Below, in pieces: positions 1 to 47,243 of a stretch of 47,243 bases of DNA. Source of the DNA: Candidatus Woesebacteria bacterium RIFCSPHIGHO2_01_FULL_39_32. GTDB taxonomy: Bacteria > Patescibacteriota > Microgenomatia > UBA8517. Location: NCBI GenBank assembly GCA_001792345.1, contig MGGJ01000002.1, forward strand, positions 1 to 47,243, given 5' to 3'. The notes beneath the pieces were generated by a model, which saw nothing but the letters and a program-made list of their open reading frames with translations, did no database searches and was not told the DNA's origin. How positions within the stretch are numbered: the first letter of the stretch is position 1; the number at the start of each line of letters is the position of its first letter. A program made the position numbers and the translations under genes.

Positions 1-96
1 AGAACACCACAAAAGGCAGTTGAGGACTGGATACTATCAAACAACCACAACCAATTATCTGATGTCAACGAAACTCTGATACTGTACAAAATTTGA
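1..96 (+). CDS. Possible 3' end of a CDS entering from outside the window
   Basis: Frame 1 is open from base 1 to TGA at 94-96 (RTPQKAVEDWILSNNHNQLSDVNETLILYKI*); no family recognised. Confidence 0.4.
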   Translation, partial: RTPQKAVEDWILSNNHNQLSDVNETLILYKI

Positions 97-122
97 CTTT
101 TAGGGGTTTTACAAGGTATAAT
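93..122 (+). promoter_or_regulatory. Sigma70-type promoter upstream of the M23 gene
   Basis: TTGACT (93-98), 18 bp, TATAAT (117-122). Confidence 0.6.
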
Positions 123-129
123 TGTCGAT

Positions 130-155
130 ATCTCGCAATTTTGCGGGATTTTTTT
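130..155 (+). terminator. Terminator-like hairpin with T-tract
   Basis: ATCTCGCA-attt-TGCGGGAT followed by a T run. Confidence 0.5.
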
Positions 156-177
156 GTGATCATAATTGATCAAAAAT

Positions 178-843
178 ATGGTACTAATATCAATTCATCT
201 GCCCGCCAAGTACCGCTTGAGTATTAACCTAGCGAAAAAGCGGAAGGACTTGGACGCCGTTTCCCTCTTGCCTAACTTGGGAAAGGTCTTGCGTGCTAAG
301 AAAGGAAATAAATTTTCTCGATATTTTAGACTTCTTTTCGAGAACGAAAGAATTAAAAAGGTTATTGGTACAAATTTGGCTGTCTTAATCATTGCCTCAT
401 CTTTATTACCTACACCCACCTCGGGTTCCCAAGAGGCAGATGTAAACAGCATTAGCTCTCCTCTCGTTTTAAACACAGAGGAAGGCATCCAGTTCCCACT
501 AAAAGATATAAAAATTACGCAAAGTTTCCGTTTTTATCATGCAGGAGTCGATTTTGACGGTGTTACGGGCGATGCAATTTATCCAATAATGGCTGGCATC
601 GTTTCCAAAGTTGAGTATTCTCGATTCAACTATGGAAAATCTGTAATTATTTCCCATGGAGAAGAAATTGAGTCTTTGTACGCTCATTTGTCCAAAATCG
701 AAGTAGTTGAAGGCCAAGAGGTTACAAAAGAAACAAAACTCGGAGAAATGGGAGCAACAGGTCGCGCCTTTGGAGATCACTTACACTTAGAAATTCACGA
801 GAACGGAAACACTATAAATCCTCTAACTATTCTCTCTCGTTAA
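178..843 (+). CDS. M23 family metallopeptidase (peptidoglycan hydrolase), membrane-anchored
   Basis: HAGVD (HxxxD), YAHLS and HLHLE (HxH) motifs; hydrophobic stretch before the domain; ATG at 178 (ORF track starts at TTG 166). Confidence 0.9.
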   Translation: MVLISIHLPAKYRLSINLAKKRKDLDAVSLLPNLGKVLRAKKGNKFSRYFRLLFENERIKKVIGTNLAVLIIASSLLPTPTSGSQEADVNSISSPLVLNTEEGIQFPLKDIKITQSFRFYHAGVDFDGVTGDAIYPIMAGIVSKVEYSRFNYGKSVIISHGEEIESLYAHLSKIEVVEGQEVTKETKLGEMGATGRAFGDHLHLEIHENGNTINPLTILSR

Positions 844-1270
844 GGGCATCTCTTACAAGCGTAAGAATTCTTTTTGAAATTGGACGCCCACAGATCTCTT
901 CTGCTTCATCTAAAGTTGCCCAAAAGGGTCTATTTCTGTCTTCATTATTTACAACTTCACCCTGGTAATCTGTTATCAGAAATACATGTCTTATATTTAA
1001 AGTTCCATCTGCCTACAATTGTTCTACATCTCCGATTTGTTTAAAAACAGTTGGAGTTATCGACCTTTCCTCGTTAACTTCCCTCATCATTATTTCTTCT
1101 AACGTTTCACCTTCCTCCACTCCCCCCCAGGCACAATCGTGAAACCATAAAAAGATCGTTCCGGATCTGTTCTTTCTTTTAAAAGTATTTTATTGTCTGT
1201 ATATATTACCAATATCACCCCATGTTTTTTTTGGGTATTCTTTTGTTTCGGGAGTTTTCGAAACTGCCAT
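827..1270 (-). pseudogene. NUDIX hydrolase pseudogene
   Basis: Reconstructed by hand: MAVSKTPETKEYPKK/HGVILVIYTDNKILLKERTDPERSFYGFTIVPGG/VEEGETLEEIMMREVNEER...EQL*ADG...DALNERE*. Nudix box present; frameshifts at A8 (~1225-1232) and G7 (~1122-1128); in-frame TAG at 1013-1015. Confidence 0.8.
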
Positions 1271-1311
1271 ATTAATTGACTTAACCGTTATCTAGAACTT
1301 GCTAAATATAC

Positions 1312-1377
1312 CCCCAGCACCAAACTTACTTGCTTCCGAATACTACTTGTTCGTATCGCAAGAGCGTTGGTGCGGGG
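1312..1377. repeat. Long imperfect palindrome (REP-like hairpin)
   Basis: CCCC-A-GCACCAA...CTTGC...CGAATA / TGTTCG...GCAAG...TTGGTGC-GGGG. Confidence 0.6.
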
Positions 1378-1385
1378 CAATCAAC

Positions 1386-1979
1386 TTATTTATTATCTAA
1401 CAACGTCCATAAGTACCATGATGCTACCGTCCTGTAAGGTTTCCAACGAAGGGCGAATTTTGACATTTCTTCGGCTTTCAATTCTTTATTTAAAAGCTTC
1501 CTCATCCCCTTTTTTATACCTAAATCATCATCAGGAAATATATCTTGCCTCCCCAAAGTAAACATTAAAAACATCTCAGCGGTCCAGCGACCAATCCCTT
1601 TTACTGCTATAAGCTCTTCCATAACTTCATCATCAGGCAACTCATTTAACTTTCTTATGTGTAATTTCCTACCTTTTACTCTCTGAGCCAAGTCTTTAAT
1701 TGACCTTACCTTTGCCCAAGCCATTCCACAATTTCTTAAGTCTTGATCAGAAAGAGCCAAAAGTTTTCTGGGAGTTAATCTTCCTCTAGTTTTTCCTTTC
1801 AAACGCTCGAAAATGACATCGGCTACTCTTCCAGAAAGTTGTTGGCCTATGATTTCTCCAGTTAATCCTTGAAAATAGTCGATATGAACTCTTGGTTTTA
1901 TTTTACAGGAACCGTATTTTTTAATGAGCGGTCCGATGTACTTATCTCTTGAGAGAACCCTTTCCGCCTCATTCCACAT
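1386..1979 (-). CDS. alkA: DNA-3-methyladenine glycosylase II (AlkA/HhH-GPD family)
   Basis: IIGQQLS, HhH motif AVKGIGRWTAEMFLMF, FPDDDLG, WKPYRTVASWYLW; likely start MWNEA at 1979. Confidence 0.88.
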   Translation of the reverse strand: MWNEAERVLSRDKYIGPLIKKYGSCKIKPRVHIDYFQGLTGEIIGQQLSGRVADVIFERLKGKTRGRLTPRKLLALSDQDLRNCGMAWAKVRSIKDLAQRVKGRKLHIRKLNELPDDEVMEELIAVKGIGRWTAEMFLMFTLGRQDIFPDDDLGIKKGMRKLLNKELKAEEMSKFALRWKPYRTVASWYLWTLLDNK

Positions 1980-2004
1980 GAAGTAAATTATATTGAAGAA
2001 TTTT

Positions 2005-3639
2005 TTAGTAGTCCATTCCGCCACCCATTCCTCCGCCTGGCATGCTAGGCATATCTTTCTTTTCTTCCGGAAGATCTGTTATCAATCCTTCTGTAGTCAA
2101 AACCATCATTGCAACACTTGCTGCGTTTTGGAGTGCCGATCTGGTCACTTTCAAAGGATCTAAAATCCCGAATTTAATCATTGAACCAAATTCTCCCGTC
2201 AAAGCATTAAAGCCGTAATCATCATCTTTGTTTTCTTCAACTTTTCTTAGTACAAATCCATCATCTTCTCCTGAATTTTTGGCAAGCCATCTTAATGGTT
2301 GTTCTAGTGCGCTTCTTACAATGTCTATTCCTATCTGTTCATCGTCATTTTCTGCTTTAAGTGTATCTAAAATAGCCCTTGCACGAAGCGGCGCAACTCC
2401 TCCTCCGGGTAGTATGCCTTCCTCAATAGCAGCCTTTGTTGCGCCAACCGCATCCTTCACTCTTTCTTTCTTCTCATTGAGTTCAATTTCAGTTGCAGCT
2501 CCTACATTAATCTGTGCAACGCCACCTGACAACTTAGCCAATCTTTCTTCAAGTTTTTCTCGATCAAAATCTGAGTCGGTTTCAGCAATTTGACGCTTCA
2601 AAAGCGCAATTCGACCATTTATTTTTGCCTTGTCTCCTTTACCCCCAATTATTCTGGCATTATCCTTGTCGGCCCAAACTTTGTCTGCTTGGCCAAGGTC
2701 TGTTATTTCAATCGACTCGTAAGTTCGACCAGTGTCTTCGCTTATAACGGTTCCTCCTGTTAAAACTGCAATATCTTCTAAGCTTTCTTTTCTTCTGTCG
2801 CCGAAACCGGGCGCCTTAACCGCCAGGACGTTAAACGTTCCTTTCAGTTTATTAACTACCAAGGTAGCCAGAGCCTCTCCTTCAACTTCGTCAGCAATAA
2901 TAACCAAATTTTTTGATACCTTTACAAATTTTTCCAAAAACGGAAGCATATCCTGAATAGAAGAAACTTTCTTGTCCGTAAGAAGAATGTATGCATCTTC
3001 TATTTCGGCTTCCATTCTGTCGGGGTTGGTCACAAAATAAGCAGAAACATAACCGCGGTCAAATTCCATTCCTTCCTTATATTCGATATCTATTGTTAGG
3101 CCTTTCCCCTCCTCAACGGTTACTACCCCATCTCGACCAACTTTGTCTAAAGCCTCTGCAATTTTTGATCCGATTGCTGAATCTCCAGCTGAAATTGTCG
3201 CTACCTGTTCTATTTCTTCCTTATTTTTAATTGGTTTTGAGATCTTTTTCAGCTCAGATACAACCGATTCAACTGCCTTCTTGATTCCATGCTTTATAAT
3301 CATTGGGTTTGCACCAGCTGTAATGTTTTTCATTCCAGCTTGAGTCATTTGCTGGGCAAGAAGGGTTGCTGTTGTTGTTCCGTCTCCCGCAACGTCATTC
3401 GTCTTATCAGCTGCTTCTTTAACAAGCTGTGCACCCATGTTTTCGAAGGGGTCTTTGAGTTCGATTTCTTTAGCAACGGTTACTCCATCGTGAACAATAT
3501 TTGGTGCTCCCCACTTTTTGTCGAGTGCAATGTTACGACCCTTTGGACCAAGCGTAGTAACAACAGCTTTGGCAACGATATCAATCCCCTTCATAAGGGA
3601 CTGCCTTGCTTCATCAGAAAATTTTAACTGTTTTGCCAT
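2005..3639 (-). CDS. groEL: Chaperonin GroEL
   Basis: MAKQLKF start, [28 protein letters not shown]-terminal GGMGGGM. Confidence 0.99.
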
Positions 3640-3643
3640 AAGT

Positions 3644-3952
3644 TTAAGCAACAACTGCTAATATATCATCAAATTTCGCGAACAGATATTCAACTCCGCG
3701 CAATTTGACTTCATTTCCGCCCCATTTTTTATAGATAACAACGTCGCCAACTTTCGCGGGTGCGCGTCTTTTAGCTCCAGAATCAGTTACTTCATCGTCT
3801 CCCACAGCGAGCACCTTTCCTTGTTGAGGCTTTTCACTTGCCGTATCAGGAAGGTAAATTCCAGAGGTTGTTTTTTCTTCTGCCTCGGGAGGTTCAATCA
3901 CAAGATAACCGGGCGCGGGTTTAAGGTTTAACTTTGAAGTTGTCTTAGTCAT
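3644..3952 (-). CDS. groES: Co-chaperonin GroES
   Basis: [27 protein letters not shown]; directly upstream of groEL. Confidence 0.98.
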
Positions 3953-4016
3953 GTCTATAAAATAAAAATGCTGTCAGTTTATCCTGAGTAGTTCGACTTT
4001 GCTCACTATCGAACGA

Positions 4017-4043
4017 TTAGCAAAACCTAACAGCGAGTGCTAT
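4017..4043. promoter_or_regulatory. Degenerate CIRCE (HrcA operator)
   Basis: TTAGCAaaa-N9-GAGTGCTAt versus consensus TTAGCACTC-N9-GAGTGCTAA, upstream of groES. Confidence 0.75.
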
Positions 4044-4071
4044 TTTAATAAACATATAGGTCATTTGTCAA
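4042..4071 (-). promoter_or_regulatory. groESL promoter
   Basis: Minus strand TTGACA (4071-4066), 18 bp, TAAAAT (4047-4042), abutting the CIRCE. Confidence 0.7.
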
Positions 4072-4088
4072 GACCTGCATTATTTTAG

Positions 4089-5579
4089 TTATTTTAAAGG
4101 TATCGTGTACTTTGATAAAATTGCCTGTACGTCGTTAGTCAATTTATTAAGTTTTTCGACTCCACCGCCACTTCCCCAATCATTTATTGTTTGTCCAAAA
4201 ACTTGCTCGAGTTGAGAGTTAATACCTGTTGTGCCATCATTGGTATTATCTGCAAGATACCAATTTTTAGATTCTTGCACCAATGCAACAACTGACCCCA
4301 AAATCGGATCGTCTCTATATTGTATATTCATTTCGGGACGCGGATAGGTTCTAGGATATCCTTCAAGCTCTTCAATATTACTATTGATATTTTCTAAAGA
4401 TTCCCTTTGAGCTAAAAATTTCAAAAATCCCCAAGCTGCTTCTTTGTTTCTACTTCTTTCCCAAACACCATGTGCCCAGAAGGTAGCATAAGAATAATTG
4501 GGATCAGAAGGCGCGTTTTTGGGCAATTGCGGTAAGGGAACTGTACGAAATTTCAGACTTGGGTTTCCTCTGGTTATATCTGATGCTCGACTTGTTGGTC
4601 CAAAATACATTGCCACATTCCCTCTTGAAAAAGCTATTGTTGAAGGAGGGAGTGTATTATCCCACGTTCCTAGACTTCTGAATTCTATATAAAAGGAAAG
4701 AACTTGTCCCGCCAATTCTGAGTTCGGTTTTGAAGGATTAACTCTGTTTTGCATAAACATAAGAGCAATTACCTCCGGCCAGTAGTCCACATTTGAAGTA
4801 AAACCCAATGCAGCACCAGATTGGATAATCCTGCCTTCTTTTTCTCGAATTGTCAAACCATCTTTGCTTGCGTCGGCCAGATCCCTAAGTTCAACCCAAG
4901 TTACAGGCGGTTTTTTGATTGCCGAAGCAAAAATATCCTCGTTTATATATAAAGTTATGGCATCGTATTCCAATGGCATCGCGACGGCTTTACCTTCAAG
5001 GGACAGCGCCGAAGAAATGACAGGATAAAATGTCTGATTATACTCATTTTGGCCCATAACCGAAGATGGCAATGGTGCTAAATCATTTTTGAACATATGG
5101 GGCCAAGTGCTGTGAATTTCAAAAATGTCTGGCCCCTCACCCTTCGCTAATGCGTTAGTCAGGCGTTCGCGGTAATCCTGGGCAGATTGTTTTTGGTATA
5201 TTATCTTTACATTAGGGTTTTGTTTTTGATATTCTTCAATAAGAGGTTTATAAACAACTTCTTCGTGTTGTATACCCCACCATACAATCTCTCCCGGAGT
5301 GCCTAATAAAGTTGTTCCGGATTTACGAAACAATAAAACTATAACAATAATTATTGCCAAGATTGATAATCCAAGTACTATAAATAGCATTTTGGGGCGT
5401 TTTTTCTTAGGAACGAAGGGTATTGTACCGGAAGGCAGATTTGTTTGCGATTCTGTACTCACCTGCGGAACTGGTGGAGAAATCATTACATCGGAAGGTG
5501 ATGTTCCTCCAGTATTTTCGCTAATCTCCTGTACTTGATAACGCTTAGTTTGATTAGTATTTTGGTTATTATCCTGCAT
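4089..5579 (-). CDS. Extracellular solute-binding protein (sugar ABC family 1-like) with N-terminal TM anchor
   Basis: Low-complexity N-terminus, TM helix, GEGPDIF, AMPLEYDAITLYINEDIF, AAWGFLKFL. Confidence 0.85.
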   Translation of the reverse strand: MQDNNQNTNQTKRYQVQEISENTGGTSPSDVMISPPVPQVSTESQTNLPSGTIPFVPKKKRPKMLFIVLGLSILAIIIVIVLLFRKSGTTLLGTPGEIVWWGIQHEEVVYKPLIEEYQKQNPNVKIIYQKQSAQDYRERLTNALAKGEGPDIFEIHSTWPHMFKNDLAPLPSSVMGQNEYNQTFYPVISSALSLEGKAVAMPLEYDAITLYINEDIFASAIKKPPVTWVELRDLADASKDGLTIREKEGRIIQSGAALGFTSNVDYWPEVIALMFMQNRVNPSKPNSELAGQVLSFYIEFRSLGTWDNTLPPSTIAFSRGNVAMYFGPTSRASDITRGNPSLKFRTVPLPQLPKNAPSDPNYSYATFWAHGVWERSRNKEAAWGFLKFLAQRESLENINSNIEELEGYPRTYPRPEMNIQYRDDPILGSVVALVQESKNWYLADNTNDGTTGINSQLEQVFGQTINDWGSGGGVEKLNKLTNDVQAILSKYTIPLK

Positions 5580-5619
5580 ATTTAGGCAGTTAATTCATGA
5601 TATCATACAAGAAACTTTA

Positions 5620-7407
5620 ATGGCGAACTTTTTTAATTTCGGTCGAATGAAAAAAGGTTTCTATAGAGTAGCTAAAAAATATAAGTGGGTCTTTCTATCC
5701 GTTTCGTTACCCCTTATATTGTTATTTCTCACAATTCTCGGCTTTTCTTTATTTTATAGAAATAGAATTTTTCCAGGAGTATATGTAGTCGGGATTAAAG
5801 CTTCGGGAATGACCACCGATGAACTACAAACCGCACTTATTAAGGCAGTGGTCTTTCCAGAAAAATTAGTAGTCTTTGCTAAAGAAAAATCTTTTGATTT
5901 ATCTTTACATGAAATCGGTTTTGGTTATGATTATGACAAAACCGTAAAGTCTGCCTATTCTCTATATAGATCTGAGAATTTCCTTCTAAATTTCCTTTAC
6001 AATCTTCAGTCTCCTTTTCAAAAGAGGGAAGTTAATCTTGTAATTAATATCGATGAAGAAAAACTAAACGAGTACCTACAAGTAGTATCTAGCCAAGTAG
6101 CGGTTGAGCCAATATACCCAAATGTTGTTTACCAAGAAGCAAGAGTTGTTGTGAATAAAGGGGTGGCAGGAGAAGATATTGACCCCAAAGCAATTAAAAA
6201 AAAGCTAGAAAATAAATTATCAAGGCGCGATTATTCTCGAGTTGAACTTCCTTTAAAAAATATTGACCCCACGATTAGCGACGATGAGGCCGGTCGTCTA
6301 CAAGAGCGCGCAGAAAAACTTATCGGAAAAACACTTAATCTCTCCTATGAATACACAAACATTGTTTTAAAGGAAGATGATCTCTTTAAATTATTAGATC
6401 CTCATAAGTCATATAATGGCGAAAACATACTTGAATTCACAAATAAGGAGGTAGCACTGAAAGTTAATCGTGAACCACAAAATGCGGTTTTCCAATTCGA
6501 AAACGGTAAAGTTATTGAATTTACTCCTGCCAAGAACGGCATAACAGTTAATACCCAACTTTTTAAAGACCAGTTGATCGAAAAGCTAACGTTTTTAGAA
6601 ACATCCGAAGAAAAAACCTCTACGCTTAACGTTCCAGTTCAAACCGCACCTCCGTCCATAACAACTGAACAAGTTAACAATTTAGGAATTAAAGAGCTTC
6701 TAGGAAGTGGCGTATCCACATTTAGAGGTTCAATTCCAGGTAGGGTCTTTAATATCGGTCACGCCGCTTCGAAATTAAATGGAGTATTGGTTCCTCCCGG
6801 CGAAACCTTATCTTTTAACTCTGCAGTTGGGGAAGTATCAACTCTTACCGGTTATAAGCAGGCATACATCATTAAAGATGGTATGACCGTTTTAGGAGAC
6901 GGTGGTGGTGTTTGCCAAGTTTCAACTACTCTTTTCCGTGCAGCTTTAAATGCGGGGTTGCCAATCGAGGAACGACGAGCGCATTCATATAGAGTTGCAT
7001 ACTACGAACAAAATTCCGCTCCAGGACTCGACGCGACGGTTTATGCTCCAACAACCGATCTTAAGATTAAAAATGATACGCCTGGGCATATTTTAGTCCA
7101 AACAATATTCAAGCCGGAAGAAGTAACTTTAATTTTTGAAATTTACGGAACTTCCGACGGGAGGGTCGCAACAATCACAAAACCTGTTATTACCAGCGTT
7201 TCAGCTCCACCTGAAGACTTATATATAGATGATCCGACACTACCAATAGGACAAATCAAACAAATTGATTATAAGGCCTGGGGAGCTAAAGTTGTTTTCG
7301 ATTATGAAGTAGATAGGAATGGGGAAACTATTTACGAAAAAAAATTTGTATCTAACTTCCGTCCTTGGCAAGCAAAATTTCTCCGCGGCACAGGACCAAC
7401 TAATTAA
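5620..7407 (+). CDS. VanW-family protein with N-terminal TM and peptidoglycan-binding (YoaR-like) region
   Basis: GETLSFNSAVG, GGGVCQVSTTLFRAAL, ERRAHSY, GLDATVY, DLKIKNDT. Confidence 0.9.
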   Translation: MANFFNFGRMKKGFYRVAKKYKWVFLSVSLPLILLFLTILGFSLFYRNRIFPGVYVVGIKASGMTTDELQTALIKAVVFPEKLVVFAKEKSFDLSLHEIGFGYDYDKTVKSAYSLYRSENFLLNFLYNLQSPFQKREVNLVINIDEEKLNEYLQVVSSQVAVEPIYPNVVYQEARVVVNKGVAGEDIDPKAIKKKLENKLSRRDYSRVELPLKNIDPTISDDEAGRLQERAEKLIGKTLNLSYEYTNIVLKEDDLFKLLDPHKSYNGENILEFTNKEVALKVNREPQNAVFQFENGKVIEFTPAKNGITVNTQLFKDQLIEKLTFLETSEEKTSTLNVPVQTAPPSITTEQVNNLGIKELLGSGVSTFRGSIPGRVFNIGHAASKLNGVLVPPGETLSFNSAVGEVSTLTGYKQAYIIKDGMTVLGDGGGVCQVSTTLFRAALNAGLPIEERRAHSYRVAYYEQNSAPGLDATVYAPTTDLKIKNDTPGHILVQTIFKPEEVTLIFEIYGTSDGRVATITKPVITSVSAPPEDLYIDDPTLPIGQIKQIDYKAWGAKVVFDYEVDRNGETIYEKKFVSNFRPWQAKFLRGTGPTN

Positions 7408-7955
7408 GAGATGTATCTTAGGGCCAACGATATATCAGCCAATTCACCCAAAGATTCCCTATACGTATTATCGCTCAACCATTCTCCATCTTGTGATAAA
7501 TGCTGGAAATCCTGTTGGCATTTACCATCTATAAGAAGATATAAAACTCTTTGGTCTTCACAATTACCTTGCAAAACTACTTCAAGATCTGATTTACTAC
7601 CGTTTTCGGGATGCCTTATAGTTACAGTTACTGATGAGTCTTCGTATTTCTCCATATCAACACCCAGAAAGGAAAGGGTTTCAGTAGAAAGCCTCATACT
7701 AGACGTCACTCTTAGGGGTGTAGTAAGAACACCATTGTTTCCATTGTGTTTCTTAGTTTTTTCTAGCATCTCAATTCTTGCCAATATTACATCTGTGCGA
7801 CCTATATGAGAATCATGCAGAGTAGCCTCGTCTGACGAGAAAGGTTTTTTAGGTGTATCAATAACCTCAGCCTGTTTAGGTGTCCCTAAACGGCTACTCT
7901 TAAGTAAATCGTTAAAAAACCTATCTTCTATAGTCATCTGTGAATTCTCCTCCAA
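7404..7955 (-). CDS. Hypothetical protein
   Basis: 183-aa ORF filling the gap between the VanW-family gene and tsaD; no family recognised. Confidence 0.55.
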   Translation of the reverse strand: MEENSQMTIEDRFFNDLLKSSRLGTPKQAEVIDTPKKPFSSDEATLHDSHIGRTDVILARIEMLEKTKKHNGNNGVLTTPLRVTSSMRLSTETLSFLGVDMEKYEDSSVTVTIRHPENGSKSDLEVVLQGNCEDQRVLYLLIDGKCQQDFQHLSQDGEWLSDNTYRESLGELADISLALRYIS

Positions 7956-8034
7956 AATTTAATACACAATTAAAATTTATAGCCACATCCATTAAAAACG
8001 AATTACTTGAGTAAAGTCAATGTATAATTACCCT

Positions 8035-9105
8035 ATGAATATCTTGGGAATCGAAACTTCGTGTGATGAAACCGCGGCTAGTGTAGTTAAAAACGGAACG
8101 GAAATCTTATCAAATGTTGTGGCGACATCGGCCGAAATGCATGTAAAAACTGGGGGTATTATACCAGAACAAGCAGCAAGACAACAAGTTCGCAGCATCA
8201 TTCCCGTTATAGAGGAAGCACTAATAAAAGCTTTTGGTTCACCAATCACTAATTACCAATCACTAATCACCAAAATTGACGCAATAGCTGTAACTATTGG
8301 CCCCGGACTAATTGGCTCGCTTCTAGTCGGAGTGGAAACGGCAAAAACTCTTAGTTTCGTTTGGAAAAAACCTATCGTTCCAGTCAACCATTTAGTAGGA
8401 CATATTTACGCCAATTGGCTAGTAACAGACAAACGACAACCAACAACTAACTTACCTAAGTTTCCAGCTTTAGTTTTAGTCGTTTCCGGCGGGCATACGG
8501 ATCTAGTTCTAATGAAAAACCATGGAATATTTGAGTGGCTCGGAGGAACAAGAGACGATGCAGCGGGCGAATCATTTGATAAAACAGCAAGATTATTAGG
8601 GCTTCCCTATCCCGGTGGCCCTTCTATCTCTGCCGAATCCGAAAAGTATTTTAACCAACAATTAACTGTTGATAACTTACAGCTAAAACTTTTTCCGCGT
8701 CCTTTAATCCACGAGAAAAATTTCGATTGGAGTTTTTCCGGACTTAAAACTGCTGTTTTACGCGAATTAACAAATCAACCAATTAACAAAACTTCTATTC
8801 CCAAATTTGCGGCAGAAATCCAAGAAGCAATTATCGACTGTCTGGTTGAAAAAAGTATAAGAGCGATGAAAACATATAAACCGAAAAGTTTTCTGTTGGG
8901 TGGAGGCGTAGCTGCAAACAAAAGACTTAGGGAAAAATTTTTAAAACGAATAAAATCCGAAAAACTACAGGTCTTCCACGTGGCGGCGCCCGGAAACTTA
9001 TGCACAGACAATGCAGCATACATTGCATCTGCTGCTTTCTTTAACTTCAAACCAGTTAATTGGAAAAAGATTTTTGCAAATCCTCAGTTTACAATAATGG
9101 GTTAG
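8035..9105 (+). CDS. tsaD: tRNA threonylcarbamoyltransferase TsaD
   Basis: MNILGIETSCDETA, GPGLIGSL, VNHLVGH, VSGGHT, TRDDAAGESFDK, SFSGLKT, CTDNAA. Confidence 0.97.
   Translation: MNILGIETSCDETAASVVKNGTEILSNVVATSAEMHVKTGGIIPEQAARQQVRSIIPVIEEALIKAFGSPITNYQSLITKIDAIAVTIGPGLIGSLLVGVETAKTLSFVWKKPIVPVNHLVGHIYANWLVTDKRQPTTNLPKFPALVLVVSGGHTDLVLMKNHGIFEWLGGTRDDAAGESFDKTARLLGLPYPGGPSISAESEKYFNQQLTVDNLQLKLFPRPLIHEKNFDWSFSGLKTAVLRELTNQPINKTSIPKFAAEIQEAIIDCLVEKSIRAMKTYKPKSFLLGGGVAANKRLREKFLKRIKSEKLQVFHVAAPGNLCTDNAAYIASAAFFNFKPVNWKKIFANPQFTIMG
8241..8275 (+). repeat. In-frame heptamer tandem repeat in tsaD
   Basis: ACCAATC ACTAATT ACCAATC ACTAATC ACCAAAA, encoding SPITNYQSLITK. Confidence 0.85.
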
Positions 9106-9123
9106 GTGTAATCTTAAAACAGT

Positions 9124-9768
9124 ATGAAAATTTTAAAAGTAAACACTAATAATCCAGACCAAAAAATTATCGAGTTGACCGTTAGAATTCTAACAAACGG
9201 CGGCCTTATTGTTTATCCGACAGACACAGCCTATGGTTTAGGAGGTAACGCCCTTGACGAGAAAGTTATTAGAAAGGTCTACGAATTAAAAGATCGTGAT
9301 TTTAAAAAGCCAACACACGTAACTGTCCACAACTGGAAAATGATTAATAAATTAACTTTTACTAATGATTTTGCGAAAGAACTTTATGTGACCTTTACGC
9401 CAGGACCACTTACTATTATCTTAAATAAAAAATCAATAGTCCCAGACATGCTTACTGCAGGATTGCCCACGCTTGGGGTACGAATCCCAAAACTCGCGAT
9501 TATAAAAAGAGTTTCAAATTTTGTTGATTTTCCTTTTACAACACCTTCTGCAAATAGGTCCGGTGGAGTAGCTCCTTATTCAATCAGCGACGTCAAAAAA
9601 GAATTAGATATAGAAAAAGTTGATTTGATTCTTGACGCAGGAGAACTGCCGAAAGTTCTTCCATCTACAATAATCGATTTGACTTTGGATCCTCCCAAAA
9701 TTCTCCGCCAAGGACCGATTTCCAGAAATGAAATAGAAAAAGTACTGGGAATTGAAGTGCTGGTTTAA
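9124..9768 (+). CDS. tsaC: Threonylcarbamoyl-AMP synthase (TsaC/YrdC domain)
   Basis: YPTDTAYGLG, LKDR, PGPLTIIL, GVRIP, TPSANRSG, PSTIID. Confidence 0.95.
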   Translation: MKILKVNTNNPDQKIIELTVRILTNGGLIVYPTDTAYGLGGNALDEKVIRKVYELKDRDFKKPTHVTVHNWKMINKLTFTNDFAKELYVTFTPGPLTIILNKKSIVPDMLTAGLPTLGVRIPKLAIIKRVSNFVDFPFTTPSANRSGGVAPYSISDVKKELDIEKVDLILDAGELPKVLPSTIIDLTLDPPKILRQGPISRNEIEKVLGIEVLV

Positions 9769-9810
9769 CTTCTTTTTGAGCTTTGGCCTCGATTCAGATA
9801 TAATTTGCCA

Positions 9811-12057
9811 ATGAGCATGGACAAAACATATAACCACAAGGAATATGAGGAGAAAATATATAAGCTCTGGGAAAAGTCGGGCGCTTTTACTCCAAAGATA
9901 GATCCAAAGAAAAGGCCCTTTACTATTGTTCTTCCTCCTCCAAACGCCAGTGGCAAAATGCACACTGGAAATGTTTTGATGATTGCGACAGAGGACCTTT
10001 TAGTCCGATGGAAAAGAATGCAGGGATACTCGGCTTTATGGCTTCCGGGAACTGATCACGCCGGGTTTGAAACCCAGATTACTTTTGAGAGAAAACTAAA
10101 GGAGGAAGAAAAGTCTCGTTTTGATTTTGACAGACAAACTCTATACAAAAAAATTTGGGATTTTGTTCAAGAGAATAAACATTTAATCGAAGATCAAATT
10201 CGATCGATGGGTGCGAGTGTGGATTGGACCCGTAATAAATTTACTTTAGATCTTGATATTTTAGAGTCAGTAGTTAAAACTTTCAATAAAATGTACGAAG
10301 ACGGTTTAGTCTATAGAGCAGACTATATGGTTAACTACTGTCCAATTTGCGGAACTACCTTTGCGGACCTGGAAGTAAAACACAAAGAAAGAAAAGATCC
10401 GCTCTATTATATAAAGTACGGACCCTTCGTACTTGCTACTGTTAGGCCGGAAACAAAATTTGGCGACACTGCTGTCGCTGTCCACCCTAATGACAAAAGG
10501 TATAAAGGGTATATCGGTAAAGAGATTGAAGTTGATGGGCTTTTAGGAAAATTCAAATTAAAAGTCATCGCGGATAAGTTTGTAGATCCGAAATTTGGAA
10601 CCGGCGTTGTTAAAGTGACACCCGCTCATGATAAAAATGATTATGAGGCTGGCAAAAGACATACCCTCGAAGTAAAACCTGTAATTGGATTAGATGGAAG
10701 GTTAAATGAAAAGGCCGGTAAATATGTAGGCTTAACAATAAGTGAAGCAAGAGAAAAAGTAGTCGAGGATTTAAAAAAATATGGGTTACTTGAAAAAATC
10801 GATGAGAATTATACCCACACTGTTGCAGTCTGCTATAAGGGCGGACATGATATAGAACCAACAATTCTTCCAAACTGGTTCATTAAAGTTGAGTCCTTAA
10901 AAAAACCTGCGCATGATGTTGTTATAAAAGGAAAAGTTAAAATTTATCCAAAATGGCAAGAGGTTAAATATCACCGCTGGATGGAGTCTATGATGGACTG
11001 GCCGATTTCAAGACAAGTGGTATGGGGAATTCGAATTCCAGCATGGTATTCATTTAACGAAAATCCTAACTTACAAATAACATTTCTTAATAAAGACAAA
11101 GTTACTATTACGGGTAGATTGGCGGATTTACTTAAAAATTCTTCTTTAGATGATATTCGAGAAGGGTTACAAACACTTATCGCCCCCGGTGATGCAAAGG
11201 TCGTAATTAGTGATAAAAATCCAGGCAAAGATTACTTACAAGAAACTGACACTTTTGACACTTGGTTTTCTTCAGGACAATGGCCGTTGGTTACTTTAGG
11301 TTATCCCGAATCAAATGATTTCAAATATTTCTATCCTACAGATGTTTTGGAAACAGGTTGGGAAATTTTGAGGCTTTGGGTATCAAGAATGATCATGTTT
11401 GGAATTTATCTGACAGGCAAACCTCCATTTAAAGATGTTTATCTCCATGGAATCGTGAGAGCTCTTGATGGAAGAAAGATGAGCAAAAGCCTTGGTAATG
11501 TAATTAACCCCGAAGAATATCAGGCAGAGTTTGGGACCGACGCCCTACGAATGGGATTGATAAGTGGAACAGCCAACGGGAAAGACTTCAACTTTCCGGC
11601 AGATAAAGTAATCGCTTTTCGAAACTTTGCCAATAAAATCTGGAACATGGCTCGCTTTATGCTTATTATGTTTGATAAATATAAAGAGGATGTTCCGTTC
11701 TATTCTGCTGAACTTGAAAACAAACTAAAGAAAGAGGATAAGGACGTTCTAAAAGAGTTAGAAAATACAATAAAGAAGGTAAATACCTCATTGGAAAAAT
11801 ACCGATTCACAGATGCAGCTGAGTCAATTTATCACTTTATGTGGGATAAGCTGGCTTCAGAGTATTTAGAAGAAACAAAAGATCGTGAGGACAAAGAAGT
11901 TTCGCTTTCTGTATTAAGATATGTGTATTTTAATTCTTTGAAGCTTCTTCATCCATTTATGCCTTTTATTACTGAAGTAATTTGGCAGGAGTTAAAAGAT
12001 TTAAGAAAGTATCCCAATCAACTTTTAATAACTTCTTCCTGGCCAAAGATAAGTTAA
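9811..12057 (+). CDS. valS: Valyl-tRNA synthetase (shortened)
   Basis: PPPN...HTGN (HIGH variant), PGTDHAG, ATVRPET, GTGVVKVTPAHD, DWPISRQ, DTWFSS, KMSKSLGN, LLHPFMPFITE. Confidence 0.96.
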   Translation: MSMDKTYNHKEYEEKIYKLWEKSGAFTPKIDPKKRPFTIVLPPPNASGKMHTGNVLMIATEDLLVRWKRMQGYSALWLPGTDHAGFETQITFERKLKEEEKSRFDFDRQTLYKKIWDFVQENKHLIEDQIRSMGASVDWTRNKFTLDLDILESVVKTFNKMYEDGLVYRADYMVNYCPICGTTFADLEVKHKERKDPLYYIKYGPFVLATVRPETKFGDTAVAVHPNDKRYKGYIGKEIEVDGLLGKFKLKVIADKFVDPKFGTGVVKVTPAHDKNDYEAGKRHTLEVKPVIGLDGRLNEKAGKYVGLTISEAREKVVEDLKKYGLLEKIDENYTHTVAVCYKGGHDIEPTILPNWFIKVESLKKPAHDVVIKGKVKIYPKWQEVKYHRWMESMMDWPISRQVVWGIRIPAWYSFNENPNLQITFLNKDKVTITGRLADLLKNSSLDDIREGLQTLIAPGDAKVVISDKNPGKDYLQETDTFDTWFSSGQWPLVTLGYPESNDFKYFYPTDVLETGWEILRLWVSRMIMFGIYLTGKPPFKDVYLHGIVRALDGRKMSKSLGNVINPEEYQAEFGTDALRMGLISGTANGKDFNFPADKVIAFRNFANKIWNMARFMLIMFDKYKEDVPFYSAELENKLKKEDKDVLKELENTIKKVNTSLEKYRFTDAAESIYHFMWDKLASEYLEETKDREDKEVSLSVLRYVYFNSLKLLHPFMPFITEVIWQELKDLRKYPNQLLITSSWPKIS

Positions 12058-12090
12058 TTAAGTAATTAGGAGATTAAGTTACTAAGATTT
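12050..12090 (+). repeat. Degenerate octamer array at the valS stop
   Basis: TAAGTTAAT TAAGTAAT TAGGAGAT TAAGTTAC TAAGATTT. Confidence 0.5.
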
Positions 12091-12108
12091 GAGATTCGCT
12101 ATCCGATT

Positions 12109-12705
12109 TTATTCCAAGAACTTAAAACTCTCAATTACCTTCTCTACTTGCTCGGGTACTGTACTTATTGAATAGGAATAGTCTCCTTTTGAAAAAATAA
12201 CTACTGAACGCTTTTCTCCTTCTCCTGTGGGCTCAAAATCAAGCCTCGTACCTTCGAAATCATCCACTGTAATTTTGTCTTCTTTAACTAACTTTGCACC
12301 AGATTCAGTTAAAATAGTTTTTGTGCCCTCAACCTCTTCCTCATAAGTTTTACCACTTACTCCGATTGCTACCCCTTTTTCAATCGAGAATTTCGTTTCT
12401 TCAAAACGAATAAAAAATACGTATCCTCCCTGGTCTTTAAACTCCCTCTCATAAAGAAACTTTGGGCGCTCTACCCGAAATCTGAATTCTTCATTTCTGT
12501 ATTCTTCCCATTTAAGATTTGGGGTGGCGGTTGGGTTAATATTGTCTCCAGTTGTCTTTCCAGGAGTTGGACTAACAACAGAGCTTGTTTGTACAAAGTC
12601 CGATTTATTCAAGTAGAGGTAGACCGACAAAAAAGCTAAAGCTAAAAACATTATAAACACTCCCACTTTTAATATGTCGGGTTTTTTTTGACCATGGCTT
12701 TGCAT
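12109..12705 (-). CDS. Membrane-anchored protein with PsbP/Mog1-like extracellular domain
   Basis: N-terminal TM, PT-rich linker, WEEYRNEEFRFRVERP start and VIESFKFL end typical of this fold. Confidence 0.6.
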   Translation of the reverse strand: MQSHGQKKPDILKVGVFIMFLALAFLSVYLYLNKSDFVQTSSVVSPTPGKTTGDNINPTATPNLKWEEYRNEEFRFRVERPKFLYEREFKDQGGYVFFIRFEETKFSIEKGVAIGVSGKTYEEEVEGTKTILTESGAKLVKEDKITVDDFEGTRLDFEPTGEGEKRSVVIFSKGDYSYSISTVPEQVEKVIESFKFLE

Positions 12706-12740
12706 ATATAAATATTATATATAATGAATTAGGAAAAAAA

Positions 12741-13064
12741 ATGAGAAAAACTGTATATATTTTATGCGCCGCCATCATACTTGTTGCACTATCTTTATTT
12801 AATTTATCTTTATATGTTACGAAAGGAAAACCTGAACGAAGTAAAAAGGTTCTTGGTACCGAAACTGCAGTTTATAGAGAAATATATTATTGGAAAGGAC
12901 TTCTCGAAGCTAACCCGCAATATCTTGAAGGATGGCTTGAATTAGCTAAAATAGAATATTCTATTGGAAATTACGAAGAGGCAAAAAATGCAATTAGCAA
13001 AGCTTCCGAAATTAATCCTAATTCTGAAGAGCTTAAAAAGGTAAGAAAGTTGATTAATTTTTGA
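12741..13064 (+). CDS. Small membrane-anchored TPR protein
   Basis: N-terminal TM; WLELAKIEYSIGNYEEAKNAISKASEINPNS TPR. Confidence 0.75.
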   Translation: MRKTVYILCAAIILVALSLFNLSLYVTKGKPERSKKVLGTETAVYREIYYWKGLLEANPQYLEGWLELAKIEYSIGNYEEAKNAISKASEINPNSEELKKVRKLINF

Positions 13065-13754
13065 TTACACACCTTCCTTTTTAGATGCACTTGGGGTTTC
13101 TTCCGCCTGTATTTCTACCTCCCCTTCCCCTGTCGGAGCTTCCCCTTCTACGGCAACTTCCTCTGCCTCAGTGGGTGGTGCTTCAACTTCTTCTTCTTTC
13201 TTCGGAGGTTCAACTTTTACTACAATTTGCTCTGTATCTGCCTTGATTTCAACCTTCTTGGAATCGACAGGAAGGTTCTTTACAAAAACTGTTTGGTCCA
13301 CTTCGGTCAAAGAACTTGCATCTACTTCAAACTTATCGGGAAGGTCTCCAGGTAGTGCTTCGACTTCAATTTCATCAACGTATTGAACAACAGTGCCAAG
13401 GCCTTGTTTTTCTGCGGGCGATTCACCAGTCAATTCAACACGAACTTGGGCTGTAACCTTTTCTTTCAGATCTACCTGAAGTAAATCTGCATGAAGTACC
13501 ACATCTGTAACTGGATCAAGTTGCACATTATGGACAAGAACCGGTTTATGTTTTCCATCTAGCACCAATTCAACTAATCCAGTCTCTCCCACCTCACGGT
13601 AAACCTTCATAAATTCACTAGCATCTACCTGTACAGACTCGGATTTTATTTTCTTACCATATACATTTGCAGGTAAAATTCCCTCTCGACGGAGCTTCTT
13701 AACTTTTCTTCCAGTAACTTTTCTTTTGTCTGCTTTTAATGATAGTTTATTCAT
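13065..13754 (-). CDS. rplY: 50S ribosomal protein L25/Ctc
   Basis: KKLRREGILPANVYG, VQLDPVTDVVLHADL, acidic tail; ATG overlaps upstream stop (ATGA). Confidence 0.95.
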   Translation of the reverse strand: MNKLSLKADKRKVTGRKVKKLRREGILPANVYGKKIKSESVQVDASEFMKVYREVGETGLVELVLDGKHKPVLVHNVQLDPVTDVVLHADLLQVDLKEKVTAQVRVELTGESPAEKQGLGTVVQYVDEIEVEALPGDLPDKFEVDASSLTEVDQTVFVKNLPVDSKKVEIKADTEQIVVKVEPPKKEEEVEAPPTEAEEVAVEGEAPTGEGEVEIQAEETPSASKKEGV

Positions 13755-16288
13755 TTTTCTTTCCAAAAGATACGCGAGACAAAATCTCGCGACAATTCCG
13801 TATTATAGACAAAATTACTCCCATTGGTCAAGGCAAGAGGGGGGGTAGATGTAAAAGTTAAGTTTTCAGGAAACATTATTTCTACTTCCAGGGGATAACC
13901 TTCCATTCCAGCTTGTTTTCGCACTAATAACTTATACTCTCCCCCCTCTTTATAACTAAGCTTTGTGGCGCTTTCCCAAGAGAAAAGCAGTGCTTTAGTT
14001 TTTTTTGCCAGAATTTCTTCAAAAATGCCTGCTTCTTTAAAACTTCTTACGCCGCGAACCTCAAGTGATTTAGACATCTCGGATTCATTAGTAACTATCT
14101 CAACAGGGGAAAAACCGCTTTCAGAAGGAGAAAGCACACGCATATAAAAAGAGTACACATTATTTGAATTGTTCTCTAAAAAAACAAAGAGTTTTCTTTT
14201 AATTAAACCCTCTTCTAAAGATGCCACAAACTTATACTCCCGACTTACTTCTGTACTATTCCCCTCCTTTGTTGACTCAATTAACGAAACGGTATCTGAA
14301 TAACAATTGTTTGAGCACTCTTTATTTACAAGTCCGCCATCCCAACCCAATTCTGCTAGCAGTTCCATTATTTGGTAATTCTTAAGTGAAATCTGAATAT
14401 TTTTTCTTTCAAGCCGCTCTAAAAGAAATTTATTAAGTTTAAATCTGCTGGTGGTGTTCAGGCTTTCTGTATTATTGACAAAATTGGTTAAAAAATTTGT
14501 AACGCTACTTTCTAATTCTCCTGGGTACTCGCCATCGGTCGGTAAGTCCTTTATAGCCTTATTAAAATTTTCTTTTTGGGTACTTTTCGAGATATCCAGA
14601 AGTTGTGACAAAACTACATAATCTAGCGCAATAACTCCATCTACTTTTTCGTCTAATTCCTTATCAATAAACCACTCTATTTGTGAAGAAGTTGTAGTAA
14701 AATCAGGATCCCAGTTCGCATCTCTTAGATACCATGTTTTACTTCCAAAATATTTTTTTAATGGAGATGGTGGATCAACAGTGCCCACCAGGTTTTTGTC
14801 GGCGAACTTTGCTGAAACAACGTTTAAGTCAGTAATTTTCCCATTAGATATTGTAACCAAAACTAAAGATTCAATACGACCTCCGGTTGCTCGCAAAAAC
14901 CTATTATCTTGAATGACTAACGCAAAGCGCGCAGGTTTCTCTTTTCCTAAAATCGGGTCTAAGTTGGAAAATATTTTACTTCCTAAAAGAATTTTTTCGC
15001 GAAAAATTTTTAGATTTTGACTATCAAAAACTATCGTTGAAATCTTTTGAGTTAGTTTATCAGCTTCTTTAATTTCGCTTTCTAAAAAAGCCAATTCTTT
15101 GTACAAAGAATTTAACTCCAGCGAAAAATTTTTATTGTAAGAAGATAAATCATAAGGTTCATTGTTTGTTAATTTTTCCGTGAAGGTAATGAGATTATTA
15201 CTTATGCCTAAAAATTCCTCACCTATTTGGGCTTCTTTCTCTATAATTCTCGCCGACCTTTCTACTCTCAAAAAGGGATATTTAATGTAAGGTGAATTTA
15301 TAAAGATAGAAGTATATTTTCCTGACAATTTTGAGCTGGCAGAAGAAAAATTAAGTGCCCTGTTTGTTAGCGGAAGGTACCCCCACTGAAAAGATTTGTA
15401 AGCAATAAACAAAGATGAGATAGAAAGAGCAAGGAGAAAGAAAGGTAATAATAAAACGCTAGATAGCAACACAAGGAATTTAAGTTTCCAACGCCTAAAA
15501 ATTAGTGCTTTATTTAGCGTAAATTTTGATTTTTTTTCTTCCTGTGTTCGGATCAATAACAACGCATCCTTCTCAAGTAAACCTAAAACTGATCTTATTA
15601 ATTCCCTTTTGTTTTCCTTTACAATTATTCTTTCATCTGCCTCTTGATTTACTAATTTATTATCATCAAAAAGTATTTCTTTCGGGGCATGTATTCTTTT
15701 AAGGAATCTTATTAACTCGCGAGCAGCAACAGGTTTACCAAGTATGGCAGTTTTCTTTCCATAAACTTTCAACGAAAAAAGACTTCTTACTATCTGTTTG
15801 GCGGCTTCTTGGCTAGATATAGGATAGAAAACGTGATGCTTATTAAAATATGCATGGGGTTTATCATCTCTTAAATAACTTAAGATAAATTCTGTAAAAT
15901 AACTAGTTTCTCTATGAAGCGGGGAATCCCCAATAACGTCTCCCAAAAATATAATGCCTTCAAAATTTTTGCTGTTGTAAAGTACTTCTTTTGCTTTAGG
16001 TGAGGTATTAAAGAAAGATTTTTCATTTAGTGTATACGGAAAGACAAATAAAGTTTTTGTGTTAGTTGATAAATTAAGTTTTTTAGTAATAGTTAAATCT
16101 TTTTCCAGCTCTTCGCCATCTGGATCAAAGTAAATAATATAATCAAAAATTTTGCCACTTAATTTCCCGTCCAACTCTTGGACATTTTCAATCAAAGTTA
16201 CATCGCATTCTTTTCTTACCAATAACTTTTTTAACTCGCTTGTTAAACTATTTATATTTGAAACGATGAGAAAGCTTGGAAAGTACAT
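13751..16288 (-). CDS. DUF4012-like membrane protein with degenerate N-terminal domain
   Basis: QDNRFLRATGG, WYLRDANWDPDF, VDGVIALD, YKLLVRKQAG; one TM near aa 270-297. Confidence 0.8.
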   Translation of the reverse strand: MYFPSFLIVSNINSLTSELKKLLVRKECDVTLIENVQELDGKLSGKIFDYIIYFDPDGEELEKDLTITKKLNLSTNTKTLFVFPYTLNEKSFFNTSPKAKEVLYNSKNFEGIIFLGDVIGDSPLHRETSYFTEFILSYLRDDKPHAYFNKHHVFYPISSQEAAKQIVRSLFSLKVYGKKTAILGKPVAARELIRFLKRIHAPKEILFDDNKLVNQEADERIIVKENKRELIRSVLGLLEKDALLLIRTQEEKKSKFTLNKALIFRRWKLKFLVLLSSVLLLPFFLLALSISSLFIAYKSFQWGYLPLTNRALNFSSASSKLSGKYTSIFINSPYIKYPFLRVERSARIIEKEAQIGEEFLGISNNLITFTEKLTNNEPYDLSSYNKNFSLELNSLYKELAFLESEIKEADKLTQKISTIVFDSQNLKIFREKILLGSKIFSNLDPILGKEKPARFALVIQDNRFLRATGGRIESLVLVTISNGKITDLNVVSAKFADKNLVGTVDPPSPLKKYFGSKTWYLRDANWDPDFTTTSSQIEWFIDKELDEKVDGVIALDYVVLSQLLDISKSTQKENFNKAIKDLPTDGEYPGELESSVTNFLTNFVNNTESLNTTSRFKLNKFLLERLERKNIQISLKNYQIMELLAELGWDGGLVNKECSNNCYSDTVSLIESTKEGNSTEVSREYKFVASLEEGLIKRKLFVFLENNSNNVYSFYMRVLSPSESGFSPVEIVTNESEMSKSLEVRGVRSFKEAGIFEEILAKKTKALLFSWESATKLSYKEGGEYKLLVRKQAGMEGYPLEVEIMFPENLTFTSTPPLALTNGSNFVYNTELSRDFVSRIFWKEK
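13802..13831 (-). promoter_or_regulatory. Internal promoter for rplY within the DUF4012-like gene
   Basis: Minus strand TTGACC, 18 bp, TATAAT; hairpin CGCGAGA/TCTCGCG (13773-13791) just downstream. Confidence 0.55.
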
Positions 16289-16430
16289 AAAAGGAATTTA
16301 AGAAACTCATTATCATTTTACACATTTTGTAGCAAAAGATAATTTACTAAGTGTACTTTAATTGATAAAAGAGGTTTTAGATGGATTTTTTCAAGTGGCC
16401 GTTGGCCAGTAACTTTATCGTGACGTGAAA

Positions 16431-16856
16431 TTAGACAAGGTTTTCATCGAGTTTTAAGTTGACTAATTTATCGGCTAACCTATTTTCTTCTCTCCCAACT
16501 GAAAGGTAAACCAATTCTACTTCACTTAGTGTTGATGTTAAATTTTCCACCCTTTTAACAAGAGGTTTTAGATTCTCGCTTTTTACTTTGTACAATTTAG
16601 TAAGCTGCCTTACAACCAACTGGGAGTCTAATAAAAACAATACATTCTTTTCCTTCAATTTTTCTTTATTATTTTTAAGCCACTCAAGTGCAATGATCAG
16701 AGCACGATATTCTGCCTCGTTATTTGTTGAAATGCCTAAAAATTTTGAGTCTTTATAAATTACCTTTCCATCCGCAACAACTACAAAGGCTGCAGCTGCG
16801 GGGCCAGGATTTCCCCTCGCCCCGCCATCTGTATAGATTTTTACGGAATTATTCAT
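16431..16856 (-). CDS. rnhA: Ribonuclease HI family protein
   Basis: YTDGGARGNPGPA, TNNEAEYRAL, DSQLVV, REENRLADKL. Confidence 0.92.
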   Translation of the reverse strand: MNNSVKIYTDGGARGNPGPAAAAFVVVADGKVIYKDSKFLGISTNNEAEYRALIIALEWLKNNKEKLKEKNVLFLLDSQLVVRQLTKLYKVKSENLKPLVKRVENLTSTLSEVELVYLSVGREENRLADKLVNLKLDENLV

Positions 16857-16898
16857 AGAAAGGCTTTGACTTTAGGCTAATAATAATATTTTGAGAAA

Positions 16899-17429
16899 TT
16901 ATTTTTTGGAGCTGACAATAAGATACCGATCTTTTCCTTCCCCCACAGATTCGGTATTGATTTCAGAATCCTCCGACAAAGTAAGATGAATTATTCTTCT
17001 TTGGGCAGAACTTAAATTATATAGATGTTGAGGTTCCCCAGTGTCCTTTGCTCGCTCGGCCACTTGTGTTGCAAGTTTTTTAAGCCTTTCTTCTTCTTTC
17101 TCACGCCAATCAGATATGTTGACAATTATTCTTACCCACTCATTCAATTTGTTTCGCGCCATTATTCCGATTAGCGACTGGATTGACTGCAAAGTTCTAC
17201 CTCTGTTGCCGATGAGTAGTCCTGCTTCGTCTTTCGCATCTATGTCGATACGAATTGCTTCATTTTCGGTATCTTCGTAAACAGAGGCTTGTGCTTTTAG
17301 CCCCATCAAAGTAAGAAGTTCGTCTATAATGCTTTTTACAACAGTTGTCTTGTCGATACCGACCGATTCTTCTTTTTCTTTTTTTCCGCCAAAGGCCGAT
17401 CGCCCTTTGGTTGACTCTCTAGTTGTCAT
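16899..17429 (-). CDS. jag: Jag/KhpB-like RNA-binding protein (KH + R3H), short form
   Basis: GLLIGNRGRTLQSIQ (KH), QRRIIHLTL (R3H), ESVGEGKDR; downstream of yidC. Confidence 0.9.
   Translation of the reverse strand: MTTRESTKGRSAFGGKKEKEESVGIDKTTVVKSIIDELLTLMGLKAQASVYEDTENEAIRIDIDAKDEAGLLIGNRGRTLQSIQSLIGIMARNKLNEWVRIIVNISDWREKEEERLKKLATQVAERAKDTGEPQHLYNLSSAQRRIIHLTLSEDSEINTESVGEGKDRYLIVSSKK
17385..17414. repeat. Palindromic element within the jag 5' coding region
   Basis: CCAAAGG-C-CGATCG-C-CCTTTGG, read as STKGRSAFGG on the minus strand. Confidence 0.6.
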
Positions 17430-17434
17430 AATTT

Positions 17435-18253
17435 TTATCTTTCCGATTTTACCAATTTTGTTTTTTCAATCCAAGGAGTAAGTTCTCCCCATCCTTGCAT
17501 TCTCACCTGTTGATATGCTTGTGTCAACGAAAAGACCAGCCAATAAAGAGCTAGTCCTGACGCAAACTGCAAGCCAATAAAAAGAGTAAATAGTGGAAAT
17601 GTATAAACCATAGATTTCTGCATTGCAACTTGAAAGTCATCCGTTGCTTCCTTGGTCTTTTTTGCAATTTTTTCTTCTATCTTTGTATACGGAGTCATAA
17701 CTTTTGCGGAAACAAATTGAACGAGTGCTGCAAGAATTAGTATCGGACCAGGAATGGAAAACGGTAAAAATTCTAATTTAAATGAATCGGGTTTGGTTAT
17801 ATCCAAATACAAAAACTTAGTATTGATTACCTCATCTTGTTCAAATTTTAATGGAGTGTACAGAAGTTCATTAAATCGTAAGGCTGGATTTCCGTCCGGA
17901 GAAAGTACTCGAGTAAATACGTTAAAAAAAGCAATAAGCACAACTATTTGCAAAAGATAAGGTAAACAACCTGCACCGGGATTTATTCCTCTCTCTTTAT
18001 ATAGATCAGCTTGAGCTTGAGCAAATTTGACTCGATCTCCTTTGTGTCGAATTTTCAGTTTTTCAAGCTGCGGTCCCAGATCTTTCATCCTCTTCATAGA
18101 TTTCATGTATGGAGCCGTAAGAGGATTTAAAATAAACCTCAAAAAAAGGCTAAATCCGATAATAGCAAGTCCTAAATTCGATGCTAATAATCTGTAAAAA
18201 AGAATCAGACCATTAGCTAAAGGTTGTAGTAAGATAACGGTAAAAATATTCAT
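17435..18253 (-). CDS. yidC: Membrane protein insertase YidC (short form)
   Basis: LGLAII...LRFILNPL, NPGAGCLPYLLQ, GLALYW; gene order. Confidence 0.95.
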   Translation of the reverse strand: MNIFTVILLQPLANGLILFYRLLASNLGLAIIGFSLFLRFILNPLTAPYMKSMKRMKDLGPQLEKLKIRHKGDRVKFAQAQADLYKERGINPGAGCLPYLLQIVVLIAFFNVFTRVLSPDGNPALRFNELLYTPLKFEQDEVINTKFLYLDITKPDSFKLEFLPFSIPGPILILAALVQFVSAKVMTPYTKIEEKIAKKTKEATDDFQVAMQKSMVYTFPLFTLFIGLQFASGLALYWLVFSLTQAYQQVRMQGWGELTPWIEKTKLVKSER

Positions 18254-18259
18254 AAGTCT

Positions 18260-18481
18260 TTACGGTACTGGATCATATAGACCTTTTGTAAAAGGGTGAC
18301 AACGTCCAAATCTTTTGATTGATAGGATTCCACCTTTCCATACTCCATATTGTTTAATAGATTCCGCCGCATACTCGCTGCAAGTTGGAACAAATTTACA
18401 ACCCCCCCCAAAAACCCTTTCAAGTAGGGGAGATATGAATTTTTTGTAGAAAGACAAGAAAAGTATAGCAAGCTCCTTCAT
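18260..18481 (-). CDS. yidD: Membrane protein insertion efficiency factor YidD
   Basis: CKFVPTCSEY, RFGRCHPF, YDPVP. Confidence 0.95.
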   Translation of the reverse strand: MKELAILFLSFYKKFISPLLERVFGGGCKFVPTCSEYAAESIKQYGVWKGGILSIKRFGRCHPFTKGLYDPVP

Positions 18482-18825
18482 AAATTTAAGTTCAAGCGAG
18501 AAAAAAAGTTTCCAACTTCTTCTATTATTTCTTCTGTTGTTTTGCCTCCAATGCTCCTTTTTGTTAAAAAAACAAAGTCATATCCTTTTGGTATATCTCT
18601 CAAATTCCTCCTAATTCCCTCATTCATAGAGCGCTTAATTCTATTTCTATGTACTGCGAGTTTCGAAATTTTAGTTGAAATTACAAAAGCAAATTTCGAA
18701 GGATCATTGTCATCTCTTTTGAGAATTGCCAGGCCAAAATTATCGCTTTGTATAATCCTACCACTGTTTTTGACTTCCTCAATCCTTTTGCTTCCAAAGA
18801 TACGGTTTTCGTTAGCCAACATCAT
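18478..18825 (-). CDS. rnpA: Ribonuclease P protein component
   Basis: FAFVISTKISKLAVHRNRIKR; position after rpmH. Confidence 0.93.
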   Translation of the reverse strand: MMLANENRIFGSKRIEEVKNSGRIIQSDNFGLAILKRDDNDPSKFAFVISTKISKLAVHRNRIKRSMNEGIRRNLRDIPKGYDFVFLTKRSIGGKTTEEIIEEVGNFFSRLNLNL

Positions 18826-18829
18826 ATTC

Positions 18830-18964
18830 TCAAGAAATAATCTTTCGTCCCTTTTTCATTCTTCTTTTAAGGACTAATCTTCCCTTCGAATAGGCCATTC
18901 TTTTTCTGAAACCGTGCCTTTTGACTTTTCTACTCTTGCTTGGTTGTAAAGTTCTTTTAGGCAT
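18830..18964 (-). CDS. rpmH: 50S ribosomal protein L34
   Basis: MPKRTLQPSKSRKVKRHGFRKRM...GRLVLKRRMKKGR; true start at 18964. Confidence 0.95.
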   Translation of the reverse strand: MPKRTLQPSKSRKVKRHGFRKRMAYSKGRLVLKRRMKKGRKIIS

Positions 18965-19045
18965 GACAGTAAAGATTATATAACATGTAGAAGCTTTTTT
19001 GTTAATCAGTAGTAATTGATTCGGTATTTTTAGGGGTTGACGGAT

Positions 19046-19054
19046 TGTGGATAA
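19046..19054 (-). promoter_or_regulatory. DnaA box in the dnaA promoter region
   Basis: TGTGGATAA (TTATCCACA on minus), just after a TTGACG hexamer. Confidence 0.75.
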
Positions 19055-19061
19055 CTTTGAT

Positions 19062-19143
19062 AAAAGTACAAAGTGCAAAGAGCATAGCGCATAGGTAATC
19101 TTACTTCTTGCCCATACATTTCTTCTTTGAACTTTGCGCTATG
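19062..19143. repeat. Inverted pair of heptamer arrays between rpmH and dnaA
   Basis: AAAAGTA CAAAGTG CAAAGAG CATAGCG CATAG ... CTTTGAA CTTTGCG CTATG. Confidence 0.7.
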
Positions 19144-19159
19144 TCCTTTTTACTATATT

Positions 19160-20533
19160 ATGATTGATAATAATATTCTTTGGCACGAAATTCTAGAAAG
19201 CATCAAGGTAACTGTTTCCCCTGCAAATTTTACAACATGGTTTGCTCAAACTCATTTATCAGATTTAAAAAGAGAGAGAAACAGATTTGTTGCTGAAATA
19301 GGTTGTTCCTCGGCGTTCGTAAAATCGACCATAGAAAGTCGTTATTTCGGTTTAATCCAAGACTCTCTCACGAAATCTCTTGATTTGGCTTGCGATGTTT
19401 CTTTCGTTGTAAAGGAAGATCCTCATATTAAAAGTGGTGATTCTGTTATTCCACCCCTTTTTCAGAAAAGCTCACAAAGCCAAGAAGAAATTAGTCAAAT
19501 AGCCAGAAATTTAGGTATGCGAATTGGCTTTACTTTTGAAAATTTTGCCGTTTCTTCATCAAATCAAATGGCCTGGGCCGCTTCCGACGCTGTGGCCAGA
19601 GATCCTGGAAATGCATACAATCCCTTATTTATTTGGGGAGGGGTAGGAGTTGGAAAGACTCATCTGATGAATGCGGTCGGGTATTCAATTTTAGAGAAAA
19701 ACGCTGATGCTTCCGTAGTTTTTTGTACAGGGGAACAGTTCACAAACGACATTGTTGAAGGCATAAGAAATAAAACGACTCCTCAAGTTAGAAATAAGTA
19801 TAGAAAGATAAAAGCACTCCTAATTGATGATATCCAATTCATTGCAGGAAAAGATGCTGTTCAAGAGGAGTTTTTTCATACATTCAATGCCCTTGTAAAC
19901 ACAGGAAGCCAAGTAATTTTGACTTCTGATAAACCACCAACAGAAATTGCAAGATTAGAAGAAAGATTACGAAGTCGTTTTGAGGCCGGATTAATTGTAG
20001 ATATTGCCCCATCTGATTTTGAATTACGTTGCGCAATTACACAAATTAAAGCTCAGCAAAGGGGATTAGAAATCCCGATGGATTTAATACAACTTATTGC
20101 TGGGAATATGGAAACCGCTCGTAAGATTGAAGGTTTTCTAATACGATTGACTTCAGAGTCCAATCTAAAAAATCTAGAAATAACCTCGGACCTCATAGAA
20201 TCGCTGCTTGAAAAAGCTCCTGAAATCAACGGTCAGTCAAACAAAAAATTAAATCCTACCGATACGATAAATGCCGTTTCTAAGTACTTTTCTCTTGGCA
20301 AAAGATCTCTCTTGGGAACATCTCGTGCTCGACCAATTGCCAGACCAAGACAAATTCTAATGTATATTCTAAGAATAGATCTTGGTCTTCCACTTGAGGA
20401 AGTAGGACGAATTGTAGGAGGGCGCGATCACACAACCGTAATGCACGCTGTTAATAAAATTACTCATCTAGCCTCAAACGATGTGGGTATCCGTGAGGAT
20501 CTGAGGGGGATAAAAAGTATGCTCTGGGGATAA
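19160..20533 (+). CDS. dnaA: Chromosomal replication initiator DnaA
   Basis: YNPLFIWGGVGVGKTHL, LLIDDIQF, QEEFFHTFN, RLRSRF, GGRDHTTVMHA. Confidence 0.99.
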   Translation: MIDNNILWHEILESIKVTVSPANFTTWFAQTHLSDLKRERNRFVAEIGCSSAFVKSTIESRYFGLIQDSLTKSLDLACDVSFVVKEDPHIKSGDSVIPPLFQKSSQSQEEISQIARNLGMRIGFTFENFAVSSSNQMAWAASDAVARDPGNAYNPLFIWGGVGVGKTHLMNAVGYSILEKNADASVVFCTGEQFTNDIVEGIRNKTTPQVRNKYRKIKALLIDDIQFIAGKDAVQEEFFHTFNALVNTGSQVILTSDKPPTEIARLEERLRSRFEAGLIVDIAPSDFELRCAITQIKAQQRGLEIPMDLIQLIAGNMETARKIEGFLIRLTSESNLKNLEITSDLIESLLEKAPEINGQSNKKLNPTDTINAVSKYFSLGKRSLLGTSRARPIARPRQILMYILRIDLGLPLEEVGRIVGGRDHTTVMHAVNKITHLASNDVGIREDLRGIKSMLWG

Positions 20534-20690
20534 AAGTTTATGACTTACTCACTTATCCACAAAATTAAAGTGTTTATCCACAAAATTATCCACATTTTAC
20601 CACGTTTAATGTTAACAACTTATGCTGAGCCTGATTAAACTGAAGTGTCCACATATCAACAAGTACTACTACTAGAACTACTATTAAAAA
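20534..20690. other. Replication origin oriC
   Basis: Three perfect TTATCCACA boxes (20553-61, 20574-82, 20586-94), degenerate tandem boxes (20645-20661), then DnaA-trio run TACTACTACTAGAACTACTA (20664-20683), between dnaA and dnaN. Confidence 0.9.
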
Positions 20691-20708
20691 TGTGATAAAA
20701 GGGGATAT

Positions 20709-21827
20709 ATGAAAGTACAAGTTCTTCAGGAAAATCTTTCTAAAACTTTAAACACCTGTTCCCGATTTGCAAGCTCTAGAGTACAACTTCCAGTACTTGC
20801 CAATATTTTATTTAAAACCAATAAAAATAAGCTTTTAATTGCAGCAACAAATCTTGAAATTTCTATTGCAATTTCGATTGGTGCCAAGGTTGTAAAAGAA
20901 GGAGAATTAACAGTACCTGCAAGAACGATAACAGATATTGTAACAAATCTAACTCCTGGCCAAATTGATTTAGAAGTAGAAAAGGAGTTACTGAAAGTAA
21001 CTACACCTAGTTTTGAGTCAAGTTTAATGGGAATGAATGCGGCTGATTTTCCTTCTATACCGTATGACTTGGGATTAGATTCGTTGACTATTCCCGCTAA
21101 AGATTTAGTTAATGCACTCGACTGCGTACTTTTTGCTGTTTCATTGGATGAAACTAGACCCACTCTTACTGGTGTACTTATTTTACTGAGAGAAAAAGAA
21201 ATTGTTTTTGTTGCAACTGATGGTTTTCGTTTATCTCAAAAAAAGATAGCAGTATCTGGTGTTAAAGAAGAGAAAAAAATGATTTTACCAAAAAATGCCC
21301 TATCTGAACTTTTAAAATTAGCAGCAGATTCTGATGATGTTAAATTTTCGTTTAAAAAAGCTGAAAATCAAGTTGTATTTGGAATTTCGGATTCGATCCT
21401 TGCTACACGCGTGATAGAAGGGGAATTTCCTCCCTATGAGAAGATTATACCAACAGATTTAAAAGTAAAGTTAGTTTTAGACAAAGAAGAATTTTTAAGA
21501 GCAGTTAAATTAGCTTCAGTTTTTGCAAAAGATGCGGCTAACGTTGTTAAATTATCAATTGGTAGTGATGTTTTAGAGGTTTTCGCTGAAAGTTCGCAAT
21601 CCGGAAGTCAAAAAGCTAAAGTTGATGCAAAAGTTGATGGTGTAAAAGATAAGGATAGTCAACTTACGGTTGCTTTTAACTATCGTTTTTTGGAAGACTT
21701 TTTAAACGCGGTCAAGTCCGACGACGTTCAAATGGAATTTTCAAATCCGAATGCCCCCGCTCTCTTTTTAGATCCAAAAGACACAAATTTCCTTCACATA
21801 ATCATGCCTGTTAGACTACAATCTTAA
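20709..21827 (+). CDS. dnaN: DNA polymerase III beta clamp
   Basis: LPVLANI, ATNLEI, ETRPTLTGV, VATDGFRL, EGEFPPYEKIIP, IIMPVRL. Confidence 0.98.
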   Translation: MKVQVLQENLSKTLNTCSRFASSRVQLPVLANILFKTNKNKLLIAATNLEISIAISIGAKVVKEGELTVPARTITDIVTNLTPGQIDLEVEKELLKVTTPSFESSLMGMNAADFPSIPYDLGLDSLTIPAKDLVNALDCVLFAVSLDETRPTLTGVLILLREKEIVFVATDGFRLSQKKIAVSGVKEEKKMILPKNALSELLKLAADSDDVKFSFKKAENQVVFGISDSILATRVIEGEFPPYEKIIPTDLKVKLVLDKEEFLRAVKLASVFAKDAANVVKLSIGSDVLEVFAESSQSGSQKAKVDAKVDGVKDKDSQLTVAFNYRFLEDFLNAVKSDDVQMEFSNPNAPALFLDPKDTNFLHIIMPVRLQS

Positions 21828-21828
21828 T

Positions 21829-22416
21829 TTAATAACGACCTTGTGGTATTTGCGTTGATGGAGGAGTTTTTGAATATTCTGATGCGAATTTGCTATTAAA
21901 TATTTCCAAAGTGTTGGTGGGGAAATACCAAACTTCCAAGAGTACACCACTTTCTTCTTGCCCTATATATGCAACTCCCTTTTCAGGATAGACGTACAAA
22001 TTAAATCCAGCAATGTATCTTGGTCCATAAAGAACGTCTTTCGGTTCTCCAAAATTCTTTTTAATATCATTAATAGTTTTTTGGTCGCTTATGTAAACAG
22101 TTTCTTTTATTAAGGTAACTTTATCTTCTTCGAAAAGTATTTCGTGGGGTTTGCCTGGAGCGGAGGATTTAAATTGGAGTAAATTCCCACTTTGATCTTC
22201 CTTCAGGGGAGTTCCCAGCTTTTCAATCACTTCCGCTTTGGTGCTAGTTCCAGGAGAAATGTTTTTAAAGTTTGTTAGCTGTTCCAATGGTTTATTTTCA
22301 ACAGGTTCTTCTGATTCCTTTTGAAGAAAGATTTTATCTATGATGATGAGCGAAAATAGAATTGCAAGAAGGATGACGATTGTTTTATGTGTTTTTATAA
22401 ACTGAATCATTGTCAT
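21829..22416 (-). CDS. Hypothetical membrane-anchored protein, last gene of the T4SS-like cluster
   Basis: N-terminal TM; co-oriented 12 bp from the upstream gene. Confidence 0.7.
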   Translation of the reverse strand: MTMIQFIKTHKTIVILLAILFSLIIIDKIFLQKESEEPVENKPLEQLTNFKNISPGTSTKAEVIEKLGTPLKEDQSGNLLQFKSSAPGKPHEILFEEDKVTLIKETVYISDQKTINDIKKNFGEPKDVLYGPRYIAGFNLYVYPEKGVAYIGQEESGVLLEVWYFPTNTLEIFNSKFASEYSKTPPSTQIPQGRY

Positions 22417-22428
22417 TAATTATATCTC

Positions 22429-25302
22429 TTACTCTTGAAAAACTGTATTTTTTGCAAAATCGTAATGGATTGGATACAAGTCCTGGAAAGTAGTTCCGGG
22501 CCCGCAATATGTTGGACCCGACCAAAAAGTAGGCATTTGAGCATATAGTGCGTTTCCTTCTGCGAAACCTTCAGAAGGATCCGATGTGGACGAGTAGCTG
22601 CATAAAGGTAGTTCAGACGATGCTCCTGAACCTTCGTATGCTGATTGAAGTTCAGGCATTATTTCAGGTTTTTGTAAATGATGTGAGGACTCATGAGTTA
22701 AGATGTAGATCGAGTCCTGTAGATTATCTACGCCTCCAGCATCAAATTTAATATCGCAAGCCTTCGTGTGTGTGTGCCATCCCCATAGGCTTACTGCGGG
22801 CGGATCGTAGCATAGATTGACAGGTCCCCATGAAGTACTGCTGCAAACTTTAGCAACAAAAAGCGGGTGTTGGGAAACTAAATCAGATACGGCCGCTTCC
22901 ATATTAGCCTTGTAGTTTGCAGGCCAAGGATAAGCATTATCAACAACCGCGTAACATCCAGTCGGACATTCTCCAATACAAATACTAGCAAAACCAGATG
23001 CTTCTGAACGATTGGCACCTTCAGGGGTAGCCGCAACCGTAAATGTGTCAACTATTAAAGAATCGTTAAAATCTGTAGATCCGTTGCCATCAACATCTCC
23101 ATAGACAACGTCATACATTATTACGTACGACGTGCCAGCTGAGATACTTGGGGGAACAGCGTCTGTAAATGATGGAAATGTTTGTGGTCCAACCCGAATG
23201 TTTTTGGGGTCAGGACAGGTTTGACTATAATCCGCTTTGACTTCACATTTGTAAGTAAAAGTAATTGCTGTCAAAGTACCTTGTTTAGCTGTAATCGTAA
23301 TAGTATAAGTTGCATTAATTTCTGTATTATTTGGTCCTTCGGTGGGGGAAGCTACTTTTTTGACCTCAATATAAGGTGATTCAGGTACTCCGGGAGTAAA
23401 GTTATACCCTCCCCACGGAACTACGAAGGCGCTGTTGTTGATAATAAATACTATAAATATAAATAGTAATGGTACGGCAATTACCCCAATTAATATCGCA
23501 GGTGTAAATATTGGTGCAGCTACCGTGATTGCACCGAGCAAGAGTGTATTCACAAAGCCTGCTGCCTGTCCGCCTGCCGCCATTGCCCCAACCGAGCTTA
23601 AGTAAGAAGCCCCCATTGTTCCAGCTCCAGCTAGTGCGAGACCAGAACTTCCCGTGGCTAAACCTCCAACCAACATAAGCGCCCCTAAACCCATTATTGC
23701 TTTTCTGGTATCTTTTTCTCCGGTTAATAATCGGGGAATAAAAGAAAGAATATTTTTAGCGACATTTTTTAGAGTACCTAGAACCTGCAAAGCAATTGCT
23801 ACAGCTGTGCCGACTCCGGGTGCAACAGCGCTTGCTATAGCAGTGATACCTAATTTTGTAGCCAACCAAGTGGCACCCTTTTTAAGAATTCCCTTTGCTC
23901 CCGCCTTAACGCTACTTACAGCAAGTTGTTTAACTTCAGTTTTTGCAATCGTCTTCGTTGTGGTTTTTAGTGCTTTTCCTGCTAATTTCTGACTGGTTTC
24001 AATAAGTGACTTTGTTTGATTAAAAAATGAACCAATATCGGGAGAAAGATATCCGTTTTGTCTTTCTAGACGTAAGGTGGGTAATTCTGCGCTGGTCGGA
24101 ATGGTTGATTGTATAGATATTTCGGGATTTCTGTTGGCAATTTCTAATTGTTTACTAACGTCTTTATCAAATCCTTCTAGTGCAATTAAAGCCTTATTTA
24201 AGTCTTGTTCTTGTTGGAGTGTGATTATGTTATTATTGACTGCCTCAATTCCGGCCCCTTCTAGTTTTTCAGGTGTTCCTCCTCCAAGATGGAACGCAAG
24301 CGCGGTATTTATATGTCTATCGTCTAAACCGATCTCGTCAATTGCATCTTGACTAAAACCTGCATTTTTTAAAGCTTCATTTGTTTCAAACTTAGTGGTT
24401 ACATCTGAAGTAAAGGGACCTGCGGCTGATACGGTATTTGCATAATCCGCTGTATTTACTCTTGCTTCAGTAGTTTTTTTTGATTCAGCAGTCGTCGGAG
24501 TAAAGACTATGTAAACATCGCGTGACCCTGTTGGGGTTCCTGCCTCTGTTGGTTGTTCTTGTGCTGCGGCCTCCTTTGTTCTCCAGGGCTCCTTACCACT
24601 AACACGATCATAATTTTCTCGGTTTGTATCGTTTGATAAAACTGCGTATGCTTCGTTGATGTCTCTCGTTTTTTCTCCATACTCAATTTTTAGATTTTGC
24701 CATTCTGCTTCTGATATTTTTCCGCTTCGAAACATAGCCTCTGCTTTGTCGGGATGGTATTGTAAAAGCTGTTTTCTATATGCGCTTTTAATCTGATCTT
24801 GGGGTATATCAGGATCAACGCTAAGAATTTGATAGTAATCACGGACAGTAGTTTTGGGTGGGGCTTTAGGTCCAGCCTCATAAGTTTTTTCTCTTTGTCT
24901 TTCCTCATATCTAGCCTTTTCACCCGTTTTTTCCTTGTCAGTTTCTGGCTGTTCTTCTACAATTTGGAGTTCTTTTGTCTCGGGGATCATTTCCGCTTCT
25001 TCCCCCTCTATTGTTCCTAGCGCTTTTTCTTTTTCCGAGGTATCTTGAAGTGCTTTATATAATTCTTCGTAAGCAATAGGCTCTATTTTTAAAAGTTCTT
25101 TTTCAAGGTTTTTAGCTTCGCCTGGAGGAAGTAGCTCAATTTCTTTTTGGGAAAGCGGTTTTATCTTTAATCTCGAGTCTGGGATGAAGCGAGATATTGA
25201 AAGTATAAACTGAGTAAGTCCCCAAAGACCTTTAAATTTATACCTATTTTCTAATAATCCTACTACCTCCGAATGTTGAGAACTTGCTAAGATATTTGCC
25301 AT
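22429..25302 (-). CDS. Large membrane protein with J-domain, Gly/Ala-rich TM region and C-terminal HExxH metallopeptidase-like domain
   Basis: RDYYQILSV...IKSAYRK...YHPDK...INEAYAVLS...RENYD; ILTHESSH...EGFAE; GDVDGNGSTDFND. Confidence 0.75.
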   Translation of the reverse strand: MANILASSQHSEVVGLLENRYKFKGLWGLTQFILSISRFIPDSRLKIKPLSQKEIELLPPGEAKNLEKELLKIEPIAYEELYKALQDTSEKEKALGTIEGEEAEMIPETKELQIVEEQPETDKEKTGEKARYEERQREKTYEAGPKAPPKTTVRDYYQILSVDPDIPQDQIKSAYRKQLLQYHPDKAEAMFRSGKISEAEWQNLKIEYGEKTRDINEAYAVLSNDTNRENYDRVSGKEPWRTKEAAAQEQPTEAGTPTGSRDVYIVFTPTTAESKKTTEARVNTADYANTVSAAGPFTSDVTTKFETNEALKNAGFSQDAIDEIGLDDRHINTALAFHLGGGTPEKLEGAGIEAVNNNIITLQQEQDLNKALIALEGFDKDVSKQLEIANRNPEISIQSTIPTSAELPTLRLERQNGYLSPDIGSFFNQTKSLIETSQKLAGKALKTTTKTIAKTEVKQLAVSSVKAGAKGILKKGATWLATKLGITAIASAVAPGVGTAVAIALQVLGTLKNVAKNILSFIPRLLTGEKDTRKAIMGLGALMLVGGLATGSSGLALAGAGTMGASYLSSVGAMAAGGQAAGFVNTLLLGAITVAAPIFTPAILIGVIAVPLLFIFIVFIINNSAFVVPWGGYNFTPGVPESPYIEVKKVASPTEGPNNTEINATYTITITAKQGTLTAITFTYKCEVKADYSQTCPDPKNIRVGPQTFPSFTDAVPPSISAGTSYVIMYDVVYGDVDGNGSTDFNDSLIVDTFTVAATPEGANRSEASGFASICIGECPTGCYAVVDNAYPWPANYKANMEAAVSDLVSQHPLFVAKVCSSTSWGPVNLCYDPPAVSLWGWHTHTKACDIKFDAGGVDNLQDSIYILTHESSHHLQKPEIMPELQSAYEGSGASSELPLCSYSSTSDPSEGFAEGNALYAQMPTFWSGPTYCGPGTTFQDLYPIHYDFAKNTVFQE

Positions 25303-25321
25303 ACCAAGATTTTACACTAAT

Positions 25322-27256
25322 TTATTGTGTTTCTTTAGTTATTACTCGCGCGGTCTCACCCGGAGAAACTGCGTTTGTAAAGCTTGTCAGTTGTTGTGCT
25401 TGCTGTAATAATTCTGAAGGTTTTGTAGTAATTAATTTATGTTCTTCAGCCGAAGCTACAACGCTAATTGGAGCATGGTTTGTTCCGGCAAAAAAGATAC
25501 CTTCCCCGATATTTGCACCCAGCAAAAGATTCCGTTCTCCTTGAGATAAATAAAAAACTTCTCCTACCCTGTCTATCGCTGCAGGAGACTGCTTGAAAAG
25601 AACTCTAAGGGCGCTGTTGGTCACAATTGCTTTACCTATATCTTGTGCAAGGAAATCTTCCACATCCTGAGTGATTGTAGTTAAACCAAGATAGTATTTT
25701 CTGGCACGTTTTACAATAGACCAAAGAAACTGTGCCGAATCTTCATACCTCATCATATGCCAGGCCTCATCGACTACCATAAGTCGAGGTTTTAAATCTT
25801 TTCTAATTCGAGTCCATATAAAGTCCAGAATTACAAACATTGCGATTGGTCTTAACGCATCTTGAAGTTCACGAATTGAAAAAACGGTGAATGGGTTTTC
25901 AATTTCTATATTTGTTTGTTTGTCAAAAATTCCAACAAAAGATCCTCTTACAAATTTTTCAATTCTAGCTGCCAGGTCAAGTGCTTCTGGAGTTTCCATT
26001 CCGATCAGGATTTTATAAAGATCCTCCATTAAAGGAGCTTCTTTAGTTTGCGTAATAGGATCTTGTGTTATGCCCTTGCTTCTATATGTGGCAACAATCG
26101 CTCTATCCAAAAGGGCATCTTGTAAAGGAGTGATAGCACCCATTATTACTTTAAAAAGTGAATGTAGGGATAGAATTTTTAAGCCTAAATTATTTTCTCC
26201 CGGTTCATATACCTGAGCAAGATCAAAGGGATTAATTTTCGACGGTGAAGAAAAAGAAAAGGATATATGCTGCCCTCCTACGGCCTCCGCTAGGGCTTTA
26301 TATTCGCCTTCGGGGTCTATTACTATTACTTCTGTTCCCAACATTAATGAACGTACGGACTCCAGTTTTACAAAATAGCTTTTTCCGGCGCCGCTAGTCG
26401 CGAATATGGTCATATTGCTGTTCTCTAGAGAAAACCTATCGAAGATGATAAACGAGCCGTTTTGCGTGTTAATTCCATAAAGAACACCTTTGTCGCCGGA
26501 TAGTTCTGCAGAGGTAAGGGGAAAAGTTGTTGCTAGGGAAGTTGTATCCATATTTCTTGTAATAGAGAGCCTGTCGAGGCCAAAAGGAGCAGTTGATAAA
26601 AATCCGTTTTCCATATCAAGAGTTGTGTGCTGTGCTTTAATTAAAGTTGATCCTAGAGTGGATTCGACCTGCTTTGATATGTGATTGAGTTGTTCCAAGT
26701 CAGCAGCACGAACAGTTATATAGAATCCGAATTCATAAAAATGCTCAGCACCTTTAACCAATTCTTCTTGAAGTAGCCTAGCGTCTTCAAGTTTTGCTGT
26801 TGTGGCGGGATCGACTATTTTTCCTCTTTCCAAATCGGTTGATATTTCTGCCTCCATCTCTGCAACTTTTCTCATAAGGTCATCCAATACGCTTTTCCCC
26901 TCGATTGGGTAGATGAAAAAGGAAACATCTAATGAACTGTTAAAATTTATTATTTGTTCGAGCCAGCCTGGAGAAACAAATCGAGGGTAACCCGAAATAA
27001 AAAGTGTTCGTAGATAGACGCCGTCTATTTGTAAGTAATCAAAGTCAATTTCCACTTTTCTAGGTGCGATGACGTCCAGTAAATCCATATTTTGAGTTGC
27101 TATTGCTGCTACAGGATCGACAATTTCGGGCTTGTTTGTAGAATCTTGCAGTGCTTCTTGGGGTTGGGTCGAGAGATTTTGGACGATGGCAGAAGCACCC
27201 TTCGGATTTTCAGGAGGACTGGATTTTTTGATGCGTTTTAAAAAATTAAAGGCCAT
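25322..27256 (-). CDS. virB4: VirB4/TraC-like type IV secretion ATPase
   Basis: Walker A ATSGAGKS, VIDPEGEY, INPFD, Walker B MVVDEAW, RARKY, TQDVEDF. Confidence 0.9.
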   Translation of the reverse strand: MAFNFLKRIKKSSPPENPKGASAIVQNLSTQPQEALQDSTNKPEIVDPVAAIATQNMDLLDVIAPRKVEIDFDYLQIDGVYLRTLFISGYPRFVSPGWLEQIINFNSSLDVSFFIYPIEGKSVLDDLMRKVAEMEAEISTDLERGKIVDPATTAKLEDARLLQEELVKGAEHFYEFGFYITVRAADLEQLNHISKQVESTLGSTLIKAQHTTLDMENGFLSTAPFGLDRLSITRNMDTTSLATTFPLTSAELSGDKGVLYGINTQNGSFIIFDRFSLENSNMTIFATSGAGKSYFVKLESVRSLMLGTEVIVIDPEGEYKALAEAVGGQHISFSFSSPSKINPFDLAQVYEPGENNLGLKILSLHSLFKVIMGAITPLQDALLDRAIVATYRSKGITQDPITQTKEAPLMEDLYKILIGMETPEALDLAARIEKFVRGSFVGIFDKQTNIEIENPFTVFSIRELQDALRPIAMFVILDFIWTRIRKDLKPRLMVVDEAWHMMRYEDSAQFLWSIVKRARKYYLGLTTITQDVEDFLAQDIGKAIVTNSALRVLFKQSPAAIDRVGEVFYLSQGERNLLLGANIGEGIFFAGTNHAPISVVASAEEHKLITTKPSELLQQAQQLTSFTNAVSPGETARVITKETQ

Positions 27257-27261
27257 ATAAT

Positions 27262-27930
27262 TTAAGCAAAAATGTCCTTCTCTTTTACGGGTGTTTCAGG
27301 ATTATAGACATTATAGAAAAGTTCAATTAGCTCCTCTGTTGTTAATTGTTTCAGTTTAATGGTTAGTCGACCCGCCTGTCTAATTAAGTGGTCTCGTTTG
27401 GGGAAAAGAGAAATTTTTGCTTTACGGATTACATATGATTTTGGATAAGGCAAGGGAGCTATCTTTTTTGAGGTTCTAAAAGTTGAAGCAATTGACTTTG
27501 CAACACCAAGTTCATAGGGAGTGAAAAGAATGACGATATAAAATCGTTTACTTAATACATTCTTCTTTTTAATAGCATCTTGGATAAACTTTTTGTAGTC
27601 TTCCATCAACCCAAGTAATTTTTGATTCTTGATTCTCTTTCCGGCTTCTACTAGAAAATCCATATAGCTACTTATATCTTTCTTTTGGCTTCGTACTACA
27701 ATTTGAACAGCAAAGTTAAAAGAATTAAGTAGTCCTGCGTAACTTGCAATTACAGCTCGCTGTTCCGTTTCGGATAACAGCCCGAAATTTAGAGACGTTG
27801 ATTCCATGACAAGTGCTGCACCACCGTTTTCGTAAATTACAACCCCATCGACAATGTCGGCAATAGGTAGTAGGTCCTGAGTGGACGAGCTTAATGCTTT
27901 ATCCGGCGTACTTAGTAAAGGTATTCTCAT
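27262..27930 (-). CDS. Conserved T4SS-associated protein (TraC/VirB4 N-terminal-like)
   Basis: STQDLLPIADIVDGVV, NFGLLSETEQ, LNSFNFAVQIVVRS, ELFYNVYNP; between PrgI-like gene and virB4. Confidence 0.65.
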   Translation of the reverse strand: MRIPLLSTPDKALSSSTQDLLPIADIVDGVVIYENGGAALVMESTSLNFGLLSETEQRAVIASYAGLLNSFNFAVQIVVRSQKKDISSYMDFLVEAGKRIKNQKLLGLMEDYKKFIQDAIKKKNVLSKRFYIVILFTPYELGVAKSIASTFRTSKKIAPLPYPKSYVIRKAKISLFPKRDHLIRQAGRLTIKLKQLTTEELIELFYNVYNPETPVKEKDIFA

Positions 27931-27934
27931 TTTA

Positions 27935-28912
27935 TTAAGATATTAAGTTTTCAGATTGTTTTTTCGACCATATTGCGATTGGCGGAATAATTTCACCTTT
28001 TGCTTCAAGAGTGATGGGTTCAAAAGTGTAGCCTTCTTTTTCTGTGATTATTTCATACATTCCGTTAAGTAGCGGTGTAACAATCATAAAGTGTCCCAGT
28101 TTATTGCTCTTCAACGCCCTAACCGGCCTACCTTCCGAATCTCTTATTTCCAAAATTGCTGCTTCGATTATTCCGCCACTTGGGTCCACAACCTGACCTA
28201 CTATTACGTTCGGTTTTGTAGGAGGACTGGGGGGAGCAGCTTCCTGAGAAAATTGAGCAACCTGTACTCCTTCAATTTTTTTACCCACAGAAGGAGTTAG
28301 CGTAGATATATTTGTCGGCTGAGGTGTTGCCTCAGGCGTTTCATTTATTCTAGCTTTTTCCTCTTGTGATACGGTAATTATTGGAGACGCAGGGACTTTC
28401 TCTTCCTGTGAAGGAGGTTCTGGGAGGGTTACTGATTGGGGAGAAATCCCTTGGACGCTTGCTAACTGTTGAGTAACGCTTGAGAGAAATGCACTTTCCT
28501 TTTCCTCGAGGTTTTTCAGCTCAGGTGCAGGAGTCATAACAGGAGTGCTTTCGCGCGGAATAGATATTTGAGTTTCAGTAGTGCCGGGTTCAGGCGAAAA
28601 AAAATTTTGTTTCTTTTGGCCCTTTCGCCACACATAAAGGGTTGGGGAATATATCGATTTAATGAATAGAAAGATCCACGTTGAGAGCGGACGATCTTGA
28701 AGTGGGAAAAAAGCAAAGGCGATCCCTGTTAGAAAAGAAAGTATGATAAGTGGCCACTTTACATAACTTGCTGCATTACTGGTGTAAACCAAAAGTGCCA
28801 CAAGTGCTCCACCCGCCACTTGGAAAAACTGCTTGATCGTCATGTCTCCCACAAGCCTGAATTGGTAGGCAGAGATCTGTTGTGGTATCGGATGCTGTTC
28901 TTCGAGTTCCAT
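27935..28912 (-). CDS. PrgI-family membrane protein with C-terminal beta-sandwich domain
   Basis: QHPIPQQISAYQFRLVGDMTIKQF, two TM, DRPLSTW; Pro-rich linker; VGQVVDPSG...GMYEIITEKEGYTF. Confidence 0.75.
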   Translation of the reverse strand: MELEEQHPIPQQISAYQFRLVGDMTIKQFFQVAGGALVALLVYTSNAASYVKWPLIILSFLTGIAFAFFPLQDRPLSTWIFLFIKSIYSPTLYVWRKGQKKQNFFSPEPGTTETQISIPRESTPVMTPAPELKNLEEKESAFLSSVTQQLASVQGISPQSVTLPEPPSQEEKVPASPIITVSQEEKARINETPEATPQPTNISTLTPSVGKKIEGVQVAQFSQEAAPPSPPTKPNVIVGQVVDPSGGIIEAAILEIRDSEGRPVRALKSNKLGHFMIVTPLLNGMYEIITEKEGYTFEPITLEAKGEIIPPIAIWSKKQSENLIS

Positions 28913-28917
28913 AATTA

Positions 28918-28942
28918 GAGTAAATGAGCGTGAGAGTATAAG
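28918..28942 (+). repeat. Octamer array, left flank of four-helix-bundle pseudogene
   Basis: GAGTAAAT GAGCGTGA GAGTATAA G. Confidence 0.75.
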
Positions 28943-28950
28943 TTAACTTT

Positions 28951-29327
28951 TTAACTTCTCAAGCTCTTCTGATAACTGTACAAAAGCTTTTTAGCTTCTA
29001 AAACAAGCGAACTTATTTCTTCGAATTTCATTTTATCAAAATATCCTAGTTCATATGAAACCTTAAAATATATTCTAGTTCATTAATTGATCCCTTACTG
29101 ATATCTAAGAAACGTATTAACTCTTTTCTTGAGGTCTTTGAGTATCCTTTAACTATATTAGCAGTTATAGAAATTGCAGCACGTCGCATTTGTGGTGCTA
29201 AAACAAACAGCTCTTCTTTAGGATACCCTTTTGTTAACTTGTATGTGGCTAATACCAATCCAAAAGACTTTTGATATACAATTAATTTTTCGTAACCTTG
29301 TTTCTGGTAGGCAGTTTTAATACTCAC
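28951..29327 (-). pseudogene. Frameshifted four-helix-bundle protein (23S rRNA-IVP/Avd-like)
   Basis: YEKLIVYQKS, YPKEELFVLAPQMRRAAISITANIVKG, RFLDISKGSINELE; 1-bp loss near 29070, other frame continues YFKVSYELGYFD...KKLLYSYQKSLRS* to 28951. Confidence 0.85.
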
Positions 29328-29355
29328 GCACTTATACCCTTCTACTCTTATACTC
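29324..29355 (-). repeat. Octamer array, right flank, inverted relative to the left
   Basis: Minus strand GAGTATAA GAGTAGAA GGGTATAA GTGCGTGA. Confidence 0.75.
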
Positions 29356-29444
29356 TATATCGTGAACCCTTTTTTTCAAGACTATAGCTTTTTCACAGGG
29401 AGAGTTGTGTTAAAAGGTGCGTTGGGGTGGTAAAATATGGGTAT

Positions 29445-31706
29445 ATGGTAGAACAAGGATCAACGGAAAAGGCCGACAAAGAAGAAAGAGCTCCATTGCA
29501 GCCGGATGTAAAATCCGATAAGGGTGCTACTGAATCTGATGAAACCCAAAATTCTTCTAAAAAAAGTAAAGAGGACGAACTGGTTGAAGCAGTAAGAGAG
29601 ATTACTTCTGCAGTAAATCAGGCAAATAAGGACATTGTGGCGTCCGTTAATAATCTAGCAGGCCAACTTGAAGCTTACGCTAAAGCAATAGGCCAGCAAA
29701 TAGCCCTACTCGAGAAAAGAAAAGATACGGCATTGGTTGACGCAACGATTGATGCAATGGTCAAAAAATTAGAGCCGGTTATTAGAGAATTTACTGAGGC
29801 ACTAGATGGTGTAAAAGACGCTTCAGATCGGGAATTTAGACAACTTAAATATAACGAAGATTTGATGAAGGCTTATTTAGAACAAATCGAGCAGGCACAA
29901 AATATTCCAGACGAACTTAAAAACCCCACCCTTGACAGGATGATCGGACGTTTATCCGATGAGGATAAAGCGGAGTATGAAGCTACTGTAAGAGAAGAAG
30001 TAAGAAATGGTAGAACAGTGGAAATCCATCAGGTACGCGGTAAGGAATGGAATGAGACAAATGAAGTTTACCAAAACATGGTTGAGGATTGGTTTGAAGA
30101 AAGAATTAGGGAAATGGAATCAGTCGAGCAATCATTCGAAGAACAACCCGATGTTTATCGATATTTATCTCTTTATGCAAACAACTATGTTCTTAGGAAA
30201 GATACGAAACCGTTTGGGGAAAGAATTAGAGACAACCTTGAGACAAGAAGAATTAGACATAGAGTCGTTAGAGTTTGGAATATGGCGGGACCTGAAGGAA
30301 TTTTAAGTGAAGCTTCAAGAATTACCTTCACTACTTGGAGAAAGTTATTTAAGACCGAAAATATTGGAACTTATGTGTTAGATAGACGTGGTAATAGAGT
30401 AAAAGATCCGAAAACGGGTGAAGATAGAAAAGAAAACCACATTGAAAACGAACTTCAAAATTACGAGAGAATGGGAAGAATTTTGAGGGGGAAAAGAGAT
30501 AGGTTAAGACAAATTCAAAGGTCGCCTGGGGGTGGAGATAAGACAGAAATTAAGGCCTTGGAAAAAGAGATAAAGATTAAAGAGCAGTATATTTTTGACT
30601 ATTACAGTCTGGGGGGTTCGATAGAGGATACAAATCCAGACTTTTTTGTAAAGCTGGGTGGTGAGATCGAAAAACCCAAAGACGAAGATTTCAGAAAATA
30701 TCAGATAGAGCACCCAAATCCTGATTTAAGTAGCAAAAAAGCCAGAGAGCATAGAGATGCAATTTGGGCCAAGAGATATGCCGGAGGACTTTGGAGTATG
30801 ACTTTGAGAGCCGCCACCCACGACATTCAACTAAATGGTAGTGGTGATTTTTTTGCAGCAAGAATAATGAATTTCAGCGACCGTCTGACTAGAAATAACC
30901 TAATGAGAGATTCAAGCGAAATATGGGATCCGACTAGGGTGGATGACCCCTTTGATTTGGGGTATATGGATGTAATGACTTCGCTCTTGGGGAATGTTGA
31001 GAACCTAGATAGTTTGGGAGTTTCAGGGAATCAGAAAGTGGTGTCTGGAGAAAAAGTTGTCGGCATAAAAAGCTTAGAAAATTTTAAGTGGGGCAGTAGC
31101 GAGGTTTGGGATAAAGCGTTAATGAAAGAGGATATTAGACCACCAGAGGGGATGTATGTTATTAGGATGACGTATTTTAACGATGCCGACAATACTCGAA
31201 AGAGAATGTGGGCTGCAGATAGCTATTTCCATAAACCAACGCTTGAAAATTTAATCAATATGGAAGGTGTATTTGCACATTCAGGAACTGGAAAAAGAGA
31301 CGCGATAATAAAAGATAGTTCCGGCGAAAGGGTAATTGGAACCGTAAAAGATATTACTCCTATCGAAGTAAAGTGGATGGAGCTTCTTGATAGGTCGTTA
31401 GAATACTTAAAAACCAAACAAGGTGCGGAATGGATGAGCGATCCTACAACTGGTTATCCTCGTCTTGCTATGACTCGTGAGTGGATCAATACTGCACGTA
31501 GAAATGGAATGATTGGTGAAGAGACAAAAAATATTTTATTAAGAAAATATTTTGGAACAAGGAATACCTTTCTGCTTAATAGGATATCGGAAATTAACGT
31601 GTGGGGGGCTGATTTAATACATAATGCAGGAGGTATGACTTGGAGCGCCTTCATGGAATATATTAAAAGAATGTTTAAATATATGTTTTCAGATGAAGTT
31701 AGATAG
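29445..31706 (+). CDS. Large charged, probably helical hypothetical protein
   Basis: 759-aa ORF; likely ATG at 29445, 8 nt after TAAAAT; no family recognised. Confidence 0.75.
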   Translation: MVEQGSTEKADKEERAPLQPDVKSDKGATESDETQNSSKKSKEDELVEAVREITSAVNQANKDIVASVNNLAGQLEAYAKAIGQQIALLEKRKDTALVDATIDAMVKKLEPVIREFTEALDGVKDASDREFRQLKYNEDLMKAYLEQIEQAQNIPDELKNPTLDRMIGRLSDEDKAEYEATVREEVRNGRTVEIHQVRGKEWNETNEVYQNMVEDWFEERIREMESVEQSFEEQPDVYRYLSLYANNYVLRKDTKPFGERIRDNLETRRIRHRVVRVWNMAGPEGILSEASRITFTTWRKLFKTENIGTYVLDRRGNRVKDPKTGEDRKENHIENELQNYERMGRILRGKRDRLRQIQRSPGGGDKTEIKALEKEIKIKEQYIFDYYSLGGSIEDTNPDFFVKLGGEIEKPKDEDFRKYQIEHPNPDLSSKKAREHRDAIWAKRYAGGLWSMTLRAATHDIQLNGSGDFFAARIMNFSDRLTRNNLMRDSSEIWDPTRVDDPFDLGYMDVMTSLLGNVENLDSLGVSGNQKVVSGEKVVGIKSLENFKWGSSEVWDKALMKEDIRPPEGMYVIRMTYFNDADNTRKRMWAADSYFHKPTLENLINMEGVFAHSGTGKRDAIIKDSSGERVIGTVKDITPIEVKWMELLDRSLEYLKTKQGAEWMSDPTTGYPRLAMTREWINTARRNGMIGEETKNILLRKYFGTRNTFLLNRISEINVWGADLIHNAGGMTWSAFMEYIKRMFKYMFSDEVR

Positions 31707-31736
31707 AATAGAAATTAAAAAGAAGTAAAATATATT

Positions 31737-33305
31737 TTAATTTGAAATTCTAAGTATTTTTCCCAACCGACTTCCTGCCAGCTGTTCGTATAATTTCTGA
31801 CCTCTTTGTTTTCCGTAAGCCTCCTTCAATGAACCCAATTGGTACCCAAACGGTGACCAAACAGCTCCGGCACCCGCTGCAATCGGTGCTCCAATTGCGG
31901 TTCCGTAGCCAAATGGTCTACCTGATAGTGCGGATTGAATAATGTTGGCAATACTCGGAGCTAGCATTAAAATACCAAAAGCAACAAGAAAGCCGAAGAT
32001 TCCACCTACCGGTAAATTAAATCCCGGCAGTTGAATTGATCCGGTGGTACCCAAAGGATCAATTTCTAAAGGGTTTATTATATTTACATTGGGAAAGAGA
32101 TTATTAAGAGCAATAAACAATTGATCCATAAGAGACGCATTTGGATTTGCGTCCAAAGAACTCCAAAATATATAGTGGGCCAAGAAAAACATTGCAATCA
32201 CCCCCGGAAACACAGCCACTTGAGAAGCTAGATTTTTCAGCCAACCACCGAAACCCCCACTACCGGGAAAAACACCCGCCAATATTAAAAGAGGACTAAA
32301 TATAATAAGAAGAACAACGTTGATAAATGTTCTAAAAAGAACCCATATAATTCGTACCCAGACTATGATGTAAACAATTATTAATATTATAAAAATTACA
32401 ACCGAAAGAATTGACAATAGTGCACCTAGGCCGAAAGCGAAGGTCAGTCCGGATCCTCCGGGAAACATAATTAAACCGATGATATAGACCAGAAGCGTAA
32501 TGGCCATTGAGGTAAAAAGATTAACACCCAATAGTTGTCCGAAAAGTGCAGTACCGTCAAGACCGCTAATTGGATCTGCGGCTAGGGCGAGGATTCCTAC
32601 CAAGGCATAGGAAAGATCGATAATAAAACCTGCTATTGCATACGAAAACGTGATGAAAATAAGAATCATAACAAGTCGAGGTATGGCTGATTGGATAGTA
32701 ATGACGGTTTGTGGAGAAATTTTTACCCTAAACATTATCATGAAGGCTAGAACCACAAATGCCAAAACCATAAGGAAATAGGCGAAGTTTCTTGTTGCGC
32801 CCCATATTTGTTGAATCGGAGAAAGTGTTCCAAAACCAAATCCTGTCTGGGCTTTCGCTTCGGGTATTAAGTGTAGTTTCGATAGAGTATTTCGAATGTA
32901 ACCAATTCCGGAAGAAGTAGACGATAAAGTTATACGGTTAAATGTGGAGGCAAGAGAGGGTTGTCCAGCGTCTCCAGTGCCAAAATTCTCATCAATCCAT
33001 GGTTTTATACAAGCAGCTATTGCGTTTAAGTCGGCACTATCTGCTTTTGTAAAACACTGCAATAATTCTTCTGGCATTAGAACCGCAATCAGTGAATACC
33101 AAATCCAGACAACCTGGGCTTGAGTATAGCGCTCACCAAAAATTTCGTCTTCATTATTTGGGTCATATACTTTTGCAAAAAATTCGTTAATTGTCGGGTG
33201 ATACCAGGTACCGCCTTTTGTAACTTGTGCATGTGCGTAAGGGGTAACTAAAGTTACCAAAAGAAAAGAAGCCAGTATTATTGAGAGGAGGAGTTTTTTA
33301 AACAT
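31737..33305 (-). CDS. VirB6/TrbL-like polytopic membrane protein
   Basis: Signal peptide, multiple TMs, RNFAYFLMV...IIDLS, LLIIFSPLLILAGVFPG...WLKNL; T4SS context. Confidence 0.7.
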   Translation of the reverse strand: MFKKLLLSIILASFLLVTLVTPYAHAQVTKGGTWYHPTINEFFAKVYDPNNEDEIFGERYTQAQVVWIWYSLIAVLMPEELLQCFTKADSADLNAIAACIKPWIDENFGTGDAGQPSLASTFNRITLSSTSSGIGYIRNTLSKLHLIPEAKAQTGFGFGTLSPIQQIWGATRNFAYFLMVLAFVVLAFMIMFRVKISPQTVITIQSAIPRLVMILIFITFSYAIAGFIIDLSYALVGILALAADPISGLDGTALFGQLLGVNLFTSMAITLLVYIIGLIMFPGGSGLTFAFGLGALLSILSVVIFIILIIVYIIVWVRIIWVLFRTFINVVLLIIFSPLLILAGVFPGSGGFGGWLKNLASQVAVFPGVIAMFFLAHYIFWSSLDANPNASLMDQLFIALNNLFPNVNIINPLEIDPLGTTGSIQLPGFNLPVGGIFGFLVAFGILMLAPSIANIIQSALSGRPFGYGTAIGAPIAAGAGAVWSPFGYQLGSLKEAYGKQRGQKLYEQLAGSRLGKILRISN

Positions 33306-33365
33306 GGACTTAATAAGTTAATAATAGCATACCACTTATACTTAAATGCAAGTGTATTTATTTCG

Positions 33366-36188
33366 TTAAAGACAAGATCCGTAAATAGTCAGTGCATTAA
33401 CAGTGTGATCTGCAGGATTACACGACCCGGCCCAGTTTACGAGTGCGGTAACAACGTCTTCACAACTCCAACTACTTTTTTGACAACTGCTACCTCCTCC
33501 GGCTGGATCTGAGAGATCATAGTTTATACTACCAGGCTTACAAGGTGAATTAGCGAGGTTGAAAAGCGCTTTATGATTATTAGCTAGCCATTCTGCCATA
33601 TTCATGGTTGCTTCGTAAAAATTACACGGGTTATAACCGCTTGGACACTGCTGATAGGGTCCGAAAGCACCCCCACCAACATAACAGAAGTCTCCCTGGT
33701 TTGCATTATAATTACAGGGTGGATCGTAGTATGTGGGGTTACAATTAGGAAATTCACATAATACGGCATTGGTAATATTTTCCTGTGTATATCTTCCATA
33801 GCAACTCGGGTTTGCAACACGGGGTTCAAACCCGCCCTCTGCATACATCAGGGCTGCGATAAGATCAGGCGGAACATTATATTGGCTACCCGCGGATTCA
33901 AAAACCTTTCTCATAAGATCAGGTATTGTTTCGTTTCTTATCTGGGTGTGAGAAAGCTTACAACTAGAGTCAGTGGGTAGAGGCGGTATTTCGGTAAATG
34001 GACACTCAGCCGGTGGGATAGGCTGAGCCGAGGCGGAAAGACAGCCTTGTCCATATCCTTGTGGTCTTAAAGCAGTTTGCATACACTGCAGGAAATATTG
34101 GTGAATTCCCCCGATGTAGCGGAAATAAAGTTCAGCCTGGCCAGGAATTCGGTTGTTGCCCGCCCTTATTGATAAACCAGGTGTTAGCGGGATAAAATCC
34201 ACGGGCGTTGCGCCGGGAATTGCCCAAAGCCGTCTTATGGGACGCCCTTCCACGTCTTCGATTTTAGGGAACATTCTTTTGAAAACACTGGAAGGACCGG
34301 CAACAAGTTTCGACCAGACTTCTTTGGCGAGAGGAGTTTTGGTTATAGTTTTAAAATTAACGGCAACTGTATTGCTACAGGTTTCAGTAAAGTCAAATGC
34401 TGAAATATCGACAGTTATGGGTTCGCATTTTTTGTATACAGTTATATTTCCGGAACATTCAAGTCCACCGCAACATTCTCCGATCGGTGTTCCAAACATC
34501 TCACAAGTTTCATCCTCTCCTAAGCAGCCGGGAGGTGAAGGCCAAGAACCACAGCCGACTCCGCAAAACTCATTATCACCACAATCAACTTGTCCGTAGT
34601 ATGTTGTACAATCCAAATCCTCTTGCGGTAAGGGTTCGCAATTACCCCCGGACGCTTCGCAAACTCTTCCTTCACCTGCTACTGCTTTAGTAAAGGTGCA
34701 GGCAACTTGGGCTGTATATGCAACTGTTGCGGAGAGCTCGCCCGCAAAAAGATCATCCCCCGGATTTGTGCGAACTTCGGTCAGGTCACAAAATTTATCA
34801 TAAGGGACATAGCTTGATCCCGGTTCGGCGTCAAGGTCGGCTTCCTGGGGTGAATAAACTTGCTGCAAAAGATCTGCCAACTCAAATGATTCCTGCATGT
34901 GGGCAAAGAAAAGATCTGCCGGTTCCTGATTTATTATTGAAGAATCAATAATAACTACATCATTCGGATTGGAAGGCTGAATTGCATAGTCGTCTATTTC
35001 TACATTGCCAAGTCTATCTTCGGTTGACGAGAAAGGGATGTAGGTGAATAACCTCCAGGGATTATCTGCTCTCCAGGATAGATAAGCTGACCAGAAGTCC
35101 TCCCAAGTGCCGAAGTTACGTCTCAATGGGGGAAGGTTAAACTTACTAATCCAGTCGGTGAGGCGAATCTTATCCTTAATAATATTAGTATAACAACCTG
35201 CGGGATGCCCCAAAAGATTTGTACAACCGATTATTTGGTCATGTCTTATGCAGTTTGGGTCTTTTGGAACGGCATTCGGATCACAGTTAATCGAGCGCTG
35301 TGCTTTCCTTACTTCCTCACCCCTTCTTACTATTTGACTTTCCCAAGACAAAAGTCGTTTCAAAGGGCCGGAGAAATCAACCAACCTTTTCTCTCCCTCT
35401 TCTGAAAGTCCGCCCAAAAGATTTGTGTCCGGCGGATTATACTCTGCCCGTCCGATGAGGCCGTTTATGTACCAACTGACATATTCATTTACTTTGGTTG
35501 GATCATCAACCGTTTCATCTCCCTGAAAAAGGCTATTTACTACCTTATATGGATCAGATTCATTTCCCAATGAGGGTTCGGTAAAACCCATGATGGGAAA
35601 GTAGGCTTCCCTAAGATCAACCGCAATATCCCTTACCCGATCTATAATAAAGTAACAAGTTTCTGTCCCATTTCCATTATCTATGCACTCGCTTGCCGCA
35701 CAGTCATTATTATCTTTACAACCTACGTCCGGTATACAAGCGCTGATATTTCTGTCTACACATTGTCCACTGCCATTACAGTATTTGCAGCTAAAAAAGA
35801 AGTCAGAGCCGCCTGAGATTGGAGGAAACGGTTGAATTTCATTTCCTTCAAAAAAATACTTCCAGTCAAGGGAAGGAATCATGTTGCCGTCGGAATATCT
35901 TTTTTCGATAACTATTGGATCAAGCAAAACCAGATCGTTTCCGCAAAAAAGAGCCAGATCTTCAGCATCAGGATTGCAAGGACTTGCTTGGTAAGGCCTT
36001 AGAGAGTGGAATTCGTTGTCACTAGTTTCGTTACAAGGAAAGGGCGTGGGGGTTGGCATAGGTATAGCCTCTTGAGCGATGACCGGTTTTCCGAAATCGA
36101 TGTATGGGAAAAGCAGGTATAGAAAGAACCCAAAAAGTATGGATAGGAGTAGATAAATATTTTTTTTGTAAGTTCTAAATAAGCGCAT
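33366..36188 (-). CDS. Large secreted Cys-rich protein with C-terminal lysozyme-like/transglycosylase domain
   Basis: N-terminal TM/signal; AGSQYNVPPDLIAALMYAEGG and GAFGPYQ motifs resemble the SLT fold. Confidence 0.6.
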   Translation of the reverse strand: MRLFRTYKKNIYLLLSILFGFFLYLLFPYIDFGKPVIAQEAIPMPTPTPFPCNETSDNEFHSLRPYQASPCNPDAEDLALFCGNDLVLLDPIVIEKRYSDGNMIPSLDWKYFFEGNEIQPFPPISGGSDFFFSCKYCNGSGQCVDRNISACIPDVGCKDNNDCAASECIDNGNGTETCYFIIDRVRDIAVDLREAYFPIMGFTEPSLGNESDPYKVVNSLFQGDETVDDPTKVNEYVSWYINGLIGRAEYNPPDTNLLGGLSEEGEKRLVDFSGPLKRLLSWESQIVRRGEEVRKAQRSINCDPNAVPKDPNCIRHDQIIGCTNLLGHPAGCYTNIIKDKIRLTDWISKFNLPPLRRNFGTWEDFWSAYLSWRADNPWRLFTYIPFSSTEDRLGNVEIDDYAIQPSNPNDVVIIDSSIINQEPADLFFAHMQESFELADLLQQVYSPQEADLDAEPGSSYVPYDKFCDLTEVRTNPGDDLFAGELSATVAYTAQVACTFTKAVAGEGRVCEASGGNCEPLPQEDLDCTTYYGQVDCGDNEFCGVGCGSWPSPPGCLGEDETCEMFGTPIGECCGGLECSGNITVYKKCEPITVDISAFDFTETCSNTVAVNFKTITKTPLAKEVWSKLVAGPSSVFKRMFPKIEDVEGRPIRRLWAIPGATPVDFIPLTPGLSIRAGNNRIPGQAELYFRYIGGIHQYFLQCMQTALRPQGYGQGCLSASAQPIPPAECPFTEIPPLPTDSSCKLSHTQIRNETIPDLMRKVFESAGSQYNVPPDLIAALMYAEGGFEPRVANPSCYGRYTQENITNAVLCEFPNCNPTYYDPPCNYNANQGDFCYVGGGAFGPYQQCPSGYNPCNFYEATMNMAEWLANNHKALFNLANSPCKPGSINYDLSDPAGGGSSCQKSSWSCEDVVTALVNWAGSCNPADHTVNALTIYGSCL

Positions 36189-36192
36189 AAAC

Positions 36193-36507
36193 CTACTGAG
36201 TTATTTTAAAGTTTAAAATATTTAGTTGTCCTGTAAAGACGCCGACAAATCTCAAAAACATATAAGAAAGCGCTACAAGGACAATTCCTCCGATTGCATA
36301 GGTTAATGTCTTTTTGGCTTGTTCAAGTGCTTTAGGATCACCGGCTGAAGTTATAAATTGAATTCCTCCCCAGATAAGCATTGCAAAAAGAAGTATCCCA
36401 CCAAGTCCGAGAAGTGCTGCGAGTGTGTTTGCAAATATTCCTTCAAATCCTTGTAAGGTTGCAATTCCGTTAACGTTAGTTACTTGAGCAAGTAAAAAGG
36501 AACTCAT
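36193..36507 (-). CDS. VirB2/TrbC-like pilin 1
   Basis: Two TMs around GGIQFITSAGDPKALEQAKKTLTYAIGG. Confidence 0.8.
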   Translation of the reverse strand: MSSFLLAQVTNVNGIATLQGFEGIFANTLAALLGLGGILLFAMLIWGGIQFITSAGDPKALEQAKKTLTYAIGGIVLVALSYMFLRFVGVFTGQLNILNFKITQ

Positions 36508-36549
36508 AACTTTAGTGTAGCGAAAGAACCAAAGAAGGGCAACTCCAAT

Positions 36550-36573
36550 AAAAAACCCCGCATCTGCGGGGTT
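36550..36573 (-). terminator. Rho-independent terminator after pilin 2
   Basis: Minus strand AACCCCGCA-GA-TGCGGGGTTTTTT. Confidence 0.8.
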
Positions 36574-36593
36574 ATCCTCTTTCCTTAGCTATT

Positions 36594-36953
36594 TTAGACA
36601 CCACCTTGGGCGTTTGGAATGTTGAGCGACAAGATATTTATACCAAAAAAGATGTTAACAAGATTTATTATCGCCCAGGCTGCAAACACAATTACTAAAC
36701 CAATTAAAGCTGCTGTAATTTGGCCTCTGGCTGCCTCGGTCTGAGCTTTATCTCCTCCAGAGGTGATGTACTTAATACCACCCCAAACCAGCATGAAGAA
36801 GAAAATTAGTGCTGCAATGATAAGAACAAGAATTATGAGCGCTGAAATAATTGTAGCAATCGTAATATTATTGAGACCCGAAAATTGTCCTCCCGGACCA
36901 ATGTTAATGGCTTGATCTGCTTGGGCTAATATTGTGCTGAAAGCTGTAAACAT
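36594..36953 (-). CDS. VirB2/TrbC-like pilin 2 (candidate major pilin)
   Basis: GGIKYITSGGDKAQTEAARGQITAALIG. Confidence 0.85.
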   Translation of the reverse strand: MFTAFSTILAQADQAINIGPGGQFSGLNNITIATIISALIILVLIIAALIFFFMLVWGGIKYITSGGDKAQTEAARGQITAALIGLVIVFAAWAIINLVNIFFGINILSLNIPNAQGGV

Positions 36954-36969
36954 ACTTATACTGATTAGT

Positions 36970-36999
36970 ATTATGCTGATAACTAAAATCCTTTGTCAA
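36970..36999 (-). promoter_or_regulatory. Promoter of pilin 2
   Basis: Minus strand TTGACA, 18 bp, CATAAT. Confidence 0.7.
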
Positions 37000-37023
37000 G
37001 TGGGAAAATCTATCAATATTTAT

Positions 37024-37398
37024 TTAGGGACAGATTACCCCGGAGAACGTTATATTAAATTCTCCCACATTAATCCGTCCGATACCGATGCCAAAGAAAC
37101 ACGATACCAAATTTAGTATTGCAAAAAAACCAAGTAAAATTACAACTCCAACTAGAGCACTTGCAATTTTACTGCGAGCAGACTCCATTTTCATTTTGTC
37201 TCCACCTGAGCTGATCCACTGAATTGCACCGTAAATTAAAATAAAAACAAATACGATTGCCCCAATTACAAAACCCAAACCAACAAGAGCAGGTATCAGT
37301 TTGCCAAAAAATTCCGGGCCAGTGAGAGCCCCAAGATCTCCCAATGCGGGATTACTTATTATCTGTGCGATTAGAGGTGAAACAATAAGTGTTTCCAT
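37024..37398 (-). CDS. VirB2/TrbC-like pilin 3
   Basis: GAIQWISSGGDKMKMESARSKIASALVG; start METLI at 37398. Confidence 0.8.
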   Translation of the reverse strand: METLIVSPLIAQIISNPALGDLGALTGPEFFGKLIPALVGLGFVIGAIVFVFILIYGAIQWISSGGDKMKMESARSKIASALVGVVILLGFFAILNLVSCFFGIGIGRINVGEFNITFSGVICP

Positions 37399-37399
37399 T

Positions 37400-37771
37400 T
37401 TACGGTAGTCTAATTGCTTCAATCATAGCACCCAAATCAAGAATACTAGGAAGACCAAGTAAAATTGCGATTAGGCTCATGATAAACATTCCGGCTATAA
37501 CCGCGACAAATCCAATAACACCAGTAGATAGTTTTCTTCTCGCATTCTCGTAGGCTGCTTTATCTCCTCCCGAAGAAATAATTGCTATAGCTCCAGTTAT
37601 GAGCATAAACATAAAATATAACGCTCCTATTATTGTCAGAAGACCAATAATAGCTGAGATGACCTGGGCTAATAATGTAATTGCGTTACTATACGTCCCT
37701 CCTTGCAACCCCAAGTTTCCTATTCCACTTAAAGGACCTATGGGGTTGGACTGTTGTGCTAGATAATTCAT
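37400..37771 (-). CDS. VirB2/TrbC-like pilin 4
   Basis: GAIAIISSGGDKAAYENARRKLSTGVIG. Confidence 0.8.
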   Translation of the reverse strand: MNYLAQQSNPIGPLSGIGNLGLQGGTYSNAITLLAQVISAIIGLLTIIGALYFMFMLITGAIAIISSGGDKAAYENARRKLSTGVIGFVAVIAGMFIMSLIAILLGLPSILDLGAMIEAIRLP

Positions 37772-38127
37772 TGTGGTGTAAAGTATTGAATGTTTAGTAG
37801 CGCCCCCGGATTACCATAAAGGATCTCTCCTATTATTGCTGCGATTAGAAATGCGCCGGCGGCGACTAGTAATCCCAGTAGACTTTGCCAGATTTTCGCA
37901 GTTGCGTCGCTGATTCTTTTAGGATCTCCACTCGCAGATATGAAAGCAAGGCCCGCTATAACTAGGTTTATTACCGCGTATATTCCTGCAACGACGATAA
38001 GGGTTCTTAATATAATATTCAATAGGACTGCTATCCCGCCAACCCCTCCTCCATCAAATGCTTGTAAGAAGTCGGGTGGATTAACAGGACCCCAAGGATT
38101 TTGTGCTATTTTCATATTACTAAACAT
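37768..38127 (-). CDS. VirB2/TrbC-like pilin 5
   Basis: AGLAFISASGDPKRISDATAKIWQSLLG. Confidence 0.8.
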   Translation of the reverse strand: MFSNMKIAQNPWGPVNPPDFLQAFDGGGVGGIAVLLNIILRTLIVVAGIYAVINLVIAGLAFISASGDPKRISDATAKIWQSLLGLLVAAGAFLIAAIIGEILYGNPGALLNIQYFTPQ

Positions 38128-38128
38128 T

Positions 38129-38443
38129 CTACTCGAAAATAGGGATACCTAGCGAGCTTTCAATAAACCGTACGATCAAGAATGCCGCTAAGACTATTAT
38201 AAACCCAATAAAGCCTGCAGTGATAATATTTTGTCCTTGCTGGAATTTTTGAGAGTCACCACCCGCGGTTATCATTTGAAATCCGGCAAAGATGATTAAG
38301 AATAGAAATATTACTCCGGCAACAACTATTGCATTATTAGCTATAAGAGAAACCAACTGTCCAAGACCAGGTAAGTCGGCCAAAAAATGACCTGTTTTTC
38401 CAAAAAATGTGTCTCCGATGGGAACTTGGGCAATTTTATTCAT
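38129..38443 (-). CDS. VirB2/TrbC-like pilin 6
   Basis: AGFQMITAGGDSQKFQQGQNIITAGFIG. Confidence 0.8.
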   Translation of the reverse strand: MNKIAQVPIGDTFFGKTGHFLADLPGLGQLVSLIANNAIVVAGVIFLFLIIFAGFQMITAGGDSQKFQQGQNIITAGFIGFIIVLAAFLIVRFIESSLGIPIFE

Positions 38444-38474
38444 ACTTAATTCTAGTACAATATTATGTTATAAC

Positions 38475-38508
38475 TCAAATTTTAAATCTCAAAACAATAT
38501 CTTAAAAC
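38475..38508 (+). repeat. Heptamer array, left flank of the intact four-helix-bundle gene
   Basis: TCAAATT TTAAATC TCAAAAC AATATC TTAAAAC. Confidence 0.65.
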
Positions 38509-38511
38509 TTT

Positions 38512-38916
38512 TTAACTTCTTTTACCTTTCAAAGTTAGAAGGCTTGCAGCAATCATCTTTCCGATTTCTTTTACCTCTGTGATGAGAGGTTCTGATTTTC
38601 CCGCTTCCACTAATTTGGAATCTTTAAGAAGCATCAACCAATAAATGGTTTCGTTGGCGCTTTTGAGAGCAATCTCATAAAATTTTATGAAATCTCTCCT
38701 CGAGCTAGAGGATTTGGCTTCGACCAAATTTGCTCCGATAGAAGTTGAACTACGTAACAGTTGATCTCCTATTATCCAGTAGGCTCTTTTTTGAGGAAAA
38801 TCTTTAACTAGATCAATTATAGTAAGCGAAAACTTATAAGCTCGGTATTTTACGTTAGATTTAAGATTTGCGTTGTGGTTTTGAGTTTTGACATATGACA
38901 TTTGAGTTTGATTCAC
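38512..38916 (-). CDS. Four-helix-bundle protein (23S rRNA-IVP/Avd-like)
   Basis: RAYKFSL, DQLLRSSTSIGANLVEA, SRRDFIKFYEIALKSANETIYWL, EVKEIGKMI. Confidence 0.9.
   Translation of the reverse strand: MNQTQMSYVKTQNHNANLKSNVKYRAYKFSLTIIDLVKDFPQKRAYWIIGDQLLRSSTSIGANLVEAKSSSSRRDFIKFYEIALKSANETIYWLMLLKDSKLVEAGKSEPLITEVKEIGKMIAASLLTLKGKRS
38857..38912 (-). repeat. Heptamer array at the gene's 5' end, inverted relative to the left flank
   Basis: Minus strand TCAAAC TCAAATG TCATATG TCAAAAC TCAAAAC CACAACG CAAATC TTAAATC. Confidence 0.75.
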
Positions 38917-39293
38917 CCAAAAATATCTATAATTGGCGGCAGATCTAGAATTCGTGCAACGAGTTGTACTAGCCAGAAAGATACAAAAACTATTATAAAC
39001 CCAACAATTGCATTATAAATTTTTTGTTGGCCGGCGGCTAACGCCTTAGGATCATTTTGTGAAGTAAGAATTTGGAACCCTCCGAGAATGATGAATAAAA
39101 GAATAAGAAAGCCAGCAAGACCAAAGACATAAGGTAATAATTCTTGAATTATTCTGCCAATAGTAAAATTTCTTAATCTGAAGATGGCTGTTCCCATTAG
39201 ATTTGAAAAATCAATACCAGCACTCGGTACTTGAGCATGTACTGTCTGGGGAAAGATGGAAGTTATAATTGTTAATACAATAAGAAATAGCAT
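38913..39293 (-). CDS. VirB2/TrbC-like pilin 7
   Basis: Signal peptide ending VHA-Q; GGFQILTSQNDPKALAAGQQKIYNAIVG. Confidence 0.8.
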   Translation of the reverse strand: MLFLIVLTIITSIFPQTVHAQVPSAGIDFSNLMGTAIFRLRNFTIGRIIQELLPYVFGLAGFLILLFIILGGFQILTSQNDPKALAAGQQKIYNAIVGFIIVFVSFWLVQLVARILDLPPIIDIFG

Positions 39294-39300
39294 ATATGTG

Positions 39301-40419
39301 CTATTTTAAACCTGGTATTTTGAGTATTTCAACCCCGATTAAGTTAAGAATGTACGCTCCAAATAGAAGTAAGACTACGCCCATCACGGCTGCCGTGAGA
39401 AGCTCTTTTCCTGCTTGAAGTCTTTGTGGGTTACCCCCAGAAGTAATAATCATAAACCCTGCATATATAATAAGTATTAATGCAATACCACCAACTATTC
39501 CAATTCCCCAAAGTATAACAAATCTTGCAAATGCATTCTGTTCAGTAATAGGAATACATCCAATTGCAGTATAAATTTCTGCTGTACAGTCACCTATGCC
39601 TGGAGTATCGCAAGGCTTTCCATTTTTGTCACAGAAAATTTTAATAGGCGAGGCTTTGATTGATTTGCAGGCTGCTTCACAAAGAGCGAGATCTCCATAA
39701 GTGCCTGTCCCTGATTCATTACAGCCCACACCAGGAATACACGCATATTTTAATGGTACGCCCCCACTACAAGCCTGATCGCAAGATGTATAGTCGGCGT
39801 ACTCTGGGGGCGCGCATCCAAAATTTGTGCTAGTTGCGTAACACGGCAAACACAATCCTGCCGTCTCACAAAAGTACCCGGTAACAGCGGCCGGTGGCTC
39901 TTGGCATTTTAAATTAGCGCCTCCACCCGCATAATTATTACACACAAGTCCACTACAACAACCATCTTGTGTTCCTGGTGGACCAGTACAAGGATCATCT
40001 AAATTGCCACAGGATGCGGGAGTTGTGCAAGTTAAATTCCCCGCAACGTTGTTGCATACAAATCCATCACAACAGCTTCCTTGTGTGCCGACGGTTCCTG
40101 TGCAAGTATCTCCTTCGTTGTCACATACAGGAGCTTCTAAGCAGTTCCCAGCCGGTTGGCCGGCCATACACGGGAAAGTGAGGGTGTTACATAAATTGGG
40201 GTCTGGAAAATAACCAGCCAGATTACAACTCGATAAGTTAAAATCTACTCTACAACCAGCGCTTGGGTTAGCGTCATCCACGGGGTAACAATATGTACAA
40301 GGCAATCCTGTTACGGGGTCACAGTCGGTAACTTGAGCAAATACTGGACTAGAGACAAAAGAAGAAGAAAGTAAATAAAAAGTAATTATGGAGAAGAGGA
40401 TTAATAGAAACTTTCTCAT
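39301..40419 (-). CDS. Cys-rich extracellular protein fused to a C-terminal pilin domain
   Basis: Signal peptide; Cys-rich repeats; IYTAIGCIP; AGFMIITSGGNPQRLQAGKELLTAAVMG. Confidence 0.8.
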   Translation of the reverse strand: MRKFLLILFSIITFYLLSSSFVSSPVFAQVTDCDPVTGLPCTYCYPVDDANPSAGCRVDFNLSSCNLAGYFPDPNLCNTLTFPCMAGQPAGNCLEAPVCDNEGDTCTGTVGTQGSCCDGFVCNNVAGNLTCTTPASCGNLDDPCTGPPGTQDGCCSGLVCNNYAGGGANLKCQEPPAAVTGYFCETAGLCLPCYATSTNFGCAPPEYADYTSCDQACSGGVPLKYACIPGVGCNESGTGTYGDLALCEAACKSIKASPIKIFCDKNGKPCDTPGIGDCTAEIYTAIGCIPITEQNAFARFVILWGIGIVGGIALILIIYAGFMIITSGGNPQRLQAGKELLTAAVMGVVLLLFGAYILNLIGVEILKIPGLK

Positions 40420-40463
40420 TAAATTGAGTGTAACACAAAAATAAAAATGGTTAAATTGTTATA

Positions 40464-42224
40464 ATGAAAAGCGCAATGAATAGCGAAAAGCAGCGAGAAA
40501 CAAGTAAGGGGTTATTTTTAAAAGGAAAAATATTTATTTCTTTGTTTGTTTCCCTTTTCTTACTTCTTACTTCTTACTTCTTACTTCTTAAATCTATTTC
40601 CGCTGAGCCTGACTGCGACAACCCTAATCCGGGTGACATAGACTTTTGTTTACAAAGAATTGAAGCTGAATTAAGCGCCCTAAAACCGGCCCAAGAATAT
40701 AACAAAAAAGAACTTGCTGATTTACGAACACAGATTTCCAGCTTGGAAAAAAGGATTTCCGGGATTTCAAACCAATTGGGAGTACTTGAAGGGGACATTG
40801 GAAAAAGAGAAGAGGATCTTGCCTACGCCCAGGAAATTTTTGTTGAGAAAACCAAAAACCACTACAGATTCTTGCGCTTTTATGATCCGCTTTTACCCTT
40901 TTTATCTACAGAGAACGCATCAAGTGCATTTAGAGAAATAATATTTAGACAAAAAGCCGCAAACGAAGACATTAAAACGATGGAGGGGTATGGAGCTGAT
41001 TTACTTGCCCTTAAAACCGACAAAGAAAATCTCGAAAAAAGTAAGACCAGCCTTTCCTCTATAAAGAGTCAGGTTGGTCAAAGAGCGCAATTTTTAGCCG
41101 GTGAGGTTGAGAAAACCGAGAAGTATCTTTCCGCCCTTTCTTCAAAACAAGAAGAACTTATTGCTCTAAAAGCCGGAGGATTTCAAACTTCAGTTGGAGA
41201 TACTCCCGCAACAGCAGAACCATGCTCCGGTCCTCCCGGATCTTCGAATTATTGCGATCCCGGTTTTAGACCTGCCTTTGCTGGGTTTTCCTTTGGTGCT
41301 CCTCATAGAACAGGCTTAAGTCAATACGGTGCATATGGAAGAAGTAAACAGGGACAGTCTGCTGAAGCTATTTTAGGAGCATATTATCAGGGAGCTGAAC
41401 TCAATAAATCCTTTCCCATTCCTGATACGATTGGAGTATCAGGCTACGGGAGAATTCCTTTTGAGGATAATTACTTACTGGGAATTTATGAGGTTCCTGA
41501 GTCCTGGGGTAATAATGGTGGTTTTGAGGCTTTGAAAGCGCAGGCTGTTGCGGCCCGCTCGTATGCCTTAGCAGTTACCGGCAACGGCGCCGGAACTATT
41601 TGTCCTACGGAATCCTGCCAGGTTTATAAACCCCAACTAAAAAGCGGTAAATGGGCAGAGGCGGTGCGTGCAACACGTGGTTGGGTAATGGTAAAGGGAG
41701 GAACGGCTGCAACAACTTATTATGCCTCAACCTCCGGTGGATATACGATTTCTCAGTGGGGTTGGTCAGGTATAAAAGACACTAACGGTGATTGGCCAAG
41801 TGGCGCCTATGAGAAATTATCTGGATCTCCTTGGTTTTATAAAGCATGGTTTAGAACTAGAGGGGGGGCGACCTGTGGCAAGGCGAACCCCTGGTTAAAT
41901 AATCAGGAAATGGCAGATATATTAAATGCTTGGCATGTTTTATATAAAGGTGGAGGAGATTCGGGAAGAGTCTCACCTATCGACACGAATTGTTGGGGAG
42001 GAAATCCGTATTCGATTAGTGAACTCGCAGGAATGGGAGGATATACCAGCGTTTCAAGTGTAGCCGTTACTTATTCTAACGCGGGGAATACGCAAACTGT
42101 TACATTTGGTACAAATAAAGGTAGTGTTAATCTGTCCGGCGAGGAATTTAAAAAAGCATTTAACCTGCGTGCGCCTGGATACATCGGGTTAAAAAGTAGT
42201 TTATTCAACATCGAGAAGCTGTAA
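40464..42224 (+). CDS. SpoIID/LytB-family protein with N-terminal coiled coil
   Basis: HRTGLSQYGA, YLLGIYEVPESW, EALKAQAVAARSYA, ESCQVY, YYASTSGG. Confidence 0.85.
   Translation: MKSAMNSEKQRETSKGLFLKGKIFISLFVSLFLLLTSYFLLLKSISAEPDCDNPNPGDIDFCLQRIEAELSALKPAQEYNKKELADLRTQISSLEKRISGISNQLGVLEGDIGKREEDLAYAQEIFVEKTKNHYRFLRFYDPLLPFLSTENASSAFREIIFRQKAANEDIKTMEGYGADLLALKTDKENLEKSKTSLSSIKSQVGQRAQFLAGEVEKTEKYLSALSSKQEELIALKAGGFQTSVGDTPATAEPCSGPPGSSNYCDPGFRPAFAGFSFGAPHRTGLSQYGAYGRSKQGQSAEAILGAYYQGAELNKSFPIPDTIGVSGYGRIPFEDNYLLGIYEVPESWGNNGGFEALKAQAVAARSYALAVTGNGAGTICPTESCQVYKPQLKSGKWAEAVRATRGWVMVKGGTAATTYYASTSGGYTISQWGWSGIKDTNGDWPSGAYEKLSGSPWFYKAWFRTRGGATCGKANPWLNNQEMADILNAWHVLYKGGGDSGRVSPIDTNCWGGNPYSISELAGMGGYTSVSSVAVTYSNAGNTQTVTFGTNKGSVNLSGEEFKKAFNLRAPGYIGLKSSLFNIEKL
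40557..40591 (+). repeat. Heptamer tandem repeat in the signal/TM segment
   Basis: (TTCTTAC)x4 + TTCTTAA, encoding LLLTSYFLLL. Confidence 0.9.
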
Positions 42225-42245
42225 AGGTGATATAATCTGAATGTA

Positions 42246-42944
42246 ATGCCTGATGTTTTTAACTCTCACAAACAGGTTGAAAGTGTAGAACAAAATTCTT
42301 CCAAAAAACAGATTGAAGTTAAAAAACCTGAGAAGAAATTTAAAACTCCTGAGGATATGGATAGGCATGAATTACCAGGACACAATCATAATCCTTTTGC
42401 AGCTTATTGTTATTATCCTGATCATGTAAATTTCGTTAATGCGGATCCTGAGGAAAAAGTTGTTCTTCTACTTCGTAGACACCCAATAACGAATCTTAGT
42501 TGGATAAGTATAGCTTTTTTGATGGTTATTGCACCTTCCTTTTTTGTTCTTATAGCCCCTTTTAGCTTATTACCGCCTGGTTTTCAAGTTGTTCTGACAA
42601 TCTTGTGGTATTTGATTGTTACTGCTTTTATTCTCGAGGAATTTTTAAGTTGGTTTTTCCATGTAAATATTGTTACGGATGAAAGAATTATAGAAGTTGA
42701 TTTTATAAATCTAATCTACCGAGAGGTAACAGACGCCAACATTGACCAAATCCAAGATGTAACAGTGGTAGTTGGAGGTGCGCCAAGGACATTTTTTCGC
42801 TACGGTAATGTAGTAATTCAGACTGCCTCAGAGATTCCGAAAATAGAATTTGAGGCAATTCCAAACCCAGATGCCGTTGCAAGAGTACTACGTGAATTAC
42901 GGATTGAAGAGGAACAGGAAAAATTAGAGGGGAGAGTGCGCTAG
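42246..42944 (+). CDS. Membrane protein with bacterial PH (bPH_2-like) domain
   Basis: LLRRHP, two TMs, IVTDERII, IQDVTV, YGNVVIQTA, IPNP. Confidence 0.75.
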   Translation: MPDVFNSHKQVESVEQNSSKKQIEVKKPEKKFKTPEDMDRHELPGHNHNPFAAYCYYPDHVNFVNADPEEKVVLLLRRHPITNLSWISIAFLMVIAPSFFVLIAPFSLLPPGFQVVLTILWYLIVTAFILEEFLSWFFHVNIVTDERIIEVDFINLIYREVTDANIDQIQDVTVVVGGAPRTFFRYGNVVIQTASEIPKIEFEAIPNPDAVARVLRELRIEEEQEKLEGRVR

Positions 42945-42945
42945 A

Positions 42946-43170
42946 GTGGAAGCCATAAGTAGCTTTACACCAACTGTTTTAGTTGCTATAAAGATTGCTC
43001 TTTGGTTATTTTTAATTCTTTATATTCTCTTCGCCGGAATTGTGATAAAGCAGGTACGTGTTATGACTGAGACTCTGCAAGTAGGTCTTGAAAAGTCGAT
43101 AAGAACATTAGCGGTTATACATTTCATCGTATCTGTTTTTGTGTTTATACTTTCGCTCATTATTTTGTGA
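42946..43170 (+). CDS. Small two-TM membrane protein
   Basis: YILFAGIVIKQVRVMTETL between two hydrophobic helices. Confidence 0.7.
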   Translation: MEAISSFTPTVLVAIKIALWLFLILYILFAGIVIKQVRVMTETLQVGLEKSIRTLAVIHFIVSVFVFILSLIIL

Positions 43171-43261
43171 AGATGTGTGGACATGTCTTTTGTAAATCTA
43201 TTGAAAATGGATTTAATAACTCGCCGAAGGCTTAAAACGAGCCTGAAAGACGAGTTCTGTA

Positions 43262-45166
43262 ATGAGTTATATTATTACCTCGGCAAAAATTACCGGGAAT
43301 CCTGACAAGGGAGGGTGGGCACAGGCTTATCAATTTACACCAGCTGATCCCGAAAAACTTACAAGCCGAGGGCAATTCTTTGCTGTCATTTCCACCGGCA
43401 CTAAAGAAGAAGGTATAGATGCTGTTTCCGCTGGACGCGAGCTACTTTCAAGGGTGCATGAAGAATATTTTGGTAGGGGGGAGGGATCGGCGTTTAGCAC
43501 GCTTTCCTCTTCGGTAGAAAAAGTAATTGAGGAATTTTCTTCTTGGGAGGACGTTGAGATAGGTTGCATTATATATTTAACCGACATTGTATATATTGTG
43601 GTAGGTGGAGGGGCGAAAGTCTACCTTTTACGAAACGATATATTAACCCCCCTTATTCAAAGTGAGAATGGAAAATGTTTGGCCGCTTCGGGGCATCCAC
43701 ACGATTCCGACCTTTTCATTATTGGATCAAGTTCTTTTTTCACTAGTTTTTCGGCGGGTGTTATAAAGGGATCCGCCATTGGAAAGGATCCAAACTATGC
43801 GGTTGAGTCTTTAGCACCGACCCTTCACGCATTGCCTGCAGCTGGAAAAGTTGGCGCTTTGTTTCTTAGTTTCGCGCAAGGCCCAGAAGTTAATGAGCGA
43901 ATTGCCAAAATTGAAAATAAAATACAAAAAGTTCCTATTCCTAGATCTAGCACGAGAGGGGAACTTCCGCCTCAAAATGAAAATGTCGGTACAGGATTTA
44001 TTAAATCCTTACTGAAGCGCGTCAAAGAGACAAGAGTTTATGTACAAGCTGATGCAGGATTTGATCGAGAATCGAATCCCAAAAGAAGGATATCGTTGGG
44101 TTTGGGAGCAGCTCTTCTTGTCCTTCTTGTAGTTAGCATAGTATTTGGTATTAGAGAGAAAAAACAAAAAGATATCAAAGAAAACTATGTTGAGACTTTA
44201 GCTTCCGCATCCCATAACTTGAGTGAAGCAGATGAACTTTATTCTCTTAACCCAGAGCGCTCTCGTGAACTTTTAATTGAAGCACGTCAAAAGGTTCTTG
44301 GTTTATCTTCCGAAGGAGTTCAAGACTCTACATTGGATGAGTTAAAGAAAAAAATTGAAGAGAACGAAAAAAAGATTTTAGGGGAGTTTAGAGTTGAAGC
44401 TGAATCTTTTGTTGAACTCGCGCTTTTATCTGATGGTTTTGAAGCCGACGAGGTAGTTATGTCCCAGGAAGTAGCCTATGTTGTTGACAAGGATAGTAGA
44501 AAAATTATCCGTGTCGGAGTGGGTAACAAAAGGAGTGAAGTTATAGTAGGTCCTCACGTTATAGATAAAATTGATAATATAGCTGTCTACTCGGATAGAG
44601 TATTTGTAGTTAATTCAGAGGGGGTATTTGAAATTGAAGAGGGAAGGGTAGATACGAAGATTGATCCTGAGTGGATGGGGAGTGTTTTAGCATACTCTTA
44701 CGCTGCTAACTTTTATATTCTTGATAAAGGGGCTTCAACAATATATCGCTATACGTCAACTGAGACTGGTTTTGGCAGCAAAAAGGATTGGTTTAACGAG
44801 GGTGTCACTTTTGACGTTTCGGAAGCAAGAGCTTGGGTAATTGATGGCGCAATTTGGTTAGTGACTGAAAAGGGTCAGATTTTAAAGTTTTCGCTTGGGC
44901 TACCACGCCCCTTTTCCTTAACAGGAGTTTTTCCGGTAGTTGGTAAATCCCTTGCAATATACACCGATGATCAACTGGAAAATCTTTACATTCTTGATAA
45001 TGAGAATGAAAGGGTTGTTGTTGTTACTAAAGATGGAGAATATAAGGCGCAGTACATTTCATCGGATATACGGGAATCAAAAGGGTTAGTAGTATCGGAA
45101 AAAGAAAAAAAGATTATTCTACTAAATTCCGATAAACTTCTTTCAATTGAGTTGGAACACCTATGA
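43262..45166 (+). CDS. Membrane protein with degenerate PP2C-like N-terminal domain and C-terminal beta-propeller-like domain
   Basis: N-terminal alpha/beta region, central TM, coiled coil, repeated xYILD blades. Confidence 0.6.
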   Translation: MSYIITSAKITGNPDKGGWAQAYQFTPADPEKLTSRGQFFAVISTGTKEEGIDAVSAGRELLSRVHEEYFGRGEGSAFSTLSSSVEKVIEEFSSWEDVEIGCIIYLTDIVYIVVGGGAKVYLLRNDILTPLIQSENGKCLAASGHPHDSDLFIIGSSSFFTSFSAGVIKGSAIGKDPNYAVESLAPTLHALPAAGKVGALFLSFAQGPEVNERIAKIENKIQKVPIPRSSTRGELPPQNENVGTGFIKSLLKRVKETRVYVQADAGFDRESNPKRRISLGLGAALLVLLVVSIVFGIREKKQKDIKENYVETLASASHNLSEADELYSLNPERSRELLIEARQKVLGLSSEGVQDSTLDELKKKIEENEKKILGEFRVEAESFVELALLSDGFEADEVVMSQEVAYVVDKDSRKIIRVGVGNKRSEVIVGPHVIDKIDNIAVYSDRVFVVNSEGVFEIEEGRVDTKIDPEWMGSVLAYSYAANFYILDKGASTIYRYTSTETGFGSKKDWFNEGVTFDVSEARAWVIDGAIWLVTEKGQILKFSLGLPRPFSLTGVFPVVGKSLAIYTDDQLENLYILDNENERVVVVTKDGEYKAQYISSDIRESKGLVVSEKEKKIILLNSDKLLSIELEHL

Positions 45167-45594
45167 AAATTATCAATAAAAAGGCAAAATTTAACTACAT
45201 TTTATTTGAGAAATTTGAAGCGGGGGTGTCATTAACTGGTGCTGAAGTGAAAGCAATAAAGACAGCTCGTGCTGATTTGTCAAATTCATATGTAAAGATT
45301 ATTCGAGATGAAGCCTATCTTGTTAATGCGAACATTCCTGCTGACGGAGTACAAAATTACAATCCAACACGATCTCGAAAACTTCTTTTGCATAGGGCTG
45401 AACTGGTTTCGTTGTCTACAAAAATGAAGCAAAAAAAATTGACTTTGGTGCCTGTCAAGGTGTATACTAAGGGCCGATTGGTGAAGCTGGAAATAGCTTT
45501 AGCCAAGGCAAAAAGGAAGTTTGAGAAGAAAGAGTCGATTAAGAAAAAAGATATTGAAAGAGAAATTGCACAGCAATTAAGAAGTAGGTATTAG
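45163..45594 (+). CDS. smpB: SsrA-binding protein
   Basis: NKKAKFNY, EAGVSLTGAEVKAI, RKLLLHR, TLVPVKVY. Confidence 0.97.
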   Translation: MKIINKKAKFNYILFEKFEAGVSLTGAEVKAIKTARADLSNSYVKIIRDEAYLVNANIPADGVQNYNPTRSRKLLLHRAELVSLSTKMKQKKLTLVPVKVYTKGRLVKLEIALAKAKRKFEKKESIKKKDIEREIAQQLRSRY

Positions 45595-45600
45595 TTTTTT

Positions 45601-45951
45601 GGGGACGACCGGATTCGACGGAGAGCGTACTTTAAAAACTGCGAGCCAAGTTTGACTTACACTTGTAAAAAGAAGTTAAAAAAATAATTGCTAAACCCAA
45701 TTATAATTTCGCATACGCCTAATAAGTGTTTTTGCGAATGTTTGCTGTTTTGTTTCTCAACCGAAACAGACAAGCATAAACCAGTTGGGATGCGGTAAGT
45801 GCCACTGACTTTAGGTATTTGCCAAAGAGTTAAAGTCAAGCCCCCAATTACTTTGTTGGTTTGGCGAATTGGGAGTCATAAAAAATCAACTAAGCTTGTA
45901 GAAGTTTTTATCTTACCTTTTCGGACGAGGGTTCAACTCCCTCCGTCTCCA
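45601..45951 (+). ncRNA. ssrA: tmRNA
   Basis: 5' GGGGACGAC-CGGATTCGAC; 3' GACGAGGGTTCAACTCCCTCCGTCTCCA; tag ORF at 45690-45722 AKPNYNFAYA* after ATAATT; directly after smpB. Confidence 0.95.
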
Positions 45952-45956
45952 CAAAT

Positions 45957-45986
45957 AAAAGACCCGCTATTAAATGCGGGTTTTTT
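45957..45986 (+). terminator. Terminator after ssrA
   Basis: GACCCGC-tattaaat-GCGGGTTTTTT. Confidence 0.8.
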
Positions 45987-46005
45987 GGTGGAATAATAGA
46001 TACAA

Positions 46006-46686
46006 ATGGGTTTAGTCGATCTAATTTTTCCTAGAAGTTGCCTTTCGTGTGGAAATCAAGGGAGGTACGTTTGTGATTCATGCATAAAAAAAGTACCGAG
46101 TCCAAAGTTGGTTTGTCCTGAGTGTCAACGACCCTCAATTGACGGATTTACTCACATTAAGTGTAAAAGAACCTTAAGTCTGGATGGAATTATTTCCATA
46201 TGGTGCTACCAAGGTGTGGTTAGGACCGCTCTTCTTAAATTGAAATATGCGTATGCGAGGGAAATTGCGACCGAAATTTCGGTATATACCAATTCTCAGC
46301 TTGATAAATTCCTTATTGCTTTACCCAAAAACCCTACTCTTGTGCCTATTCCACTTTATTTTTTGAAAGAAAATTTAAGGGGTTTTAATCAAACAGAAAT
46401 TTTAGGGAAAGCGATGGCAATGCGGCAGACTTGGAAATTTGTTCCCGACCTTCTCCTTAGAAAGATGCTAAAAAAACCTCAAGCTGAATTAAAGGGGGAT
46501 GAAAGAAAGGAAAATATCAAAGGAGTTTTTGCACTTAACAGTTTTTACCAACCACTAATCACTAATCACCAATCACTAATTTTATTCGATGATATCTATA
46601 CAACAGGTTCAACATTGAAAGAAGCTTGTAAGGTTTTAAAAAGAAATGGAGCAAATGTGGTTTGGGGACTAACTATTGCAAGATAA
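46006..46686 (+). CDS. comF: ComF family protein (zinc ribbon + PRTase)
   Basis: LIFPRSCLSC...CDSC...CPEC, VPIPL, RGFNQ, LFDDIYTTGSTL. Confidence 0.93.
   Translation: MGLVDLIFPRSCLSCGNQGRYVCDSCIKKVPSPKLVCPECQRPSIDGFTHIKCKRTLSLDGIISIWCYQGVVRTALLKLKYAYAREIATEISVYTNSQLDKFLIALPKNPTLVPIPLYFLKENLRGFNQTEILGKAMAMRQTWKFVPDLLLRKMLKKPQAELKGDERKENIKGVFALNSFYQPLITNHQSLILFDDIYTTGSTLKEACKVLKRNGANVVWGLTIAR
46547..46581 (+). repeat. In-frame heptamer tandem repeat in comF
   Basis: ACCAACC ACTAATC ACTAATC ACCAATC ACTAATT, encoding YQPLITNHQSLI. Confidence 0.85.
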
Positions 46687-46726
46687 AACTTATATAGAGA
46701 TGGTGCCTACTTGACTATGCTGTAAC

Positions 46727-47194
46727 TTATTTTCTGGAAATACCATCTACGTGTGCATCAACATAACTTAATAGCAACCTACCAATATCGTCCTCATATT
46801 TATAAAATTGCCGATCAAGATCATATAAAAACTTCTCTTTCTCATCTCCTAAAGCCTCCACTTCATTGATACGTGTGTCTCTATCTATTGAAGGTGTAGT
46901 ATTTGAAAAAACTGATAAAGCTCTAGCAAAGATATCAAGCGTCTTGAGTGCGCCTATTTCCTTTAAAGTTTCTTGTGTTTGCTTCCAATAATTTCCCGAG
47001 CTGTTAACAAAAAATTGATTAAACCCTCCGTTGTTTACTTCACGCTCCAAATTTTCAATACAAAATATTACCTTTTCTGTATTAGTTAAATTATCGAACC
47101 CTTTTGACTGCTCAAGCTCGAAAATATAGTTATCAAGTTCAATAACTTTATTTTCATTGTTAGGTAGTTTTAGAATTTCTTCGATAGTTTTCAT
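46727..47194 (-). CDS. DUF4375/DMP19-like protein
   Basis: EREVNNGGFNQFFVNSSG, LKEIGA, LDRQFY. Confidence 0.8.
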   Translation of the reverse strand: MKTIEEILKLPNNENKVIELDNYIFELEQSKGFDNLTNTEKVIFCIENLEREVNNGGFNQFFVNSSGNYWKQTQETLKEIGALKTLDIFARALSVFSNTTPSIDRDTRINEVEALGDEKEKFLYDLDRQFYKYEDDIGRLLLSYVDAHVDGISRK

Positions 47195-47243
47195 AACTGG
47201 GGGTGGGTATTTGAAAATATCCGAACCGATTTCATTAACGGGC

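Follow-up and report, generated by a model that had tools for sequence, protein, structure and literature searches.

The window, i.e. the whole stretch of 47,243 nucleotides of DNA that was analysed, contains an intact tsaD gene (8020..9105, forward strand), which codes for a t6A tRNA threonylcarbamoyltransferase of 361 residues. The assignment is based on a TIGR03723 score of 354.9 bits (curated cut-off 296.1), on matches to TsaD entries of the PDB (best E-value 2.5e-69) and on a predicted model with the TsaD fold (pLDDT 94.9; TM 0.86 to 3zet_B). H124, H128 and D330, which represent the metal-binding HxxxH motif and the C-terminal Asp, are invariant across 64 aligned sequences. The ORF is the single TsaD match in its own 1.17-Mb genome, which is 95% complete, and its closest orthologue is 72% identical. 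About half of the genomes of the same family possess a TsaD that is only about 40% identical to that of the window, whereas identities of 55-70% were found for the remainder, and the family thus seems to contain two types of TsaD. The gene adjoins valS and a gene of the TsaC/Sua5 family (9124..9768, forward strand), a threonylcarbamoyl-AMP synthase (TIGR00057, 184.4 bits, over the cut-off) that serves as pathway context only. ValRS (9805-12057) has 750 residues and appears to lack the C-terminal part, because its match to the family model, which has 863 positions, covers only 1-714.

Profile matches revealed four-helix-bundle genes in the window as well. A cassette at 28918..29356 (reverse strand) has 8-mer arms on both sides of its gene, which is interrupted by stops; 3 of them lie inside the family match (29046-29327), and both arms are kept. 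In the gene at 38480..38916 (reverse strand), a 7-mer array covers the 5' end and a complementary T-rich stretch follows behind the stop; the encoded protein matches 2rld, an entry with 5 chains, with an E-value of 1.9e-18. A secretion- or conjugation-like cluster at 22429-36188, which comprises a VirB4-like ATPase (25322-27256), a DnaJ-domain-containing ORF of 957 residues and several long unannotated ORFs, is bracketed by two four-helix-bundle genes. The repeat scan further identified a perfect 7-mer (4.9 units) in frame near the N-terminus of an ORF with a SpoIID/LytB domain (40557..40590, forward strand; domain by profile match), a further instance of what is seen in tsaD, and a 7-mer tract in comF (46547..46580, forward strand), which was compared with two other genomes.

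The original prediction had located four strings of 7- or 8-mer repeats in tsaD, and all four are present and in frame in the ORF. Tract 1 (8239..8275, forward strand) consists of five degenerate 7-mers at residues 74-85. Its description as ACYAATC x5 holds exactly for three units, one of the others having 1 mismatch and one having 2. Tract 2 (8424..8451, forward strand) comprises four degenerate 7-mers at about residues 135-144, tract 3 (8653..8687, forward strand) lies in the segment of residues 205-226, and tract 4 (8765..8790, forward strand) comprises three 8-mers at residues 249-257, where a helix end, a loop and the start of the next helix are encoded. The tracts are degenerate and not perfect arrays, have lengths of 24-37 nt and fold weakly (-2 to -5 kcal/mol). 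In order to assess them, lag-match scores were ranked and compared with those of 3000 codon permutations and 3000 synonymous shuffles of tsaD. Tracts 1 and 2 scored 16 (over 8239-8273) and 11 (over 8428-8451) at period 7, and tract 4 scored 10 (over 8765-8790) at period 8. The best, second-best and third-best tsaD scores were reached by 0, 1 and 0 of the 3000 permutations, and the synonymous shuffles gave P=0.005, 0.004 and 0.0013, so that P<=0.005 holds for tracts 1, 2 and 4 under both regimes. The score of fourth rank does not stand out (P=0.48 and 0.85, respectively), and tract 3 is therefore at chance level and was rejected as a significant repeat. It could represent an array that has decayed, since a significant tract is present at that segment in 12 of 63 orthologues; clear tracts or palindromic inserts occur there in relatives.

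All tracts lie between conserved TsaD blocks, as had been proposed. They are not restricted to free loops, because in the predicted model tract 1 includes helix 79-83 and tract 4 the last turn of helix 240-252. The segment containing tract 1 has 29 residues compared to 30 in the repeat-free sister orthologue L026, and tract 1 therefore represents a replacement. The tract 4 segment is length-neutral, with 26 residues in both proteins. Only the tract 2 segment, with 19 residues compared to 16 in L026 and a mode of 11-13, is a net insertion. The proposal that the tracts had been inserted into loops thus fails for tracts 1 and 4, which lie within one residue of the length of the sister. Contigs of two public DNA runs that are not flagged as possible sources (X7, records 25 and 30; X10, records 2 and 3) contain all four tracts with 0 differences, and among the variants listed for the contigs of four runs, from which rare variants are dropped, no length variant or indel was found at the tracts. 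In X10, a soil run, the summed contig depth rises abruptly to 400-700 over tract 1 (8208-8295), which suggests that its unit family is common in other organisms of this sample.

For a comparison between lineages, 63 of 69 TsaD loci were kept; five partial sequences and one divergent sequence were dropped. The distant TsaD type, which many genomes of the order possess, was excluded by the E-value cut, which 59 of 134 genomes passed. Among the 63 orthologues, 26 contain a total of 63 tracts, a few low-scoring ones being A-rich runs, and 37 contain none. The units differ between lineages at shared sites, and neither units nor peptides are conserved at any of them. With one exception, all 63 tracts are found within five surface segments, which in the predicted model are helix ends, linkers and one strand start. 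This agrees with the expectation that repeats survive only in permissive places.

The segments differ in how length is treated. At residues 300-330, a helix-to-strand segment, the modal length of 31 residues is found in 14 of 15 carriers and in 30 of 48 non-carriers. The 14 equal-length carriers that were compared contain 12 different units; identity is 0.76 within a tract and 0.55 between genomes, and the hydrophobic columns are kept. At residues 201-228, 12 of 12 carriers have 23-25 residues (mode 25), and at residues 62-90 the modal 21 residues are found in 7 of 16 carriers. Residues 132-150, which are longer in 7 of 7 carriers, form the only segment that is always lengthened. In a quick tree calculated without the tract segments, the carriers at residues 300-330 are clustered (7 changes compared to 13.5 after shuffling of the labels), and sister pairs bear different units. 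Because of these two observations, a few seedings followed by fast local turnover would also fit the tracts at this site. Units at one site are often single-change neighbours in one register, and the array period changes between 7 and 8 at one site in both TsaD and ComF.

Other proteins were compared as well. Of 31 tracts in 29 TopA sequences, 9 change the length by no more than one residue, 18 gain less than half of their own length, and 3 look like pure insertions. In contrast, all 6 tracts in 29 uL3 sequences add 4-6 residues, at a tract length of 10-12. One ComF site contains a 7-mer, an 8-mer or a mixed array in three genomes, with lengths that agree within one residue. Insertion is therefore not the rule in TsaD, TopA and ComF, where the tracts are usually longer than the net gain in length. 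For the most part, the tracts thus replace variable surface segments and do not lengthen them. A 7-nt unit that is read through three frames yields a period of seven residues and could supply the hydrophobic pattern.

Six TsaD sequences (L010, L012, L017, L019, L026, L027) contain GC-rich palindromic mini-elements of 20-80 nt in frame. These share segments with the tracts (about residues 132-150, 205-226 and 247-266), are sometimes nested inside a heptamer array and add length, up to about 27 residues in L026. At about residues 65-87 of L005, L010, L017, L027 and L069, two complementary arrays follow each other in frame, which corresponds to a whole gene-less hairpin inside a protein.

The pattern is not specific to tsaD, as the emphasis on this gene had implied. 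A simple ORF caller yielded 1103 ORFs in the genome, in which 69 period-7 segments with a score of 13 or more were found, compared to 2 in one permuted copy and 5 in one synonymous-shuffled copy, i.e. an enrichment of about 14- to 35-fold. In intergenic DNA, there are 28 such segments and 0 in the control. Period 14 shows the next largest excess after 7, period 8 a weaker one (10 compared to 6 and 2), and periods 4, 5, 10, 11 and 13 show little. This short-array excess at period 7 is the defining property of prokaryotic heptamer SSRs. The density is higher between genes (28 in 124 kb compared to 69 in 1.05 Mb of ORFs); by number, most arrays are found in ORFs (85 of 132 period-7 arrays within ORFs of the simple caller). 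Altogether, 99 tracts are spread over 74 ORFs, of which 68 were searched against Pfam together and five more separately. TrmD, class I and class II tRNA synthetases, GatB, uL3, topoisomerase I, peptidyl-tRNA hydrolase, formyltransferase, RecJ, UvrA, UvrD and DNA ligase are among them, and tsaD is thus only one of many genes in which this pattern is seen. The unit family of tract 1 is also present in other ORFs of the genome, and the comF tract belongs to it.

A run of ORFs of about 570-600 residues at G000:C1:135569-148746 (L072, L073), which have no Pfam match at an E-value of 1e-12, contains 2-4 tracts per ORF, and T-rich tracts therein encode hydrophobic stretches that resemble membrane helices. 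A general match of T-rich tracts to a hydrophobic context was rejected as not significant (rho 0.20, P=0.06, n=88). The heptamer load is extreme in the complete 0.8-Mb genome G065, where the pattern of five units is matched 391 times, 40 kb contain 33 tracts and the arrays are longer; this genome is a good model for the repeat process.

The arrays draw on a limited set of units. The 132 period-7 arrays fall into 75 unit classes, compared to 113-120 expected, and 37 of 85 coding units are common to non-coding arrays, compared to 14 expected. When the coding units of orthologues were compared solely with the sampled cassette flanks, 10 of 71 were shared (7.2 expected; P=0.18), which is not significant. 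At the level of blocks, the cassette at G000:C6:33874 has both of its arms repeated, in the form of hairpins without a gene, at the intergenic loci C13:67584, C13:121977 and C11:12122, with exact matches of 31 nt at two of the three, and 23 nt of one arm recur inside an ORF at C6:43126. Tract 4 is itself a dispersed 23-nt block with an exact intergenic copy at G000:C4:103238-103260. With two mismatches or fewer, it was found at 27 places (two of them overlapping) in 14 of 134 genomes, and its reversed control at 0. Twelve of the 27 places are in long ORFs, and one is located 10 nt from a four-helix-bundle ORF (L264), i.e. as a cassette arm; it was for the tract 4 family, at this one place, that an array was seen beside a TIGR02436 gene. 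All 14 genomes with the block have TIGR02436 matches (P about 0.001). Tracts 1, 2 and 3 have no close copy elsewhere in the genome, and none was found for tract 2 at 5 mismatches or fewer; a 30-nt piece of tract 1 has one copy with 2 mismatches in 1 other genome of the 134. A genome-wide, order-specific test for block copying gave a weak signal (mean longest match 15.8 compared to 14.8 nt, n=116, P=0.016).

The original prediction had linked the tracts to the arrays beside four-helix-bundle genes, and this link passed several tests. Of 46 TIGR02436 genes, 35 are flanked by arrays on both sides (periods 6-9; a count without shuffle control), and at about 36 of 45 genes the two flanks can pair with each other (duplex z about -2 or lower). 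In contrast to most TIGR02436 genes, a gene of the GxxExxY family (TIGR04256; G000:C13:168046-168363) showed no array in its flanks. In twenty hand-chosen 20-kb regions per side, taken from 10 genomes each, 98 period-7 tracts were counted in 400 kb of genomes with many TIGR02436 matches and 6 in 400 kb of genomes with zero matches, whereas periods 6 and 9 did not differ. The genome-wide scan that had been suggested as a check yielded, over 134 genomes, a rho of 0.70 between the period-7 pattern count per Mb and the number of TIGR02436 matches; within one family, rho is 0.69. The median load is 14 for genomes with 0 matches, 38 for 1-2, 108 for 3-5 and 104 for at least 6. The association is also seen when genomes of one genus are compared, namely in 11 of 12 contrasts of presence and in 18 of 20 contrasts between high and low. 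Note that these values refer to matches and not to copy numbers, that the genomes are incomplete and that the cassette arms are counted in the load. Thirteen of the 134 genomes are clear exceptions, ten with zero matches and a high load and three with 3 or more matches and a low load, and tsaD tracts are present even in 5 of 24 zero-match genomes. No direction can be read from the correlation.

The arrays are confined to a narrow range of sizes. All 41 near-perfect arrays of the genome have 21-35 nt and 94 of 103 at other loci have 19-34 nt, the short side of the range being biased by the score threshold. Counts per 5-nt bin are 47, 36 and then 4, where 27.6 are expected from a geometric tail, i.e. 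there is a steep drop beyond 35 nt. A hard ceiling at 35 nt holds for the near-perfect arrays of this genome; the limit is softer outside ORFs, where 10 of 46 arrays exceed it compared to 2 of 65 in ORFs, and it is therefore due in part to coding constraint. The number of 7-nt units in 35 nt, five, equals that of the subunits in the ring cited for Xcc0516 and that of the chains in 2rld; for now, this agreement is regarded as a coincidence of numbers. A unique YAR core per unit, an idea that arose post hoc after looking at the data, was found in 51 of 59 cassette arms (39 expected), but was rejected: genome-wide, its reversed control RAY is at least equally frequent (4316 compared to 3654 matches over 134 genomes), and no binding code is therefore claimed.

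We consider it probable, at roughly 0.55, that the tsaD tracts, which are read in frame, belong to a family of 7/8-mer arrays of about 30 nt that is spread over the whole genome and also forms the inverted arms of TIGR02436/IVS-type cassettes, and that they were copied onto existing sequence through short-patch recombination guided by microhomology, after which selection acted on them. Coding and intergenic sites have arrays in common with gene-less hairpins and with cassette arms. Different units occupy the same five TsaD segments time and again, often with length and hydrophobic pattern kept, multi-unit blocks recur at unrelated loci, and the load scales with the number of cassette genes. 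As to the form of the donor, the enzymatic step and the role of the four-helix-bundle protein, we infer the following. Donors would be cassette arms or gene-less hairpins in the form of single-stranded DNA, which would pair with the target through a few matching bases, or with an array already present there, and replace a similar length. The apparent absence of MutS, which was not found in the 95%-complete genome, may help this replacement. Only stop-free, frame-keeping events whose 7-residue-periodic peptide fits the local structure would survive, and the four-helix-bundle protein might bind or spread the arms. SPDIR (10.1101/2023.11.22.568220), in which ectopic single strands replace 3-100 bp, is a precedent; it is described as very rare in wild-type Acinetobacter. 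Neither a donor-recipient event nor an empty pre-site was caught in a close strain pair. The tracts would then be tolerated parasitic footprints and not a regulatory device. It is also conceivable, albeit speculative and rather unlikely, that a pentameric IVS/Avd-like protein is the engine of the prokaryotic heptamer excess: its ring would bind about five 7-nt units (35 nt) of a cassette arm and promote their pasting elsewhere. In this way, a selfish element would keep replacing helices and loops on the surface of essential enzymes by peptides with a period of seven residues, often at unchanged length.

Chance or codon bias in A-rich variable loops has a negligible probability. It describes tract 3 taken alone and the few low-scoring orthologue tracts that are A-rich runs, but for tracts 1, 2 and 4 it is refuted by both shuffles, in which such periodicity is not common, and the excess in the genome is period-specific; the claim that codon bias does not account for them was correct. 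Local polymerase slippage with a 7-nt preference, which would build and homogenise arrays in place while selection fixes length and frame and cassette genes merely pick up arrays in repeat-prone genomes, is possible but doubtful. Summaries in PMC4692102 and PMC4679880 give slippage as the explanation that has been published for the excess of heptamers in prokaryotes, and it is consistent with the missing MutS, the single-change neighbours in one register, the minority of long arrays and the variation in unit number between strains that is reported for an IVS (PMC4990558). It does not predict, however, a unit repertoire that is limited relative to random local 7-mers, exact mixed-unit blocks of 23-31 nt at unrelated loci and in unrelated genes, the near absence of period-7 tracts in zero-match genomes of the same family, or the steep drop beyond 35 nt. 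Slippage alone explains the homogeneity of units, but not the shared blocks and the cassette association.

Copying of the arms via RNA, in which the four-helix-bundle protein would present a hairpin RNA to a reverse transcriptase, whose cDNA product would then replace a target of the same length, appears improbable: PF05635 is described as homologous to Avd (PMC10053308), the arms base-pair at most of the genes and same-length replacement resembles retrohoming, yet a search of this one 95%-complete genome gave 0 matches to PF00078 (RVT_1). A function of the tracts in tsaD, as phase-variation switches or as selected regulatory or structural elements, is more remote still. Upstream heptamers have been proposed as translational control sites in Beggiatoaceae (PMC4679880), and the tracts do recur at the same sites. 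Such a function is nevertheless unlikely because 37 of 63 orthologues lack tracts; furthermore, no site has a conserved unit or peptide, a slip by one unit in these degenerate tracts would frameshift the only tsaD copy, and the variants listed for the contigs of the four runs include no length variant there.

The proposed pasting of cassette-type arrays can be compared with several known systems. Prokaryotic heptamer SSRs (cyanobacterial STRR; Xanthomonas and Nostoc, PMC4692102; Beggiatoaceae, PMC4679880) share the 7-nt unit, the number of about four units and the dispersal. As described there, they are mostly intergenic, under-represented in ORFs and dominated by one unit, whereas here 85 of 132 arrays are in ORFs, many unit families exist and the load tracks TIGR02436 genes. 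The available part of PMC4679880 does not mention four-helix, pentamer or S23, and makes no connection between heptamers and TIGR02436. Rickettsia palindromic elements (RPEs; PMC10969869) are likewise selfish repeat DNA in frame within housekeeping proteins. They are described as palindromes of about 150 bp with a conserved peptide that add sequence; the arrays analysed here share the location in housekeeping ORFs, but are tandem arrays of 25-35 nt without such a palindrome, encode many peptides and often replace sequence.

The ORF-bearing 23S rRNA IVS (S23p/PF05635/TIGR02436; PMC4990558) also consists of a four-helix-bundle gene in an inverted-repeat stem loop, and the same source reports tandem heptamers upstream of the IVS ORF and cites a homopentameric ring for Xcc0516. 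A 23S rRNA intervening sequence is located in an rRNA gene and is cut out by RNase III. Here, the cassettes of the window lie between protein ORFs and not in rRNA genes, several copies, gene-less versions and single arms in ORFs exist, and the tsaD tracts have neither a gene nor a full stem. SPDIR resembles the proposed step in that ectopic single strands pair with their target at microhomologies, whereby 3 to about 100 bp are replaced; its donors are reported to be arbitrary, whereas here they would all belong to a single repeat class that is narrow in size and used repeatedly. DGR retrohoming with Avd (PMC10053308) combines same-length coding replacement with a homologous four-helix-bundle accessory protein. 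In contrast to a DGR, many targets are affected here, no template/variable repeat pair or adenine-specific change was seen and no reverse transcriptase was found in the genome.

Earlier papers have described, one by one, the heptamer excess, selfish repeats that are read in frame, and heptamers next to an IVS ORF. Within the literature searched, outside of which most subscription papers lie, no work joins these three observations, and none describes in-frame heptamers in CPR genes. Added here are the quantified replacement, the association over 134 genomes with within-genus contrasts, and the size limit. Two old puzzles, the prokaryotic period-7 excess and the role of the widespread IVS/S23 four-helix-bundle protein, thereby become one testable question. 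In essential enzymes, repeat DNA provides functional sequence at helix ends and strand starts while the length stays the same, and this constant-length replacement is a route of protein change that is unlike both point mutation and RPE-style loop insertion. Because the segments are repeat-derived and converge between lineages, they should be masked in marker-gene trees and selection scans of Patescibacteria.

Follow-up and report, generated by a model that had tools for sequence, protein, structure and literature searches.

The window analysed here (47,243 nucleotides of contig MGGJ01000002.1 from Candidatus Woesebacteria bacterium RIFCSPHIGHO2_01_FULL_39_32) contains a gene of the PF05635/TIGR02436 four-helix-bundle family (28951-29327, minus strand) that is enclosed by inverted arrays of 8-nt units. 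The gene and its arrays, hereafter the cassette, fill the whole 5' untranslated region (UTR) from a conserved promoter to the ATG of a PrgI-like gene. The features of the locus are as follows:

29388..29396, minus strand: upstream motif GTGAAAAAG of the operon promoter, conserved in the PrgI loci of relatives
29352..29379, minus strand: putative promoter, with -35 box TTGAAA (29379-29374), 16-nt spacer and -10 box TAGAGT (29357-29352)
29324..29355, minus strand: upstream (5') arm, four 8-nt units GAGTATAA GAGTAGAA GGGTATAA GTGCGTGA (repeat search)
28951..29327, minus strand: four-helix-bundle gene in two frames, 29327-29046 (93 aa, helices 1-3) and ~29075-28951 (last helix)
29148..29150, minus strand: AAA (Lys) codon at the near-invariant Glu of R...S...N..E (homologue alignment)
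29061..29070, minus strand: 1-nt frameshift site TATTTTAAGG (three-frame translation)
28935..28962, minus strand: second promoter-like site TTGAGA-16-TATACT (10/12 consensus matches; consensus match only)
28918..28941, minus strand: downstream (3') arm, complement of GAGTAAAT GAGCGTGA GAGTATAA as read on the plus strand (repeat search)
27935..28912, minus strand: PrgI-like gene, first of a type-IV-secretion-like operon (Pfam PrgI, E 1.1e-05, 26.3 bits, just below the cut-off of 27)

Judging from its conservation, the block upstream of the cassette is likely to act as the operon promoter: it has 9/12 matches in a consensus scan, the pattern TTGAA..TTCAC..TAnnnT is kept in relatives, the motif GTGAAAAAG recurs at constant spacing to the -35 box in most PrgI loci of relatives, whether or not these contain a cassette, and GTGAAAA is present in 15 of the 19 such loci inspected. 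The first unit of the upstream arm partly coincides with the -10 box, and the last unit contains the GTG start codon of the four-helix-bundle gene (29327-29325). The downstream arm stops 5 nt short of the PrgI-like ATG, and the TTGAGA-16-TATACT site, which spans the end of the gene and this arm, could drive the PrgI-like gene; the region holds 3 promoter-like sites compared to 2.1 +/- 1.7 in shuffles. No intrinsic terminator was detected in 28700-29600, and no Rfam match to rRNA in 28500-29800, where the sole match was a chance lncRNA (E 0.4).

The original prediction had placed arrays of an 8-nt unit on both sides of the gene, with the variant unit G(A/T)GCGTGA in each arm, and both claims hold unit by unit: the plus strand reads GAGTAAAT (28918-28925), GAGCGTGA (28926-28933) and GAGTATAA (28934-28941), and the minus strand reads GAGTATAA (29355-29348), GAGTAGAA (29347-29340), GGGTATAA (29339-29332) and GTGCGTGA (29331-29324). 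The inverted-repeat arms (28916-28943 and 29330-29357) are 28 nt long, 75% complementary and contain a perfect 10-mer, AGAGTATAAG/CTTATACTCT. On its own, this copy gives a modest arm signal: among 4000 random genome windows of the same geometry, 3.9% attain its inverted-repeat score of 21 and 4.5% match its periodicity. The arms are the weakest among the 8 PF05635 copies of the genome, and 3 of the 11 exact GAGTAKAA matches in the window fall within the 440 nt of the cassette. Given this modest signal, the case rests on the family, that is, on the 7 other loci of the genome and on samples from other genomes.

Decay of the four-helix-bundle gene

The affiliation of the gene is clear from both family profiles, with 94.2 bits for Pfam PF05635 (cut-off 33.8; profile positions 1-78 of 106 in frame) and 84.5 bits for TIGR02436 (cut-off 24); in the whole-genome profile search, the match extends over 29010-29291 and includes internal stops. 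From the family motif GxxRxxxSxxxNxxE, as given in the available text of PMC3936711, the gene keeps R, S and N and has K at the position of E (NIVKG). This substitution, pointed out previously, is confirmed as NIVKGY with codon AAA at 29150-29148, and it is exceptional: among the 109 homologues examined, 105 bear the motif R...S...N..E, with E in 102 of these and K in none. The predicted 1-bp frameshift is likewise real, as seen both in the three-frame translation and in contigs from two other runs. Frame 0 terminates with ...GSINELEYILRFHMN* (stop 29048-29046), and the last helix resumes in a different frame as KVSYELGYFDKMKFEEISSLVLEAKKLLYSYQKSLRS* (stop 28953-28951), the four helices thus not being encoded in one open frame. 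Contigs of the two other runs that cover the site (X5 record 14, 28877-29595, from a sample that is not marked as a possible origin of the DNA; X9 records 18 and 19) show 0 differences and 0 gaps, which makes an error of a single assembly unlikely. The gene is a PF05635/TIGR02436 member by descent and probably no longer functional.

That this copy is decaying, as originally proposed, is supported by the frameshift in independent contigs, the replacement of E by K, the weakness of the arms and the losses in a close relative. In this relative (L232; PrgI 95% identical), ~210 nt of the gene are gone, and the downstream arm is shorter by exactly 16 nt, that is, two units. Altogether, 4 of the 12 cassettes at the PrgI site are broken (this copy, L013, L022 and L031). 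The break in L022, near the start of the last helix, prompted us to consider a programmed frameshift; given that the break sites differ and that L232 carries an outright deletion, decay is the simpler explanation. Another locus, L239, shares ~125 nt identical to this copy followed by unrelated GC-rich sequence, and was left out as a probable chimeric contig. The protein of this locus is probably dead, and the part that survives is a UTR structure in front of the secretion operon.

Arms of the gene family and states of the PrgI site

The layout in which the gene is enclosed by inverted arms is a property of the family in many phyla. The flanks of other four-helix-bundle genes, where inverted arrays with a period of 7 or 8 had been expected, contain such arrays across the family. 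In this genome, each of the 8 PF05635 loci is bordered by inverted periodic flanks of its own, with null fractions of 0 to 0.039 (4000 random windows), and 0 to 0.0075 for the 7 loci other than the present one. In subfamily 1, 60 of the 78 loci have cognate arms scoring above the 95th percentile, and 48 above the 99th percentile, of 926 non-cognate pairs, the best period is 7 in 49 loci and 8 in 21, and the far-flank controls are flat, with no periodicity; in subfamily 2, the period is 7 in 65 of 74 loci. The median arm score is 28 for cognate pairs versus 15 for both the non-cognate and the same-strand comparison, and the median arm is 30 nt long, or ~4 units. The 5' arm is purine-rich, with G exceeding C in 70/77 loci of subfamily 1 and A exceeding T in 44/53 loci of subfamily 2. 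The stop codon is followed by the next co-oriented start at a median gap of 41 nt. In 62 of 75 loci the gene has a co-oriented downstream neighbour, and in 52 of 71 both neighbours are co-oriented, a fraction that is probably only slightly above the ordinary gene-order baseline. This layout is spread over at least Patescibacteria, Bacteroidota, Planctomycetota, Cyanobacteria and Xanthomonadales-like genomes, and we found no published description of this class of cassettes.

At the PrgI site, the gene is not fixed, in agreement with the original prediction. Among 28 relatives, a cassette is present in 11 PrgI loci and belongs to one of two subfamilies (7 A-type and 4 B-type), 3 loci have gene-less arm hairpins, 1 has a remnant of the upstream arm, and 13 are empty, which provides the anticipated empty alleles upstream of the PrgI-like gene. 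The A-type cassettes are 57-68% identical to this copy and have GAGTAnAA or GGTAAAG arms, and those of the B-type have GCACAAAG/GCATAG arms. Mapped onto the host tree, the site states require 13 changes, with the cassettes scattered over the tree; the well-supported branches force at least 5 changes for the A-type and at least 4 for the B-type. At this site, the gene and its arms form a set that is inherited, replaced or lost as one. Arm changes comprise whole units and run in concert on the two sides, as in L011 and L014, where the unit passes from 8 nt (GAGTAAAA / TTTTACTC) to 7 nt (GGTAAAG / CTTTACC) in both arms. The arms also outlive the gene as gene-less hairpins, and are still present where the gene is dead (L013, L031, L232 and this copy). 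With regard to the hallmarks of MITEs and insertion sequences, inverted arms are present and no clear case of target-site duplication was found at the PrgI site of relatives; the sequence ACTGCC.ATGGAACAA, which L026 has at the start of its cassette gene and empty loci have at the PrgI start, is compatible with either a duplication or a deletion route.

Dispersed copies of the arm units

Outside the cassettes, the same genomes contain the arm units as arrays and hairpins without a gene. For this decayed copy, dispersal is weak, its arm type being found at 3 other places of the genome, namely two hairpins, from C9:14818 and at C13:147709, and a solo 3' arm at C6:52480-52514 that has 25 of 30 letters in common with this copy (counted by eye). 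Sharing of 7-mer units is uninformative (67 versus 63 +/- 8), and the unit-sharing test employs 9- to 12-mers instead. Of the period-7/8 arrays of this genome, 37/131 share 10-mers with the arms of its own 8 cassettes, compared to 14.1 +/- 5.2 for sets of 8 GC-matched foreign cassettes (0/1000 sets reach 37). For arrays located more than 2 kb from any cassette, the values are 30/119 versus 13.4 +/- 4.9 with 10-mers (5/2000 sets reach 30) and 17 versus 3.5 +/- 2.7 with 12-mers (1/2000 sets). The per-cassette counts are 6, 1, 3, 3, 5, 11, 3 and 1, and two cassettes drive most of the excess; the dead copy has 1 match, compared to 3-11 for intact copies of the short type. This genome contains 117 period-7 arrays versus 26, 22 and 20 arrays with periods 6, 8 and 9, respectively; only 7 of 138 arrays are near a PF05635 gene, and 18 of the 138 period-7/8 arrays have an inverted partner within 1 kb. 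Inspection by eye revealed no four-helix-bundle-like ORF at the inverted array pairs C4:45977, C9:59046, C5:17322, C4:72619, C5:1158 and C2:40359.

In other genomes, the extent of dispersal varies. The pattern (GAGYWNRA)x2 has 29 matches in the relative G019 and 31 in the relative G028 (0 for the reversed control), which, when counted manually, correspond to ~15 and ~17 places with 4 close convergent pairs each; the sole pair in G019 that encloses a PF05635 gene is that at the PrgI site. In the Xanthomonas-like genome G066, the single PF05635 gene lies between accB- and accC-like genes and has arms of GGGAATC units; the same genome contains 172 (GGGAATC)x3 sites. In all three genomes, the gene is flanked by inverted copies of a dispersed repeat, GAGTAnAA in G019 and G028 and GGGAATC in G066, whereas the GGTAAAG unit of G034 is not dispersed, and neither is (GKTRAAG)x2. 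A PF05635 gene is present in 18 of 20 genomes that were chosen only for a (GGGAATC)x3 array, compared to 38/201 in a class-wide sample (including the unpublished genome G200) and 1/14 control genomes, with the caveat that the 20 genomes are phylogenetically non-independent, 6 of them being Xanthomonadales-like. The GGGAATC array is absent from the other 200 genomes of the class sample, so no 2x2 table of array versus gene can be drawn up. None of the 80 loci seeded with (GGGAATC)x3 has a PF05635 gene in the flank of 700 nt or less, with a search pipeline that recovers 29/30 and 7/8 known loci. Genomes of the CPR encode up to 16 PF05635 paralogues, each with its own unit.

Putative RNA pairing and the nature of the cassette

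Of the original interpretation, which is supported in part, the pairing of the arms in the mRNA to loop out the ORF stays putative. In the predicted fold of the sense strand, the arms are paired in both the MFE and the centroid structure (z -1.98 versus -0.35 for the antisense strand); the PrgI-like start codon falls into an internal loop of the predicted stem, and its codons 2-3 pair with 29369-29364. The G:U strand test, however, is null (101 sense-type versus 84 antisense-type mismatches in 67 arm alignments, p 0.24), and the duplex energies of the two strands are -46.8 (sense) and -47.5 (antisense) kcal/mol; hence the complementarity could equally serve at the DNA level. In addition, given the overlap of the -10 box with the first arm unit, transcription at this locus probably leaves out the outermost portion of the upstream arm, and the outer 7-bp helix and the GGGUUC/GAACUC helix of the modelled fold may be absent from the RNA. 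Without these outer helices, ~15 bp of the predicted stem are left, which is short for RNase III. There is no fine-scale cognate preference within one arm family, where the cognate arm is not the best partner (-29.0 kcal/mol for the own pair versus -38.1 with the L013 arm; two wrongly cut arms, upstream in L033 and downstream in L022, were ignored). A search for RNA runs covering 27900-30400 yielded none, and no contig joint in 4 DNA runs skips the cassette; the single joint from 29043 to 29182 (X5), with a shorter side of 24 letters, was taken as a paralogue from another organism. The genome encodes an RNase III (G000:C13:32945-33328, 131.5 bits).

The closest anatomical parallel is the intervening sequence (IVS) of 23S rRNA. 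According to the available text of PMC4990558, the IVS of Coxiella burnetii is 428 nt long and has a 28-bp stem that is cut by RNase III at its middle in vitro and an S23p ORF in the loop, and it is described as selfish, with its origin and mobility unknown; IVP ORFs in rRNA insertions of CPR bacteria are mentioned in the available part of PMC11270868. The cassette resembles the IVS of Coxiella burnetii helix 45 and of Leptospira in the family of the protein encoded in the loop, the size (~0.43-0.44 kb), the complementary termini with a ~28-bp stem, the existence of ORF-less forms and the sporadic distribution. It differs in that it resides in the 5' UTR of a protein-coding operon rather than in rRNA (helix 25/45 of 23S, or 16S), and in that its arms consist of 7-8-nt units with copies dispersed in the genome; furthermore, cutting by RNase III has been observed in vitro for Coxiella and is a prediction for the present cassette.

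We lean slightly towards the view that the locus contains a dying copy of a small, self-contained IVS-type gene cassette that fills the 5' UTR of a type-IV-secretion-like operon, with a stem-and-RNase III mechanism postulated by analogy with rRNA. Under this scenario, the purine-rich 5' arm and the pyrimidine-rich 3' arm would pair in the transcript into an imperfect ~28-bp stem with the ORF in the loop, and RNase III would cut this stem, as it does in rRNA intervening sequences, freeing the cassette RNA from the host transcript; we propose that, with the cassette RNA detached, insertion between operon genes would do little harm. The crystal entries PDB 2gsc and 2rld of this protein family contain 5 chains each, and the relative Avd is a pentameric RNA binder; recognition of the periodic arms is the probable role of the encoded protein. 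At the present locus, with the protein dead, the remnant would serve only as a UTR structure and perhaps as a promoter-like site in the 3' arm. The earlier proposal of an IVS-like insertion element thus agrees with the anatomy of an ORF-bearing IVS, the flanks of the family and the non-fixed gene, but leaves the 7-8-nt periodicity and the gene-less copies of the units unexplained: a stem needs no such periodicity, and most period-7/8 arrays of the genome have no inverted partner. The null strand test, the lack of preference for the cognate arm, the possible absence of the outer stem from the RNA and the small excess of loci with both neighbours co-oriented also count against it.

The available sections of bioRxiv 10.1101/2023.10.23.563531 describe Avd of diversity-generating retroelements (DGR) as a pentameric, positively charged, RNA-binding barrel "similar to S23 ribosomal proteins", with a fold homologous to that of the cassette protein, and report pairing between the DGR RNA segments upstream and downstream of the template. 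The product of the cassette gene differs from Avd in scoring 22.7 bits for NF033474 (cut-off 80), and no reverse transcriptase was detected among 17 neighbouring proteins scanned. A group II intron was also considered, given the GTGCG that we take to resemble the 5' end of such introns, and was rejected: the element measures ~0.44 kb, its ORF is unrelated, and there is no Rfam intron match.

RAYT genes are flanked by REPs, and a gene-repeat partnership of this kind at the DNA level is a rival explanation that we consider possible, even if rather unlikely. The arms would then be copies of a dispersed repeat, with the gene located between two inverted copies of its own repeat, and the four-helix-bundle protein would be a trans-acting binder that perhaps spreads or maintains the arrays. 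As in the REPIN/RAYT concept (PMC3337134 and PMC3116915, available text), the gene in some of these genomes lies between inverted copies of a short repeat which often recurs as inverted pairs genome-wide, and one gene can coexist with many repeats, as in G066. The excess of 10- and 12-mers shared with the cassettes of the same genome over the foreign controls, the 3 other places with the arm type of this copy, the abundance of (GAGYWNRA)x2 in G019 and G028, the frequency of PF05635 genes in array-bearing genomes and the excess of period-7 arrays all favour such a partnership, as do the preference of Xanthomonas heptamers for four units and their 70 convergent pairs (PMC4692102, available text). 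Against it, the own-genome excess comes mainly from two cassettes, few arrays lie near a PF05635 gene and none of the seeded loci contains one, GGTAAAG is not dispersed in G034, the array-bearing genomes are not independent, and genome-wide slippage with preferred units could give the same match with no protein involved, which is compatible with the foreign-arm control. RAYT, moreover, belongs to a transposase family (IS200/IS605-like), whereas the protein in question is a 120-aa four-helix bundle with no known catalytic, nuclease or recombinase fold, and the cassette gene has matches to PF05635, TIGR02436 and, weakly, Avd only; the repeats are tandem 7-8-nt units instead of a single palindrome, and CPR genomes combine many paralogues with as many units. 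In a broader form, to which we attach a similarly low probability, the bacterial heptanucleotide repeats would have their missing partners in the PF05635 proteins: every paralogue would match a 7-8-nt unit of its own, a pentamer would read about four to five units, and the gene would travel between two inverted arrays, with gene-less arrays and hairpins spreading through the same genome at intergenic junctions and even in tolerant coding loops, so that rRNA intervening sequences would be the first-seen special case of a REPIN/RAYT-like system with a non-enzymatic nucleic-acid-binding protein. The heptanucleotide repeats (GGGAATC in Xanthomonas, GGGGA(C/T)T in Nostoc, TAACTGA in Beggiatoaceae and the cyanobacterial STRR) resemble the arms in being tandem 7-nt units, with about four favoured, in intergenic positions within 50 bp of ORF ends, between co-oriented genes and in convergent pairs (PMC4692102 and PMC4679880, available text), whereas the arrays described here form a matched inverted pair around one gene; the available text of these two papers contains 0 occurrences of S23, four-helix or 23S.

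Two further explanations dispense with mobility or with function. The arms might be the protein's own operators, such that a pentamer binds the units next to the start and stop codons and controls translation of its own or the downstream gene, with the cassette being neither mobile nor specially processed. This would suit the ~4 units per arm alongside 5 chains per crystal entry, the position of the arms, which adjoin or overlap both the codons for start and stop and the beginning of the next gene, and the purine-rich 5' arm, typical of translation leaders; we nevertheless regard it as improbable because it accounts neither for the complementarity of the two arms nor for the replacement of the cassette at the same site by another subfamily with its own arms, the gene-less hairpins and dispersed copies, or the persistence of arms after the death of the gene. 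Still less probable is that the flanks arose, without any function, in AT-rich intergenic DNA through replication slippage and quasipalindrome correction, with the gene as a frequent passenger. The genome-wide abundance of heptamer arrays, mostly unrelated to the gene, the change of arms by whole units and the absence of a strand-specific signal would fit this possibility, but the cognate arms are far more complementary than non-cognate or same-strand ones, the far flanks lack periodicity, and the layout holds across many phyla.

For the large family of four-helix-bundle "IVS proteins", structures have been solved and one relative, Avd, is well studied, but no function is known; the heptamer repeats of bacterial genomes have long been noted as an unexplained oddity. 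Should family and repeats belong together, simple binding and RNA-processing assays could address both questions, and intervening sequences would turn out not to be a curiosity of rRNA but one face of a widespread cassette found in operons, UTRs, tRNA clusters and cas loci. The message of the present locus is narrower: the gene is dead and a UTR structure survives before the secretion operon. The 18 family members located inside cas loci, which the available text of PMC3936711 discusses in terms of a possible CRISPR-associated function, may simply be such insertions.

The window cassette and its damaged gene

The PrgI-like gene in the window is the first gene of a type-IV-secretion-like operon whose other products include many pilin paralogues and a TraG/VirB4-like ATPase, in a genome of 1.17 Mb and 38% GC assembled in 13 contigs (G000). 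The original prediction placed inverted arms of 8-nt units around the four-helix-bundle gene that precedes it, and these units are present, at 29324-29355 and 28918-28941, in the following layout.

Features of the window cassette and its promoter
29396-29388, minus strand: conserved promoter motif GTGAAAAAG
29379-29374, minus strand: -35 box TTGAAA
29357-29352, minus strand: -10 box TAGAGT
29355-29324, minus strand: upstream (5') arm, four 8-nt units GAGTATAA, GAGTAGAA, GGGTATAA, GTGCGTGA
29327-28951, minus strand: PF05635/TIGR02436 four-helix-bundle gene, starting with a GTG within the final upstream-arm unit
28941-28918, minus strand: downstream (3') arm, three further units, as complement
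28912, minus strand: ATG of the PrgI-like gene, five bases past the downstream arm

The window arms on their own are weak evidence: aligned over 28 nt (28916-28943 and 29330-29357), they show 75% complementarity with one perfect 10-mer, a score reached in 3.9% of 4000 random windows. The predicted 1-base frameshift was located in TATTTTAAGG (29070-29061); the final helix continues in the other frame as far as the TAA at 28953-28951, and the same letters occur at the frameshift in contigs from two other sequencing runs. The substitution noted alongside it is also genuine: lysine replaces the glutamate of the family motif R...S...N..E, which is present in 105 of the 109 homologues examined, with E in 102 of the 105 and K in none. 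Both lesions support the proposal that this copy is decaying. The window feature is real: a copy in decay, belonging to a variant of the intervening-sequence (IVS) type of element that occurs widely.

The protein family, its structures (PDB 2gsc and 2rld, five chains each), its kinship with Avd, the rRNA intervening sequences, heptamer repeats and the stray family members in cas loci (PMC3936711) are all known. In the main texts of open-access PMC papers and bioRxiv, we found no publication on non-rRNA PF05635 genes as cassettes between inverted 7-8-nt arrays, nor one tying these genes to dispersed heptamers; the widespread cassette variant is apparently undescribed.

The promoter block of the operon, GTGAAAAAG..TTGAA..TTCAC..TAnnnT (window 29352-29396, loci L010-L038), is strongly conserved across genera, and the GTGAAAAAG motif may be the site of a regulator.

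Inverted arms across the PF05635 family

The inverted period-7/8 arrays that the original prediction proposed to seek around other family members are present both within the host genome and in two subfamily samples. All eight PF05635 loci of G000 have periodic inverted flanks that differ from locus to locus, and in five further genomes each copy again has a unit of its own. Among 78 usable loci of the NIVEGY subfamily (80 sampled, from many phyla), the cognate arms outscore 95% of the non-cognate pairs at 60 loci and 99% of them at 48, with a best period of 7 in 49 loci and 8 in 21; control flanks at least 0.5 kb away showed no signal. The RSSTSIGAN subfamily sample (80 loci, 74 usable) has period 7 in 65 loci, and only 33 of the 74 exceed the non-cognate 95th percentile because the arms are A-rich and of low complexity.

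The arms are about 30 nt long, that is, about four units, with purines prevailing in the 5' arm (G>C at 70 of 77 NIVEGY loci, A>T at 44 of 53 RSSTSIGAN loci). The same is true of both strands, as follows from the inverted repeat, and the simplest reading would be a purine-rich leader preceding the gene. The cassettes occupy tight junctions, with the next co-oriented start at a median gap of 41 nt and a co-oriented downstream neighbor at 62 of 75 loci.

A second, intact cassette, of the RSSTSIGAN subfamily, is located in the window between two type IV secretion pilin paralogues (38472-38916, minus strand; gene 38512-38916). Its arms consist of CTCAAAA/TTTTGAG heptamers (38867-38909 and 38472-38495), and the upstream array is read as an N-terminal tail of the protein. 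A Novipirellula genome (G061; loci L124, L135 and L139) carries six cassettes inside about 25 kb, three of which directly abut tRNA-like sequences with T arms of the GGGAGTCGAACCC type, as judged by eye.

Exchange and loss at the PrgI-like site

We compared the PrgI-like loci of 29 relatives, every one from another genus and with a PrgI identity of 41-60%; the L029 sequence includes no DNA upstream, so that 28 were scored. Seven carry an A-type cassette, whose intact proteins are 57-68% identical to that of the window, a higher conservation than that of PrgI, and whose arms consist of GAGTAnAA octamers, except in L011 and L014, where they consist of GGTAAAG heptamers. Four have a B-type cassette (36-43% identical; arms GCACAAAG/GCATAG), three a hairpin of arm units without the gene (for example, GGGTAAAGCATAAAAGC-TTCG-CTTTTGATGCTCTTTTACC in L037), and one the upstream-arm units alone. 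The remaining 13 have the promoter and a 25-35-nt UTR and nothing more; these are the empty alleles sought upstream of the PrgI-like gene, and the cassette gene is not fixed.

These states are scattered on the PrgI+P222 tree, requiring 13 changes; well-supported branches force at least five changes for A and at least four for B, and a single clade with 100/100 support contains loci of the A, B and hairpin kinds. Of the 12 cassettes at the site, four are broken, the window copy among them. L232, a metagenome contig of a close relative (95% PrgI identity across 101 residues), still has the promoter, 2.5 upstream units and about 165 nt of the end of the gene; about 210 nt are missing from the gene and exactly two units (16 nt) from the downstream arm. 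Taken together, the states, the tree, the broken copies and L232 indicate that the gene and its arms move together and are repeatedly replaced and lost at one spot; the states and L232 further show that the arms can survive the gene and that the arms alter by whole units. In L011 and L014, the units of both arms have switched in concert from 8 to 7 nt.

At L237, a B-type locus, the downstream array comprises 10 units of the CTATGTTC type, and another array of such units lies upstream of the promoter. The PrgI-like protein aligns in two pieces about residues 145-190, a variable Pro/Ser/Thr/Gln-rich linker, in G004, G012, G015, G017, G026, G033, G035, G038, G041 and G047.

Predicted RNA stem, dispersed units and the candidate mechanisms

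The mechanism that we infer is that of the published relatives of the cassette, the ORF-bearing rRNA intervening sequences: the arms would pair in the transcript and RNase III would cut the stem. The Coxiella intervening sequence, 428 nt long, has an S23p ORF in its loop and a 28-bp terminal stem that is cut mid-stem by RNase III in vitro (PMC4990558), and rRNA insertions of CPR bacteria likewise encode this protein family (PMC11270868). In the predicted fold of the window sense RNA, the arms pair to form a stem of about 28 bp made up of four helices, with the PrgI start codon in an internal loop (z-score -1.98, vs -0.35 for the antisense), and G000 has an RNase III gene. Together with these precedents, the fold and the nuclease gene make the IVS-type stem the best explanation. 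Three results count against it or do not bear it out. Over 67 loci, mismatches that would be G:U in the sense RNA were no more frequent than those that would be G:U in the antisense (101 v 84, p 0.24), and the duplex energies of the two strands were equal; the first arm unit shares bases with the -10 box, so that the outer helices may be absent from the RNA here; and an RNA stem accounts for neither the unit periodicity nor the dispersed copies.

The dispersed copies, together with the cassette, bring to mind the gene-repeat partnership of REPINs and RAYTs, the main rival. Tandem arrays of at least three copies in G000 number 117 for period 7, vs 26, 22 and 20 for periods 6, 8 and 9; only seven of 138 period-7/8 arrays are close to a PF05635 gene, and an inverted partner lies less than 1 kb away for only 18. 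Of 131 dispersed arrays, 37 have 10-mers in common with arms of the cassettes of G000 itself, vs 14.1 +/- 5.2 with those of GC-matched foreign cassettes; when arrays within 2 kb of a cassette are set aside, the figures are 30 of 119 vs 13.4 +/- 4.9, and 5 of 2000 control sets attain 30. This excess favors such a partnership, as does co-occurrence at the genome level in relation to the Xanthomonas heptamer. A Xanthomonas genome (G066) has one PF05635 gene, between accB- and accC-like genes and with arms of GGGAATC units, and 172 (GGGAATC)x3 sites genome-wide. Among 20 array-bearing genomes, picked for different genera and blind to the gene, 18 encode PF05635 somewhere, vs 38 of the 201 genomes sampled across a class (one unpublished genome, G200, counted). 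The association is one-directional, and none of 80 loci seeded on (GGGAATC)x3 has a PF05635 gene within at most 700 nt, in a search that recovered 29 of 30 and seven of eight known loci. However, a genome-wide slippage bias common to arms and arrays may equally produce the pattern.

The GGGAATC heptamer is in print, with four units preferred and 70 convergent pairs, in an account of the repeat that does not mention the PF05635 gene (PMC4692102). In Xanthomonadales-like genomes (L371 of G066, L374, L376 and L378), a single PF05635 gene with GGGAATC/GGGATTC arms lies between accB-like and accC-like genes, and the ORF downstream of it begins MLDKVVIANRGEIALRILRAC.

By a crude ORF call, only 40 of the 117 period-7 arrays of G000 are mostly intergenic. 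In the window, a (TTCTTAC)x4.9 array (40557-40590) has a weak inverted partner (40359-40385), the pair spanning a divergent region and the start of a plus-strand gene at 40464, with no small ORF between the arrays. The window arm type recurs at three further places in G000, and in the relatives G019 and G028 (GAGYWNRA)x2 has 29 and 31 matches (reversed control, 0), chiefly away from PF05635 genes, several of them forming close convergent pairs. One of the three places in G000 (C9:14818-14910, L396) is a hairpin of the same GAGTAAAA/TTTCACTC unit type without a cassette gene, in frame in a CCA-adding enzyme/poly(A) polymerase gene, in a head-domain loop with a length of 7-34 residues in 12 relatives. 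Another (C6:52480-52514, L398) is a copy of the downstream arm standing alone, without a partner in the surrounding 120 nt; by eye it matches the window arm at 25 of 30 letters, and it is located in or next to a RecF/SMC_N-like ORF.

Follow-up and report, generated by a model that had tools for sequence, protein, structure and literature searches.

A small gene belonging to the family of 23S rRNA intervening-sequence proteins (S23p), flanked by inverted arrays of heptamer repeats, lies between two genes of a pilin operon in a CPR bacterium. It is close to certain that this 441-bp segment, at minus-strand positions 38472-38912 of the window (i.e., of the whole 47,243-nucleotide stretch of DNA that was analyzed), is a cassette of the S23p/IVS type inserted into the operon. 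We explain it as an S23p master gene with cognate repeats, a reading to which we assign a probability of roughly 0.6, and its relatives form what looks like a family of gene-plus-repeat elements that is widespread and has been largely overlooked in bacteria. For the window alone, the result is a smaller one: an old and conserved insertion in a pilin operon.

An S23p cassette between two pilin genes

The original prediction described an intact four-helix-bundle gene with heptamer units at its 5' end and their reverse complements just past the stop codon. Both elements of this description were confirmed: the ORF is intact and has the expected N-terminus (MNQTQMSYVKTQNHNANLKS), and scans for tandem repeats and inverted pairs recovered the two arms (Table 1). 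We refer to the insert as cassette 2, and to a decayed family member in the same window as cassette 1. The GTG start codon of the S23p gene overlaps the TGA stop codon of the upstream pilin gene (pilin 7), and an in-frame ATG at 38901 would give a 129-aa version of the protein. The 5' arm is partly translated, through its overlap with codons 2-19 (the ORF's N-terminal extension), and the 3' arm begins 2 nt past the S23p stop codon. Tandem Repeats Finder reported a period-7 array at 38867-38909 with 6.3 copies of the unit TTTGAGT on the plus strand. Two inverted pairs link the arms, one of 24 nt (38472-38495 and 38885-38908, 83% complementary) and one of 36 nt (38475-38510 and 38863-38898, 72% complementary).

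Table 1. Coordinates of the pilin-operon insert, its flanking genes and the second cassette of the window
Feature	Positions	Strand	Remarks
Pilin 6, downstream flank, T4SS-type pilin	38129-38443	-	PF18895 E 2.2e-7
Native spacer before pilin 6, outside the insert	38444-38471	-	similar TAAACTT-type spacer in L041, L043, L044, L046
3' arm	38472-38510	-	reverse-complement units, NTTTGAN on sense strand; non-coding
S23p / four-helix-bundle gene	38512-38916	-	134 aa from GTG 38916; PF05635 E 1.9e-26
5' arm	38857-38912	-	~8 degenerate 7-nt units, NTCAAAN on sense strand
Pilin 7, upstream flank, T4SS-type pilin	38913-39293	-	PF18895 E 3.2e-8
Cassette 1, decayed family member	28916-29357	-	arms 28916-28943 / 29330-29357

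The insertion site lies between the two pilin genes and not in helix 25 or 45 of 23S rRNA. No rRNA was found near the insert, and an Rfam scan of the window at gathering thresholds gave tmRNA only. The four genomes listed in Table 1 for the spacer carry an empty site, and there the TAAACTT-type sequence precedes the pilin-6 start. As had been predicted, the element contains no transposase or reverse transcriptase in cis: Pfam detected no transposase domain in the insert, and none of the window ORFs encodes a reverse transcriptase. The S23p protein itself has no recognizable nuclease or recombinase motif. A 141-aa RNase H-type gene accounts for the only RVT_3/RNase_H hit among the window ORFs.

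The encoded protein matches PF05635 with 92.8 bits (cut-off 33.8) and TIGR02436, "four helix bundle protein", with 102.4 bits (cut-off 24); both models describe the Avd-like "23S rRNA intervening-sequence protein" (S23p). Its AlphaFold2 model is a helical bundle (pLDDT 89.7), in which the repeat-encoded N-terminal extension appears as a low-confidence helix. The closest solved structures in Foldseek searches were 2RLD, an S23 family protein of Bacteroides thetaiotaomicron (E 1e-6, TM(target) 0.85-0.91), and 2GSC, the Xcc0516 protein of Xanthomonas campestris (E 1.7e-4, TM(target) 0.84-0.87). Each of these structures has five chains, and the S23p/Avd family is stated to be pentameric in the available text of PMC4990558 and 10.1101/2023.10.23.563531.

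To evaluate the complementarity of the arms, we aligned the 110-nt 5' flank locally with the reverse-complemented 3' flank; as background, the same geometry was placed at random 19,999 times in this genome. Cassette 2 scored 28, compared with a background mean of 15.05 (sd 2.56, 99.9th percentile 28), and a fraction of 0.0011 of the placements reached this score; its arms are more complementary than random AT-rich flanks, as the original prediction had supposed. The flanks also share 16 6-mers (reached by a fraction of 0.0014 of random placements). The six canonical cassettes of the genome, cassette 2 included, had scores of 21-37 (fractions 0.0001-0.033). RNAduplex energies computed over the 110-nt flanks gave no separation between cassettes and background, and, because this test lacked discrimination, it was replaced by the alignment and k-mer statistics.

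Homologs of pilin 7 occur in 117 of 125 genomes of the family, and nine of the 11 non-self related loci were mapped at the pilin junction (L047 and L048 were left out). Six related genomes from five genera (L040-L044 and L046) have an empty site, with pilin 7 followed directly by pilin 6, so the predicted empty alleles do exist; in L040 and L042 the pilin 7 stop and the pilin 6 start overlap as ATGA. A genome of another genus (L039) carries an orthologous cassette in the same pilin slot, whose protein is 80% identical to that of cassette 2, compared with 51-63% for the flanking pilins. Another cassette, with 38% protein identity, the unit TTTCCAG and the opposite orientation, is found just after pilin 7 in L045 and is absent from its congener L049. 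One breakpoint of the L045 insert falls at the arm itself and the other ~25 nt outside the second arm; thus, this insert consists of arms, a short tail and the ORF, and nothing else. Neither the G117/G118 junctions nor the pilin junction showed a definable target-site duplication.

The cassette occupies the same pilin slot in two metagenome contigs (99% and 81% identity), and the other close relatives of cassette 2 occur in unrelated contexts. In the contigs of four metagenome DNA runs, no joint skipping the cassette was seen. Depth over the 5' arm in these data rises to 14-261, with 78 and 261 for the two deepest runs, compared with ~3-4 in the bins just outside the cassette, as many other contigs share the array.

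When compared with its ortholog in L039 (genome G017), the S23p gene has a dN of 0.10 and a dS of 1.59 (dN/dS ~0.06), and the flanking pilins in the same comparison have dN values of 0.26-0.32. The 3' arm is identical to that of the ortholog at 38 of 45 positions, with no indels by eye, at a dS of ~1.6. In a further locus (L270), one position is changed on both arms in a compensatory manner. At the level of sequence comparison, the low dN/dS, the conserved 3' arm and the compensatory change together show that the gene and its arms are under purifying selection. The best reading of the junction is that the cassette has been vertically inherited since its insertion.

Repeat arrays in the host genome and across bacteria

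The host genome (1.17 Mb, 95% complete, CPR) has eight PF05635 matches, six of which are above the cut-off, and all of them are flanked by copy-specific arrays as judged by eye. Cassette 1 is broken, with three stops inside the family match, and its ORF remnant (29046-29327, minus strand, 93 aa) still matches PF05635 with an E value of 6.8e-27. Its arms are 28 nt long and 75% complementary, with an array of 8-nt units at 29331-29356, and its protein is 33% identical to that of cassette 2 over 70 aa. These values bear out a distinct repeat unit and only distant protein similarity for cassette 1, as the original prediction had it. A further decayed S23p copy is present at C4:72619. The prediction also mentioned orphan arrays elsewhere in the window, and Tandem Repeats Finder located three of them, at 8239-8273, 40557-40590 and 46553-46580.

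Period 7 is the commonest short tandem repeat of this genome: 91 arrays have at least three copies, compared with 37, 20 and 14 for periods 6, 8 and 9, and the copy numbers of period-7 arrays peak a second time at 4-4.9, with a ceiling close to 5. A comparison of orphan arrays with cassette arms by single shared 7-mers was without power (resident mean 17.7, random 17.1), and alignment scores were used for this reason. Seventeen of 86 orphan heptamer arrays match an arm of a resident cassette at a score of at least 30. Of the array-cassette pairs, 3.5% match when the cassette is resident, compared with 0.75% when it is one of 28 non-resident cassettes; with random flanks, the figure is 0.02%. 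These orphan matches come from three of the six cassettes (11, 4 and 2 arrays), with one more for a fourth. Only three orphan arrays resemble the arms of cassette 2 in its own genome, with scores of 24-25 and none reaching 26, which weakly suggests that they are cognate.

Inverted array pairs in the genome fall into two size classes, one of 55-105 nt without an ORF and one of 405-680 nt with an S23p gene. Several of the short pairs are intergenic, one lies in frame within an ArgRS-like gene, and further ORFs include solo arrays that are translated with them; arrays and hairpins with cassette units occur on both strands and within ORFs, including essential ones. ORF-less inverted doublets that share the flanking repeat of a gene were found for three of the six cassettes and in other genomes, the case of cassette 2 being weak. 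We rejected the ArgRS hairpin as a clear extra insertion because it sits in a naturally variable linker, and several inverted pairs of 400-680 nt without a Pfam hit were set aside as ordinary genes or chance.

S23p genes are present in 85 of 139 genomes of the order, with up to 13 matches per ~1-Mb genome. Among order loci with full flanks, 21 of 28 exceed the 95th percentile of a cross-partner control and 4 of 28 the 99th, this control being inflated because related cassettes share units. A profile search of contigs from one genome per species returned 597 relatives. The best 80 of the 597, which were the ones examined, span CPR, Elusimicrobiota, Clostridia, Bacteroidota and Gammaproteobacteria, as well as Acidobacteriota, Planctomycetota, Fibrobacter, Collinsella and one archaeon. 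Usable flanks were available for 77 of these loci. Measured against displaced-flank controls (n=522), 60 of the 77 lie above the 99th percentile, with a mean inverted score of 31.9 for real flanks versus 15.2 for displaced ones. In the other 17, inverted signal was absent within 110 nt, and in at least two loci (L081 and L104) the arrays look direct rather than inverted. When 210 flanks were scanned, 171 carried an array, and the best array had a period of 7, 14, 21 or 28 in 133 of them, with the mode of period-7 arrays at four copies. The original prediction of such a family, in which each small Avd-like gene has a unit of its own in inverted microsatellite arms, is supported.

Most clades have 5' units with a terminal TAG and 3' units with a leading CTA, an arrangement that at period 7 would put stop codons into each of the three frames, whichever strand runs into the element. 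The clade of cassette 2 differs in its unit. It was represented by 73 metagenome relatives with 52-99% identity (seven of 80 were dropped for short flanks), and its unit was scored as at least three TCAAA in the 5' region together with at least three TTTGA in the 3' region. This combination occurs in 47 of the 73 relatives and in none of 77 cross-phylum or 28 order cassettes (0/105), and the TAG/CTA pattern shows the opposite distribution (3/73, 44/77 and 16/28, respectively). Protein clade therefore predicts the repeat unit, as had been anticipated, and the unit core is retained at protein divergences at which silent sites are saturated. Since shared descent explains part of this link, the link alone is no proof of recognition.

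Cognate arrays were also found in other genomes. With arm patterns of 21 nt and up to three mismatches, four cassettes gave 21, 21, 4 and 12 hits in their own genome versus 1, 0, 1 and 0 in four others. In a 5.4-Mb genome with a single S23p gene, the unit of this gene recurs at 12 or more additional loci, among them close minus/plus pairs. X. phaseoli has one S23p gene only, which lies between accB and accC and is flanked by GGGAATC-type units; GGGAATC arrays number in the hundreds in Xanthomonas, and the pattern has 373 window hits across the X. phaseoli genome. One Xanthomonas array (G144:C1:3586076-3586138) has at least 10 units, with seven overlapping exact 21-nt windows. In Luteimonas, GGGATTC is found both in the flanks of the S23p gene and in arrays genome-wide. 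None of 80 GGGAATC array loci had an S23p ORF within +-700 nt, which is expected if arrays far outnumber genes.

Alternative explanations

An account at the RNA level, which we consider unlikely, would treat the cassette as an RNA-processing module. Its arms would form a stem in the transcript that is cut by RNase III, as in 23S rRNA IVS, so that the S23p mRNA is released or silenced and pilin 7 is uncoupled from pilin 6; the dispersed arrays would be unrelated simple repeats. Both the MFE and the centroid fold of the 459-nt sense RNA pair the arms (z = -2.79, with none of 100 shuffles as good), the genome has an RNase III gene, and the upstream neighbor is co-oriented in 28 of 33 cassettes (a raw count). 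In Coxiella, according to the available text of PMC4990558, a 28-bp stem is built from terminal inverted repeats, RNase III cuts inside this stem, and a 5' processing site is located at the first heptamer repeat. However, the arms show no wobble bias: G:U and A:C mismatches number 51 versus 60 in 34 cassettes, and 136 versus 262 in the clade of cassette 2, the latter being in the wrong direction and confounded by the coding 5' arm. Moreover, the G117 cassette is antisense to its neighbors, arrays and hairpins with cassette units lie on both strands and inside ORFs, and this account does not explain why orphan arrays match resident arms non-randomly. The lack of wobble bias and the occurrence of both orientations suggest that RNA pairing and RNase III cutting are likely a consequence of the arms and not the reason why they are kept. 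Enzymes acting in trans have been considered as well. An RNA intermediate with a trans-acting reverse transcriptase, on which the original prediction speculated, is not supported, since the 95%-complete genome has no RVT_1 match at E <= 0.01 and the arms show no excess of G:U over A:C. Y1 (HUH) transposases co-occur with S23p in 62 of 139 genomes, with 23 genomes having S23p only, 12 having Y1 only and 42 having neither (odds ratio 9.4, uncorrected for kinship). We treat a Y1 transposase as a lead only, as the four Y1-like genes of the present genome have other palindromic flanks and the 23 S23p-positive genomes just mentioned have no Y1 gene.

The arrays might instead be binding sites of a regulator, in which a ring protein on tandem heptamers controls its own gene and a regulon and nothing is mobile. 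TRAP, for example, binds spaced triplets in nucleic acid. The clustering of arrays at 4-5 units, the pentameric family with five chains in 2RLD and 2GSC, and the presence of one gene alongside many cognate arrays per genome agree with this idea, as does the published location of TAACTGA arrays just upstream of start codons (available text of PMC4679880). A regulator, though, does not account for precise presence/absence differences between related genomes, for the decay of copies such as cassette 1 and C4:72619, for the patchy, multi-copy spread within the order, or for arrays inside essential ORFs and in rRNA (described in the available part of PMC11270868), and we regard it as quite improbable. 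That the gene is a remnant Avd accessory gene of a diversity-generating retroelement (DGR) is scarcely credible. The fold does resemble Avd, with distant Foldseek matches to Avd (4DWL, E 0.03) and to DGR ribonucleoprotein entries, and there are weak matches to Avd models; but the Avd equivalog model reached 26.1 bits against a cut-off of 80, RVT_1 is lacking from the genome, and the cassette boundaries enclose only the arms and the ORF. That an ordinary small gene lies here between AT-rich flanks that are complementary by chance has a next to negligible probability. This idea might draw on the 38% G+C content of the genome and on the failure of RNAduplex with long flanks to tell cassettes from background, but it is refuted by the alignment and k-mer statistics against random placements and by the recurrence of the same architecture in 60 of 77 unrelated loci, and it is also at odds with the conservation of a non-coding arm at saturated dS.

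A proposed master gene with cognate repeats and its known relatives

In the system that we propose, the arrays would serve both as ends of the element and as recognition sites for its own S23p protein, with approximately one heptamer per protomer of the pentamer. Such a stoichiometry would explain the clustering at 4-5 units and the fact that the unit tracks the protein clade. The arms of cassette 2 have about 4-8 degenerate heptamers per array and several cross-phylum loci exceed five units; since arrays of more than five units occur, the pentamer arithmetic is suggestive only. Pairing of the two arms could give a hairpin in DNA, or a long stem in the transcript of the operon, where RNase III might cut it as in rRNA. 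ORF-bearing copies would be the master copies, and ORF-less hairpins and solo arrays of the same unit would be their non-autonomous relatives, in a relationship comparable to that of RAYT and REPIN or of transposon and MITE. The data show how the element is built, that its insertion is polymorphic, that units are specific to clades, that selection acts on it, and that cognate arrays are dispersed in several genomes; the binding of protein to array, its stoichiometry, and any mobility mechanism or catalytic partner are inferred. Judged from comparative data, the odds that the protein recognizes its own arrays, and that ORF-bearing and ORF-less copies make up one system, appear slightly better than even.

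A broader generalization is offered tentatively, at somewhat less than even odds. S23p proteins may be the missing partner of the heptamer repeats of bacteria (Xanthomonas, cyanobacteria, Beggiatoa and CPR), each clade recognizing its own unit and maintaining or spreading ORF-less arrays and hairpins in the genome, also into rRNA, where they go by the name of IVS, and, in-frame, into proteins. This would amount to a second REPIN/RAYT-like system, built on a non-HUH, Avd-like pentamer. If true, it would unite the rRNA IVS with ORF, the "four helix bundle protein" family and heptamer repeats in one system, and would provide a testable function for the S23p family, i.e., sequence-specific array binding. 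It would further account for the arrival of short hairpins and of repeats that code for peptides in operons, in essential proteins and in rRNA of the tiny CPR genomes, and would yield a set of natural proteins that each have their own 7-nt specificity.

The original prediction considered the element a candidate for an undescribed system, and this wording is too strong. The protein family is already catalogued as PF05635 and TIGR02436, and an ORF combined with tandem heptamers and terminal inverted repeats has already been published for the Coxiella IVS (PMC4990558, as far as its available text goes). There, the IVS is regarded as a selfish element of 428 nt with an S23p ORF, preceded by tandem GACAGAT units before the start codon, three or two depending on the strain, plus a degenerate GACAGAA. 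S23p ORFs are also described in 16S and 23S insertions of CPR bacteria in the available part of PMC11270868. Our best reading is that cassette 2 is the same kind of element as the ORF-containing 23S rRNA IVS of Coxiella burnetii (and of Leptospira, as cited in the available text of PMC4990558), here located in a protein-coding operon. The two share an S23p ORF, heptamers upstream of the start, and bordering complementary sequences able to form a closing stem. They differ in that cassette 2 lies between protein-coding genes and has a partly translated 5' arm, and in that dispersed ORF-less arrays and a unit-clade rule do not appear in the available portions of PMC4990558 and PMC11270868. Among the papers listed by full-text searches, with most subscription journals and supplements outside their scope, none connects the S23p family with heptamer arrays that are dispersed, as a rule with cassettes outside rRNA, or with a relation of the REPIN kind.

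The arrays resemble heptamer tandem repeats reported as GGGAATC in Xanthomonas, GGGGA(C/T)T in Nostoc and TAACTGA in Beggiatoaceae and cyanobacteria, which also have a period of 7 and a few to a dozen copies. These unexplained repeats often form convergent pairs; for GGGAATC, the available text of PMC4692102 counts 70 pairs for X. campestris and 75 for X. axonopodis pv. citri, and it presents an array of 14 units as an example. The TAACTGA heptamers are intergenic or in-frame in ORFs (available text of PMC4679880). The portions of these two papers that were available tie no gene to the repeats, whereas in our data the GGGAATC-type unit borders the one S23p gene that X. phaseoli has. With Avd of DGRs, the S23p protein shares a homologous fold and the pentamer family, and in a solved ribonucleoprotein the Avd pentamer binds a stem-loop of the DGR RNA (10.1101/2023.10.23.563531, available text), which sets a precedent for the proposed binding; the present element differs in having no reverse transcriptase and no template or variable repeats.

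RAYT/REPIN (REPtron) systems, described in part in the abstracts of PMC3116915 and 10.1101/2022.05.22.493013, likewise have a single or low-copy gene flanked by its own inverted repeats, many ORF-less inverted doublets dispersed in the same genome, a repeat type for each gene clade, and mostly vertical inheritance. In contrast to them, the gene here encodes a four-helix bundle and not an HUH tyrosine transposase, and the repeats are tandem heptamer arrays and not single palindromes. Transposons and their MITEs, where the terminal inverted repeats contain several sites for protein binding, offer a similar parallel: autonomous and ORF-less copies share ends made of repeated sites, and the end sequence co-varies with the encoded protein. 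The S23p cassettes are set apart from them by the lack of a transposase fold, of a target-site duplication at the junctions analyzed and of recent identical copies.

Heptamer arrays in the source genome and within its coding sequences

We surveyed short tandem repeats across the source genome (G000) and found that the commonest period is 7, with 91 arrays of at least three copies, against 37, 20 and 14 for periods 6, 8 and 9, respectively. The copy numbers of period-7 arrays have a second mode at 4-4.9 and hardly ever exceed 5, whereas those of the other periods fall monotonically.

Three orphan heptamer arrays of the window lie inside ORFs (see table). The TTCTTAC unit occurs a second time in the genome, at C13:134373, and the 3' arm of an S23p cassette (a four-helix-bundle gene between two arrays) at C5:1972 resembles the window array (score 32). 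Translation of the window array yields the hydrophobic segment at the N-terminus of the SpoIID-like protein. An ArgRS-like gene of the same genome carries both solo arrays and an ORF-less hairpin, i.e., an inverted array pair without a gene. Its N-terminal arrays correspond to approximately 17 extra residues relative to most orthologs, and in the hairpin the single TAG that would be in frame is altered.

Features of the window (bare coordinates) and of contigs C1, C5 and C12 of the source genome
Feature	Location	Remark
TCACCAA x5 array	8239-8273	within TsaD-like ORF
T4SS-like cluster	25322-40419	includes pilin array
TraG/VirB4-type ATPase	25322-27256	T4SS-like cluster
PrgI-like protein	27935-28912	T4SS-like cluster
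TTCTTAC x4.9 array	40557-40590	perfect; translated in-frame in SpoIID-like protein (40464-42224)
smpB	45163-45594	tmRNA directly after
tmRNA	45601-45954	168.7 bits
CACTAAT x4 array	46553-46580	within double-zinc-ribbon ORF
152-aa ORF	C1:104885-105382	between inverted arrays of 15-nt unit
Four RAYT-like Y1 (HUH) ORFs	C12:87186, C1:154569, C1:380662, C1:407536	223-252 aa
Tandem cluster	C5:1158-2335	one S23p cassette in tandem with three hairpins that lack an ORF; AGATGTAAG-type unit throughout
Long S23p forms	C12:78660-79202 and C12:53119-53325 region	TIGR04258 suffix domain
ArgRS-like gene repeats (L349)	C12:79366-79431 and 80780-80851	in-frame: two solo arrays, one full ORF-less hairpin

Variant cassettes, Y1 genes and the T4SS-like cluster

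In the long S23p forms, the second array is located within the ORF, between the bundle and the suffix, and encodes a Tyr/Lys-rich repeat. The 152-aa ORF looks Trp-repressor-like, as judged from sequence alone, and this locus may represent a different cargo with ends similar to those of S23p cassettes.

Each of the four Y1 ORFs is bracketed on both sides by its own short palindromes, and a GATTAGCTTGCA-type motif is common to the flanks of two of them. Across the order, S23p genes and RAYT-like Y1 genes co-occur with an uncorrected odds ratio of 9.4.

The T4SS-like cluster of the window also encodes large Cys-rich secreted proteins, eight small T4SS_pilin-type genes and a 372-aa protein with a weak C-terminal T4SS_pilin match. 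Cassette 1, the second, decayed S23p cassette, is located in this cluster too.

Array families and cassettes in other genomes

Within 110 nt, the arrays that flank two cassettes, in Faecalibacter (L081) and Collinsella (L104), look like direct repeats instead of inverted ones. The reversed-pattern controls of the arm-pattern searches incidentally matched other array families in G139 and G143: 38 in a Sphingobacterium genome (an ATTGGTG-type array) and 98 in a Thiohalocapsa genome (a CTAAGGG-type array). These matches indicate several array families per genome in both.

The only S23p cassette of each genome occupies the accB/accC slot in both Xanthomonas phaseoli and Luteimonas (L258, L259), and the cassette is therefore old there too. 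Exact GGGAATC x3 arrays are present in very distant taxa, namely Xanthomonas, Luteimonas, Gemmatimonadaceae, Moorena, Microcoleus, Nostoc, Acidobacteriota and Vibrio jasicida (loci L130-L209), and this distribution hints that one unit type has spread horizontally.
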